Below, piece by piece: positions 1 to 31,766 of a stretch of 31,766 bases of DNA. The notes below the pieces were generated by a model. That model was not told the origin of the DNA and did not search any database. It saw nothing but the letters and a program-made list of their open reading frames with translations. The stretch covers positions 1 through 31,766 of the forward strand of contig JBGPFC010000040.1 of NCBI GenBank assembly GCA_041483195.1. The letters are read 5' to 3'. The DNA is from Candidatus Eiseniibacteriota bacterium. Lineage in GTDB: Bacteria > Eisenbacteria > RBG-16-71-46. The position numbers and the translations under genes were made by a program. Numbering within the stretch: the first letter of the stretch is position 1; each line of letters opens with the position of its first letter.

Positions 1-396
1 CGTGACAAAAGGAACGTCCGGCTCGAACACGATGGTCGCCGCGTCGTCCGAGAGGCTCAATGATCCGGTGTGCAATCCGCTGATCGAGCCCGTGACGGAG
101 AGCGCGCCGGGCGTGAGCGTGCGCTCGTCGATGAGGCTGCCTTCGCGGATCACCACGTTGTTCCATGGAGAGACGCGCCGCGCCGCGGGCACCGGCGACA
201 GATACTCGTAGCTGTCCCGGGACGGGGCGGCGTGCGACGTCCCGCACCATCCGGCCGCGAGCACGAGACCCACGCACGAAGCGATGATCGCGTCGCGCCA
301 CGGGCGCGACGGGAGAAGCGAGACAGATGGTTCACCATCATCGATGGGACGAAATGGAGAACACACCGCGGGGTGGACGCGGCCGCAATCGGGCAT
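1..396 (-). CDS. N-terminal part of a secreted protein with an Ig-like (Big_5-like) N-terminal domain, as seen in secreted aryl-sulfate sulfotransferase-like proteins; truncated by the window edge
   Basis: Not in the ORF track because no stop lies in the window. Hand translation of the - frame ending at base 1 gives ...DAIIASCVGLVLAAGWCGTSHAAPSRDSYEYLSPVPAARRVSPWNNVVIREGSLIDERTLTPGALSVTGSISGLHTGSLSLSDDAATIVFEPDVPFVT. This is a hydrophobic signal-like stretch followed by a 'YLSP.P.A..VS...N..I' Ig-like start. Start codon uncertain (ATG 394-396 or GTG 364-366). Confidence 0.65.
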   Translation of the reverse strand, partial: MPDCGRVHPAVCSPFRPIDDGEPSVSLLPSRPWRDAIIASCVGLVLAAGWCGTSHAAPSRDSYEYLSPVPAARRVSPWNNVVIREGSLIDERTLTPGALSVTGSISGLHTGSLSLSDDAATIVFEPDVPFVT

Positions 397-891
397 GGCA
401 GTCGGCTCCGAGAAAATGGCCCCGGTCGGCTCCACAGGCACGGCCTGAACCAGCGCGGCGCCTCGAGGGGAGGGTCCCGGGCGACTTCGCGCGAGTGGAG
501 CAAACCGACGTCAGGCGAGCGGGGGCACTCCCCGCGCCCTGATCGTTCACTAGAACTGCGCAAAAATTCTAGATGATACAAGGTGTAGCTCGTCCAGTAC
601 GAAATGACGAACGCGGCCTCGAAACATCCACCGCAACCTCGGCCCGATACGATCGTCCATGGCAATGCGTGGCGAGCCGGGATGTTCGTCACGTGTCACC
701 GCGTTGTCAGGCCGGGGGCGTCGGCCTCGATCGCGCGGTACGTTGGACCGGGTAGTTGCAGTGCACGAGGAGTGTGACCCGCGCACGGCGGCCGGCCGCG
801 GCGCTGCCGCCGCGACCGGCTCGCCGCAGGCGCGGGCGCATTCTTCATCGCGCGCTCCGGACCCTCGCGATCGCGCTGGAGATCTCTAAAC

Positions 892-1665
892 ATGATTATG
901 TCGTTCGAAGAAAGCCACTCCTCGCGCCCGATTTCGCACCGGGCGGGCCTCGGCCTCGCCGCATGCGCCGCCGCCCTCTGGATCGTGGCCGCCCTGCTCC
1001 CGGCGGCGAGTCTTGCCGAGTCGAGTCCGAAGCTCCCGCCGCAGATCGGCGGCAAGTGGAAGCTGAACGTCCAGCAGAGCGAAACGCTGCAGCAGAAGAT
1101 GCAGGAGATGCGCGGCTCGGGTGGCGGCGGCGGCGGCGGCGGCGGCGGCTGGCGCCGCGGCGGCGGCGGCGGCGGTGAAGGTGGCGGCGGGTTCGGCCGC
1201 GGCGGCGGAGGTGGCGGCGGCGGGTATGGTGGCGGCCGGGGCGGGATGCGCGGAGGCCGCGGGGGCGGCGGCGAGGGCGGGGCCCCTGACAGCGCGGGGA
1301 ACGGTGCGCGCAATCCGGAGATGCGCGAACTCGCTCAGCCTCCGATGAACCTGCTCATCGAGCAGGCGGACAGCACGCTGGTATTGAGCGAACGCGGGCT
1401 CACGCTGCAGGTGCTGGTGATCGGCGACCTCGCGCTCACCGGGGCGTCGATCGATCCCGATGCGCCGCACGTGTCCGCGAAATGGAAGGGTGAGGATCTG
1501 ATCGCGGAACGCACCACCTCACGCGGCGCCAAGTTCACGCAGACCTTCGAGCTCGGCAAGGACGGCAAGACGCTGATCGTGCGCACGAGGCGCGAGGGCC
1601 AGGGCGACCGGCCCGCGCTCGAGCTGAAGCGCGTATACGATCGCGACACGGCCGAAGGCGACTGA
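892..1665 (+). CDS. Secreted hypothetical protein: lipocalin-like beta-barrel interrupted by a long Gly/Arg-rich low-complexity loop
   Basis: Signal peptide (LAACAAALWIVAALLPAASLA), 'IGGKWKLN' first strand, (GGC)n-encoded Gly runs at ~1117-1280, then a beta-rich C-terminus ending 'LKRVYDR'; GGAG upstream of the ATG. Confidence 0.75.
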   Translation: MIMSFEESHSSRPISHRAGLGLAACAAALWIVAALLPAASLAESSPKLPPQIGGKWKLNVQQSETLQQKMQEMRGSGGGGGGGGGGWRRGGGGGGEGGGGFGRGGGGGGGGYGGGRGGMRGGRGGGGEGGAPDSAGNGARNPEMRELAQPPMNLLIEQADSTLVLSERGLTLQVLVIGDLALTGASIDPDAPHVSAKWKGEDLIAERTTSRGAKFTQTFELGKDGKTLIVRTRREGQGDRPALELKRVYDRDTAEGD

Positions 1666-1677
1666 TCCCGCGGGCGA

Positions 1678-1705
1678 GCGGGCGCGCGGCACGTCGCGCG
1701 CCCGC
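1678..1705. terminator. GC-rich hairpin between convergent genes
   Basis: GCGGGCGCGCG-gcacgt-CGCGCGCCCGC, 11-bp stem; no U-tract. Confidence 0.4.
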
Positions 1706-1723
1706 GACGCCTCGCGCCCCGGG

Positions 1724-2863
1724 TCAGCGCCCGCGCGCGAAGCGCGCGATCCGGAACAGCTCGAGATCGAATCGCGGCGTCACGCCGGTCAGCAGATCCG
1801 AGAGCGTCTCGCCCAGCGCGCTCGCGAACTTGAAGCCGTGACCCGAGCAGGGACTCGCGATCAGCACCTGCGGGTGCGCGGGATGCGCGTCCACGATGAA
1901 GTGCTGGTCGCGGGTGTTCGTGTAGAGACAGACCGCGGCCTCGCGCAATCGTCCCGCCGCATCGGGAACGTGGCGCGCGAGCGCCGCGCGCATGGTCTCG
2001 ACCTCCGCGGCCGACACCTCGCGCCGCACCCGGTCGGGCTCGACGACCTCGCCCTCGTGGTGGCGGGCCGCCTTGATCCCATCGCCCAGGTCGGGAAACC
2101 CGTAGATGAATCGTCCCGGCTCGTCCTCCCAGATGTAGATCGGAAAACGATCGGGGGCGAAGCGCTCGGGATGCGCGGCGGCCTCGAACCAGAAGAGCGG
2201 CTGACGCGTCACGGTGAGCAGCGGCGCGAGATCGGGCGCGAGCGCGCCGAGCCACGCGCCCGCCGCGAGCAGCAGGCGCGAAGCTCGGGCCGTGCCCCGC
2301 GCGGTCGTCACCGCGACCCCCGCGCCGTCGTCGCGCCAGGCGAGGACGGGAGCGCCCAGCTCGATGTCCGCGCCGCGCGTGCGGGCGCGGTCGAGGTGGG
2401 CGGCGACGCACGCCTCCGGAAACAGCACCCCGGCGCGCGGCTCGCGCACCACGATCGCATCGTCCGGGACGTTCATCGCCGGATATTCCGCGCGGGCCCG
2501 TTCCGCGGATAACGTTTCGTGCGGCAGGCCGTGCGTCTCGGCGCTGCGCAGCGCGCCCGCGACCAGCGCCCCGCCGCGCGGACCGATCATGAGCCCGCCG
2601 GTCCTCAGCCACAGCGTGCGTCCGCTCTCGCGCTCGAGCTCGGCCCAGCGCTCGTACGCGCGCTGCACCAGCGGCACGTAGCGCGGATCTTCGAAGTACG
2701 CCTCGCGGATGATGCGGCTCCGGCCGTGCGAGGAGCCGAGGTCGTGCGGCGGCGCGAACCGGTCGATGCCCAGCACCCGCTTGCCGCGCGCCGCCAGCTC
2801 CGCGAGCGCCGCGCTGCCGATCGCGCCGAGCCCGGCGACGACGACGTCGTAGCCGCGGCTCAC
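1724..2863 (-). CDS. solA: N-methyl-L-tryptophan oxidase / monomeric sarcosine oxidase family flavoprotein
   Basis: Dinucleotide-binding 'YDVVVAGLGAIGS', 'GSSHGRSRIIR', 'AVCLYTNT' (covalent-FAD Cys region) and 'SPCSGHGFKF'. The GTG at 2861-2863 overlaps the upstream gene's TGA (GTGA), so the real gene is the 3' 379 aa of the 655-aa track ORF. Confidence 0.88.
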   Translation of the reverse strand: MSRGYDVVVAGLGAIGSAALAELAARGKRVLGIDRFAPPHDLGSSHGRSRIIREAYFEDPRYVPLVQRAYERWAELERESGRTLWLRTGGLMIGPRGGALVAGALRSAETHGLPHETLSAERARAEYPAMNVPDDAIVVREPRAGVLFPEACVAAHLDRARTRGADIELGAPVLAWRDDGAGVAVTTARGTARASRLLLAAGAWLGALAPDLAPLLTVTRQPLFWFEAAAHPERFAPDRFPIYIWEDEPGRFIYGFPDLGDGIKAARHHEGEVVEPDRVRREVSAAEVETMRAALARHVPDAAGRLREAAVCLYTNTRDQHFIVDAHPAHPQVLIASPCSGHGFKFASALGETLSDLLTGVTPRFDLELFRIARFARGR

Positions 2864-3597
2864 GTTGGATCCGGAAGGTCGGACGTCGGCGCGGCGGGGA
2901 CTCCGCGCTCGTAAGCGCCCTGCATGAGCTGGCCGGAGTGAGCGTCCATCAGCGCATGGAGCAGCATCCCCGCGTAGAGCGTGCCGCTCACGACGTACAC
3001 CGCGGCGAGGAAGGCGCCGACCGCGGCGGTGGTGAGCATGCCGCGCCAGCCCTGGTACGCGTGGCCGGCGCCGAAGATCAGCGCGGCGAGCGCAGCGGCC
3101 GGGATGAGGCCCAGCCAGTGCGCGAGGTACCAGATCATGTAGCCGCGATAGAGCAGCTCCTCGCACACCCCCGCGGTCACCGAGAGCGCGAAGAACAGCG
3201 ACAGCTCGTCGCGCGAGTGAGGGAGCATCACCTCGAGCGCGCGCATCCGCTCGCGGAGCCGGGCGAGCGCCGCGTCGTCCCGCAGCGCGCCACCGCGCTG
3301 GCGCGCGATCACCGCGATCATGATCGCGGCGCCCGCCGCCACGCCGATCAGGCCCCAGGTGAGACGCGGAACCAGCCCGAGTGCGCTCCACTCCCGCCGC
3401 GTCGCGAGCCACAACGCGAGGGTGGCCGCGCTGAGCGACCACTGGACCACGATCGCCTGCCGGTAGACCGAGCGCCGCACCCGCGGGCGCTCGGCTTCGG
3501 CCGCGAGCCGCAGTCGCCGGAAGCCGAACGCGCTCGCGCGCAGCGGAAAGAGGACGGCCAGCACGATGAACAGGGTGTGATCGAGCAGGGTGGGCAC
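2860..3597 (-). CDS. CPBP (CAAX/Abi) family intramembrane glutamic endopeptidase
   Basis: Motifs 'AGVCEELLYRGY', 'FGAGHAYQG', 'LLHALMD'; multiple TM helices. Start placed at GTG 3595-3597, which lies 6 nt after a TATGCT -10 box. Confidence 0.9.
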   Translation of the reverse strand: MPTLLDHTLFIVLAVLFPLRASAFGFRRLRLAAEAERPRVRRSVYRQAIVVQWSLSAATLALWLATRREWSALGLVPRLTWGLIGVAAGAAIMIAVIARQRGGALRDDAALARLRERMRALEVMLPHSRDELSLFFALSVTAGVCEELLYRGYMIWYLAHWLGLIPAAALAALIFGAGHAYQGWRGMLTTAAVGAFLAAVYVVSGTLYAGMLLHALMDAHSGQLMQGAYERGVPAAPTSDLPDPT

Positions 3598-3661
3598 GAC
3601 GCCAGCATACATGACGGGCGGCGGATGCCGCCGCGCGGCGCCGTTGGGCTACCATGGCGCG
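3598..3661. promoter_or_regulatory. Divergent pair of putative leaderless sigma70 -10 elements
   Basis: - strand: TATGCT (3604-3609) + 6 nt + GTG. + strand: TACCAT (3650-3655) + 6 nt + ATG (3662). Neither start has an SD. Confidence 0.55.
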
Positions 3662-5509
3662 ATGCGCCGCCGCGACCTCGCCCCTTCGCACCCGACCCGG
3701 CCCGCGTCACGACCCGCCGCCGACCGGGCACCCGCGATCGCGGAGCCGCCCTCCCCTGCGCCGCCGCTGCTGATCGCGGCGCTCGCGCTGGGATTCGCGC
3801 TGCGCGTGGCGGCGAGCGCGATCCCGCCCGCCGGGCTCTGGGGCCTCGATACCCTGCGGCACCTTCCGCCGATCGCCGCGGTCGCGATCGTGCTGCTCGC
3901 CGCGGCCGGCTTCGCGCCCCCGCTCGCGCGCGCGATCGAGCGCCGGCTCGATGCGCTGGGCGCGGCGTGGGAGCGCGCGGGCGCGAGGGGCGACCTCGCG
4001 GTCGCGATCGCGGCCGGCCTCACGCTCTTCTTCATGCGCGACACGGTGCGCTTCACCGGCGACTTCGAGACGCGCCTGAGCCAGCTCGCGCAGGCTGCGC
4101 CGATGGCTGTCATCTTCCCGCAGGCCTCGCCGCTCGACCGGCTGGTGAACGTGGGCCTCACGCGCCTCGTGATGTCGCTCGGCGCGGAGCCCGAGATCGC
4201 GCTGCAGGCGACGGGCGCCCTGATGGGCGCGCTGTTCGCGATGGCGTCGCTCGCGCTGATCCGCGCGGCCGGCGCATCGCGCGCGATGCTTCCCGCAGCT
4301 GCGGCCGTCGTGCTCGGAGGGGGCTACATGCTGCACTTCGCGGGCTACGACAAGTTCGGCCCGCTGCTGGTCGGCATCGCGCTCGGATGCGCCGGCGCGG
4401 TGCGGCTCGCGCGCGACGGCCGCGGCGCGTGGCAACTGGGCGCGGGGAGCGCGATCTGCGTGCTGGCCCATCGCTCGGGATACGCGCTGCTCCCCGCGGC
4501 GGCGGTGGTGTTCGTCCGGGCGCTGCGCGGCGCGGGCGACCAGCGCGCGCGCCTGCATCTGTTCGCCGCCGCCGCGCTGGTCGCCGCCTCGGCGGCGGCG
4601 GTGCTCACGCAAGCCGTTCACCTGTTGCGAACGCTCGATCGTGCGACCCACCTCGCGGGCGCGACGGTTTCGGGAGGCGCCACGCCGCTCATCCACGCGC
4701 TGGACCTGGTCAACCTGCTCGGCTTCGTCGCGCCGCTGTGGCTCGCGGGCGCCGCAGCAGCCTGGCTCGTGCGCCCCGGCCCGACACCCGCACCCGCCCC
4801 CTCCCGCTTTTCGCTCGCGCCCGCCGCCTGGCTCGCGATCGGCGCGGAGCTCGCGCTGGTCGCCGTGATTCGCGGCCGGCAGGGCGCGGCGCGCGACTGG
4901 GACATGCACACCGGCGCCGGCCTGATCGTGACGCTGGCCTCGGCCGCCGCGCTGGTCGCGGCCTGGCGGCGGCACGGCGCGCGCGGCGCGCTCGCCCCCG
5001 CGCTCACCACCGCGCTCGCGTCGAGCCTCGCGCTCTGGGCGATCCACACCACGCCCGCGGCCGCGCTCTCGCGCATCGAGGACGCGCTCTCGCGGCGCGC
5101 GGCGTGGACCGACGCCACCTGGGCGCGGGCGCACGACTTCCTCGGGCTGCGAGCGCTGCGCGAGCACCGCACCACCGACGCGATCCGCGCGCTCTCGGCG
5201 GCGGTGCGGGTCGCTCCCAACCCGCGCTACCTGTTCGAGCTGGGTCTCGCCGAACTCGAGGCGGGCGACGACTCGCTCGCGCTGCGGGCGTTCGAGCGCG
5301 CGGTCGCTCGCAACCGGCGATTCCCGGACGCGTGGATGGGCCTCGCGATCGTGGCGTACGGCGCCGGCGACTACACGCGGGCGCTGGCCTGCGCCGACTC
5401 CGGGCTGAGCTATTCGCCAGGGCGCGCCGACATCCGGACCGTGCGCGACCGCGCGCTCGACGCGATCGCGGGCCGCGCGCGCGGGATATCGGGTAGCATC
5501 CGCGAATGA
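3662..5509 (+). CDS. Polytopic membrane protein with C-terminal TPR repeats (GT-C-like architecture), paralog 1
   Basis: About 10-12 hydrophobic segments; loops 'WGLDTLR', 'FTGDFETR', 'FPQASPLDR', 'HFAGYDKFGP', 'AHRSG', 'ARDWDMH'; TPR-like tail (APNPRYLFELGLAE, PDAWMGLA). Confidence 0.75.
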   Translation: MRRRDLAPSHPTRPASRPAADRAPAIAEPPSPAPPLLIAALALGFALRVAASAIPPAGLWGLDTLRHLPPIAAVAIVLLAAAGFAPPLARAIERRLDALGAAWERAGARGDLAVAIAAGLTLFFMRDTVRFTGDFETRLSQLAQAAPMAVIFPQASPLDRLVNVGLTRLVMSLGAEPEIALQATGALMGALFAMASLALIRAAGASRAMLPAAAAVVLGGGYMLHFAGYDKFGPLLVGIALGCAGAVRLARDGRGAWQLGAGSAICVLAHRSGYALLPAAAVVFVRALRGAGDQRARLHLFAAAALVAASAAAVLTQAVHLLRTLDRATHLAGATVSGGATPLIHALDLVNLLGFVAPLWLAGAAAAWLVRPGPTPAPAPSRFSLAPAAWLAIGAELALVAVIRGRQGAARDWDMHTGAGLIVTLASAAALVAAWRRHGARGALAPALTTALASSLALWAIHTTPAAALSRIEDALSRRAAWTDATWARAHDFLGLRALREHRTTDAIRALSAAVRVAPNPRYLFELGLAELEAGDDSLALRAFERAVARNRRFPDAWMGLAIVAYGAGDYTRALACADSGLSYSPGRADIRTVRDRALDAIAGRARGISGSIRE

Positions 5510-7377
5510 ACGCTCGCAAGCGTGGCGGCCGGCCGCGATCCTCCGACGCGCCGCGCCCCGCTCCACCCTCCGCGCGGCGCGCGGCGGCCCTGACCTTCGC
5601 GCGCATCCCCGCGGCGCCGCCGCTCCTGCTCTGGGCGCTCGCGCTCGGCTTCCTGCTGCGCGCGGCCGCGAGCCTCACGCACGTGCACGGCGTGTGGGGA
5701 CTCGACACGCTGCGGCCGTGGCCGCTCGCTCCCGCGCTCGCGGTGCTCGCGCTCGGCGCGCTGGGGTTCGTTCCGCCGCTCGCCCGGCTCATCGAGCGCG
5801 GGCTCGATGAGGTGGGAGCGCTCTGGGAACGCGGCGGGCTCGCGGTCGATCTCGCGGTCGCCGCCGGCGTCGCGCTGGCGCTCTACCGCCTGCGCGATCC
5901 CGTCATGTTCACCGGCGACTTCTCGACGCGCGTGAGCCAGCTGGTGCTGCACTCGCCGGTGGCGAAGGTGTTCCCGCAGGTCTCCCCGCTCGACCGCTGG
6001 ATCAATATCGAGCTGACTCGCTGGCTGGTGGGCGCCCACCTCCTGGAGGTGACCCCCGCGCTCCATCTGGTGGGAGCGCTGGTCGGCTTCGGTTTCGTGC
6101 TGACGACGCTCGCGTTCGCGCGGGCGGCGGGTGCGGCGCGCGCGATGCTGCCCGCTGCCGCCGCGGTCCTATTGGGCGGCGCCTACCTGATCCACTTCTC
6201 GGGCTACGACAAGTTCGGCCCGCTGCTGCTCGGCATCGCGCTCGCGAGCCTCGGCGCGGTGCGCCTCGCCCGCACCGGGCGCGGCGCGCTCGTGCTGGGC
6301 TTTGGTGTGGCGGTGTGCGTGCTCTCGCACCGTTCGGGCTTCGCGCTCCTCCCCGCCGCCGCGCTGGCGCTGGTGCAGGCGTGGCGGCGCGCGGAGGATG
6401 CGCGCGCGCGCGCCGGCATCGGCGCGGCGGCGGCGATCATGCTCGCGCCGGCGATCGCCATCCTGCCGCGCGCGATTCACGTGCTCCAGAGCGTGGACCG
6501 GCTCCAGAACCTGCCGGGAGCGCCGCAGGGCGGCGGGCCGCCGCTCTACGGGATCCCGGACCTCGCGCTGCGAGCGACCGACGCGCTCAACCTGTTGTTC
6601 CTGATCGCCCCGCTCTGGCTCGCCGGCGTCGCGGCGGCGTGGCTCGCTCGAAGCGCTCCGCCGCCGCGCGAGGCGCGGCGCTTCCCGCTCGCGCCGGCCG
6701 CATCGCTCGCGCTCGGCGCCGAGCTGCTGCTGCTGCTCGTGGTTCGCGGCGCCCAGGGCGTGGCCCGCGACTGGGACATGCACGTCGCCCCGGCGTTGCT
6801 GGTCACGCTCGTCACAGCATACCTGCTGATCGTGGTGTGGCAGGGCATCGGCGCGGCGCGCGGGATCGCCCCGGCTTTCACCACCGCGATCGCCTGCGCG
6901 ATCGCGCTCTGGGGCATTCACGTGAGCGAGCCGATCGGCATCGCGCGGGTCGGCGAGTTGCTCGCGAACCGGGCCGCATGGAGCGACGCGGCCTGGGCGC
7001 GCGCGCACGACTTCATGGGCGTGCGGGCGCTTCAACAGGCACGCCCGGTGGTCGCGATCGCGGAGCTGGAAGCCGCGATCAGCGCCGCGCCCAATCCTCG
7101 ATTCTATTTCGAGCTGGGCATCGCACACCGCATGCTGGGACACGCCGCGGAAGCACGCACGAACATCGAGAAGGCCCACACGCTGGATCCGATGCTCTCC
7201 GATCCATGGGTGGGCTTCGCGCTGCTCGCCGTGGACGCCCGGGATTTCGCGGGCGCCGTGATCGATTGCGATTCGGCGCTCGCGATCTCGCCGCATCGTG
7301 GCGACGCGAAGCAGATTCGCGCCAGCGCGCTCAACGCGATGCAGCTGATGGCGCAGCCGAGCTCGCCTTTCCACTAG
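5506..7377 (+). CDS. Polytopic membrane protein with C-terminal TPR repeats (GT-C-like architecture), paralog 2
   Basis: ATGA overlap with paralog 1 and the same motifs ('WGLDTLR', 'FTGDFSTR', 'FPQVSPLDR', 'HFSGYDKFGP', 'SHRSG', 'ARDWDMH', 'APNPRFYFELG'). Confidence 0.78.
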   Translation: MNARKRGGRPRSSDAPRPAPPSARRAAALTFARIPAAPPLLLWALALGFLLRAAASLTHVHGVWGLDTLRPWPLAPALAVLALGALGFVPPLARLIERGLDEVGALWERGGLAVDLAVAAGVALALYRLRDPVMFTGDFSTRVSQLVLHSPVAKVFPQVSPLDRWINIELTRWLVGAHLLEVTPALHLVGALVGFGFVLTTLAFARAAGAARAMLPAAAAVLLGGAYLIHFSGYDKFGPLLLGIALASLGAVRLARTGRGALVLGFGVAVCVLSHRSGFALLPAAALALVQAWRRAEDARARAGIGAAAAIMLAPAIAILPRAIHVLQSVDRLQNLPGAPQGGGPPLYGIPDLALRATDALNLLFLIAPLWLAGVAAAWLARSAPPPREARRFPLAPAASLALGAELLLLLVVRGAQGVARDWDMHVAPALLVTLVTAYLLIVVWQGIGAARGIAPAFTTAIACAIALWGIHVSEPIGIARVGELLANRAAWSDAAWARAHDFMGVRALQQARPVVAIAELEAAISAAPNPRFYFELGIAHRMLGHAAEARTNIEKAHTLDPMLSDPWVGFALLAVDARDFAGAVIDCDSALAISPHRGDAKQIRASALNAMQLMAQPSSPFH

Positions 7378-7388
7378 GCCGGGCGCGC

Positions 7389-8858
7389 TCAGGGCCAGGC
7401 GCCGCCCCGCCACAGCGTGGCCTTGCCGAAGCGCATGGCGATCGGACTGCTCAGGCTGTCCAGCCACGCGCCCGCGACCGGTCCGTCGCGCCCGCTGTGC
7501 CGGAAACGCACCCCCCACCACGCCACGCTCCCCGCGCGCACGCGAGCCCATTCATCGGCGCTCATGCGCCACGCGTCGGGAACGACCAGGATGCCGTCCG
7601 AGTAGTGAAATGTTTCGGCGCCCGGCAGGTCCAGCAACCGGCAGCGCTCCGGATCGCGCAGGTGGTAACGCATGAAGAGGAACGAGCGGGTCTCGGCGCA
7701 CAGCACGAAGTCCTGGGCGCTGCCGCGCGCGCGTAGCACGGCGGCGGCGCGCTCGAGCGAGGCCGACTCGTCGAACGCTCCGCGCTTGACCCAGGCGCGG
7801 GCGCCGAGCAACACCAGCGCAGCTCCCGCGATCGTGGCGAGCGGCGCCGCCGGGATCGCGGCGATCCCGGCGCCCACCAGCAGCGTCCACAACGAAAGGC
7901 CGCAGAACATCTCGCGCATCACGAAGATGTGCGCGCCGGCGTGCGAGAGCGCGAACGGCACGGCGATCGGCACCAGCAGCGTGAACCAGAGAAAGCCCGC
8001 CGGCCGCCTCGGCCCGCGCGCGAGGAGCGGCAGCGCCGCCAGGATTCCGAGCACGGGGATCAGGTAGAACGAGTTGAGATTGAGCTTGCGGACCACGTCG
8101 AGCACGTCGCGCGCCGGCATGGGTGGCCCGGGACGGTCGCCCACCACCAGCCGCTGCAGCTGGCCGATCAGCGTCGAGAGCTCGGGCAGGTAGAGCGCGG
8201 CCACCGCCACCAGGCAGCCGAGCCAGATCGCGAGGCGGCGAGGCTCGCGCCGCAGCGCGACCGCGACCCACAACCACATCGCCGTGAGCGCGAACGCCGA
8301 GAACCAGAAGGCCCAGAGCGCGAGGGCGGAGCACATGACAAACGTCAGCGCGTCGCCGCGCCGGCCGCGCTCGCGCCAGCGCCACGCCGCGCCGGCGGAG
8401 AGCAGCAACAGCAGCCAGCACATCGCGTGAAACGTGACTTCCTGCGAGTAGTAGATGTGCGTGGGGCTGGAGGCGAGGAGCGCCGCGGCCCAGAGACCCG
8501 CGCGCGAGCCGAACATCTCGCGGCCCAGGGCTGCGACCGCGACGATCGTAGCGAGACCGAAGAGCATCGGCTCGGCCTTGAGCCAGAGCTGGCCCTCGCC
8601 CGGGATGCGCCACGCGCACAGCACCAGCGCGTGAAGCGGCTGATCCACGTCTTGCGCGAGCACGCGCATCAGCGCGGCGGGACCGAGACGCGCGAGGAAC
8701 ACGCCGTAGATCTCGTCGAACACGAGCGAATTGCGCAGCGCTTCGACGAGCCGCGGGAGAGCCGCCAGAACGACAATGCCGAGCGTGAGCCAGGCCGCGG
8801 ACCTCCGGCCCGGAGCGCCACCCGGCGCGGATTGCGAACGGTTCCCTCCAGCGTGCAT
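7389..8858 (-). CDS. Glycosyltransferase family 39 / PMT_2 (ArnT-like, GT-C) membrane protein
   Basis: First-loop 'SLVFDEIYG', 'DVDQPLH', 'IYYSQEV' and many TM helices. Start placed at ATG 8856-8858 (uncertain). Confidence 0.8.
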   Translation of the reverse strand: MHAGGNRSQSAPGGAPGRRSAAWLTLGIVVLAALPRLVEALRNSLVFDEIYGVFLARLGPAALMRVLAQDVDQPLHALVLCAWRIPGEGQLWLKAEPMLFGLATIVAVAALGREMFGSRAGLWAAALLASSPTHIYYSQEVTFHAMCWLLLLLSAGAAWRWRERGRRGDALTFVMCSALALWAFWFSAFALTAMWLWVAVALRREPRRLAIWLGCLVAVAALYLPELSTLIGQLQRLVVGDRPGPPMPARDVLDVVRKLNLNSFYLIPVLGILAALPLLARGPRRPAGFLWFTLLVPIAVPFALSHAGAHIFVMREMFCGLSLWTLLVGAGIAAIPAAPLATIAGAALVLLGARAWVKRGAFDESASLERAAAVLRARGSAQDFVLCAETRSFLFMRYHLRDPERCRLLDLPGAETFHYSDGILVVPDAWRMSADEWARVRAGSVAWWGVRFRHSGRDGPVAGAWLDSLSSPIAMRFGKATLWRGGAWP

Positions 8859-8937
8859 GGAAATTCGACGGCCGGAAACGTACCACGACCGGACCCGGCG
8901 GCGACAACCGCGGCCGGGTGCGCTAGACTGCGCCGCA

Positions 8938-9711
8938 TTGCGACCCCGACCCCGGACTTCCGCGCGTTCAGTCAGGCGCGCTCCTTCGCGAACGCGGATC
9001 GCGGGCGCCGGCGCGCTGCTGGTCATCGCGTGCGCGGGATGCGCGACCCCCGCGGCACGGCCCATGTCTGACCCGGGCTCCGCTCCCGCGCAGCCGGTGC
9101 GCTTCCTCGCGCTCGGCGATTCCTACACCATCGGCGAGCAGGTGGCGCCCTCCGAGCGCTGGCCCGTTCAGCTCGCCTCGCTGCTCCGCCGGCGCCACCT
9201 GCAGGTCCTCGATCCCGAGATCATCGCGCGCACCGGCTGGACCACGGACGAGCTGAGCGCGGCCATCGCGCAGGCCCCGCCACGCGGGCCCTACCAGCTC
9301 GTCTCCCTGCTCATCGGAGTGAACGACCAGTTCCGGGGCCGCGACGTCGAGTCGTATCGCACGCGATTCGTCGACCTGCTGCGGGAGGCGATCGGTTTCG
9401 CGGGCGGAGATTCGCAGCGCGTGATCGTGCTCTCTATCCCGGACTGGAGCGTGACCCCCTACGCTGCGGATCGCGACCGGGTGCGGATCTCCGGCGAGAT
9501 CGACCTGTTCAACGCGGTGAATCGCGCAGAGACCGCGCGCGCCGGCGCACGCTACGTCGACATCACGTCCCGCTCGCGCGACGTCGAGGAGGATTCGACA
9601 CTCGTGGGCCTCGACGGCCTGCACCCGGTGGGCCGCATGTACGACAGCTGGGCCGCGGCCGCGCTGCCCGCGGCGCTCGCGGCGCTCGGGCTGGGCGGCC
9701 GCGCGCGGTGA
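8938..9711 (+). CDS. SGNH/GDSL hydrolase family protein, probably a lipoprotein
   Basis: Blocks 'FLALGDSYT', 'ARTGWTT', 'LLIGVND', 'DGLHP'; lipobox-like 'ALLVIACAGC' upstream. Start uncertain (TTG 8938 after TAGACT, or ATG 9064). Confidence 0.85.
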   Translation: MRPRPRTSARSVRRAPSRTRIAGAGALLVIACAGCATPAARPMSDPGSAPAQPVRFLALGDSYTIGEQVAPSERWPVQLASLLRRRHLQVLDPEIIARTGWTTDELSAAIAQAPPRGPYQLVSLLIGVNDQFRGRDVESYRTRFVDLLREAIGFAGGDSQRVIVLSIPDWSVTPYAADRDRVRISGEIDLFNAVNRAETARAGARYVDITSRSRDVEEDSTLVGLDGLHPVGRMYDSWAAAALPAALAALGLGGRAR

Positions 9712-9792
9712 GCGAGCAGCGGTGAGGCCGTGCCTCGCGCCGCCCCGGCGGGCCGCGTCGCGCGTTTCGTTTCAGGGAGGAATGACGCAATC

Positions 9793-10458
9793 ATGAGAAG
9801 AATCGACCCGATCGCCTCGATCACCGTCGTCGCGCTCGCCGTCGCGCTCGCCGTCGCGCTCGCCGCGCCGGCCTCGCGCGCCGCTTCGAAGCCCGCGCCG
9901 GAGAGCGCGCCCCGGCCGGTGCGCGGCGCGGCCGCCGACAGCGGGATGCCACCACAGCTCGCGGAGGAGATCGGCAAGTACGCCGACCCCGGACCGCAAC
10001 ACGCCGACCTCGCGTACTTCGTCGGCCATTGGACCTCGACGACCCGGGTGTGGGCGGAGCCTGGCTCGAAGCCCGTCGAGTTTCCGGGAAGCGCCGAATA
10101 CAGCCTGATTCTCGGCGGTCGCTTCCTGCAGCTCGACAGCCGCGCCACGGTCGGCGGGGTCGAGGGACATGGCCTCGGGCTCTACGGCTACGACCGTTTC
10201 AAGGAGAAATATTCCTTCTACTATCTGCACGACGCGGACACGCAGGCGCTGGTCGGGCTCGGCGATCGGGACTCGACCGGCACCGGGATCGCGTTCGAGG
10301 TCGCGATGGACATGCCCGCGAGCGGGGAGCACGCGAAGCCGATCCGCGCGGTGTTGCGGCGGCTCGGTCCCGACCGGCACGTGTTCCAGATGTTCGAGAA
10401 ATATCTCGACGGCCGCGACTGGAAGGTGCTGGAGATCACGTTCGACCGCGTGAAGTAG
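9793..10458 (+). CDS. Secreted DUF1579-like protein
   Basis: Signal peptide; 'PGPQHADLAYFVGHW', 'ILGGRFLQ', 'GLGLYGYDRFKEKY', C-terminal 'LEITFDR'; GGGAGG at 9775-9780. Confidence 0.8.
   Translation: MRRIDPIASITVVALAVALAVALAAPASRAASKPAPESAPRPVRGAAADSGMPPQLAEEIGKYADPGPQHADLAYFVGHWTSTTRVWAEPGSKPVEFPGSAEYSLILGGRFLQLDSRATVGGVEGHGLGLYGYDRFKEKYSFYYLHDADTQALVGLGDRDSTGTGIAFEVAMDMPASGEHAKPIRAVLRRLGPDRHVFQMFEKYLDGRDWKVLEITFDRVK
9829..9864 (+). repeat. Tandem 12-bp repeat (GTCGCGCTCGCC)x3 encoding VALA x3 in the signal peptide
   Basis: Three perfect copies at 9829, 9841 and 9853. Confidence 0.9.
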
Positions 10459-10473
10459 CCCGCGGCAACGAAG

Positions 10474-10517
10474 GCAGCACGAAGCCCCACGGGAGGAGAC
10501 CCGCGGGGCTTCGCTGC
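10474..10517. terminator. Long hairpin between convergent genes (possible bidirectional terminator)
   Basis: GCAGCACGAAGCCCCACGGG-aggaga-CCCGCGGGGCTTCGCTGC, imperfect stem. Confidence 0.55.
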
Positions 10518-10567
10518 TTGCATCGTGTCGCGGCGCGTGACGGCGCCGCGTCAAGCTGACGTGTGGA

Positions 10568-11707
10568 TCACGCCATGGGATCGACCGCCGCCCTTCTGCG
10601 GGTCACGAACCAGAGTCCCGCGCCGATCAGCGCGAGCACCAGACCCGCCATGCTCCACGGCCCGGCGCCGGGGATGACGTTGCAGTACTCGTCCCGCCCG
10701 TCGTTGTTCAGATCGCCGAGGCAGAGCGTGCCCGCTCCGTGATAGTTGCCGCCCAGCCCGTTGGCCTGGGTCGGCGTGGTGATGATGCAGGACCCATCGG
10801 GCAGGCAGGTCGCGCCCTCCTGGCCGTCGGGAGAGGGCTGCTGATACTGCGGCGGGATCACGCCGTGCGCGGCGAGCAGCGCCATCTCCTCGGTCATGGT
10901 CTTGCCGTGGCCGTGCGACGGGGTCTCGCAGGTGGCCCCGACGGCGCGGAACCCGGCTACGAAATTGCTGCTCGGCCCGATCGTGATCATCGGCGTGATC
11001 GGGTTCCGGTCGTTGTCGTAGAGAATCCCGCCTGGCGACGTCGCGATGAAGAACCCGGTGCCGAGCGAGCTGTACGTCCAGTGGCCGTTGGTCACCGCCG
11101 TCGAGAATTGAATCGGCAGGCCGGTGTCGAGGGTGCGCACGTTCAGCGGGAAGCCCACCTGGGTGAAGATGAGCTTCGGCTTGACCGGCAGCGTCGAGCT
11201 AAAGGTCCCGCCCTCCAGGTGGGTCTTGTTGACGGTCATGGTGCCCGGATCCTGAGGCACGCTCGAGAGCACGACCGCCACGTTCCACGCCTGCGGCGTG
11301 AGACCGCCGTTGTAAGTCACGGTGATCGGATTCACGCTCACCAGATTGAGCGCGATGATCTCGATCGGGACGGGGGCCGAGCTTCCGCAGCCGGGAAGCA
11401 GCGCCGGCGCATTCCGCCGAATCACCGTGTCGGTCGGACCGAGCGGTCCGCCGATCGGGGAGCCGATGAAATCGATTCGGCCGATGAACGGATCGGAGCC
11501 GGGCCCGAAGAAGTTGTTCGGGATCGGCAGGCCGCTGAAGTCCTGGTACGACGTGCCGAGCGGCGTGCTGAACAAGTCCACGCCGGGCGCCACGTCCTGG
11601 GCGGCGGCCGGAATTGCGGCGAGCATCGCGGATACGGCGAGCGCTGCCACGATCACGGCGCGAAGCGGCATCATGTGACGGGGGGCCTGATCACATCTGC
11701 TGCGCAT
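10568..11707 (-). CDS. Secreted Pro/Gly-rich surface protein with an IPTL-CTERM-like C-terminal sorting signal
   Basis: SD GGAGGAG before ATG 11705-11707; signal peptide ending 'IPAAA|Q'; Cys-rich module (CLPDGSC...CLGDLNNDGRDEYC); tail 'VIPGAGPWSMAGLVLALIGAGLWFVTRRRAAVDPMA'. Confidence 0.82.
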   Translation of the reverse strand: MRSRCDQAPRHMMPLRAVIVAALAVSAMLAAIPAAAQDVAPGVDLFSTPLGTSYQDFSGLPIPNNFFGPGSDPFIGRIDFIGSPIGGPLGPTDTVIRRNAPALLPGCGSSAPVPIEIIALNLVSVNPITVTYNGGLTPQAWNVAVVLSSVPQDPGTMTVNKTHLEGGTFSSTLPVKPKLIFTQVGFPLNVRTLDTGLPIQFSTAVTNGHWTYSSLGTGFFIATSPGGILYDNDRNPITPMITIGPSSNFVAGFRAVGATCETPSHGHGKTMTEEMALLAAHGVIPPQYQQPSPDGQEGATCLPDGSCIITTPTQANGLGGNYHGAGTLCLGDLNNDGRDEYCNVIPGAGPWSMAGLVLALIGAGLWFVTRRRAAVDPMA

Positions 11708-11990
11708 GGGGTCTCCTCCCTGCGGCAATCGAGAGTCGCGGCGCCCTCCGGCGATCGAGGCACTCGATCCAGACGAATGACACTGGGCTCGGAGAACCGG
11801 GCGGCCGCCCCGCGTGTGGTCCGAATGATGGCTGCCTACAGGGCGAATGCTGCGGCGCTCCCGACGCCGCTCGGGAGAAACGGCAGCGTCGCGGTCGAGG
11901 GATCGGCTAACCCTCGCGGCAATGCTATTCCCGCCCGCGCGCGCTTGTCACCTGGAATCTGCGCCAGGCGCCGCGTCACACCGCGTCATG

Positions 11991-12096
11991 TGCGGCAGAA
12001 TGCAGCAGTCGCGGATCCCGCCCCGAACGCGTTGAGGGGCGGGCGGTACGGGGTGCGCTCGGAGGGCTACGCCGCGGGGTGCTGCATTCCGCCGCA
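11991..12096. promoter_or_regulatory. Two 17-bp imperfect palindromes in inverted orientation (possible sigma54 activator binding sites)
   Basis: TGCGGCAGAATGCAGCA (11991-12007) and TGCTGCATTCCGCCGCA (12080-12096), 16/17 complementary; each fits TGCnGCA-N3-TGCnGCA with at most one mismatch. Confidence 0.45.
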
Positions 12097-12194
12097 GCTT
12101 CGATCGGAGGCTGGCTCGGCCACGCCTCGCGTCGCGACGGCTCAAGCTGGTGCGGGCGCAGGCCTTCGACCACCGCGCGCATCGCCGCGCCGCG

Positions 12195-12210
12195 TGGCAC
12201 GTCGCTTGAT
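12195..12210 (+). promoter_or_regulatory. Putative sigma54 (-24/-12) promoter for the 12307 gene
   Basis: TGGCACGtcgcTTGAT against consensus TGGCACG-N4-TTGCW; the -12 element reads GA instead of GC. Confidence 0.5.
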
Positions 12211-12306
12211 TAGCGATGACGTGGGGACGCGCCGGTGCGCGTCTCACGTAGCCGAACTCCCGGCGGAATCCCGCCGGCCGCGCAGCCTTCGACAGGGGGT
12301 TCTCAC

Positions 12307-12804
12307 ATGGCAACCCGGAACATGCTTCGGATCTGCGTCCTCACCGCCGCGCTGGTGGTCGCCTTCGTCGGGCCGCGGAACGCGTCCGCCGCCGCGCCGG
12401 CAAACTACAACGTCTCGGTCGCGGCGGTCGTGCCGAATGGGCTCGCCCCGAACGACCTGCACCTGATCTTCACGGGGACCGGCGGCACCATCAAGAACGA
12501 AGTGCTGGTCAGCCCCGCCGGCCAGATCCAGGTGAACAACGGCGATCAGGTCGACATCACCCTGAACGCGAAGGCCGCGGCGGGCGACACCATCAAGATC
12601 AAGTTCACATCGCAGCACCCCGAGGTGGCGTTCGACAGCGGCACCTGGACGAACGATAACAACCCGATCGGCACGGTCGACGCGCAGGCGGTGACCACGG
12701 TCGTGGTGCCCGGGGCCTCGTCCGCGACGCTGATCGCGCTCGCGGCGCTCATGCTGGGCGCCGGCGCGCTCGCGCTCCGTCGCCGCCGGGATCAGATGGC
12801 GTGA
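12307..12804 (+). CDS. Small secreted beta-rich protein with an IPTL-CTERM-like C-terminal sorting signal
   Basis: Signal peptide 'MATRNMLRICVLTAALVVAFVGPRNASA'; tail 'VVPGASSATLIALAALMLGAGALALRRRRDQMA'; strong C/G third-position bias. Confidence 0.82.
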   Translation: MATRNMLRICVLTAALVVAFVGPRNASAAAPANYNVSVAAVVPNGLAPNDLHLIFTGTGGTIKNEVLVSPAGQIQVNNGDQVDITLNAKAAAGDTIKIKFTSQHPEVAFDSGTWTNDNNPIGTVDAQAVTTVVVPGASSATLIALAALMLGAGALALRRRRDQMA

Positions 12805-12836
12805 TCCTCGAGCCCTGGTAGCGTCAGGGCCGCACG

Positions 12837-12865
12837 CGGGGCCGGCTCGATGTGAGCCGGCCCCG
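12837..12865. terminator. Hairpin downstream of the 12307 gene
   Basis: CGGGGCCGGCTC-gatgt-GAGCCGGCCCCG, perfect 12-bp stem. Confidence 0.55.
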
Positions 12866-12927
12866 TCGTCATGCGTCGCGTGAGGGACCGGCCCACCGCG
12901 GGCACATTCCTCGCAGCACAACCTACT

Positions 12928-12936
12928 TGCTATACT
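12928..12936 (+). promoter_or_regulatory. Extended -10 element (TGcTATACT)
   Basis: Matches TGnTATAAT with one mismatch, ~100 nt upstream of the acyltransferase start. Confidence 0.5.
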
Positions 12937-13038
12937 CGTGCGCCGCGCCGGGATCGGTGGGCCGCCACGAAAGCTCCATCGCGCTCGGAAACGGTTCTCG
13001 CGGGAAGCCGCGCTTCCGCCCGCACGATGGAGTCCCGC

Positions 13039-13575
13039 ATGAGGATCTACTTCGAGCTGATCGTCATGAAGATCCGCAGGAAGATCTTCATGCTCATGCC
13101 GAACGCCCTCCGCATCCGCATGCTGCGCTCGGATGGCGTGAAGATCGGCCGGGACTGCCTCGTGCACACGCCATACTTCTCCACAGAGCCCTACCTGATC
13201 CAGATCGGGGATCACGTTGCGATCTCCTCCGGCACCGAGTTCATCACCCACGACGCATCGGGCTGGCTCTTCCCGGATCACCCCGACCTGGGGCTGTTCG
13301 GGACCATCACGGTCGGCAACAACGTCTACTTCGGCGTGAAATGCATGATCCTTCCCGGCACGACCATCGGCTCGAATTGCGTCATCGGCGCGGGATCCCT
13401 GGTGCGGGGCGTGTTCCCCGACGACTCGGTCGTCATGGGGAACCCGGCCCGCGTCATCATGAAGACTCCGCTCCTGAAGCAGATGCTCGTGAACAGCAGG
13501 GGCCGGTTCGACACGCATCTGCTGAGCTCGAAGGAAAAGCGGCGGGTGCTCAGCCGCCATTTCGGCCTGGAATGA
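13039..13575 (+). CDS. Hexapeptide-repeat (left-handed beta-helix) acyltransferase, sugar O-acetyltransferase-like
   Basis: 'GVKIGRDCLV', 'EPYLIQIGDHVAIS...FITHD', 'ITVGNNVYFG...ILPGTTIGSNCVIGAGSLV...GNPARVI'; GGAG 6 nt before the ATG. Confidence 0.9.
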   Translation: MRIYFELIVMKIRRKIFMLMPNALRIRMLRSDGVKIGRDCLVHTPYFSTEPYLIQIGDHVAISSGTEFITHDASGWLFPDHPDLGLFGTITVGNNVYFGVKCMILPGTTIGSNCVIGAGSLVRGVFPDDSVVMGNPARVIMKTPLLKQMLVNSRGRFDTHLLSSKEKRRVLSRHFGLE

Positions 13576-13597
13576 TTCTCGAAGGGAGCGCTCGCGC

Positions 13598-13840
13598 TTG
13601 GACACGCTGAGGGAAGTGCACGACTACCTGCTGGCGGAGTTCAAGGTGAAGCAGGGCTCCATCGCGCCCACCGAGAACCTGTTGGGGCGCGGCATCATCG
13701 ATTCCATGGGCCTGCTCAAGCTGGTCGGGTTCCTCGAGCAGCGCTACGGTTTCGAGACCACCGAGGAGGACATGCTCCCGGAGAACTTCGCGACCCTCGA
13801 GAAGATCCGGGACTTCGTCGAGCGGAAGCGCAAGCCCTGA
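13598..13840 (+). CDS. Acyl/aminoacyl carrier protein (phosphopantetheine-binding)
   Basis: 80 aa; 'GIIDSMGLLKLVGFLEQRYG' with the pantetheinylation Ser and 'ENFATLEKI'; SD AAGGGAG before the TTG. Confidence 0.9.
   Translation: MDTLREVHDYLLAEFKVKQGSIAPTENLLGRGIIDSMGLLKLVGFLEQRYGFETTEEDMLPENFATLEKIRDFVERKRKP
13789..13839 (+). repeat. Direct repeat copy 1 (3' end of the ACP gene)
   Basis: 46/51 nt identical to 14736-14786. Confidence 0.9.
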
Positions 13841-13915
13841 GACCGGGCCCGAGCGGCGTCCGATCCGCCGCTCCGGTCGAATCGCCGACCCGCCCGCGGT
13901 CAATTTTGGAAGCCC

Positions 13916-13944
13916 TTGTCCGCGTCCCGCTCGGTCCGTAGAAT
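13916..13944 (+). promoter_or_regulatory. sigma70-type promoter TTGTCC-N17-TAGAAT
   Basis: Exact 17-nt spacing; SD GGAGG at 13971-13975 and GTG at 13982 follow. Confidence 0.65.
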
Positions 13945-13981
13945 TGTCGAACGGCCCCCTGCTCAACCTCGGAGGACAGGC

Positions 13982-14701
13982 GTGCGAACGCTGGTCGCGA
14001 TGCTGCTGCTCTCACTGCTGGCCGCGGCGCCTGCCGGGGGCGCGGAGTTGCGGCTGCGCTGGGGAGCCTGCGGCGCGAACGGCGCGACCACACGCGGGTT
14101 CGCGTGTGACCGCAACGTCGGGGCCGACACGCTGGTGGCCTCCGTGGTCTCGGCCGGCGATATCATCACCACGCCCGGCATCGACGTGATGCTCGCCATC
14201 TTCACGCCGGTGAACCAGGGGCCGTTCCCCTCGTGGTGGATGATGACGGGGCCGGCCGACTGCCGGTGGACGACGCTCACCACCGAGCCGATGGTGCAGG
14301 CGGACGGCGGCTGCCAGCCGTTCTTCGAAAGCACCCAGAGCTTCTCGCCGAGCATCGTCCCGACCCCGTGGGACTTCGACCACGCGGGCGTGTGGACCTT
14401 GCGCATGCCGGTGCACATCCCCGGGTCAGCTCGCGAGTTCGTGCTCTGTCCGGCCGGCACGGAGTACGGCCTCGCGCGCTTCATCGTCGGTCACAACCTG
14501 ACGACGGGGCCCGGCGCGTGCTCGGGGTGCGGTCAGCCGATGTCGATCACCTTCAGCGGGCTCTGGTTCCTGAACGAGGCCGGCACGCGCTATGGCTCGT
14601 TCCCCATCGGCCCGTCCGCCGCCTCCACGGTGACGTGGAACCCCTCACCCACGCCGGCGCACCCCACGACCTGGGGCGCCATCAAGTCGCTCTATCGGTG
14701 A
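13982..14701 (+). CDS. Secreted Cys-containing protein with a C-terminal 'TTWGAIKSLYR' motif
   Basis: Signal peptide 'MRTLVAMLLLSLLAAAPAGGA'; several Cys (WGAC, FACDRN, GACSGC); Pro/Thr linker then TWGxIKxLYR at the extreme C-terminus. Confidence 0.85.
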   Translation: MRTLVAMLLLSLLAAAPAGGAELRLRWGACGANGATTRGFACDRNVGADTLVASVVSAGDIITTPGIDVMLAIFTPVNQGPFPSWWMMTGPADCRWTTLTTEPMVQADGGCQPFFESTQSFSPSIVPTPWDFDHAGVWTLRMPVHIPGSAREFVLCPAGTEYGLARFIVGHNLTTGPGACSGCGQPMSITFSGLWFLNEAGTRYGSFPIGPSAASTVTWNPSPTPAHPTTWGAIKSLYR

Positions 14702-14735
14702 GGCGCCCCCGCGGGGACGGACTTCTCTTCCAGCC

Positions 14736-14786
14736 CGCGACCCTGGAGAAGATCCGGGACTTCGTCGAGAGCAAGCGCAGGCCGTG
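14736..14786 (+). repeat. Direct repeat copy 2: orphan fragment of an ACP 3' end (ATLEKIRDFVESKRRP)
   Basis: Non-genic copy of 13789-13839 with 5 substitutions; the TGA position reads TGG. Confidence 0.9.
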
Positions 14787-14834
14787 GCCCTGGCTGGCAC
14801 GGCCCAGGGTGCCCCGGCCTGGCGGCGTTTCAAG

Positions 14835-16544
14835 TCATCTCAGCAGCAGCACGCGGGCGCTCGCCTCAAAGTCCGACCCGGTCACGTGCACCATGTAGAT
14901 CCCGGGCGCACTCACCCGGCCATCATCCGATCGGCCGTCCCATACCAGCGTAACCAAACCGTTGGCGGGAGCGACCAGGATGCGTCGGATGCGACGGCCC
15001 CTGACGTCGAAGATCTCGAGGGCCGCTGGTGTTTCCTGTGGGAGGCGCAACGTGAGTCGAACGCTACCCTCGAACGGATTGGGCCACGCGTCGATCTCGC
15101 TCGGGAGGCCTTCCGGGCTCCTGCTCCCGACGGCGGTATTCGGCTCGTGGGTCTCGGACGCGTCGATGACGGCCACGCCGCCGACGCCATAGTCGGAGGA
15201 TGGGAAGGAAGGATCCAGATAGAAGTCGTCGTCCGTCGCGAGCGCGATGCTCGCCGCGGGGGAGTCGAAGTCGAAGCGCACGGCAAGGATGGAATCGCTT
15301 TGCAGCATCGGGAACAGCAGATCGAGTACCGGGTCGGAGAGAGGAACTTTGTATGAGGCCCCGAGCGGGTTTCCAGTCAGCAGCATGCCCCCGACGGGTA
15401 CGTTGTCAGCGTAGATCGAAACCGACGAGGGGCCGCCATTCTCCATGGCGGTGGTGAACCGGAGGAACGGTTGCATCCGGCGATGAAGCGTCGGCTCGTC
15501 AGCCCAGGTGCCGCCCCCGGTGCGCGGAACCTCCTCCTTCCACAGGGCGAACAGCGTGGAATCTATCTCCACACCGACGGTCGCGGTGGGATAGGTAATC
15601 AGCCGGCCGTCGCCGGGGATGCCCGGCGTGTGACCCGGCAGGTAGGCCACGGTTAGCTCCTGGTACGTTCCGTGCGCGTCAATGAAGACGTAGGCCTTCT
15701 CCTCGCCGGGATGCTCCTGCAGCTGGGTGCTCATGGCATCCAGCGCGTCCTTGAGCCCCTGCTCCGTGGCGTTGCCGTCCACGTCGCCGGTGCCGGAATC
15801 CGTATCCCGGAGGTAGTTGATGTCGGCGTTGCCGTAGCCGGCCCCCTTCAATCCGTCAAAGACCGCCTGCGTGATCGCTTCTCCGAAGTCGGTGGGCTGC
15901 GAAAAAACAATGGCGTGGTTGGAGGTGGTTCCGCCGTGCACCGTCATGTCGTTGGCGGTGGCTCCCGACGAATCGTACCGCGGCTCTTGTTCGGGGTGAT
16001 CATTCTTGTCCCTGGCCGCGGCGTGGAGATCCTTGTTGCTGGTGTTGGGAGCGTCCTTGAGCTTCTTCGCGTACTGCGCAGCATAGCCGTAGTAGTAGCG
16101 ATCGCCCTGGTGAAGACCTGGGTTTCCATGATCAGGAATGTCCACGTCGCCGGTCGTACCGCCCTCGTTGGCGGGGTGGGTTGCGTCGGATGCCGTCGAG
16201 CACGACCAGTTTCCGCCCAAACCCTTGGTGGCGTCCTTGCAGCGGTCCACGAATTCCCCGGAAAAGCAGGAGTCGACAATGATCTCCAGGTCCTGGTAGT
16301 GGGGGCCCAGCTTCTCCTTGAGCATCTTGACGAACGCCGACGAACTGATCACCTTGCCGTCCGACGTCGCGAAGCCGCTCTGCTTTTCTTTCTTCTCGTC
16401 CTGAGCGCGCGCAACGCCTAAGCCGGCGATCACGGCGAGCAGGACGGCAGCAACGAGAATCAGCGGGCGAAGGAGCTCGATGCGAAACCGTGAAGCACTC
16501 CGGCCCGAGGAACAGGCCCCTGCCGAATCGCGAGACGTGATCAT
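14835..16544 (-). CDS. Secreted protein: caspase-fold (clan CD) peptidase-like domain, apparently circularly permuted, plus C-terminal FlgD-Ig (T9SS-CTD-like) domain
   Basis: Signal peptide ending 'GVARA|Q'; 'LEIIVDSCFSGEF' (Cys93) and 'AYVFIDAHG' (His291); tail 'AWPNPF...LEIFDVRGRRIRRI...VWDGRSDDGRVSAPGIYMV'. Confidence 0.78.
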   Translation of the reverse strand: MITSRDSAGACSSGRSASRFRIELLRPLILVAAVLLAVIAGLGVARAQDEKKEKQSGFATSDGKVISSSAFVKMLKEKLGPHYQDLEIIVDSCFSGEFVDRCKDATKGLGGNWSCSTASDATHPANEGGTTGDVDIPDHGNPGLHQGDRYYYGYAAQYAKKLKDAPNTSNKDLHAAARDKNDHPEQEPRYDSSGATANDMTVHGGTTSNHAIVFSQPTDFGEAITQAVFDGLKGAGYGNADINYLRDTDSGTGDVDGNATEQGLKDALDAMSTQLQEHPGEEKAYVFIDAHGTYQELTVAYLPGHTPGIPGDGRLITYPTATVGVEIDSTLFALWKEEVPRTGGGTWADEPTLHRRMQPFLRFTTAMENGGPSSVSIYADNVPVGGMLLTGNPLGASYKVPLSDPVLDLLFPMLQSDSILAVRFDFDSPAASIALATDDDFYLDPSFPSSDYGVGGVAVIDASETHEPNTAVGSRSPEGLPSEIDAWPNPFEGSVRLTLRLPQETPAALEIFDVRGRRIRRILVAPANGLVTLVWDGRSDDGRVSAPGIYMVHVTGSDFEASARVLLLR

Positions 16545-16775
16545 GGCGGCCTTCTTTCGGGGTTGGCGGGCGTCTCGCCTGGACGTTCCTCCGCGGCGCC
16601 CGAAGCGGCTGCGTTGGGAGGCTCCGTCCTCGCACGCTCGTCCGGATGCGGCGGCTCCAAGACTAGAGAGAAGGCTACGCTCGCCCCTATTGCCCCGACA
16701 ACGGATTTATCGAACTCGCCAGACCTGGCCGATGGGCCACGACTCGCCGAGTGCCGCGCGGTGAGTCTTCGCGCG

Positions 16776-17525
16776 CTACCAGCTCCAGCCGAGCCCGAGC
16801 TCGAACGCGCGCGCGCTGCGTTCCATCGAGCCCTTGGCGAGATCGAGCAGACCATGGGCGTAGCGCCCGCGCAGTGACACGACGTGACCGGCGAGCGGCC
16901 GGTTGAGCCCGGCTCCCGCGGTGATCGCCAGGTCGAAGCGTTCGTAGAGGCCGGTCAGGTCGCGGTCGCCTCCGAGCGTGCCCACCTCCTCGAAGATGGC
17001 TGCCGCGGGCGCCGGATGGAAGCTGCGAATGGGATCCGGCGTCGTGGTGATGGAGGCGTCCTGCCGCGAGCGCATCCTCGCGTGCACGAGGTAGCGCGCC
17101 TCGGGTCCGGCCTCGATGACCAGCGGCCCCACCGCGCGGAACGAGGCGCGCAGCGGAAGCGCGATCCAGTGCCAGTCCATCCGCACGTTGCCGCGCATCA
17201 CGGTCGTGGAGCCACCGCCGGTCACGGTGAGCGTGAGATCCTCATCCTCGTTGATTCGGACGTAGCGCAGTCCGGTGCCCAGCGACCAGCGGCCCACGAG
17301 CGGCCACTCCACGGTCGGCCCCACGGCCCACGCGATCCGCATCGGCGGGTCGTCGAGCAGATCGGGGGAATCGCCGCTGCCGCGGGTGAGCTTCCCCTCC
17401 AGCCCCGCGACCTCCACGCCGAGGCGCGCGGCCGCGGCACGAGCGGAGACCGGGACCTGCATCCACGCAGCGAACCCGAACGCGAACGCGAGCAGCACCA
17501 CACGACGAGCATGAGCGCGAGTCAT
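16776..17525 (-). CDS. Outer-membrane beta-barrel protein (PorT / OMP_b-brl_2-like)
   Basis: Signal peptide; amphipathic strands ('WIALPLRASF', 'IEAGPEARYL', 'FDLAITAGAG', 'LRGRYAHGLLDL'); C-terminal aromatic signature 'FELGLGWSW'. Confidence 0.8.
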   Translation of the reverse strand: MTRAHARRVVLLAFAFGFAAWMQVPVSARAAAARLGVEVAGLEGKLTRGSGDSPDLLDDPPMRIAWAVGPTVEWPLVGRWSLGTGLRYVRINEDEDLTLTVTGGGSTTVMRGNVRMDWHWIALPLRASFRAVGPLVIEAGPEARYLVHARMRSRQDASITTTPDPIRSFHPAPAAAIFEEVGTLGGDRDLTGLYERFDLAITAGAGLNRPLAGHVVSLRGRYAHGLLDLAKGSMERSARAFELGLGWSW

Positions 17526-17536
17526 CGAACGCCCCG

Positions 17537-20500
17537 CTACTCCCCGACGATCTGCACCAGCTGCGGCGGCGAGACGCCCTGCTCCTGCGAGGCCTTCGCC
17601 ACCTTCAATGGAATCAGCTTCGAGAACGCCTCATCGTATCGCCAGCGGCGCCACTCGCCATCGAGGCGCACGGTGATGTGCTCGCCCTCGATGCGCAGCG
17701 GCACGCCGCGCCGTGAGGCTTCGCGCGCGATGAACGGCGCCAGCTCCTTCGCCCACTCCTCCGGCGCGATCGCCGACAGCACGTTGCCGGAGTACTGCGC
17801 GGGATCGAGCCGCACCTGCGGATCGAACACGTACACGCGGCCCGCCGCCGCCCCCGACATGAAGAACTTCCCAGCGTAGGGCTTGGGCCGGAGCGCGATC
17901 TCGCCTCGCGCGTCGGGCTTGCGGAACCCCATCACCACGTGCAGCGAGTTCTCGCCGCCCGACATCAGGTACTCGAAAGCGTACTCGTTGGGCGTGCCGA
18001 AGTGGATGGACTTGAAGCCGGGCGCCTGGGTCTTGCCGTCGGCGAGGAACACCTTGTTCTGCCCGGCCGCCGCGAAGCGCGAGCCGGAGTCCCACAGGCT
18101 CACGGTGCCGCCGTGGGCCGCGTACATCGAGGTGTTGAGCACGTCCTGCAGCACGAACAGGTAGCCGGAGTCGGCCTTCATGCCGAGATGGCTCTGACCC
18201 TGGCCGTAGATGCGGATCTCAGCGCCCTCGAGCAGCGCGCCGATGAAGTCGCCGAACTCGCGGCCGAACAGCTCGATCGAGACTCCGTCGGCCGCGAGCC
18301 CGTCGGGCTTCGCGAGGTTGGTGCCGGCGTAGCGCGGGCCGCCGATGAAGTCGTAGCCGACGACGTTTCGCCAGCCGAGCCGCACCGCTTCCGAGAGGAT
18401 GCGCGATGCTGAATCGAGCAGGAACGATTCGCCCCGGAATCCCGCGAAGTCGATCACCAGCACGTCGCGCTCCGCGTCGTTGGGCGGCGCGAGATCGTCG
18501 CGGGTCGCGAGCGTGAGGCGCGCGAAGCGCCACGCGCCGCGTTTCTGGCCGGCGAGCGCCTCGTCGATCCGCGCGACCTCGTCGAGCAGGCGGGTGATCC
18601 CGCCCTCCGGCGATCCGTCCGAGGCGCGGCCGCCGTCGGTCAGGTACTCGACGCTCGAGAGCGCCTTGCCGCCGAGGTCGGCGAACGCGACGCGCTTGCG
18701 CAGCTCGGCCAGCATTCGCAACGCCGCCGCCCGGTGCGATTCGCCGCGCCGCGCGAACGCGATCAGCGCCTGCTCGACCAGGTAGCGGTAGTCCTCGAAG
18801 CTCAGGGTGCGCAGCCGCTCGAGCGCGGCCTCGATCAGCTCGATCGCCGGCGCGGGCAGCGGCTCGTCCGGCCCGAGCCGCCGGCCCGCGCTCATCGCGC
18901 CCGCGCCATCGAGCGCGGTCGCCAGCCGGCCGAGGCGCTCGTCGACGAGCGCCTTCCACGCGGCATCCGCGCGCCGCACCGCCTGATCGAGCGGCAGCGC
19001 GAGATCGGCCTTGCGCCCAGCGCGATCCACCCTCACTTCCTCGCCGAAGCGATTGCGCAGGTCGATCGCGCCGCCGCCGGGCCGCGTGAACGCCTCGAAC
19101 ACGCCGCCGAAATCGTCGCGCCGCGGGTTGCCGCCGGGCCGCATGCTGAAGCGCAGGTCGGCGGCCGCATCCCCGAGCACGCCCTGGCGGTGCAGCACGC
19201 GCAGCATGCTGTCCGCGATCTTGGCCTCGCTCCCGTTCGCGACCGCGTGCACGCCGCCCGGCGCGGTGTCGCGGGTGACGATGATCTCGTGCGGGCGGAG
19301 GAACTTGATGTCCATGTTCTCGCGGAACCCCACCACGCGGCCCTCGGGCGACGGCCGCGACTCGACGATCGTGAACTTGTAGGGGCCGGTCGGCGTGAGC
19401 TGAACGTAGTTCGTCATCAGCAGCGCGAGCTTCGCGCGCCGCGGCTCGTCCATCGCAGCGAGGTCGAGCCCGGTGATGGGCGAGATGATCTGGCTCGCCT
19501 CCTCGGTGGTGAGCCCCAGCACGCGGCGCGTGAAGTCCACCAGGTAGGCCGCGTACTCGGTGTCGGTGAGCGCCTTGCGCTCGTACACCGAGTCGCCGTG
19601 GTACAGCTCGGCGCCCGGGCCCATCGATGGATCGGCGTGGACGAATCCGAACTCGTTCAGGAACGGCGAGGTCGAGTCCACGCCCACCTGCTCGCCGTTG
19701 TGCATGAGCAGCACGTTGTACGCCTTGAACGGATGCGCGCCCGCCGGGTTGCCGCGGCCCTCCGCATCGATCGCCGGCGAGTTGGTGGGGTAGCGATGGT
19801 GCATGCCCCACACGTGCGCGTGGAGCGCGGTGCTGGCGAGCGTGCGCCCGCCGAAGGCGACCTCCACCCCGCCCGCGGCCGCGCCCGGGTAGGACGCCCA
19901 GAAGCGGTCGAAGTCGAAGTACTCGGGGATGGTGTGCGTCCATCCCGACATCTTGATCGCCGCCAGGTCCTCGCCCATCGACACCACGAAGCCGCGGCGC
20001 TTCGCGGCGTACTTGCCGGGCCGCGCCGCGCGCCCGCCCTCGGGCGGCGGCGCGTGGGTGCGGTAGTAACGCGAGTCGAGCAGGTGCGCGAGCGCCGAGA
20101 AGTATTCCTCGCGCACGTCGGCGACGAACTCCGCGAGCCGGCCGGCGATCGGATCGCCCGCCTCCGGCGAATTCCGCAGCGCGACCTCCAGCACCGGGTC
20201 CGGCACGTCGCCGTACTTGGTGCGGCGCTGGAGCCAGTGCTCGCTCGCGATCAGCGTGCGGCCGTAGCGCTCGAGCACCTCGGGCTTCAGCTCGACGAAG
20301 AACGTGTAGAAGTCGCCAGGGTTCTCGCGGAGCGCGGCCCCGCGCCAGCCGTCGTCGCCGGCGTAGCGCGCGCGCACCGGCAGACGGAACGCGTCGAGCT
20401 GCTCGTGGACCGTTGCGGCCCCGACCTCGGCGCCCCGCGCGTCGAAGAAGCGGCAGCCCTCGAGGTGCGCGAGCATCTCGTGCATGCTCGCCACGCGGTC

Positions 20501-23500
20501 GGGGCCGATGGTGTTGAAAACGAGGCAGGTCTTCTCGCGCAACGGCGCCGGCGCGAAGCCGGCGAAGTCGATCCCCCCGCCGCGGTTGTTGCCGCCGTTG
20601 TACGAGAGCCGCGCCGCCTCCCAGATCGCCTCCACAGTGACCGGCTCGCTCACCGCCAGCGAGCCGACGCGGCACGAGTCGTGATCGGCCTCGAGGCGCG
20701 AGGCCGCTGGCTCGGGATGACGCGGCATCTCGAGCAGGTCGGTGCGTCCGCGCAGCTTTCTTATGTCGTCCAGCAGGCGCTCGGGCGCGACCACCACCCC
20801 CGCGCGGTCGAGCGCGCCGGTCTCGAGATTGAGCGCGTCCACCAGCACCGAGAGCTTCACCATGTTGAGCACCGTCCAGTTGCGGAAGCGGAGCTTCATG
20901 AGGTGGCGGTCGTTCTGCATGGTGAGCTCGGGCTTGGTGGTGATCCCGCCGCGCGGGCAATCGAGGTGGCAGTTCCCGCACTGATTGCATCCGAACGCCG
21001 CGGCCTTCCCGATGCTCGCCTCGACCAGCCCGTCCGCGCCGGCGATCAGCACCTTCAGCATGTCGAGCTCGCCCCGCAGCCCGCCCGACGCGAACAGCCG
21101 CGTTCCGCCGCCCGCGCCGAACGGCGCGCCGTTCAGGTCGCGGATCGGGTGCAGGCTGCCCGATCCGTCCAGGTCCACGCGCTCGCTCACCAGCGCGTGA
21201 TGGGTGTGGAGGATGGTGCGGAAGATGTCGGGCCAGCCCACGTGCGATGAGTCGGCGTGATAGTTCCCCGACCCGCCGAGCCCCGAGTCCACCAGCAGGT
21301 AGTCCACCACGAAGTTCGACCACATGCCGGCCGCGACGTACTTCGTGTAGTTGGAGCCGGTGATCTTGATGCCGCAGTAGTTGTGGTAGAGCAGCCACAG
21401 CCACACCTCGGCCGGCATGTCCTCGATCGAGTAGATGTCGTGCTTGGGATCGGGCGAGAGCGCGTCGGTGCCGACCGGAATGTTTCGCGCCTTGCTCACC
21501 GTCGACGTCACCTTGGCGCCCGAGAGCCGCCCGCCCTTGCCGGGCTTCGCGCCCTGGTTGATCTTGATCTCGACGTCGCGCACCCTCCGCAGGTCGGCCG
21601 CGTGAATGCCGAAGTGTCCGCTCGCCGCCTGCAGGCTCTCCCATTTCATCTCGTCGCCGGCGAACCGCAGCGGCCCGCCCTCTCCCGACGACGTCATCGC
21701 GAGCCCGGCGTTGCCCTCGATGCGCGCCATCAGGAAGTCTTCGGACGCAGCGCCCAGCGAGATGCTGGCGTGGCTCACCGGCCCGCTCCAGATCGGCTCG
21801 CGGAATCCGAAGCCGGACAGCACCAGCCCGCCGCGCGGGTCGCGTCGCACCGTGACGCCGCCGTCGCGGGAGGCGCGCAGCACGGTGCGCCCGTTCCCGC
21901 CGTGCCCGCGAGCGAGCAGCTCGATGGCGAGCGACTCGTCGTCGCCGTCCTTCGCATCGAGCCACAGCGAGCCGCCGCCCGGGAGCGCGGCCTCGAGCGG
22001 ATGGCCGGTCTGGAGCCTCACCTCGAATCCGCCGTGCGCGTCGGCCTCGAACGCCGCCAGCGAAGCGCCGCCCGGCGACGCAGCGATCGTCACGTGCGCG
22101 CCGGCGGGCGTCGCCCCGTGGCGCAGGAACCCGCGCGGCACGGCGAGCGAGACGTAATCGAGGAGCGCCGGATCGCGGCGCAGGCGCTCGAGCGACCACG
22201 CGAGCGAAGCACGCGACAGCCTGACCCTCACGCCGTCGAGCGAGAGCTCGCCCATGTCGCTCTCGATGAAGAAGTCCTCTTCGAGCGGCATCCGGCCCGC
22301 CGCCATGCGGTAGATCACGTCGAGGAAGTCGGCGTTCAGGTTGCGGTTCGAATTCTGAAGATGATAGTTCGCGCTCTCGTGCGCGATCACCTTCGCGGCG
22401 TGCACCAGCGGCAGATCGGGCTTCACCTCGGCCAGCAGCGCAGACGCCTTGAAGCGCTCGCGCACCCGCCGCGGCGCGGGCTCCGCCGCGACCCGGCGCG
22501 CGTTGAGCGCCGCGTTCTCGCGGCCGAACTCCGGCGTCGCGAGGCGGTCCACCTCGCGAATCCACTCCTCGGTCATGGTGATCGCCATGGTGTTGCCGGA
22601 GGTCTTCTGGATGTCGTCGATTCCCATGCACGAGAGGAAGTCGAGGATGCTGTGCTGCCAGCACGCGAGGGTGTTGAGCGCGAGGTCGCGCAGCGCAGCG
22701 GGATCGCGGCGCGCGAGGGATGCGATCAACGGCGCGGCGTCGGCGCCGTGGTAGGCGTCCACCAGCTCGGGCAGCAGCGCGATCCCGGCGAGGTGCGTCA
22801 TCGCGCCGCCGTTCGCGCCCAGCAGCACCGATTCGTAGACGGTCGCGGCCGAGGCCTGGGTGTCGGTGTCGCCGCCCGCCGAGATGAGCTGGACGCGCGC
22901 GCGCAGGAAGCGCGCCTTGAGGAACCCGTCGATGCGCGGCGTCAGGCGGTAGGATTTCTCCGCCCCCGACTGGTAGTGGATCGCGGCCACGCCATCCAAC
23001 CGCACCGAGGATTCGAGCGCGGCCCAGAACGCGGCGTCGCTCCCGGCCGCGTCCGCCTGGTAGCGGAGGAACACCGACAACAGGAGCTCGGGGTTGGCCT
23101 CGAGCGCGAGCGCCGCGTCGCGCGCGAGCGTTTCGCTCCACTCGAGCTCAGCGACCCGCGCGGCCCGCAGCGCGGCGCGCATCGCGTCCGAAGCCGCGCC
23201 GGCTCCCGCGAGCAATGCGGCGTCCGCCGGCGAGAGCCGCGGCATGATGTCGGCCGCGAACGGCTTCAGCGCCTCACGATGCTCGAGGTAGCGGGCGGCT
23301 TCGATCACCACCAGCGAGCGCACCCGCACGTCGTGAGCGGGATCGAACGACCCGATCGCCTCGAGCCACGCGCGCTCCATGGTGATGCCGTCGCCGAGCG
23401 GGAGCGGCCCCACCACCATCGGCAGGTCGAGGCGCACCGCGCGGATCGGGGTCTGGGTCCGCCCAGCCGCGGTGCGGAACAGCACGGCCGGGTGCTTGCG

Positions 23501-24004
23501 CACCAGGTCCCACGCCGTCGAGAATTCCTCCCGCAATCCGTCGTTCGCGGGATGCGTGATGGCGGCATGCGAGAAGTACGAGCGCCAGAACCCGTGGTGC
23601 CACGCCGCGCCCAGCGTGAGCGGCTCCTGCCGCCAGCGTTCCTTGATGACCTTGTCGATGTCGAACGAGGTGATCTCGAGCTGCGGGATCTGGCGCGACA
23701 CGCGCGAGTAGCGGCTCAGGAACAGCCGCCCGCGTTGCCCGCGCCCGAGCTTCCAGAACTGGTCCTCCGCGATCTCGGCTCGCTTCAGCAGGAACGTGAG
23801 CGCCGCGCGCTTGCGCGGCCGCTCCGCGACGCGCGGGCTCTCGGGATCCACCACCAGCGTGAGCAGGTCCTCCCAGAGCGCGACCCGCTCGAGGAAGGCC
23901 CCGCCCTCGGCGCCGCCCTCCGCCCCGGCGCGCACACCCGCCTCCGCGCCGTTCTCCGCGCCGTCGATCATCTCGCGCGCCAGCCGCTCGAGGCCGATGC
24001 TCAT
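17537..24004 (-). CDS. gltB: Glutamate synthase large-subunit-like protein with non-canonical domain order (degenerate barrel - FMN barrel/Fe-S - class II glutamine amidotransferase - GXGXG)
   Basis: FMN domain: 'SSGEGG', 'QAASGHFGI', 'EIKINQGAKPGKGGRLSGAKVT', 'SPDPKHDIYSIED', 'ASGGLRG', 'CNQCGNCHLDCP', 'LRGRTDLL'. GATase-2: 'HDSCRVG', 'HHRYPTNS', 'AHPF', 'HNGE', 'TDTE'. GXGXG region: 'GDFIGALLEGAEIRIYGQGQSHLG', 'YAFEYLMSGG', 'SGAAAGRVYV'. Confidence 0.85.
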   Translation of the reverse strand: MSIGLERLAREMIDGAENGAEAGVRAGAEGGAEGGAFLERVALWEDLLTLVVDPESPRVAERPRKRAALTFLLKRAEIAEDQFWKLGRGQRGRLFLSRYSRVSRQIPQLEITSFDIDKVIKERWRQEPLTLGAAWHHGFWRSYFSHAAITHPANDGLREEFSTAWDLVRKHPAVLFRTAAGRTQTPIRAVRLDLPMVVGPLPLGDGITMERAWLEAIGSFDPAHDVRVRSLVVIEAARYLEHREALKPFAADIMPRLSPADAALLAGAGAASDAMRAALRAARVAELEWSETLARDAALALEANPELLLSVFLRYQADAAGSDAAFWAALESSVRLDGVAAIHYQSGAEKSYRLTPRIDGFLKARFLRARVQLISAGGDTDTQASAATVYESVLLGANGGAMTHLAGIALLPELVDAYHGADAAPLIASLARRDPAALRDLALNTLACWQHSILDFLSCMGIDDIQKTSGNTMAITMTEEWIREVDRLATPEFGRENAALNARRVAAEPAPRRVRERFKASALLAEVKPDLPLVHAAKVIAHESANYHLQNSNRNLNADFLDVIYRMAAGRMPLEEDFFIESDMGELSLDGVRVRLSRASLAWSLERLRRDPALLDYVSLAVPRGFLRHGATPAGAHVTIAASPGGASLAAFEADAHGGFEVRLQTGHPLEAALPGGGSLWLDAKDGDDESLAIELLARGHGGNGRTVLRASRDGGVTVRRDPRGGLVLSGFGFREPIWSGPVSHASISLGAASEDFLMARIEGNAGLAMTSSGEGGPLRFAGDEMKWESLQAASGHFGIHAADLRRVRDVEIKINQGAKPGKGGRLSGAKVTSTVSKARNIPVGTDALSPDPKHDIYSIEDMPAEVWLWLLYHNYCGIKITGSNYTKYVAAGMWSNFVVDYLLVDSGLGGSGNYHADSSHVGWPDIFRTILHTHHALVSERVDLDGSGSLHPIRDLNGAPFGAGGGTRLFASGGLRGELDMLKVLIAGADGLVEASIGKAAAFGCNQCGNCHLDCPRGGITTKPELTMQNDRHLMKLRFRNWTVLNMVKLSVLVDALNLETGALDRAGVVVAPERLLDDIRKLRGRTDLLEMPRHPEPAASRLEADHDSCRVGSLAVSEPVTVEAIWEAARLSYNGGNNRGGGIDFAGFAPAPLREKTCLVFNTIGPDRVASMHEMLAHLEGCRFFDARGAEVGAATVHEQLDAFRLPVRARYAGDDGWRGAALRENPGDFYTFFVELKPEVLERYGRTLIASEHWLQRRTKYGDVPDPVLEVALRNSPEAGDPIAGRLAEFVADVREEYFSALAHLLDSRYYRTHAPPPEGGRAARPGKYAAKRRGFVVSMGEDLAAIKMSGWTHTIPEYFDFDRFWASYPGAAAGGVEVAFGGRTLASTALHAHVWGMHHRYPTNSPAIDAEGRGNPAGAHPFKAYNVLLMHNGEQVGVDSTSPFLNEFGFVHADPSMGPGAELYHGDSVYERKALTDTEYAAYLVDFTRRVLGLTTEEASQIISPITGLDLAAMDEPRRAKLALLMTNYVQLTPTGPYKFTIVESRPSPEGRVVGFRENMDIKFLRPHEIIVTRDTAPGGVHAVANGSEAKIADSMLRVLHRQGVLGDAAADLRFSMRPGGNPRRDDFGGVFEAFTRPGGGAIDLRNRFGEEVRVDRAGRKADLALPLDQAVRRADAAWKALVDERLGRLATALDGAGAMSAGRRLGPDEPLPAPAIELIEAALERLRTLSFEDYRYLVEQALIAFARRGESHRAAALRMLAELRKRVAFADLGGKALSSVEYLTDGGRASDGSPEGGITRLLDEVARIDEALAGQKRGAWRFARLTLATRDDLAPPNDAERDVLVIDFAGFRGESFLLDSASRILSEAVRLGWRNVVGYDFIGGPRYAGTNLAKPDGLAADGVSIELFGREFGDFIGALLEGAEIRIYGQGQSHLGMKADSGYLFVLQDVLNTSMYAAHGGTVSLWDSGSRFAAAGQNKVFLADGKTQAPGFKSIHFGTPNEYAFEYLMSGGENSLHVVMGFRKPDARGEIALRPKPYAGKFFMSGAAAGRVYVFDPQVRLDPAQYSGNVLSAIAPEEWAKELAPFIAREASRRGVPLRIEGEHITVRLDGEWRRWRYDEAFSKLIPLKVAKASQEQGVSPPQLVQIVGE

Positions 24005-26655
24005 CGCGCGGTCTCCCGCTCCAGCTCATCGAGCGCGACGAACCAGTCGCGCGTCGGCGCCTCGATCACGCGCAGCGTCTGCCCGCCGTTCAGCTCGTTC
24101 GCCGGGCACACCTCGACGCAGGTTCCGCAGCCGATGCAGCGCTCCTGCAACGTGGTGATCGAACGCGGATCCTCGCCATCGAACTCGCGGTTCGCGAAGG
24201 TCGGGCACACCGCGACGCACGCCCCGCAGTGGATGCAGGTGGCGGCCGGTCCGGCGTCGTTCTCGGCGCGCAGCAGCAGGTAGCGGGCGACGCCCGGCAG
24301 CGCCGCCGGCGCGCGCTTGAGGTAGGCGCCGGGCCGCACGTTCAGGAACTCCCGCGTGTAGCGCGGCGAGGCGCGCAGCGCCGCGAGCAGCGCGACGTGG
24401 CGCTCGCGGCGATCCGCGCGGGCCGCCGGCGCCGGTTCGGCCGCGTCGGCGGCGCGCTGCATGTGCTCGTAGAGCGGCAGGTGCGGGATCCCCGCCTGGC
24501 AGACCTCCTCGCAGTTGCCGCATCGCATGCACAGATCGAGCAGCGTGCGGCCGCTCTCGCCGATCGCCTCGCCGGCGTGATGGGCCTCGCCGAGATGGGT
24601 GAGCATCTGCGGCAGCCGGATCTTCGAATCGACGAAGACCGGGCACACGGTGTTGCACTCGCCGCAGTTCACGCAGTTGAGCGCGCGGGCGGAGGCGGCC
24701 TGCGGCGTGACGCCGTCCGCCGCCGGCGCGTGCGCGGCGCCGACCGGCTCTCCTCGGCCGCGCGCCGGGCCGGGGAAGATCGCGGCGATCGGGCGCGCGA
24801 GCCGCGCGAGCCAGGAGAGCGCCGCGCTCCCGTAGATCACGCGCATCGCGGTGACGCTCGGGACGAAGGTCGCGGTCAGCATCGCGCCCAACGCGCCGTG
24901 AAGCCGGAGGCCCAGCCGCACGCCGCGGTTCACGATCCCGGCGGGATCGAGCTTCGCCTTGAGTGCCCGCGTTGCCGCCGCGCGCTCGCGGCCCAGCTGG
25001 CGATCGGCCCATGCCGACTGCCAGCGGCCGAGGACGTAGGGCCGTCCGCCGTGCGCGTTCATCGCGAGATCCACCAGCGCCGGCGCGATCATGAGATCGA
25101 TCGCGAACGCGCCGCTGCGGTGGTCGGTGAGATATCCCCCGATGACGAGCGCCTCGCCGTCCGCGAGGAAGTAGACCTCGGCATCGAGCGCGTTGCCCGC
25201 GCCGCGCGCCAGCGCCTCGGCCCGCGGCAGGAAGGTGCGCACCTGCGCGGCGGGCATGACGATCTCGGCGGCGAGCAGGCCGGGGCCGAGCCGCTTGGTC
25301 TGCTGGGGCTTGAAGCGCTCGGCCGCGAACCGCACGCTCTCCTCGCCGAGCAGCCGCGGCGCGCCGGGCGCCTCCTGCCAGACCGCCGCGAACGTGCGGG
25401 CTTCATCGAGACCGAGGAAATCCACGAACAGGTAGGCCGCGGCGTGTTCGCGGTCGGGCGCGGCCTCGGCGCCCAGCTCCGCCGGCCCGGCGATGCGCGT
25501 CCACGGCAGACGCGCCCCGCTCGAGAGCGCGCTCGGGCGTTCCTTCCAGGTTCGCGCGTCCTCGTCCCGCCACACGCGGCGCGTGTGGTGGAGGTGAGAG
25601 CCCGAGAACAGCTTCAGATTGGCGGGCCTCGGGAACCGCGAGCCCGCGCCGCTCAGGACCCAATCGGCCGCGTCGAGCGCGGCTTCGCGCGTCTCGAACG
25701 ACATCAGGAACGCGCCGATCTCCCGCAGCGGCTCGACCCGCACCGCGAGGTGGAGCAGCACGCCGAACACGCCCTCGCTGCCCGCGAGGTCGCGCAGCGT
25801 GATGGGCGAGAGTCCGCGCGCGGTGAACCACGCGGCGGCTTCGGCGGGCGCGAGCGACTTGCGATGGCGGCCATCCGGCACGTCGAGCCGTCCGTCGTCG
25901 TGAAAGCGCAGGTGCTCGCCGTCGGGCAGCACCAGGTCGGCGGCGCGCACGCTGTCGAGCGCGCGACCGTTGCCGAACGCGTTCATGCCGATGCCGCCGG
26001 TCGCGAACCAGCCCGCGAGCGTGCCCCCGAGATTCGACGGGTAGACCCGAAGCGCGAGGCCGCGCTCCGCGAGGCGCTGATGCACGGTGCGCAGCCTCGC
26101 GCCGGCGCCCACCACGCACACGCCGTCGGCGGCGAGGATCTCGATCTCGTCGAGCCGCGAGAGATCGAGCGTGAGCCCGCCGTCGTTCGGCACCGATCCG
26201 CCCATCGCGGTCGACGCCGCGCCGCGCAGCGTGACGGGCACGCCGTAGGTGCGTCCCCAGCGCAGCGCCGTCACGACTTCGGCGCGATGCGCGGGCTGGA
26301 AGATCAGATCGGGGACCGCCCGCGTGAGGGTGCGCGTGAACAGGCGGCCGAGATAGACGTTCTGGTCGCGATCGGCCTCGCGGCGCAGCAGCGCGTCGGT
26401 CACGATGCGGGCGTCGCGCGTGTGCCCGCCGCCGTCGTCGCCGGCCTCCGCGCTCAGCACCGCGAGCAGCGAAGCGGCCAGCTCGAGCGTGCGACGCGGC
26501 GCCTCGCGCCCGGCGGGCGCGCGGCCGTCGTCGAAGAAGGTGTGGAGGTCCGGGATCGCGGTTCGCACGGCAGCGGCTCGCTGCTCGTGGGTCAGCGCCG
26601 TGAACGCATCCAGCGATTGACCGGCGACTCGCTCGAGGAAGGAGGGCTGGGTCAT
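24001..26655 (-). CDS. FAD-binding oxidoreductase (FAD_binding_4, GlcD/VAO superfamily) fused to two dicluster [4Fe-4S] ferredoxin domains
   Basis: 'PDLIFQP...VPVTLRGAASTAMGGSVP..GGLTLDLSRL', 'YPSNLGGTLAGWFATGGIG', 'GSEGVFGV', 'KAKLDPAGIVNRG'. Four motifs: CVNCGECNTVCP, CMRCGNCEEVCQ, CIHCGACVAVCP, CIGCGTCVEVCP. ATGA overlap with the gltB-like gene. Confidence 0.88.
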   Translation of the reverse strand: MTQPSFLERVAGQSLDAFTALTHEQRAAAVRTAIPDLHTFFDDGRAPAGREAPRRTLELAASLLAVLSAEAGDDGGGHTRDARIVTDALLRREADRDQNVYLGRLFTRTLTRAVPDLIFQPAHRAEVVTALRWGRTYGVPVTLRGAASTAMGGSVPNDGGLTLDLSRLDEIEILAADGVCVVGAGARLRTVHQRLAERGLALRVYPSNLGGTLAGWFATGGIGMNAFGNGRALDSVRAADLVLPDGEHLRFHDDGRLDVPDGRHRKSLAPAEAAAWFTARGLSPITLRDLAGSEGVFGVLLHLAVRVEPLREIGAFLMSFETREAALDAADWVLSGAGSRFPRPANLKLFSGSHLHHTRRVWRDEDARTWKERPSALSSGARLPWTRIAGPAELGAEAAPDREHAAAYLFVDFLGLDEARTFAAVWQEAPGAPRLLGEESVRFAAERFKPQQTKRLGPGLLAAEIVMPAAQVRTFLPRAEALARGAGNALDAEVYFLADGEALVIGGYLTDHRSGAFAIDLMIAPALVDLAMNAHGGRPYVLGRWQSAWADRQLGRERAAATRALKAKLDPAGIVNRGVRLGLRLHGALGAMLTATFVPSVTAMRVIYGSAALSWLARLARPIAAIFPGPARGRGEPVGAAHAPAADGVTPQAASARALNCVNCGECNTVCPVFVDSKIRLPQMLTHLGEAHHAGEAIGESGRTLLDLCMRCGNCEEVCQAGIPHLPLYEHMQRAADAAEPAPAARADRRERHVALLAALRASPRYTREFLNVRPGAYLKRAPAALPGVARYLLLRAENDAGPAATCIHCGACVAVCPTFANREFDGEDPRSITTLQERCIGCGTCVEVCPANELNGGQTLRVIEAPTRDWFVALDELERETAR

Positions 26656-26778
26656 CCCGTTGTGGTTAGGGAAGGCTCACCCGCCCGGCGGACTCTCGGG
26701 ATCGCCGCTCGCGGGGCTCGTGGCTCCGGCTTCCGGCGCAGCGGGATGGCCGGACACGCGGGGCCGCGAACGCGGCGG

Positions 26779-26787
26779 ACTATAGCA
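26779..26787 (-). promoter_or_regulatory. Extended -10 element (TGcTATAGT) for the oxidoreductase/gltB-like operon
   Basis: Reverse complement of actatagca, ~125 nt upstream of ATG 26655. A divergent TGgTATCGT lies at 26841-26849. Confidence 0.5.
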
Positions 26788-26907
26788 GAGGGCTGCGGGG
26801 CGGTCACATGGACGGCGGCCGCGCCAGCGTGTGAAAATGTTGGTATCGTTGAACCAACATGACCGGGCTGGACCCGCGCCTCCGGAGTGGCGCATCGAGG
26901 GCATCCC

Positions 26908-27948
26908 ATGATCCGAATCCCGCACCGTGGCCTCGCCGCCGCATCATGCGTGCTCGCGCTCGCGGCGCTCGCCTGCGGTTGTCGCGACAAGAAGCCGCTG
27001 ATCATCGCGCCGCGCCCGCCGGCGGTGCCCACCCTCGGCAAGAGCTGGCCCAACGAGGACAAGCGCTGGTGGAAGTACGACCTGCTCGCGGTCAGCTGCA
27101 GCGACACGCTCCACTACTACGCCACCATTGGAGAAGTTCCGGCGCTGCCCTCCATGCCCGCGCTCTTCGCGCTGGTGAGCGGCCTCGCCCCCGGCGCGCA
27201 GGGCGGTCGCGACTCCGCGACCTATCAGCTCGAGTTCAACGCGTCCAAGTTCACGGGCTCCGGCGCGTACGGACAGTTCCTCACCGAGAGCCTGTTCGTG
27301 AGCCCCGCGCCATTCGCGATCGCGGGCGGGCCGTTCTCCGTCCTGCGCGCGGCGAACGCCTCGCGGGGCGCGCCTCGCGCGGAGCCCGGCATGCTGCTCG
27401 ACGAGATCGCGCGTGCCCGGCCGGATCTCCGCGCCAGGATCGCGGCGCTCTCGGGCCGGCAGCCGCACGCCATGGCCGTCGGACCATCGATCCCGATGTT
27501 CCTCCACGGCGGCGTCTGGGAGAAGAACACCAACGCGATCGGAACCTTCAACGATCTCGACACGGTGCTGCGCTGGATATTCCTGACCTCGACCCTGTCC
27601 ACCGGCAGCGAGTTCGAGGAGCAGGTCGCGCCGCTGCTCTCGCCGGACATCGTTCTCCACGGCCGCATCCTGGGCCAGCAGTCGGTGACCACGCCCGCCG
27701 GAACCTACGCGGACGCGCTGGTGTGCTTCTACGCCCTGGACTTCGGGATTTCCGACGCCACCGACATCAACGGCGATCCGCTGGGCCACTTCCGCTCGTT
27801 CGACTATGGCGTGGTGGCGTACGTGCAGGACGTTGGGCCGGTCTACGGCTACGAGCGTCACCTGGTCGAGATGGGAGCGCCGCTCTCGCACGGCTCGCTC
27901 GAGGAGACCTCGCGGTTGCGCGCGACCGGGCTGATCGTGACGCAGTAG
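26908..27948 (+). CDS. Hypothetical lipoprotein
   Basis: Lipobox 'ALAALACGC'; beta-rich body with 'SVTTPAGTY' and 'YVQDVGPV' motifs; GAGGG upstream of ATG 26908. Confidence 0.75.
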   Translation: MIRIPHRGLAAASCVLALAALACGCRDKKPLIIAPRPPAVPTLGKSWPNEDKRWWKYDLLAVSCSDTLHYYATIGEVPALPSMPALFALVSGLAPGAQGGRDSATYQLEFNASKFTGSGAYGQFLTESLFVSPAPFAIAGGPFSVLRAANASRGAPRAEPGMLLDEIARARPDLRARIAALSGRQPHAMAVGPSIPMFLHGGVWEKNTNAIGTFNDLDTVLRWIFLTSTLSTGSEFEEQVAPLLSPDIVLHGRILGQQSVTTPAGTYADALVCFYALDFGISDATDINGDPLGHFRSFDYGVVAYVQDVGPVYGYERHLVEMGAPLSHGSLEETSRLRATGLIVTQ

Positions 27949-28030
27949 GCCGGTGACGCGGCCCCGCGGCCGGCCGGGACCGGGGCGCTCTTTCGCGCGC
28001 CGCGCGCGCGATCTCCCTGGGGTCACCCTC

Positions 28031-28058
28031 TAAAGTATACCCGCGCCGTTGCCGATGG
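28031..28058 (+). promoter_or_regulatory. Putative sigma28 (FliA/SigD/WhiG-type) promoter
   Basis: TAAA(G)-N-GCCGATGG: TAAA at 28031-28034 and GCCGAT at 28051-28056 (16-nt spacer; consensus TAAA-N15-GCCGATAA). Confidence 0.55.
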
Positions 28059-28159
28059 TACGGGGGTTGAGGCTTCTCCGCTGCGCATGGCCCCCCCTCG
28101 CGCACAACAGCATTCATTCAAGTGCAGTCTCGAGTGTCCACCGGGCCTGGAGTCCATCC

Positions 28160-30697
28160 GTGCCTGATCGCACGCCATCAGAAGCCACCCCCCGCGGCGG
28201 GAGCGCGGCCGCGCCCGCCGCATGGGTGGTCATGCTGGTCGGCGCCGGCGCGCTGATCGGATGGCAGCTGAACGTCGCGGCGCTCAAGAGCGTCCTCCCC
28301 GGGCTGGTCGCCATGAATCCCGCCACCGCGGTGGCGTTCGTCCTCGCCGGGATGTCGCTGATGTCGCTGCGCGACCCCGCGGCCCCGCTGCGGGTACGTC
28401 GCGCGGGGTACCTGCTCGCGGCGGCGGTGGCCGCGATCGGGCTCCTGCGACTCTGCGATCTCCTGCTCGGCTCGCGCGTGTGCCCGGACACGTACCTGTT
28501 CGCCTCCCAGCTCTCGAGCGCGCAGGGGTTGCCGCCCAACCGGATGGCCCCGAACACGGCGACCGGATTCATGCTCGTGGGGCTCGCGTTGATCACGCTC
28601 AACTGGGAGATTCGCCGCGGCCATCGCCCCTCGCAGGCGTTCGCGCTGCTCGCCGCGGGACTCTCGCTGCTCGCCGTTCTCGGCTACCTGCTCGACGTCC
28701 GCCAGCTGTACGGCGTGGGGTCGTTCATCCCGATGGCGCTCAACACCGCCATCCTGTTCCTGGTGTGTTCGGTCGGGGTGCTGTTCGCGCGTCCGGCGCG
28801 CGGGATCACGCGGGTGATCGTGGCGAGCGACGCGGGCGGCACCCTGGCGCGCCGCCTGCTGCCGTTCGCGCTCGTGACGCCCGTCGTCCTGGCGTGGTTG
28901 AGGATCTACGCCCAGCGCGCGGGGGTGCTCGCCTCCGAACCGGGCGTCTCGGTGATGGTGTTCCTCGGCATCGTGATCCTGACCGGCTTCATCTGGTGGA
29001 ACGCGAGCCGACTGAGCCATGCGGACATCGAGCGCAGGGACGCGCTGGCGGAGCTTACGCGCGCCCACGACGATCTCGAGCTGCGGGTGAGCGAGCGCAC
29101 GTCGCAGCTCGAAGACCTCAACCGGCGGATGCGCGGCGAGGTCGGCGAGCATGTCCAGACGGCGAACGCGTTGCGCGCCTCGGAGGCGCGCTATCGTCTG
29201 CTCTTCACCTCCAACCCGCACCCGATGTGGGTCTACGACCGCGTGACCCTGAGATTCATGGCGGTGAACGACGCGGCGATCAGGCTCTACGGCTATTCCA
29301 TGGACGAGTTCAGGGACATGACGATCGAGGACATCCTGCCCGCGGAGCAGGTGCCGGCGCTGCTCCCGGAAATTAGAGGCTCCCGGCCGGCGCTCAATCG
29401 TTCCGGCGAATGGAAGCACCGGCGGAAGGACGGCACGGTGCTCGACGTCGAAGTGTCGTCCCACACGCTGGTGTTCGCGGACCGCGATGCGGCGCTGGTG
29501 CTGGCGCTCGACGTGACCAGTCGCAGGCAGCTCGAGGCGCAGCTGCGCCAGGCGCAGAAGATGGAAGCCGTCGGCCAGCTCGCGGGAGGCGTCGCCCATG
29601 ATTTCAACAATCTGCTCACCGCGATCATGGGGTACGGACAGTTGATCCAGGTGAGACTCGCCCCGGACGACCCCGCGATCCACGACAGCGGCGAGATCCT
29701 GAAGGCCGCGGAGCGCGCGGCGTCGCTCACGCGGCAGCTGCTGGCCTTCAGCCGCCGGCAGCTGCTGGAACCGCGCGTGCTCGACCTGAACGCCGTGATC
29801 ACCGGGTTGGACAAGATGCTGCGGCGGCTGATCGGCGAGGACATCGATCTGGTCACGGCGCCGACCTCCGAGCTCGGCATGGTTCGGGCCGATCCGGGCC
29901 AGATCGAGCAGGTGCTGATGAACCTGGTCGTCAACGCGCGCGACGCGATGCCCCACGGCGGACGGCTCACCATCGAGACCGCGAACGTCACGCTCGGCGA
30001 GGACTACGCCCGCGCGCACGTGGACGTGAAGCCCGGACGCCATGTCATGCTGGCGGTGAGCGACACCGGGGTCGGCATGAGCCCGGAGACGCGGGCGCGC
30101 ATCTTCGAGCCGTTCTTCACGACGAAGGAAACGGGCAAGGGCACCGGGCTCGGCCTCTCGACCGTGCACGGAATTGTCCGGCAGAGCGAGGGGCACATCG
30201 AGGTCTACACCGAGCCGGGACATGGCACGACGTTCAAGATCTGCCTGCCCCGCGTGGAAGGCGCGGTGGAGCCGGCCGACGCGCGGCAGGACGCGCTGGA
30301 GCGCGTCGCGGGAACCGAGACCATCCTGGTGGTCGAGGACGAAGAGAGCATCCGCGGGGTGATCCGCGCGTCCCTGGAGGTCTACGGGTACCGAGTGCTC
30401 GAGGCCGCGGACGGAAGCGAGGGGATCACGATCTGCGAGCGTCGCGAGCAACGCATCGATCTGCTGATGGCCGACGTCGTGATGCCGCTGATGGGCGGGC
30501 CCGAGCTGGTGCGGCGCATCGGAATGGTCCGCCCGGATCTGCCGGTGCTGTTGATCTCGGGCTACACCGACCGGGCGCTCACCCACCAGGGCCTGCGGGA
30601 ATCGGAGACCGCATTCCTCCAGAAACCCTTCACCCCCGAAGCGCTGGCGCGAAAGGTCCGCGAGATCCTCGACGCTCCGCTCCGGGACGCCGCCTGA
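28160..30697 (+). CDS. Hybrid sensor histidine kinase/response regulator (multi-TM sensor, PAS, HisKA, HATPase, REC; CckA-like core)
   Basis: About 7-8 TM segments; PAS 'NPHPMWVYD...VNDAA...YGYS'; H-box 'GGVAHDFNNLL'; N-box 'NLVVNARDAM'; 'FFTTK..GKGTGLGL'; REC 'VVED...DVVMP...KPF'. GGAG before GTG 28160. Confidence 0.93.
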   Translation: MPDRTPSEATPRGGSAAAPAAWVVMLVGAGALIGWQLNVAALKSVLPGLVAMNPATAVAFVLAGMSLMSLRDPAAPLRVRRAGYLLAAAVAAIGLLRLCDLLLGSRVCPDTYLFASQLSSAQGLPPNRMAPNTATGFMLVGLALITLNWEIRRGHRPSQAFALLAAGLSLLAVLGYLLDVRQLYGVGSFIPMALNTAILFLVCSVGVLFARPARGITRVIVASDAGGTLARRLLPFALVTPVVLAWLRIYAQRAGVLASEPGVSVMVFLGIVILTGFIWWNASRLSHADIERRDALAELTRAHDDLELRVSERTSQLEDLNRRMRGEVGEHVQTANALRASEARYRLLFTSNPHPMWVYDRVTLRFMAVNDAAIRLYGYSMDEFRDMTIEDILPAEQVPALLPEIRGSRPALNRSGEWKHRRKDGTVLDVEVSSHTLVFADRDAALVLALDVTSRRQLEAQLRQAQKMEAVGQLAGGVAHDFNNLLTAIMGYGQLIQVRLAPDDPAIHDSGEILKAAERAASLTRQLLAFSRRQLLEPRVLDLNAVITGLDKMLRRLIGEDIDLVTAPTSELGMVRADPGQIEQVLMNLVVNARDAMPHGGRLTIETANVTLGEDYARAHVDVKPGRHVMLAVSDTGVGMSPETRARIFEPFFTTKETGKGTGLGLSTVHGIVRQSEGHIEVYTEPGHGTTFKICLPRVEGAVEPADARQDALERVAGTETILVVEDEESIRGVIRASLEVYGYRVLEAADGSEGITICERREQRIDLLMADVVMPLMGGPELVRRIGMVRPDLPVLLISGYTDRALTHQGLRESETAFLQKPFTPEALARKVREILDAPLRDAA

Positions 30698-30740
30698 GAC
30701 CTGCGCGCCGGATGGCGCGCGGCGGCGATCGCGGCCCGGC

Positions 30741-31571
30741 TTACCGCGACATCAGGATTCCGGTCACCCGCACGAACGACATCACAACGCCGGCGCCGGT
30801 GAGCGCGAGCAGCACCAGCGCGAGCACCTGCGTCAGCGGCGTCTCGCGCTTCTCGTCGTCGAAGCGCATCGCCTGGGCGGTCAGCCACCCGCCCGCGAAG
30901 CCGCCCGCGTGCGCCCAGTTGTTCACGCCGCTCATGAAGAACCCGAACGCGAACATGATGATCGCCCATTGCCAGAGCTGGGCGGTGAGCATCGAGATCC
31001 CGCGCCGCCGCCCGTACACGAGCAGCGCGGCGAGCAGGCCGAAGATGCTGCCCGACGCGCCGATCGATGGCGCGCCGCTCGCGAAGTTCGAGAGCACGAA
31101 GCCGACGGCGCCCGCGACGCTGAAGATGATGAACGCGCGCGCCGGGCCGTACACCTCGGTGACCGGCGGGCCGAGATTCCGGATCCACATCACGTTGAAG
31201 AAGATGTGCAGCAGACCGCCGTGCAGGTAGATCGCGGTGAGCACGGTCCACCACCAGCCCTGTTGCCACGCGAGGCCGCCGGTCATTCCGAGCTGGTAGA
31301 GCGCGCGGCTGCCGGGCGAGAGGATCGACATGATGCCGGCCGGGTGAAGGATCGCCTCCGGCTGGAGCGCGAGCGCGATCACGTAGAGCACCACGCAGCT
31401 CATGACGATGATCGCAATCAGGTCGAGCCGACGCCCGAACAACCGCTGGATCACCGGCGCCCAGCCATACAGCCCCGGCCGCCAGGCCCCACAAAACGGG
31501 CACTTGTCCTCGCCCACCCCGATCAGCTTCCCGCAGGAGGGGCAGATCATGGAGCCCGACGTCTGTCGCAT
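30741..31571 (-). CDS. Rhomboid family intramembrane serine protease with an N-terminal zinc-ribbon
   Basis: 'CPSCG...CPFCG', 'HGGLLHIFFN', catalytic 'GASG' and 'AHAGG'. ATG 31569-31571 lies 7 nt after TATGCT (31579-31584). Confidence 0.92.
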   Translation of the reverse strand: MRQTSGSMICPSCGKLIGVGEDKCPFCGAWRPGLYGWAPVIQRLFGRRLDLIAIIVMSCVVLYVIALALQPEAILHPAGIMSILSPGSRALYQLGMTGGLAWQQGWWWTVLTAIYLHGGLLHIFFNVMWIRNLGPPVTEVYGPARAFIIFSVAGAVGFVLSNFASGAPSIGASGSIFGLLAALLVYGRRRGISMLTAQLWQWAIIMFAFGFFMSGVNNWAHAGGFAGGWLTAQAMRFDDEKRETPLTQVLALVLLALTGAGVVMSFVRVTGILMSR

Positions 31572-31603
31572 GCCGCGCAGCATACGGTACGAGCGTGCGA
31601 TTC

Positions 31604-31766
31604 GGGAGCGGGGCAAGGCGCGGGACGTGCCCGGCCGACGGTTTACCTCTAGGAGGCCGGGCACGTCCCGCGCCTTGCCCCGCTCCCCGCCGACGGTTCG
31701 CCTCGTAGCGGCACGGGCGGGGCGCCGGGCGGGCGCTCCCGGCCGACGGTTTACCTCTAGGAGGCC
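31604..31766. repeat. Perfect 33-bp inverted repeat plus a 29-bp direct repeat at the window end
   Basis: Arms 31604-31636 and 31655-31687 around an 18-nt loop. CCCGGCCGACGGTTTACCTCTAGGAGGCC occurs at 31630-31658 and 31738-31766, with a degenerate copy at ~31689-31712. Confidence 0.92.

What the first reader, a model, noticed from the sequence alone, without database searches (positions are those of the whole stretch)
17537..26655. Glutamate-synthase-like system whose partner is an FAD-linked dehydrogenase/polyferredoxin rather than GltD
Seen: the 884-aa FAD_binding_4 protein with four CxxCxxCxxxC motifs overlaps the start of the 2155-aa GltB-like gene by ATGA (24001-24004). No GltD-like NAD(P)H subunit is in the window. 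Known: glutamate synthases take electrons from NAD(P)H via GltD or from soluble ferredoxin, while GlcD/VAO-type flavoproteins typically oxidise 2-hydroxy acids and related substrates. Inference: this may be a self-contained complex that oxidises an organic donor at FAD and passes electrons through up to four [4Fe-4S] clusters to the FMN site for reductive amination. It could also run in reverse. Either would be a glutamate synthase configuration I do not recognise.
Basis: partly seen in the sequence, partly recalled or inferred. Interest (0 to 1): 0.9.

Follow-up and report, generated by a model that had tools for sequence, protein, structure and literature searches.

The report
Rearranged glutamate synthase with flavoprotein partner
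Two overlapping genes of an uncultured sediment bacterium encode an uncharacterised, domain-shuffled relative of glutamate synthase and a dedicated FAD/iron-sulfur partner that takes the place of the usual NADPH subunit, in a genome that oddly has no glutamine synthetase.

Summary
An 884-aa FAD_binding_4 protein with four invariant CxxCxxCxxxC motifs overlaps, by ATGA, a 2155-aa protein that carries the genome's only glutamate-synthase FMN domain. There is no GltD in the window.

The pair is one conserved unit. In 48 of 48 related loci that hold the large gene's start, the partner lies upstream on the same strand. In three other metagenome loci the two are fused into one ~3000-aa ORF.

The large protein is a permuted GltB: an extra FMN-type barrel, the FMN domain with a 4-Cys cluster motif, then a class-II amidotransferase, then GXGXG. 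Its catalytic cysteine is residue 1111, so internal self-cleavage is predicted but not shown.

The partner is GlcD-like but lacks the His/His/Glu-His motifs shared by E. coli GlcD and YdiJ. Its electron donor is therefore unknown, and a 2-hydroxy-acid donor is not supported.

Nine of 16 carriers in this phylum, including this genome, have no glutamine synthetase. Five carry GS-III inside the operon. Carriers from other phyla do have GS.

The direction and physiological role remain open. Best reading: a new two-subunit glutamate synthase variant (0.55). This scan found the same family before on three other genomes. My four searches of the held papers, which carry few subscription-journal articles, found no description.

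The parts
24001..26655 (-). Partner gene (P0002, 884 aa): GlcD-like FAD flavoprotein fused to two 2x[4Fe-4S] ferredoxin domains
   Evidence: ORF and translation; Pfam; family of 288 proteins with the same architecture
24904..26313 (-). GlcD-like two-domain flavoprotein part (residues 115-584); the FAD_binding_4 core is 115-251
   Evidence: PF01565 E 2.5e-27. hhalign to E. coli GlcD 56-473, prob 97.3, E 2.5e-11; to YdiJ prob 94. ESM Atlas neighbours are FAD_binding_4 + FAD-oxidase_C clusters, score 0.95. The His/His/Glu-His motifs of GlcD and YdiJ are replaced
24487..24684 (-). First dicluster domain (residues 658-723): C661/664/667/671 and C709/712/715/719
   Evidence: Fer4_8 and Fer4_17 hits; all 8 Cys invariant in 28 sequences
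24097..24243 (-). Second dicluster domain (residues 805-853): C807/810/813/817 and C840/843/846/850
   Evidence: Fer4, Fer4_7, Fer4_9 and Fer4_10 hits; all 8 Cys invariant
24001..24004 (-). ATGA stop/start overlap coupling the two genes
   Evidence: Sequence read directly
17537..24004 (-). Large gene (P0001, 2155 aa): permuted glutamate-synthase-like protein
   Evidence: ORF. 171 proteins at E <= 0.001; the best 120 listed are 56-82% identical and 108 of them cover at least 95% of the query. It is the only PF01645 match in the genome
22592..23683 (-). N-terminal (beta/alpha)8 barrel (about residues 108-471), a structural look-alike of the GltB FMN domain with no Pfam signature
   Evidence: AF2 model, pLDDT 80-92 over 200-380. 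VIA Z 17.5, rmsd 3.7, 281 aligned to A. brasilense GltB 787-1171. Profile-level duplication is not significant, E 0.22
20879..21781 (-). FMN/synthase domain (residues 742-1042)
   Evidence: PF01645 E 8.4e-42; hhalign to E. coli GltB 859-1173, prob 99.2, E 3e-19; PDB GltS hits E 2e-20
20957..20989 (-). C1006-x2-C1009-x2-C1012-x3-C1016-P motif at the place of the GltB [3Fe-4S] Cx5Cx4C site
   Evidence: Aligned to GCKYLRICHLNNC of E. coli GltB; all four Cys invariant
20672..20674 (-). Cys1111, the structural equivalent of the N-terminal catalytic Cys1 of class-II (Ntn) amidotransferases; predicted self-cleavage site S1110|C1111
   Evidence: VIA aligns model residue 16 (= C1111) to residue 1 or 2 of GltS, PurF, GlmS, GFAT and AsnS chains. 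D1109, S1110, C1111, R1112, V1113 and G1114 are invariant. Cleavage itself is inferred
19025..20674 (-). Class-II glutamine amidotransferase-like domain (residues 1111 to about 1660)
   Evidence: VIA Z 17.6 to Fd-GltS 1ofe and Z 8-9 to PurF and GlmS. Motifs are colinear with E. coli GltB counted from the Cys. The profile reaches GATase_6/2/7 proteins. Pfam itself gives no hit
17705..18367 (-). GXGXG-type beta-helix region (about residues 1880-2100)
   Evidence: PF01493 E 0.044, below cut-off, and E 0.018 in homolog P0085. The GltS structural alignment runs to chain residue 1507. Fused relatives score PF01493 above cut-off
26779..26807 (-). Promoter-like site GTGACC-17-TATAGT upstream of the partner gene
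   Evidence: Consensus scan; 1 found against 0.4 expected. A weak indication only

Best explanation
The two genes encode one iron-sulfur flavoenzyme of the glutamate synthase type.

The large chain holds all GltB modules in a new order: an extra FMN-type barrel, the FMN/2-oxoglutarate domain with a 4-Cys cluster, a class-II amidotransferase, then the GXGXG beta-helix. The 884-aa chain replaces GltD as the redox subunit. Electrons would pass between its FAD and the FMN through four [4Fe-4S] clusters and the cluster of the large chain.

Most likely reaction (inferred): glutamine is hydrolysed at Cys1111, ammonia is channelled to the FMN site, and 2-iminoglutarate is reduced to glutamate.

The amidotransferase cysteine is internal, so the large chain is predicted to cut itself between S1110 and C1111 to free the Ntn nucleophile. 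This is inferred by analogy with the propeptides of GltB and PurF.

What reduces the FAD is unknown. It is probably not a classical D-2-hydroxy acid.

Shown here: gene pairing, fusions, folds, motifs and cofactor ligands. Inferred: substrates, direction, cleavage and physical contact.
For: Pairing: the partner is upstream on the same strand in 48 of 48 loci that hold the large gene's N-terminus. In 40 the gap is <=150 nt, in 4 GS-III lies between, and in 4 the gap is 151-1405 nt. No other window ORF is conserved in these neighbourhoods.

Fusions: P0358 (3016 aa) and P0365 (2508 aa, partial) join a partner-like and a large-chain-like part colinearly (P0002 E 6.5e-37, P0001 E 5e-76). P0411 (3152 aa) joins them in another order. 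DNA of L084 and L085 shows uninterrupted 3039- and 3025-aa ORFs that are 73% identical; L086 holds a third, partial copy.

GltB modules: PF01645 E 8e-42 and hhalign to E. coli GltB at 99.2%. The C-half model matches Fd-GltS residues 1..1507 with Z 17.6, and C1111 aligns to Cys1 of GltS, PurF, GlmS and AsnS. Motifs C1, R31, HxR[FY]xTN, A[QH]PF, HNGE, [ST]D[ST], [DT]GP and [GF]LRP are colinear with E. coli GltB. The profile reaches Pfam class-II GATases in 11 of 20 distant hits scanned.

Redox wire: the 16 partner Cys and the 4 large-chain Cys are invariant.

Context: this is the only PF01645 gene in a 96.8%-complete genome. In G137, G138 and G139 it is the only one and GS is present. GS-III sits between the two genes in L014, L023, L034 and L058 and in 5 of the 16 carriers in this phylum.
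Against: The own genome has no glutamine synthetase (0 PF00120 matches; tblastn with GS-III gives nothing below E 0.6), and neither do 9 of 16 carriers in the phylum. A glutamine-consuming enzyme there has no endogenous substrate, although the genome has at least 5 class-I amidotransferases.

No Pfam or PDB sequence hit supports the amidotransferase. Cys1111 is internal, and cleavage is untested. No naturally split form beginning at that Cys was found: all 18 candidates inspected, of 70 shorter relatives, start at internal positions.

The NCBIfam GltB equivalog score is 76.5 against a cut-off of 1047. The cluster motif and the GGTGASP stretch differ from GltB.

The partner lacks the motifs shared by E. 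coli GlcD and YdiJ, so no donor can be named.

Three GltD-like genes exist elsewhere in the genome. GltD-like domains lie 2-8.5 kb downstream on the opposite strand in 8 Actinomycetota loci.

The FMN part of the N-half model is of low confidence.
Confidence: 0.55

Rival explanations
1. Same complex, opposite direction. It oxidises glutamate at FMN and sends the electrons out through the Fe-S chain to the FAD and on to an acceptor. It would serve glutamate catabolism or, with ammonia driven back through the tunnel, ATP-independent glutamine formation that stands in for the missing glutamine synthetase.
For: 9 of 16 carriers in the phylum lack GS, against 4 of 109 non-carriers. Among 31 relatives, 13 of 16 carriers lack GS and 0 of 15 non-carriers do. 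GS-less carriers fall in 8 genera of 2 families; within genus g25 one carrier has in-operon GS-III and one has none. The gene stays intact and conserved without GS. The genome still needs glutamine, with at least 5 class-I amidotransferases. VAO-type flavoproteins are often oxidases (general knowledge). My own estimate from textbook potentials is that the reverse reaction becomes favourable with an acceptor above about -0.1 to -0.2 V.
Against: 5 of 5 carriers from other phyla have GS. GS-III lies inside the operon in 5 carriers and 4 loci, which fits a GS-GOGAT pair. The genome already has 3 GDH genes for glutamate oxidation. Making a gamma-glutamyl thioester from free glutamate is chemically hard, and glutamine synthesis by a GltS has never been reported (recalled). 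The genomes compared are kin, so the counts overstate independence.
Confidence: 0.1
2. The amidotransferase-like domain is not processed and is not a glutaminase. The complex is then an ammonia-dependent glutamate synthase, or a glutamate:acceptor oxidoreductase (an Fe-S flavoprotein counterpart of GDH), and the Ntn-like domain is structural or regulatory.
For: Cys1111 is 1110 residues from the N-terminus. No split form was seen. There is no Pfam GATase hit. GS is absent from the genome.
Against: Every class-II hallmark motif is present and invariant across 24 sequences. The residues before the Cys (HDS) are also invariant, as expected for a processing site. The fused relatives keep E.DAC, and free-standing relatives keep EGGCGV behind a 7-40-residue leader. 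Such conservation is hard to explain for a dead domain.
Confidence: 0.15
3. A GltB-like enzyme with other chemistry, such as an amine or amide transfer of the N-methylglutamate-synthase kind or an unknown 2-oxo acid or amide pair. The flavoprotein would act on a pathway intermediate.
For: GltB-type modules are reused in N-methylglutamate synthase (recalled). The GGTGASP stretch of the FMN domain reads GGSGNYH here. There is an extra barrel of unknown role. The FAD site is atypical.
Against: The substrate loop QGAKPG.GG...SP.P.HDIYSIED is nearly identical to that of GltB. The only recurrent extra gene in the operon is GS-III. A dedicated five-cluster wire implies net redox chemistry.
Confidence: 0.07
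4. The two genes are merely co-transcribed neighbours. The large protein would take electrons from soluble ferredoxin or from a GltD-like protein encoded elsewhere.
For: Three GltD-like genes are in the genome. GltD-like domains lie near the operon in 8 Actinomycetota loci.
Against: Synteny holds in 48 of 48 loci across at least four phylum-level labels. Fusion into one ORF is seen in three loci. The GltD-like genes belong to bc-complex, POR and NuoF clusters, score far below the GltD cut-off, and are absent from all Eisenbacteria loci.
Confidence: 0.05

Closest known systems
Bacterial NADPH-glutamate synthase GltB/GltD (A. brasilense 1ea0, 2vdc, 6s6s; B. subtilis 7mfm; E. coli gltBD)
   Same: The FMN/synthase domain, class-II amidotransferase fold, GXGXG beta-helix and a Cys cluster beside the FMN domain are all present. 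It is likewise a two-gene enzyme in which a second chain carries FAD and [4Fe-4S] clusters. Passages of the review PMC8097209 describe the FAD to 2x[4Fe-4S] to [3Fe-4S] to FMN chain.
   Different: The domain order is barrel-FMN-GATase-GXGXG instead of GATase-central-FMN-GXGXG. The catalytic Cys is at residue 1111. The cluster motif is CxxCxxCxxxCP instead of Cx5Cx4C. The partner has a VAO/GlcD fold with four clusters instead of an adrenodoxin-reductase-like GltD with two. The NCBIfam score is 76.5 against 1047.
Ferredoxin-dependent glutamate synthase (Synechocystis 1ofd, 1ofe, 1llw)
   Same: It is the best structural match of the C-terminal half (Z 17.6, 548 aligned residues, rmsd 4.1) and of the N-half in Foldseek (1ofd, 890 columns).
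   Different: Fd-GltS is a single chain that docks soluble ferredoxin. Here the ferredoxin modules are fused to a flavoprotein encoded in the operon.
Split or 'archaeal-type' GOGAT pieces: free-standing GATase and GATase+GXGXG proteins of about 500-900 aa (e.g. P0376, named 'glutamate synthase [Deltaproteobacteria bacterium]' by NCBI)
   Same: These are the nearest sequence relatives of the amidotransferase part outside the family. They show the same GATase-then-GXGXG order. The Cys sits behind a leader that would have to be removed.
   Different: Those are separate small proteins and their partners were not examined here. Even in C. thermocellum the donor and activity of such an operon are unmeasured (passage of PMC9888227).
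Glycolate dehydrogenase GlcD(EF) and D-2-hydroxyglutarate dehydrogenase YdiJ of E. coli; mitochondrial D-lactate dehydrogenase (8jdc)
   Same: It has FAD_binding_4 plus a cap domain over the full length. As in GlcF and YdiJ, a CxxCxxCxxxC dicluster module follows.
   Different: There are no CCG domains; a second ferredoxin domain stands in their place. The H..D.G..H and GEHG.G motifs of E. coli GlcD and YdiJ are replaced by YFLADGEAL and PYVLGRW. The NCBIfam glcD score is 42.7 against 567.9.

Membership tests
Glutamate synthase large subunit GltB | FMN/2-oxoglutarate (synthase) domain PF01645 | tested here: met
   144 bits against a cut-off of 20.4; hhalign 99.2% to E. coli GltB 859-1173
Glutamate synthase large subunit GltB | Class-II (Ntn) glutamine amidotransferase domain with its hallmark motifs | tested here: met
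   Fold: VIA Z 17.6 to GltS and Z 8-9 to PurF and GlmS, starting at the Cys. Motifs are colinear. The profile reaches GATase_6/2/7 proteins. Pfam GATase_2 itself gives no hit
Glutamate synthase large subunit GltB | Catalytic Cys at or near the N-terminus of the chain, with domain order GATase-central-FMN-GXGXG | tested here: not met
   The Cys is residue 1111 and the amidotransferase follows the FMN domain
Glutamate synthase large subunit GltB | [3Fe-4S] ligand motif Cx5Cx4C after the barrel | tested here: not met
   CxxCxxCxxxCP lies at the aligned place; cluster type is not testable here
Glutamate synthase large subunit GltB | C-terminal GXGXG beta-helix PF01493 | tested here: inconclusive
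   13.7 bits against a cut-off of 32.5. The structural alignment to GltS extends to residue 1507
Glutamate synthase large subunit GltB | NCBIfam equivalog NF008730 cut-off | tested here: not met
   76.5 bits against 1047
Glutamate synthase large subunit GltB | Catalysis of Gln + 2-oxoglutarate + 2e- to 2 Glu | not testable with these tools
   Needs an enzyme assay
Glutamate synthase small subunit GltD as partner | A GltD (TIGR01317) gene adjacent to the large-subunit gene | tested here: not met
   No match on the contig, and the best match in the genome is 186 bits against 447.7. tblastn with E. coli GltD finds nothing in the Eisenbacteria loci. In 8 Actinomycetota loci it finds only opposite-strand genes of a POR/NuoF cluster
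GlcD / D-lactate dehydrogenase family (VAO superfamily) | FAD_binding_4 domain | tested here: met
   95.7 bits against 26.4
GlcD / D-lactate dehydrogenase family (VAO superfamily) | FAD-oxidase_C cap domain | tested here: inconclusive
   Pfam gives 20.3 bits against 21.2, but hhalign covers GlcD 56-473 at 97.3%
GlcD / D-lactate dehydrogenase family (VAO superfamily) | Conserved H..D.G..H and GEHG.G motifs. That these are the metal and substrate ligands in LDHD and D2HGDH is recalled, not tested | tested here: not met
   Replaced in P0002, in 4 further family members and in the 3 fused relatives, while present in E. coli GlcD and YdiJ
GlcD / D-lactate dehydrogenase family (VAO superfamily) | NCBIfam glcD equivalog cut-off | tested here: not met
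   42.7 bits against 567.9

The most novel reading that the evidence does not exclude
In the glutamine-synthetase-less Eisenbacteria the complex runs backwards as a redox-driven, ATP-independent glutamine synthase. Glutamate is oxidised at FMN and the electrons leave through five Fe-S clusters to the FAD and an acceptor. The ammonia released is forced through the tunnel onto a second glutamate at the self-cleaved Cys1111 site. The operon would thus functionally replace GS.
Probability: 0.08. Interest if true: 0.95.

Novelty: new variant of a known kind. Interest (0 to 1): 0.75.

Why it matters
The review read here (PMC8097209, passages) describes three electron-input types of glutamate synthase: NADPH via GltD, soluble ferredoxin, and the fused NADH form. 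This would add a fourth input module, a VAO-type flavoprotein with four clusters, and the first permuted large subunit.

Its Ntn nucleophile lies 1110 residues inside the chain. That implies either an unusually large self-cleavage event or a new way of using an internal cysteine.

The family is not rare. At E <= 0.001 there are 171 and 288 protein clusters for the two chains. The MAG records carry labels of Eisenbacteria, Thermoleophilia/Actinomycetota, Planctomycetota and Krumholzibacteriia.

In many genomes it is the only GOGAT-like gene, so nitrogen budgets inferred for these soil and sediment lineages depend on what it does.

Its persistence in free-living genomes without any glutamine synthetase is an unexplained piece of central nitrogen metabolism. 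It is directly testable by expression and assay.

Tried and rejected
(1) Complex prediction of the FMN domain (730-1100) with the partner's ferredoxin domains (640-884) gave no verdict (ipSAE 0.15 and 0.12, mark 0.32; controls not run). This is not evidence either way.

(2) Expression: no RNA holder is listed among 24 runs, all DNA from sediment or groundwater metagenomes.

(3) Search for a natural split at Cys1111: the 18 candidates I inspected, of 70 shorter relatives, all begin at internal positions (contig ends or frameshifts), and none begins with Met-Cys.

(4) Sequence evidence for the amidotransferase: Pfam at E <= 5 finds nothing. The A5 profile against the PDB gives 0 hits at E <= 10. 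hhalign to the E. coli GltB N-domain gives only E 0.19, though over the DGP...LRP stretch.

(5) Internal duplication of the two barrels at profile level: E 0.22, not significant.

(6) I first read the N-terminal barrel as the GltB 'central domain'. The structural second look prefers the FMN domain; the two readings are not separated.

(7) The upstream palindrome as a conserved operator: 0 of 78 loci match the pattern.

(8) An apparent partner-large fusion in L011 and L040, suggested by long open frames, was rejected because the two hits are in different frames.

(9) Literature: four searches found no description ('glutamate synthase' + Eisenbacteria; + permuted / amidotransferase domain / FMN; + FAD-linked oxidase / polyferredoxin; 'glutamate synthase-related protein'). 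A fifth, on GS-lacking / Eisenbacteria / glnN / GOGAT, gave only unrelated organisms. I saw listings only, except for passages of PMC8097209 and PMC9888227.

(10) Searches failed on a size limit and a frame slip and were corrected.
Full report
**Observation.** The minus strand of the window carries two long ORFs. One is 24001-26655 (884 aa, P0002) and the other 17537-24004 (2155 aa, P0001).
- The sequence ...GCG CGA TGA / ATG AGC... confirms the ATGA overlap at 24001-24004.
- Pfam gives P0002 FAD_binding_4 (115-251, E 2.5e-27) and two dicluster ferredoxin domains (658-723 and 805-853). It gives P0001 only Glu_synthase PF01645 (742-1042, E 8.4e-42).
- The window is the whole contig C40 of a 4.17-Mb, 96.8%-complete genome.
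- No GltD-like match lies on that contig, and none of the 9 matches in the genome reaches the TIGR01317 cut-off (best 186 against 447.7 bits).

**A conserved two-gene unit.** P0001 has 171 relatives at E <= 0.001. The best 120 listed are 56-82% identical, and 108 of them cover at least 95% of its length. P0002 has 288 relatives with the same architecture.
- A scan of one genome per species returned 63 loci, labelled Eisenbacteria, Thermoleophilia/Actinomycetota, Planctomycetota, Krumholzibacteriia and others.
- Some 'MAG TPA' labels look unreliable.
- In 15 loci the contig ends before the large gene's start.
- In all 48 others a P0002 homolog lies upstream on the same strand. It is adjacent (estimated gap <=150 nt) in 40, separated by a type-III glutamine synthetase gene in 4, and separated by 151-1405 nt in 4.
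- No other ORF of the window is conserved around the homologs. The exception is a rhomboid gene in 12 close relatives.

**Fusions.** A profile of the amidotransferase region (A5) was run over 1.84 billion representative proteins and found 134 proteins. Among them, P0358 (3016 aa) and P0365 (2508 aa, partial; NCBI MGH7596618.1) contain a P0002-like part followed colinearly by a P0001-like part. P0411 (3152 aa) contains the same modules in another order.
- I fetched the DNA. L084 and L085 each hold one uninterrupted ORF of 3039 and 3025 aa, 73% identical to each other. Both carry FAD_binding_4, FAD-oxidase_C, Glu_synthase and GXGXG. L086 is a third, partial copy.
- Together with the synteny, this is strong genomic evidence that the flavoprotein and the GltB-like protein act as one enzyme.

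**Anatomy of the large chain.** AlphaFold models were made of residues 1-1100 (pLDDT 66; the FMN part is poor) and 1096-2155 (pLDDT 75).
- The C-half matches glutamate synthases best: VIA Z 17.6, 548 residues, rmsd 4.1 to 1ofe, with model 16..1050 against chain 1..1507.
- Every class-II amidotransferase in the list (PurF, GlmS, GFAT, AsnS) aligns from model residue 16, which is Cys1111, to its own residue 1 or 2.
- Counted from that Cys, the motifs C1, R31, HHRYPTN (292), AHPF (313), HNGE (325), TDT (370), TGP (429) and FLRP (458) follow the order of E. coli GltB, where they sit at C1, R31, 204, 218, 226, 267, 323 and 344. All are invariant in 24 sequences.
- Pfam and PDB sequence searches do not see this domain. 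However, the A5 profile reaches proteins that carry GATase_6, GATase_2 or GATase_7 in 11 of 20 scanned. Five of the 20 carry GXGXG (GATase_6 was also scored in three of these), in proteins of about 790-900 aa.
- The N-half contains a confident (beta/alpha)8 barrel (about 108-471) whose best match is the FMN domain of GltB (Z 17.5 to 6s6s 787-1171). This is a second barrel without the Pfam signature; duplication is not significant at profile level. A beta-sandwich lies at about 620-745.
- At the site of the GltB [3Fe-4S] motif the family has an invariant CxxCxxCxxxCP.
- The protein is therefore a permuted GltB: barrel, FMN, GATase, GXGXG.

**The internal cysteine.** Ntn amidotransferases need the Cys alpha-amine free. 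Here the Cys is preceded by 1110 residues, and the preceding H-D-S is itself invariant or nearly so.
- The fused relatives keep E.DAC internally.
- The free-standing relatives keep EGGCGV behind leaders of 7-40 residues. E. coli GltB likewise has an 11-residue leader in its translation.
- I infer autoproteolysis between S1110 and C1111. This is not shown. No naturally split form was found: all 18 candidates inspected, of 70 shorter hits, begin at internal positions.

**The partner.** Residues 115-584 align to the whole of E. coli GlcD (hhalign 97.3%, E 2.5e-11) and to YdiJ (94%). The nearest solved relative by sequence is D-lactate dehydrogenase, and the nearest ESM Atlas clusters are GlcD/D-LDH-like.
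- The two motifs shared by E. coli GlcD and YdiJ, H..D.G..H and GEHG.G, read YFLADGEAL and GGR-PYVLGRW in P0002, in four other family members and, with variations, in the three fusions.
- From memory, those residues bind the metal and the 2-hydroxy acid in LDHD and D2HGDH.
- The FAD site is therefore a distinct subtype and its substrate cannot be named.
- All 16 cluster cysteines are invariant.
- No transmembrane segment stands out (highest 19-residue hydropathy 1.6).

**Nitrogen context.** The genome has one PF01645 gene, this one. It has three GDH genes and at least five class-I glutamine amidotransferases, but no glutamine synthetase.
- Among the 125 genomes of the phylum that are >=90% complete, 16 carry the large gene. 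Of these, 9 have no GS, 5 have GS-III about 3.7 kb upstream of the FMN hit on the same contig (that is, inside the operon), and 2 have GS elsewhere.
- Of the 109 non-carriers, 105 have GS.
- These tallies, and those of the 31 relatives (13 of 16 carriers lack GS, 0 of 15 non-carriers do), include the unpublished genome G020, a non-carrier with GS. They also come from related genomes, so they are not independent.
- GS-less carriers occur in 8 genera of 2 families. Within genus g25 one carrier has the in-operon GS and one has none.
- Outside the phylum, 5 of 5 carriers have GS, and in 3 of them the large gene is the only PF01645 gene.
- The operon is thus tied to glutamine metabolism, but it is not simply a GS substitute.

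**GltD-like genes.** The three in this genome sit beside a Rieske/cytochrome b cluster, beside a POR subunit, and alone near pntAB. In 8 Actinomycetota loci a GltD-like domain lies 2-8.5 kb downstream on the opposite strand, within a POR/NuoF-type cluster. No such gene is found in the Eisenbacteria loci.

**Mechanism.** The best-supported reading is a two-chain glutamate synthase variant. FAD and four [4Fe-4S] clusters on the small chain are wired to the 4-Cys cluster and FMN of the large chain, with glutamine hydrolysis at the freed Cys1111.
- Passages of PMC8097209 give the FMN potential of canonical GltS as about -240 mV and the [3Fe-4S] potential as about -280 mV.
- By my own estimate from textbook potentials, either direction is thermodynamically possible depending on the partner's substrate.
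- The absence of GS in most Eisenbacteria carriers keeps the reverse reading and the ammonia-dependent reading alive.

**Prior knowledge.** Four searches of the held literature gave no description of this architecture. A fifth returned unrelated organisms. Source annotations say only 'glutamate synthase-related protein', 'FAD-binding protein' or 'glycolate oxidase'. The scan's own notes show that the same family was flagged on three other genomes, with the same conclusions and the same GS puzzle. I reached the pairing, the permutation and the GS pattern independently here. From the notes I could see, this report adds the fusion proteins, the Cys1 structural equivalence with colinear motifs, and the loss of the GlcD/YdiJ motifs.

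Noticed in passing
window 26837-26860 (- strand): A perfect inverted repeat, ATGTTGGT-N8-ACCAACAT, lies in the ~200-nt non-coding stretch upstream of the partner gene, just before the promoter-like site at 26779-26807. It may be an operator. The pattern is absent from all 78 other loci held at that point.
   Followed up: partly
whole genome G000: No glutamine synthetase of any type (0 PF00120 matches) in a 96.8%-complete, 4.17-Mb genome that encodes at least 5 class-I glutamine amidotransferases and 3 GDH-type dehydrogenases.
   Followed up: yes
L014:7570-9897, and L023, L034, L058: A type-III glutamine synthetase gene (GSIII_N, Gln-synt_C, Gln-synt_C-ter) is inserted between the partner gene and the large gene. 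The same arrangement is inferred in G088, G100, G101, G102 and G011.
   Followed up: yes
L045:8028-8945: In the closest relative's locus a 306-aa ClpP/NfeD-like ORF (SDH_protease, NfeD1b_N) sits between the partner and the large gene.
   Followed up: no
L084:4932-14051 and L085:5001-14078: Single ORFs of about 3030 aa fuse the FAD module, the GltB-like modules and GXGXG. They lie in lower-GC contigs whose neighbours (Por_Secre_tail, FlgD_ig, peptidase M28) suggest an FCB-group bacterium. Only one CxxCxxCxxxC motif was found in P0358, so the Fe-S wire may differ.
   Followed up: partly
L046:17596-25142 and L036:21164-26478 (opposite strand): Actinomycetota carriers have, downstream of the operon, a cluster with Fer2_4, Fer4_20/Pyr_redox_2 (GltD-like), TPP_enzyme_C, POR_N and NuoF-like (Complex1_51K) domains. 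It looks like an NAD(P)H-linked 2-oxoacid oxidoreductase cluster.
   Followed up: partly
window 28049-30697 (+), 30741-31766 (-), 1724-3691 (-): Other genes of the window: a hybrid histidine kinase (PAS, HisKA, HATPase_c, receiver), a rhomboid protease (conserved near the operon in 12 close relatives), and a 655-aa DAO-family FAD oxidoreductase. There are also TPR proteins, a GDSL lipase, a DUF1579 protein and a FlgD_ig-tailed protein.
   Followed up: no
P0411 (ENA, 3152 aa): A third fusion has the order GATase-GXGXG-FAD module-barrel-FMN and a signal-peptide-like N-terminus. This shows that these modules have been shuffled more than once.
   Followed up: no

Follow-up and report, generated by a model that had tools for sequence, protein, structure and literature searches.

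How does a glutamate-synthase-like protein come to carry the cysteine of a class II amidotransferase domain at residue 1111, and can that cysteine still act as an N-terminal nucleophile? The question is raised by an uninterrupted reading frame at 17537..24004, on the minus strand like every feature described here, in the 31,766-nucleotide stretch of DNA that we analyzed (the window). The frame encodes a 2155-aa protein (P0001), for which Pfam, structure models and hhalign bear out the domain order that an earlier note had read from the sequence: a GltS-type barrel, an FMN barrel, a class II (Ntn) amidotransferase domain and a GXGXG domain. The N-terminal GltS-type (beta/alpha) barrel (aa ~108-488; 22541..23683), the counterpart of the 'central' domain, is a TIM barrel in the structure model, with a VIA Z of 18.2 to GltS (7mfm_G), a score level with those to FMN oxidases (Z 16-18). 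Its ESM Atlas neighbors are Glu_synthase and Glu_syn_central clusters (0.85-0.91). The middle region (aa 489-741; 21782..22540), for which the model gives helices and then a small beta domain, returned no match in a Pfam search. The FMN, or synthase, barrel (aa 742-1042; 20879..21781) matches Pfam Glu_synthase (E 8.4e-42, 144 bits) and PDB GltS chains (E 1.9e-20), and its FMN-site sequence is GltS-like (e.g. QGAKPGKGG). Inside it lies a C-x2-C-x2-C-x3-C-P motif (Cys1006, 1009, 1012 and 1016; 20954..20989) that is invariant in the alignment, a putative Fe-S cluster site with weak Fer4-family matches (E 0.01-0.06); we take it to lie where GltS has its 3Fe-4S ligands, with four cysteines against the three-cysteine pattern of GltS. 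Beyond the amidotransferase domain, alignments delimit an inter-domain region (aa 1657-1880; 18365..19036), of which the first part is poorly conserved and the later part aligns to the corresponding region of relatives with split genes. The C-terminal domain (aa ~1880-2100; 17705..18364) is of the GXGXG type: of the 33 members, 22 show Pfam matches that stay below threshold (best E 2e-4), and hhalign aligns it to a GXGXG-bearing relative, P0293 (probability 99.5%, E 2.4e-22), which itself scores 46 bits at a cut-off of 32.5.

The linker between the FMN and amidotransferase domains (aa 1043-1110; 20675..20878) differs in length in its distal part in alignments of relatives, varies by 13 and 17 bases at 20691-20709 among related strains, and ends in H-D-S directly before the cysteine. 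The codon of Cys1111 (20672-20674, in the context ADHDSCRVGSLA) opens the amidotransferase domain, the remainder of which spans aa 1112-1656 (19037..20671). The hmmscan suggested for placing the domains found Glu_synthase in the FMN domain and no GATase match in the amidotransferase domain, and the GATase Pfam families matched 0 of 34 members; these models are blind to the domain, and only its fold reveals it. In a model of aa 1096-1670 (pLDDT 80, pTM 0.88, with pLDDT below 50 for the residues preceding Cys1111), the domain superposes by VIA on GltS (Z 19.9, rmsd 3.6 over 363 aligned residues), PurF (Z 15) and GlmS (Z 14.7), and Foldseek also matches it to GltS (E 5e-8). Cys1111, residue 16 of the model, falls on residue 1 of GltS, PurF, GlmS and AsnB, which is the N-terminal-nucleophile place that it had earlier been assigned. 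It is invariant in the relatives compared (29/29 and 33/33), as is the surrounding D-S-C-R-V-G-S in all 33 full-length relatives. This includes the Arg that had been noticed in place of the usual Gly; Cys-Gly occurs in all other class II amidotransferases examined, so processing or catalytic geometry may differ in the fused family. The motifs HHRYPTNSP, MHNGEQ and LTDTEY are invariant, and alignments show Arg1404, Asn1436-Gly1437 and Asp1481-Thr-Glu to be unchanged across phyla, aligned with the HxR, HNG and TDTE motifs of GATase_6-matching relatives and with GlmS residues 63-128. By GlmS and PurF numbering, we take Arg1404 and Asp1481 to be glutamine-binding and Asn1436-Gly1437 to form the oxyanion hole. 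Given the placement of the nucleophile, its conserved flanks and these conserved putative active-site residues, internal processing is the simplest reading, and sequence and model suggest that Cys1111 is probably exposed through self-cleavage of the chain into two. With moderate confidence, we therefore propose that the product is a glutamine-dependent glutamate synthase whose fused architecture is new, and which would cleave itself at Ser1110|Cys1111 and receive its electrons from an FAD/Fe-S partner protein.

Compared with GltB/alpha-GltS and ferredoxin-GltS (PDB 1ea0, 6s6s and 1ofd), the protein has the four kinds of domain in common and a similar FMN-site sequence, but its amidotransferase follows the FMN domain, whereas that of GltS is N-terminal. 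In GltB, a propeptide a few dozen residues long precedes the cysteine, and Gly follows it. The NCBIfam GltB equivalog gives the fused protein only 76.5 bits, far below its cut-off of 1047; no canonical GltB was detected in the source genome (96.8% complete), where the fused frame is the only Glu_synthase match. The order is thus permuted relative to bacterial GltB, as had been claimed, but it is collinear with split glutamate-synthase operons (represented by loci L078-L157), in which the barrel, FMN and amidotransferase-GXGXG parts are three adjacent genes. There, the FMN gene lies directly upstream of the amidotransferase gene in all 61 loci with at least 1.8 kb of upstream sequence, and the barrel gene precedes it in all 51 with at least 3.4 kb. 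The pieces are homologous: the fused N-terminal barrel aligns to the first barrel gene of the split operon (hhalign 83.7%, E 8e-6), and the long insert and the HxR, HNG and TDTE motifs of the amidotransferase are common to both. This collinearity indicates that the protein originated by gene fusion and not by rearrangement of a GltB gene; end-to-end joining of three neighboring split-synthase genes left the catalytic cysteine at residue 1111. The split form differs in making three separate proteins, of which the barrel and FMN proteins bear N-terminal ferredoxin domains that the fused protein does not have, and in placing only a short leader before the cysteine, which is internal in the fused form. 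This leader, usually some 34 codons long when the longest frame is taken, ends in [EDAG]EGG|CGV (EEGG|CGV for short) in 80 of 80 cases, and never is the cysteine preceded by Met alone. Judging from this leader, processing at the cysteine goes back to the ancestor of the clade. A review (PMC8097209) also mentions archaeal ORFs that each correspond to a single GltS domain.

The chain might instead stay uncleaved, with Cys1111 active in place and another group serving as general base instead of the alpha-amino group, such as the conserved His1108 or Asp1109, or a residue that Arg1112 positions. The conserved H-D-S before the cysteine and the Arg after it, unlike the EEGG|CG of the split relatives, could reflect such a changed catalytic arrangement, and no naturally split member of the exact fused family was found, which would have demonstrated that its halves can function as separate chains. 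However, the characterized proteins that match the fold all start at the cysteine, as chain residue 1 or as residue 2 with the initiator Met kept, and His1108 is replaced by Arg in 2 of 33 loci and is thus not essential. Three distantly related megaproteins of a representative library (E values between 3e-24 and 7e-6 against the amidotransferase profile), P0274 (3016 aa), P0281 (2508 aa) and P0325 (3152 aa), also bear on this point. They combine FAD_binding_4/FAD-oxidase_C/Fer4, Glu_synthase and amidotransferase in one chain, together with GXGXG in P0274 and P0325; P0325 has a different order (amidotransferase, GXGXG, FAD, Fer4, FMN). The cysteine is again internal (at 1896 and 1991), and its surroundings in P0274 and P0281 are, unlike those in the fused enzyme, the ordinary DA|CGV, which fits processing better than a new chemistry that arose twice. 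We consider an uncleaved active enzyme unlikely.

Directly upstream of the fused frame lies a gene for an 884-aa protein (24001..26655) with a VAO/PCMH-type FAD domain followed by ferredoxin-type 4Fe-4S domains (Pfam FAD_binding_4, 95.7 bits, and Fer4 families). Its stop codon overlaps the start of the fused frame (ATGA), with GGGAG upstream, and the gene is found upstream on the same strand in all 48 loci that hold upstream sequence; in P0274 and P0281, partner and enzyme form one chain. GltD is not adjacent, as it is for GltB, and among the split loci a relative of the partner occurs in only 3 of 80. The earlier note did not include this conserved partner, the four-cysteine motif or the link to glutamine synthetase described below. 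For the proposed self-cleaving synthase, we envisage that, once the protein has folded, Cys1111 would act like the nucleophile of other Ntn enzymes and attack the peptide bond that joins it to Ser1110; the two resulting chains, about 1110 and 1045 residues long, would remain associated. The freed cysteine would hydrolyze glutamine, and the ammonia would pass to the FMN site, where it would add to 2-oxoglutarate and FMN would reduce the imine. Electrons would run from the FAD and Fe-S centers of the partner through the four-cysteine site to FMN, with the co-translated upstream protein substituting for GltD or ferredoxin.

There is some room for a synthase-type enzyme with other substrates: a different amide or gamma-glutamyl donor, a different 2-oxo acid, a redox-neutral amine transfer like that of N-methylglutamate synthase, or an oxidative reaction in which the FAD/Fe-S protein would accept the electrons. 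The closest solved chains to the partner are D-lactate dehydrogenase (E 9e-12) and LctD, and its FAD family usually oxidizes 2-hydroxy acids and not NAD(P)H, which counts against the preferred reading, as electron flow could run in reverse. Moreover, glutamine synthetase was not detected in the source genome or in 7 other module-bearing relatives, of 15, leaving a glutamine-consuming enzyme without an obvious internal supply. The divergence of the amidotransferase from every Pfam GATase model, and invariant stretches of the N-terminal barrel (aa 127-165 and 448-478) that are conserved beyond purely structural need, point the same way. Against this, the residues typical of glutamine users for binding the alpha-carboxylate and alpha-amino groups are invariant, the FMN domain scores strongly to Glu_synthase, and glutamine synthetase genes lie within or beside the module in several lineages: a type III gene sits between partner and enzyme in 5 loci and, in 5 of the 15 genomes that carry the module, ~4.9 kb upstream of the region for the amidotransferase, and a glutamine synthetase gene is a frequent neighbor in the split loci (18/44). 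Taken together, these variants appear improbable.

Less probable again is a catalytically silent amidotransferase, structural or regulatory, in an enzyme that uses free ammonia and needs no cleavage. The internal position of the cysteine and the Arg at the second position would suit it, and three ELFV-type dehydrogenases in the source genome suggest ammonia-based nitrogen metabolism. The dead domain that had been offered as an alternative is nevertheless argued against by the invariance across phyla of Cys1111, its flanks and the putative glutamine-binding and oxyanion-hole residues, unexpected for a silent site, and by the fact that none of the 33 full-length loci has shortened the domain (about 545 aa). 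Finally, an assembly or sequencing artefact uniting two genes, also raised earlier, can be set aside, since the unbroken frame recurs at 33 full-length loci, whose independent assemblies come from several phyla (Eisenbacteria, Thermoleophilia, Planctomycetota and others), more than 120 full-length protein clusters exist (56-82% identity), and four other runs yielded contigs identical to the window over 20600-20881 or a longer stretch, spanning the Cys codon and linker. The fused enzyme belongs to uncultured soil and sediment bacteria, and genome collections have 63 loci for it.

The proposed activation of the fused synthase resembles that of self-processing Ntn hydrolases that yield two chains, such as penicillin acylase, gamma-glutamyltranspeptidase, glycosylasparaginase and proteasome beta subunits, in which the nucleophile cuts the bond just before it and the mature enzyme keeps both pieces; unlike the fused synthase, those enzymes are hydrolases and belong to other branches of the Ntn fold. 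To our knowledge, class II amidotransferases have only short propeptides. Were the chain uncleaved, the protein would be the first of the class II amidotransferases to work with a cysteine that is not a free N-terminus; if it is cleaved, as we propose, the 'propeptide' would be a working synthase half of 1110 residues.

The fused glutamate-synthase-like enzyme is encoded by an open frame of 2155 residues (17537-24004, - strand) within a window of ~70% G+C. Glutamate synthases (GltS) convert glutamine and 2-oxoglutarate, with two electrons, into two molecules of glutamate. When we analyzed the protein with sequence models alone, a single domain was visible: residues 742-1042 match Pfam Glu_synthase (PF01645), the FMN domain, at 144 bits against a cut-off of 20.4 (E 8.4e-42). 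GltS chains in the PDB matched residues 761-925 only (E 1.9e-20), and the NCBIfam GltB equivalog NF008730 stayed below threshold (76.5 bits, cut-off 1047). Scanning the protein in four pieces with Pfam added nothing except a sub-threshold GXGXG match (E 0.04) and weak Fer4 matches that fall on the motif C-N-Q-C-G-N-C-H-L-D-C-P (residues 1006-1017). The enzyme has ten cysteines in total, among them the putative nucleophile Cys1111 (codon 20672-20674, - strand; context A-D-H-D-S-C-R-V-G-S-L-A). Together, Pfam (for the FMN domain), structural comparison (for the amidotransferase and the barrel) and hhalign (for GXGXG) show the order barrel, FMN, amidotransferase, GXGXG, as the earlier note had proposed from the sequence. 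The fused enzyme shares an FMN barrel and a C-terminal GXGXG domain with canonical GltB, but the latter runs amidotransferase, central, FMN, GXGXG and carries its nucleophile Cys at the N-terminus behind a short propeptide, whereas the Cys of the fused enzyme is residue 1111 of 2155.

The amidotransferase domain was recognized by fold search only. It was not detected by Pfam (with the whole protein or the four pieces), by NCBIfam, or by phmmer and a family profile run against the PDB. The earlier note had suggested hmmscan to confirm the domain order, and for the amidotransferase this route failed, with none of 34 family members matching the Pfam GATase models (GATase_2, 4, 6, 7) even at E <= 10. 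We therefore rely here on an AlphaFold2 model of residues 1096-1670 built from a 34-sequence alignment (mean pLDDT 80, pTM 0.88, with pLDDT <50 for the ten residues ahead of Cys1111). In a Foldseek search of the PDB, the top seven entries were GltS large subunits (E 5e-8 to 2e-6), and GlmS, PurF, and EgtC came next. In VIA, a second structural comparison, GltS 1ofe_A aligned with Z 19.9 (rmsd 3.6, 363 residues aligned, chain 1-405), PurF with Z 15.3, GlmS with Z 14.7, EgtC with Z 11.9, and asparagine synthetase (AsnS) with Z 7.8-8.6; unrelated rows began at Z 3.8. In all rows for class II amidotransferases the alignment began at Cys1111 (model residue 16), which paired with residue 1 of the chain (or residue 2, or residue 22 as one entry numbers its chain). 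In this model, the fused enzyme has the Ntn alpha-beta-beta-alpha fold with Cys1111 at the start of the first strand, and the structural comparison shows Cys1111 to be the modeled equivalent of the N-terminal nucleophile of class II amidotransferases. These enzymes are the textbook case in which the first residue is required as nucleophile; to our knowledge, known members expose the Cys by way of the initiator Met or a short propeptide. The motifs HHR(1404)YPT, HN(1436)G(1437), and TD(1481)TE align with the same motifs in GATase_6-matching relatives. In P0293, a split-type relative with GATase_6 and GXGXG, they lie in a stretch that matches Pfam GATase_6 and E. coli GlmS residues 63-128 (E 0.01), the residue equivalence to GlmS being obtained by interpolation and not from a printed alignment. 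From work on GlmS and PurF, we take Arg1404 to be the ligand of the glutamine alpha-carboxylate, Asn1436-Gly1437 to be the oxyanion hole, and Asp1481 to be the ligand of the alpha-amino group, an assignment for which the P0293 match provides indirect support.

A protein database search (E <= 0.001) returned 171 relatives; among the best 120 of these, nearly all are 2100-2340 residues long and 56-82% identical over the full length, with an annotation that goes at most as far as 'glutamate synthase-related protein'. A scan of species-representative genomes yielded 63 loci with the fused family, which come from metagenome-assembled genomes designated Eisenbacteria, Thermoleophilia and other Actinomycetota, Planctomycetota, Krumholzibacteriia, and others. 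Across 29 aligned members, the catalytic and binding residues are conserved: D1109, S1110, C1111, R1112, and V1113 are invariant, as are H-H-R-Y-P-T-N-S-P (1402-1410), H-N-G-E-Q (1435-1439), T-D-T-E (1480-1483), and all four Cys of the FMN-domain motif. Cys1111, on whose conservation the earlier note had made its reading depend, is likewise constant in the wider set, since the heptad D-S-C-R-V-G-S is identical in 33 out of 33 loci with frames of at least 2050 residues; the His three positions before the Cys is replaced by Arg in two of them. We found no naturally split member starting with Met-Cys among 7 inspected of 164 shorter matches, these 7 being contig-end fragments or frameshifted calls with out-of-frame Arg/Ala-rich stretches.

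The continuous frame recurs in independent assemblies, and four further public runs contain contigs identical to the window over 20600-20881 or a longer stretch (at most 20600-21115), a span that includes the Cys codon and the linker. The independent assemblies and these error-free bridging contigs show that the fusion is real and not a sequencing or assembly artefact, a possibility that the earlier note had left standing. Variants in these four runs differ in length by 13 and 17 bases at 20691-20709, a stretch where the linker is variable and which lies a short way ahead of the Cys codon. Since neither length, by the tool's count, is divisible by three, the variants may be more distant relatives aligned with short flanks. 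No RNA data were listed among the matching runs.

To trace the unusual order, we searched 1.84 billion representative proteins with a profile of the amidotransferase region and obtained 137 matches. Those outside the family include proteins of 780-900 residues with GATase_6 and GXGXG, in which the Cys is preceded by a leader and the motif E-E-G-G|C-G-V. In 80 loci fetched out of 575 such split relatives, the Cys context was [EDAG]-E-G-G|C-G-V in all 80 and lay directly after the start codon in none. In all 61 split loci with at least 1.8 kb of upstream sequence, the next gene upstream, on the same strand, is a Glu_synthase gene, a second, degenerate barrel gene precedes it in 51 out of 51 with at least 3.4 kb, and a glutamine synthetase (GS) gene is found in 18 out of 44 with at least 5.2 kb. 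In one of them (L082), the Pfam order is type I GS, Fer4 with weak Glu_synthase, Fer4 with Glu_synthase (317 bits), and GATase_6 with GXGXG. With hhalign, the N-terminal region of the fused enzyme aligned to the first barrel protein of the split operon (83.7%, E 8e-6, 312 columns), whereas the split FMN protein gave 10% only. The fused enzyme is therefore collinear with the three-gene operon. Split glutamate synthases have three separate genes and a Cys behind a short leader, whereas the fused family has one continuous frame in 33 out of 33 full-length relatives, with pieces that are homologous to and collinear with the operon. The apparent permutation relative to bacterial GltB is thus shown to be a head-to-tail fusion of three operon genes. 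Since the split amidotransferase already requires removal of a leader, lengthening that leader to 1110 residues needs no new chemistry.

A structure model of residues 40-740 (pLDDT 75) contains a beta/alpha barrel at residues ~108-488. Foldseek alone against the PDB found only generic TIM barrels, and VIA placed GltS 7mfm_G first (Z 18.2, 288 aligned), tied with mandelate oxidase, flavocytochrome b2, glycolate oxidase, and IMPDH (Z 16.4-18.0). In the ESM Atlas, residues 100-500 lie nearest to Glu_synthase and Glu_syn_central clusters (0.85-0.91). Given this VIA ranking and these clusters, the label 'degenerate barrel' in the earlier note was correct. The barrel corresponds to the central domain of GltS, as that domain is termed in the review PMC8097209, which describes it as a truncated barrel, believed to stem from a duplicated FMN barrel and to line the ammonia tunnel. 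The two most conserved stretches of the barrel, residues 127-165 and 448-478 (23510-23626 and 22571-22663, - strand), include Cys448 and Cys459 and are nearly invariant across phyla. They overlap parts of the model with very low confidence (pLDDT <50 at about residues 127-164 and 459-485) and could serve as an interface, line a tunnel, or make up an unrecognized site that folds only in the whole enzyme. At the C-terminal end, a sub-threshold Pfam GXGXG match was present in 22 out of 33 members at E <= 1 (best E 2e-4; 13.8 bits for the fused enzyme), and hhalign aligned this region to the GXGXG-bearing half of P0293 at 99.5% (E 2.4e-22, 366 columns). P0293 in turn matches formylmethanofuran dehydrogenase subunit C (FwdC; E 2.7e-7).

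Directly upstream of the fused gene lies its partner (24001-26655, - strand), an 884-residue VAO-type FAD/4Fe-4S protein whose gene overlaps the start of the fused frame at ATGA, with GGGAG ten bases upstream. The partner contains FAD_binding_4, a weak FAD-oxidase_C, and two ferredoxin-type regions. Among solved structures, those nearest to it are D-lactate dehydrogenase (E 9e-12), an FAD/FMN dehydrogenase, and LctD, and its NCBIfam matches (GlcD, GlcE, GlcF, RnfC, and polyferredoxin) are all far below threshold. A homologue of the partner is present upstream on the same strand in 48 out of 48 loci with any upstream sequence, which shows that this neighbor is obligate; the remaining 15 of the 63 loci start within the fused gene, and one of these gave a spurious 49-bit downstream match. 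In addition, two distantly related megaproteins, P0274 (3016 residues) and P0281 (2508 residues), combine FAD, Fe-S, Glu_synthase, and amidotransferase in one chain (with GXGXG also in P0274), and a third, P0325 (3152 residues), has the order amidotransferase, GXGXG, FAD, Fer4, FMN. These fusions support the idea that the partner and the enzyme are a functional unit. Because the P0274 and P0281 chains carry an internal Cys of their own (at 1896 and 1991, in the contexts L-D-A|C-G-V-V and V-D-A|C-G-V-V), they also show that the internal nucleophile Cys arose more than once. In the split operon, both barrel proteins carry N-terminal ferredoxin-type domains (L082:4750-7864, + strand) that the fused protein lacks, and it is the FAD partner that bears the ferredoxin domains in the fused family, which suggests that the electron-entry module was exchanged between the two forms.

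Clustering revealed no other conserved neighbor across the 63 loci, only lineage-specific housekeeping genes such as those for an ABC ATPase, a rhomboid protein, a P-type ATPase, and glycosylases. Five further genes of the window are not conserved beside the module in relatives: a hybrid histidine kinase with PAS and receiver domains (28049-30697, + strand), a DAO-type FAD oxidoreductase (1724-3691, - strand), a DUF1579 protein (9730-10458, + strand), a FlgD-Ig-domain protein (14835-16544, - strand), and an outer-membrane beta-barrel protein directly downstream of the fused enzyme (16776-17525, - strand). In one locus (L037:15593-19246, - strand), a 1217-residue gene lies downstream on the opposite strand, and some 9 further Thermoleophilia-type loci have its equivalent. 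Encoded in it are Fer2_4, a GltD-like Fer4_20/Pyr_redox_2 module, ferredoxin domains, and TPP_enzyme_C, and this gene, which is specific to the Thermoleophilia-type lineage, could relate to 2-oxo-acid metabolism.

The genome that carries the window (4.17 Mb, 93 contigs) has one Glu_synthase match, which is the fused gene, and no GATase_2 match above the cut-off. It encodes three ELFV-type dehydrogenases and, elsewhere in the genome, GltD-like Fer4_20 proteins. Neither Pfam Gln-synt_C nor a relative's GSIII protein as query found a GS in this assembly, which is 96.8% complete. We then surveyed 56 genomes of the same order with at least 90% completeness, of which 45 have a GS match and 15 carry the fused family. 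GS was found in 7 and not found in 8 of the carriers, and was found in 38 and not found in 3 of the 41 non-carriers, which include the unpublished genome G020, with GS; as related genomes are not independent, these are raw counts without a statistic. In five out of seven GS-bearing carriers (G011, G045, G057, G058, and G059), the GS gene shares contig and strand with the amidotransferase region and lies ~4.9 kb upstream of it. A type III GS of 733 residues (GSIII_N, 227 bits; for example L075:7126-9324, + strand) is located between the partner and the fused gene in L005, L014, L025, L049, and L075. These five loci form a three-gene unit of GS, partner, and synthase that the window lacks. The GS pattern links the module to glutamine metabolism. 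Reverse running of the module to make glutamine in genomes without GS was rejected by reasoning, as its architecture offers nothing to activate the gamma-carboxylate.

With regard to how Cys1111 becomes a first residue, we considered an internal translation start at Met1093, which is at least 90% conserved. No Shine-Dalgarno-like sequence lies ahead of this Met, and such a start would leave an 18-residue leader still needing removal, so we rejected it. In the self-cleavage reading, the chain would be cut at Ser1110|Cys1111 into two pieces, ~1110 and ~1045 residues long, that remain together, the second with the predicted N-terminus CRVGSL. Glutamine would be the amide donor and 2-oxoglutarate the probable acceptor, and electrons would pass from the partner via the four-Cys site to FMN. 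Caution is needed mainly because Arg, not Gly, follows the Cys, because H-D-S is conserved, and because many carriers lack GS. In the boldest reading, which we consider less likely than not, the enzyme would be a fourth type of glutamate synthase, made as one 2155-residue precursor that divides itself at Ser1110|Cys1111 into a synthase and an amidotransferase chain, so that the 'propeptide' is half the enzyme. It would be driven by a dedicated VAO-type FAD/4Fe-4S dehydrogenase and not by GltD or ferredoxin, and would take a 2-hydroxy acid, or some other donor that is not a pyridine nucleotide, and couple its oxidation directly to glutamate formation, in bacteria that lost GS and canonical GOGAT. 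The review PMC8097209 distinguishes NADPH-, ferredoxin-, and NADH-dependent GltS, plus single-domain ORFs in Archaea. In the literature searched, which covers subscription journals thinly, we found no description of a permuted or internally placed amidotransferase in a glutamate synthase.

Overall, a clade found in uncultured bacteria of soil and sediment, from several phyla, places this Cys 1110 residues into the chain. If the enzyme is self-cleaving, it would link amidotransferases to the two-chain Ntn hydrolases and illustrate how a gene fusion can be accommodated thanks to a processing step that predates it. The conserved FAD/Fe-S partner suggests that electrons enter nitrogen assimilation by a route not yet described. 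Since the fused enzyme is the only glutamate-synthase candidate in a genome with no detectable GS, its real reaction, on which the annotation 'glutamate synthase-related protein' is silent, decides how these widespread organisms handle nitrogen.
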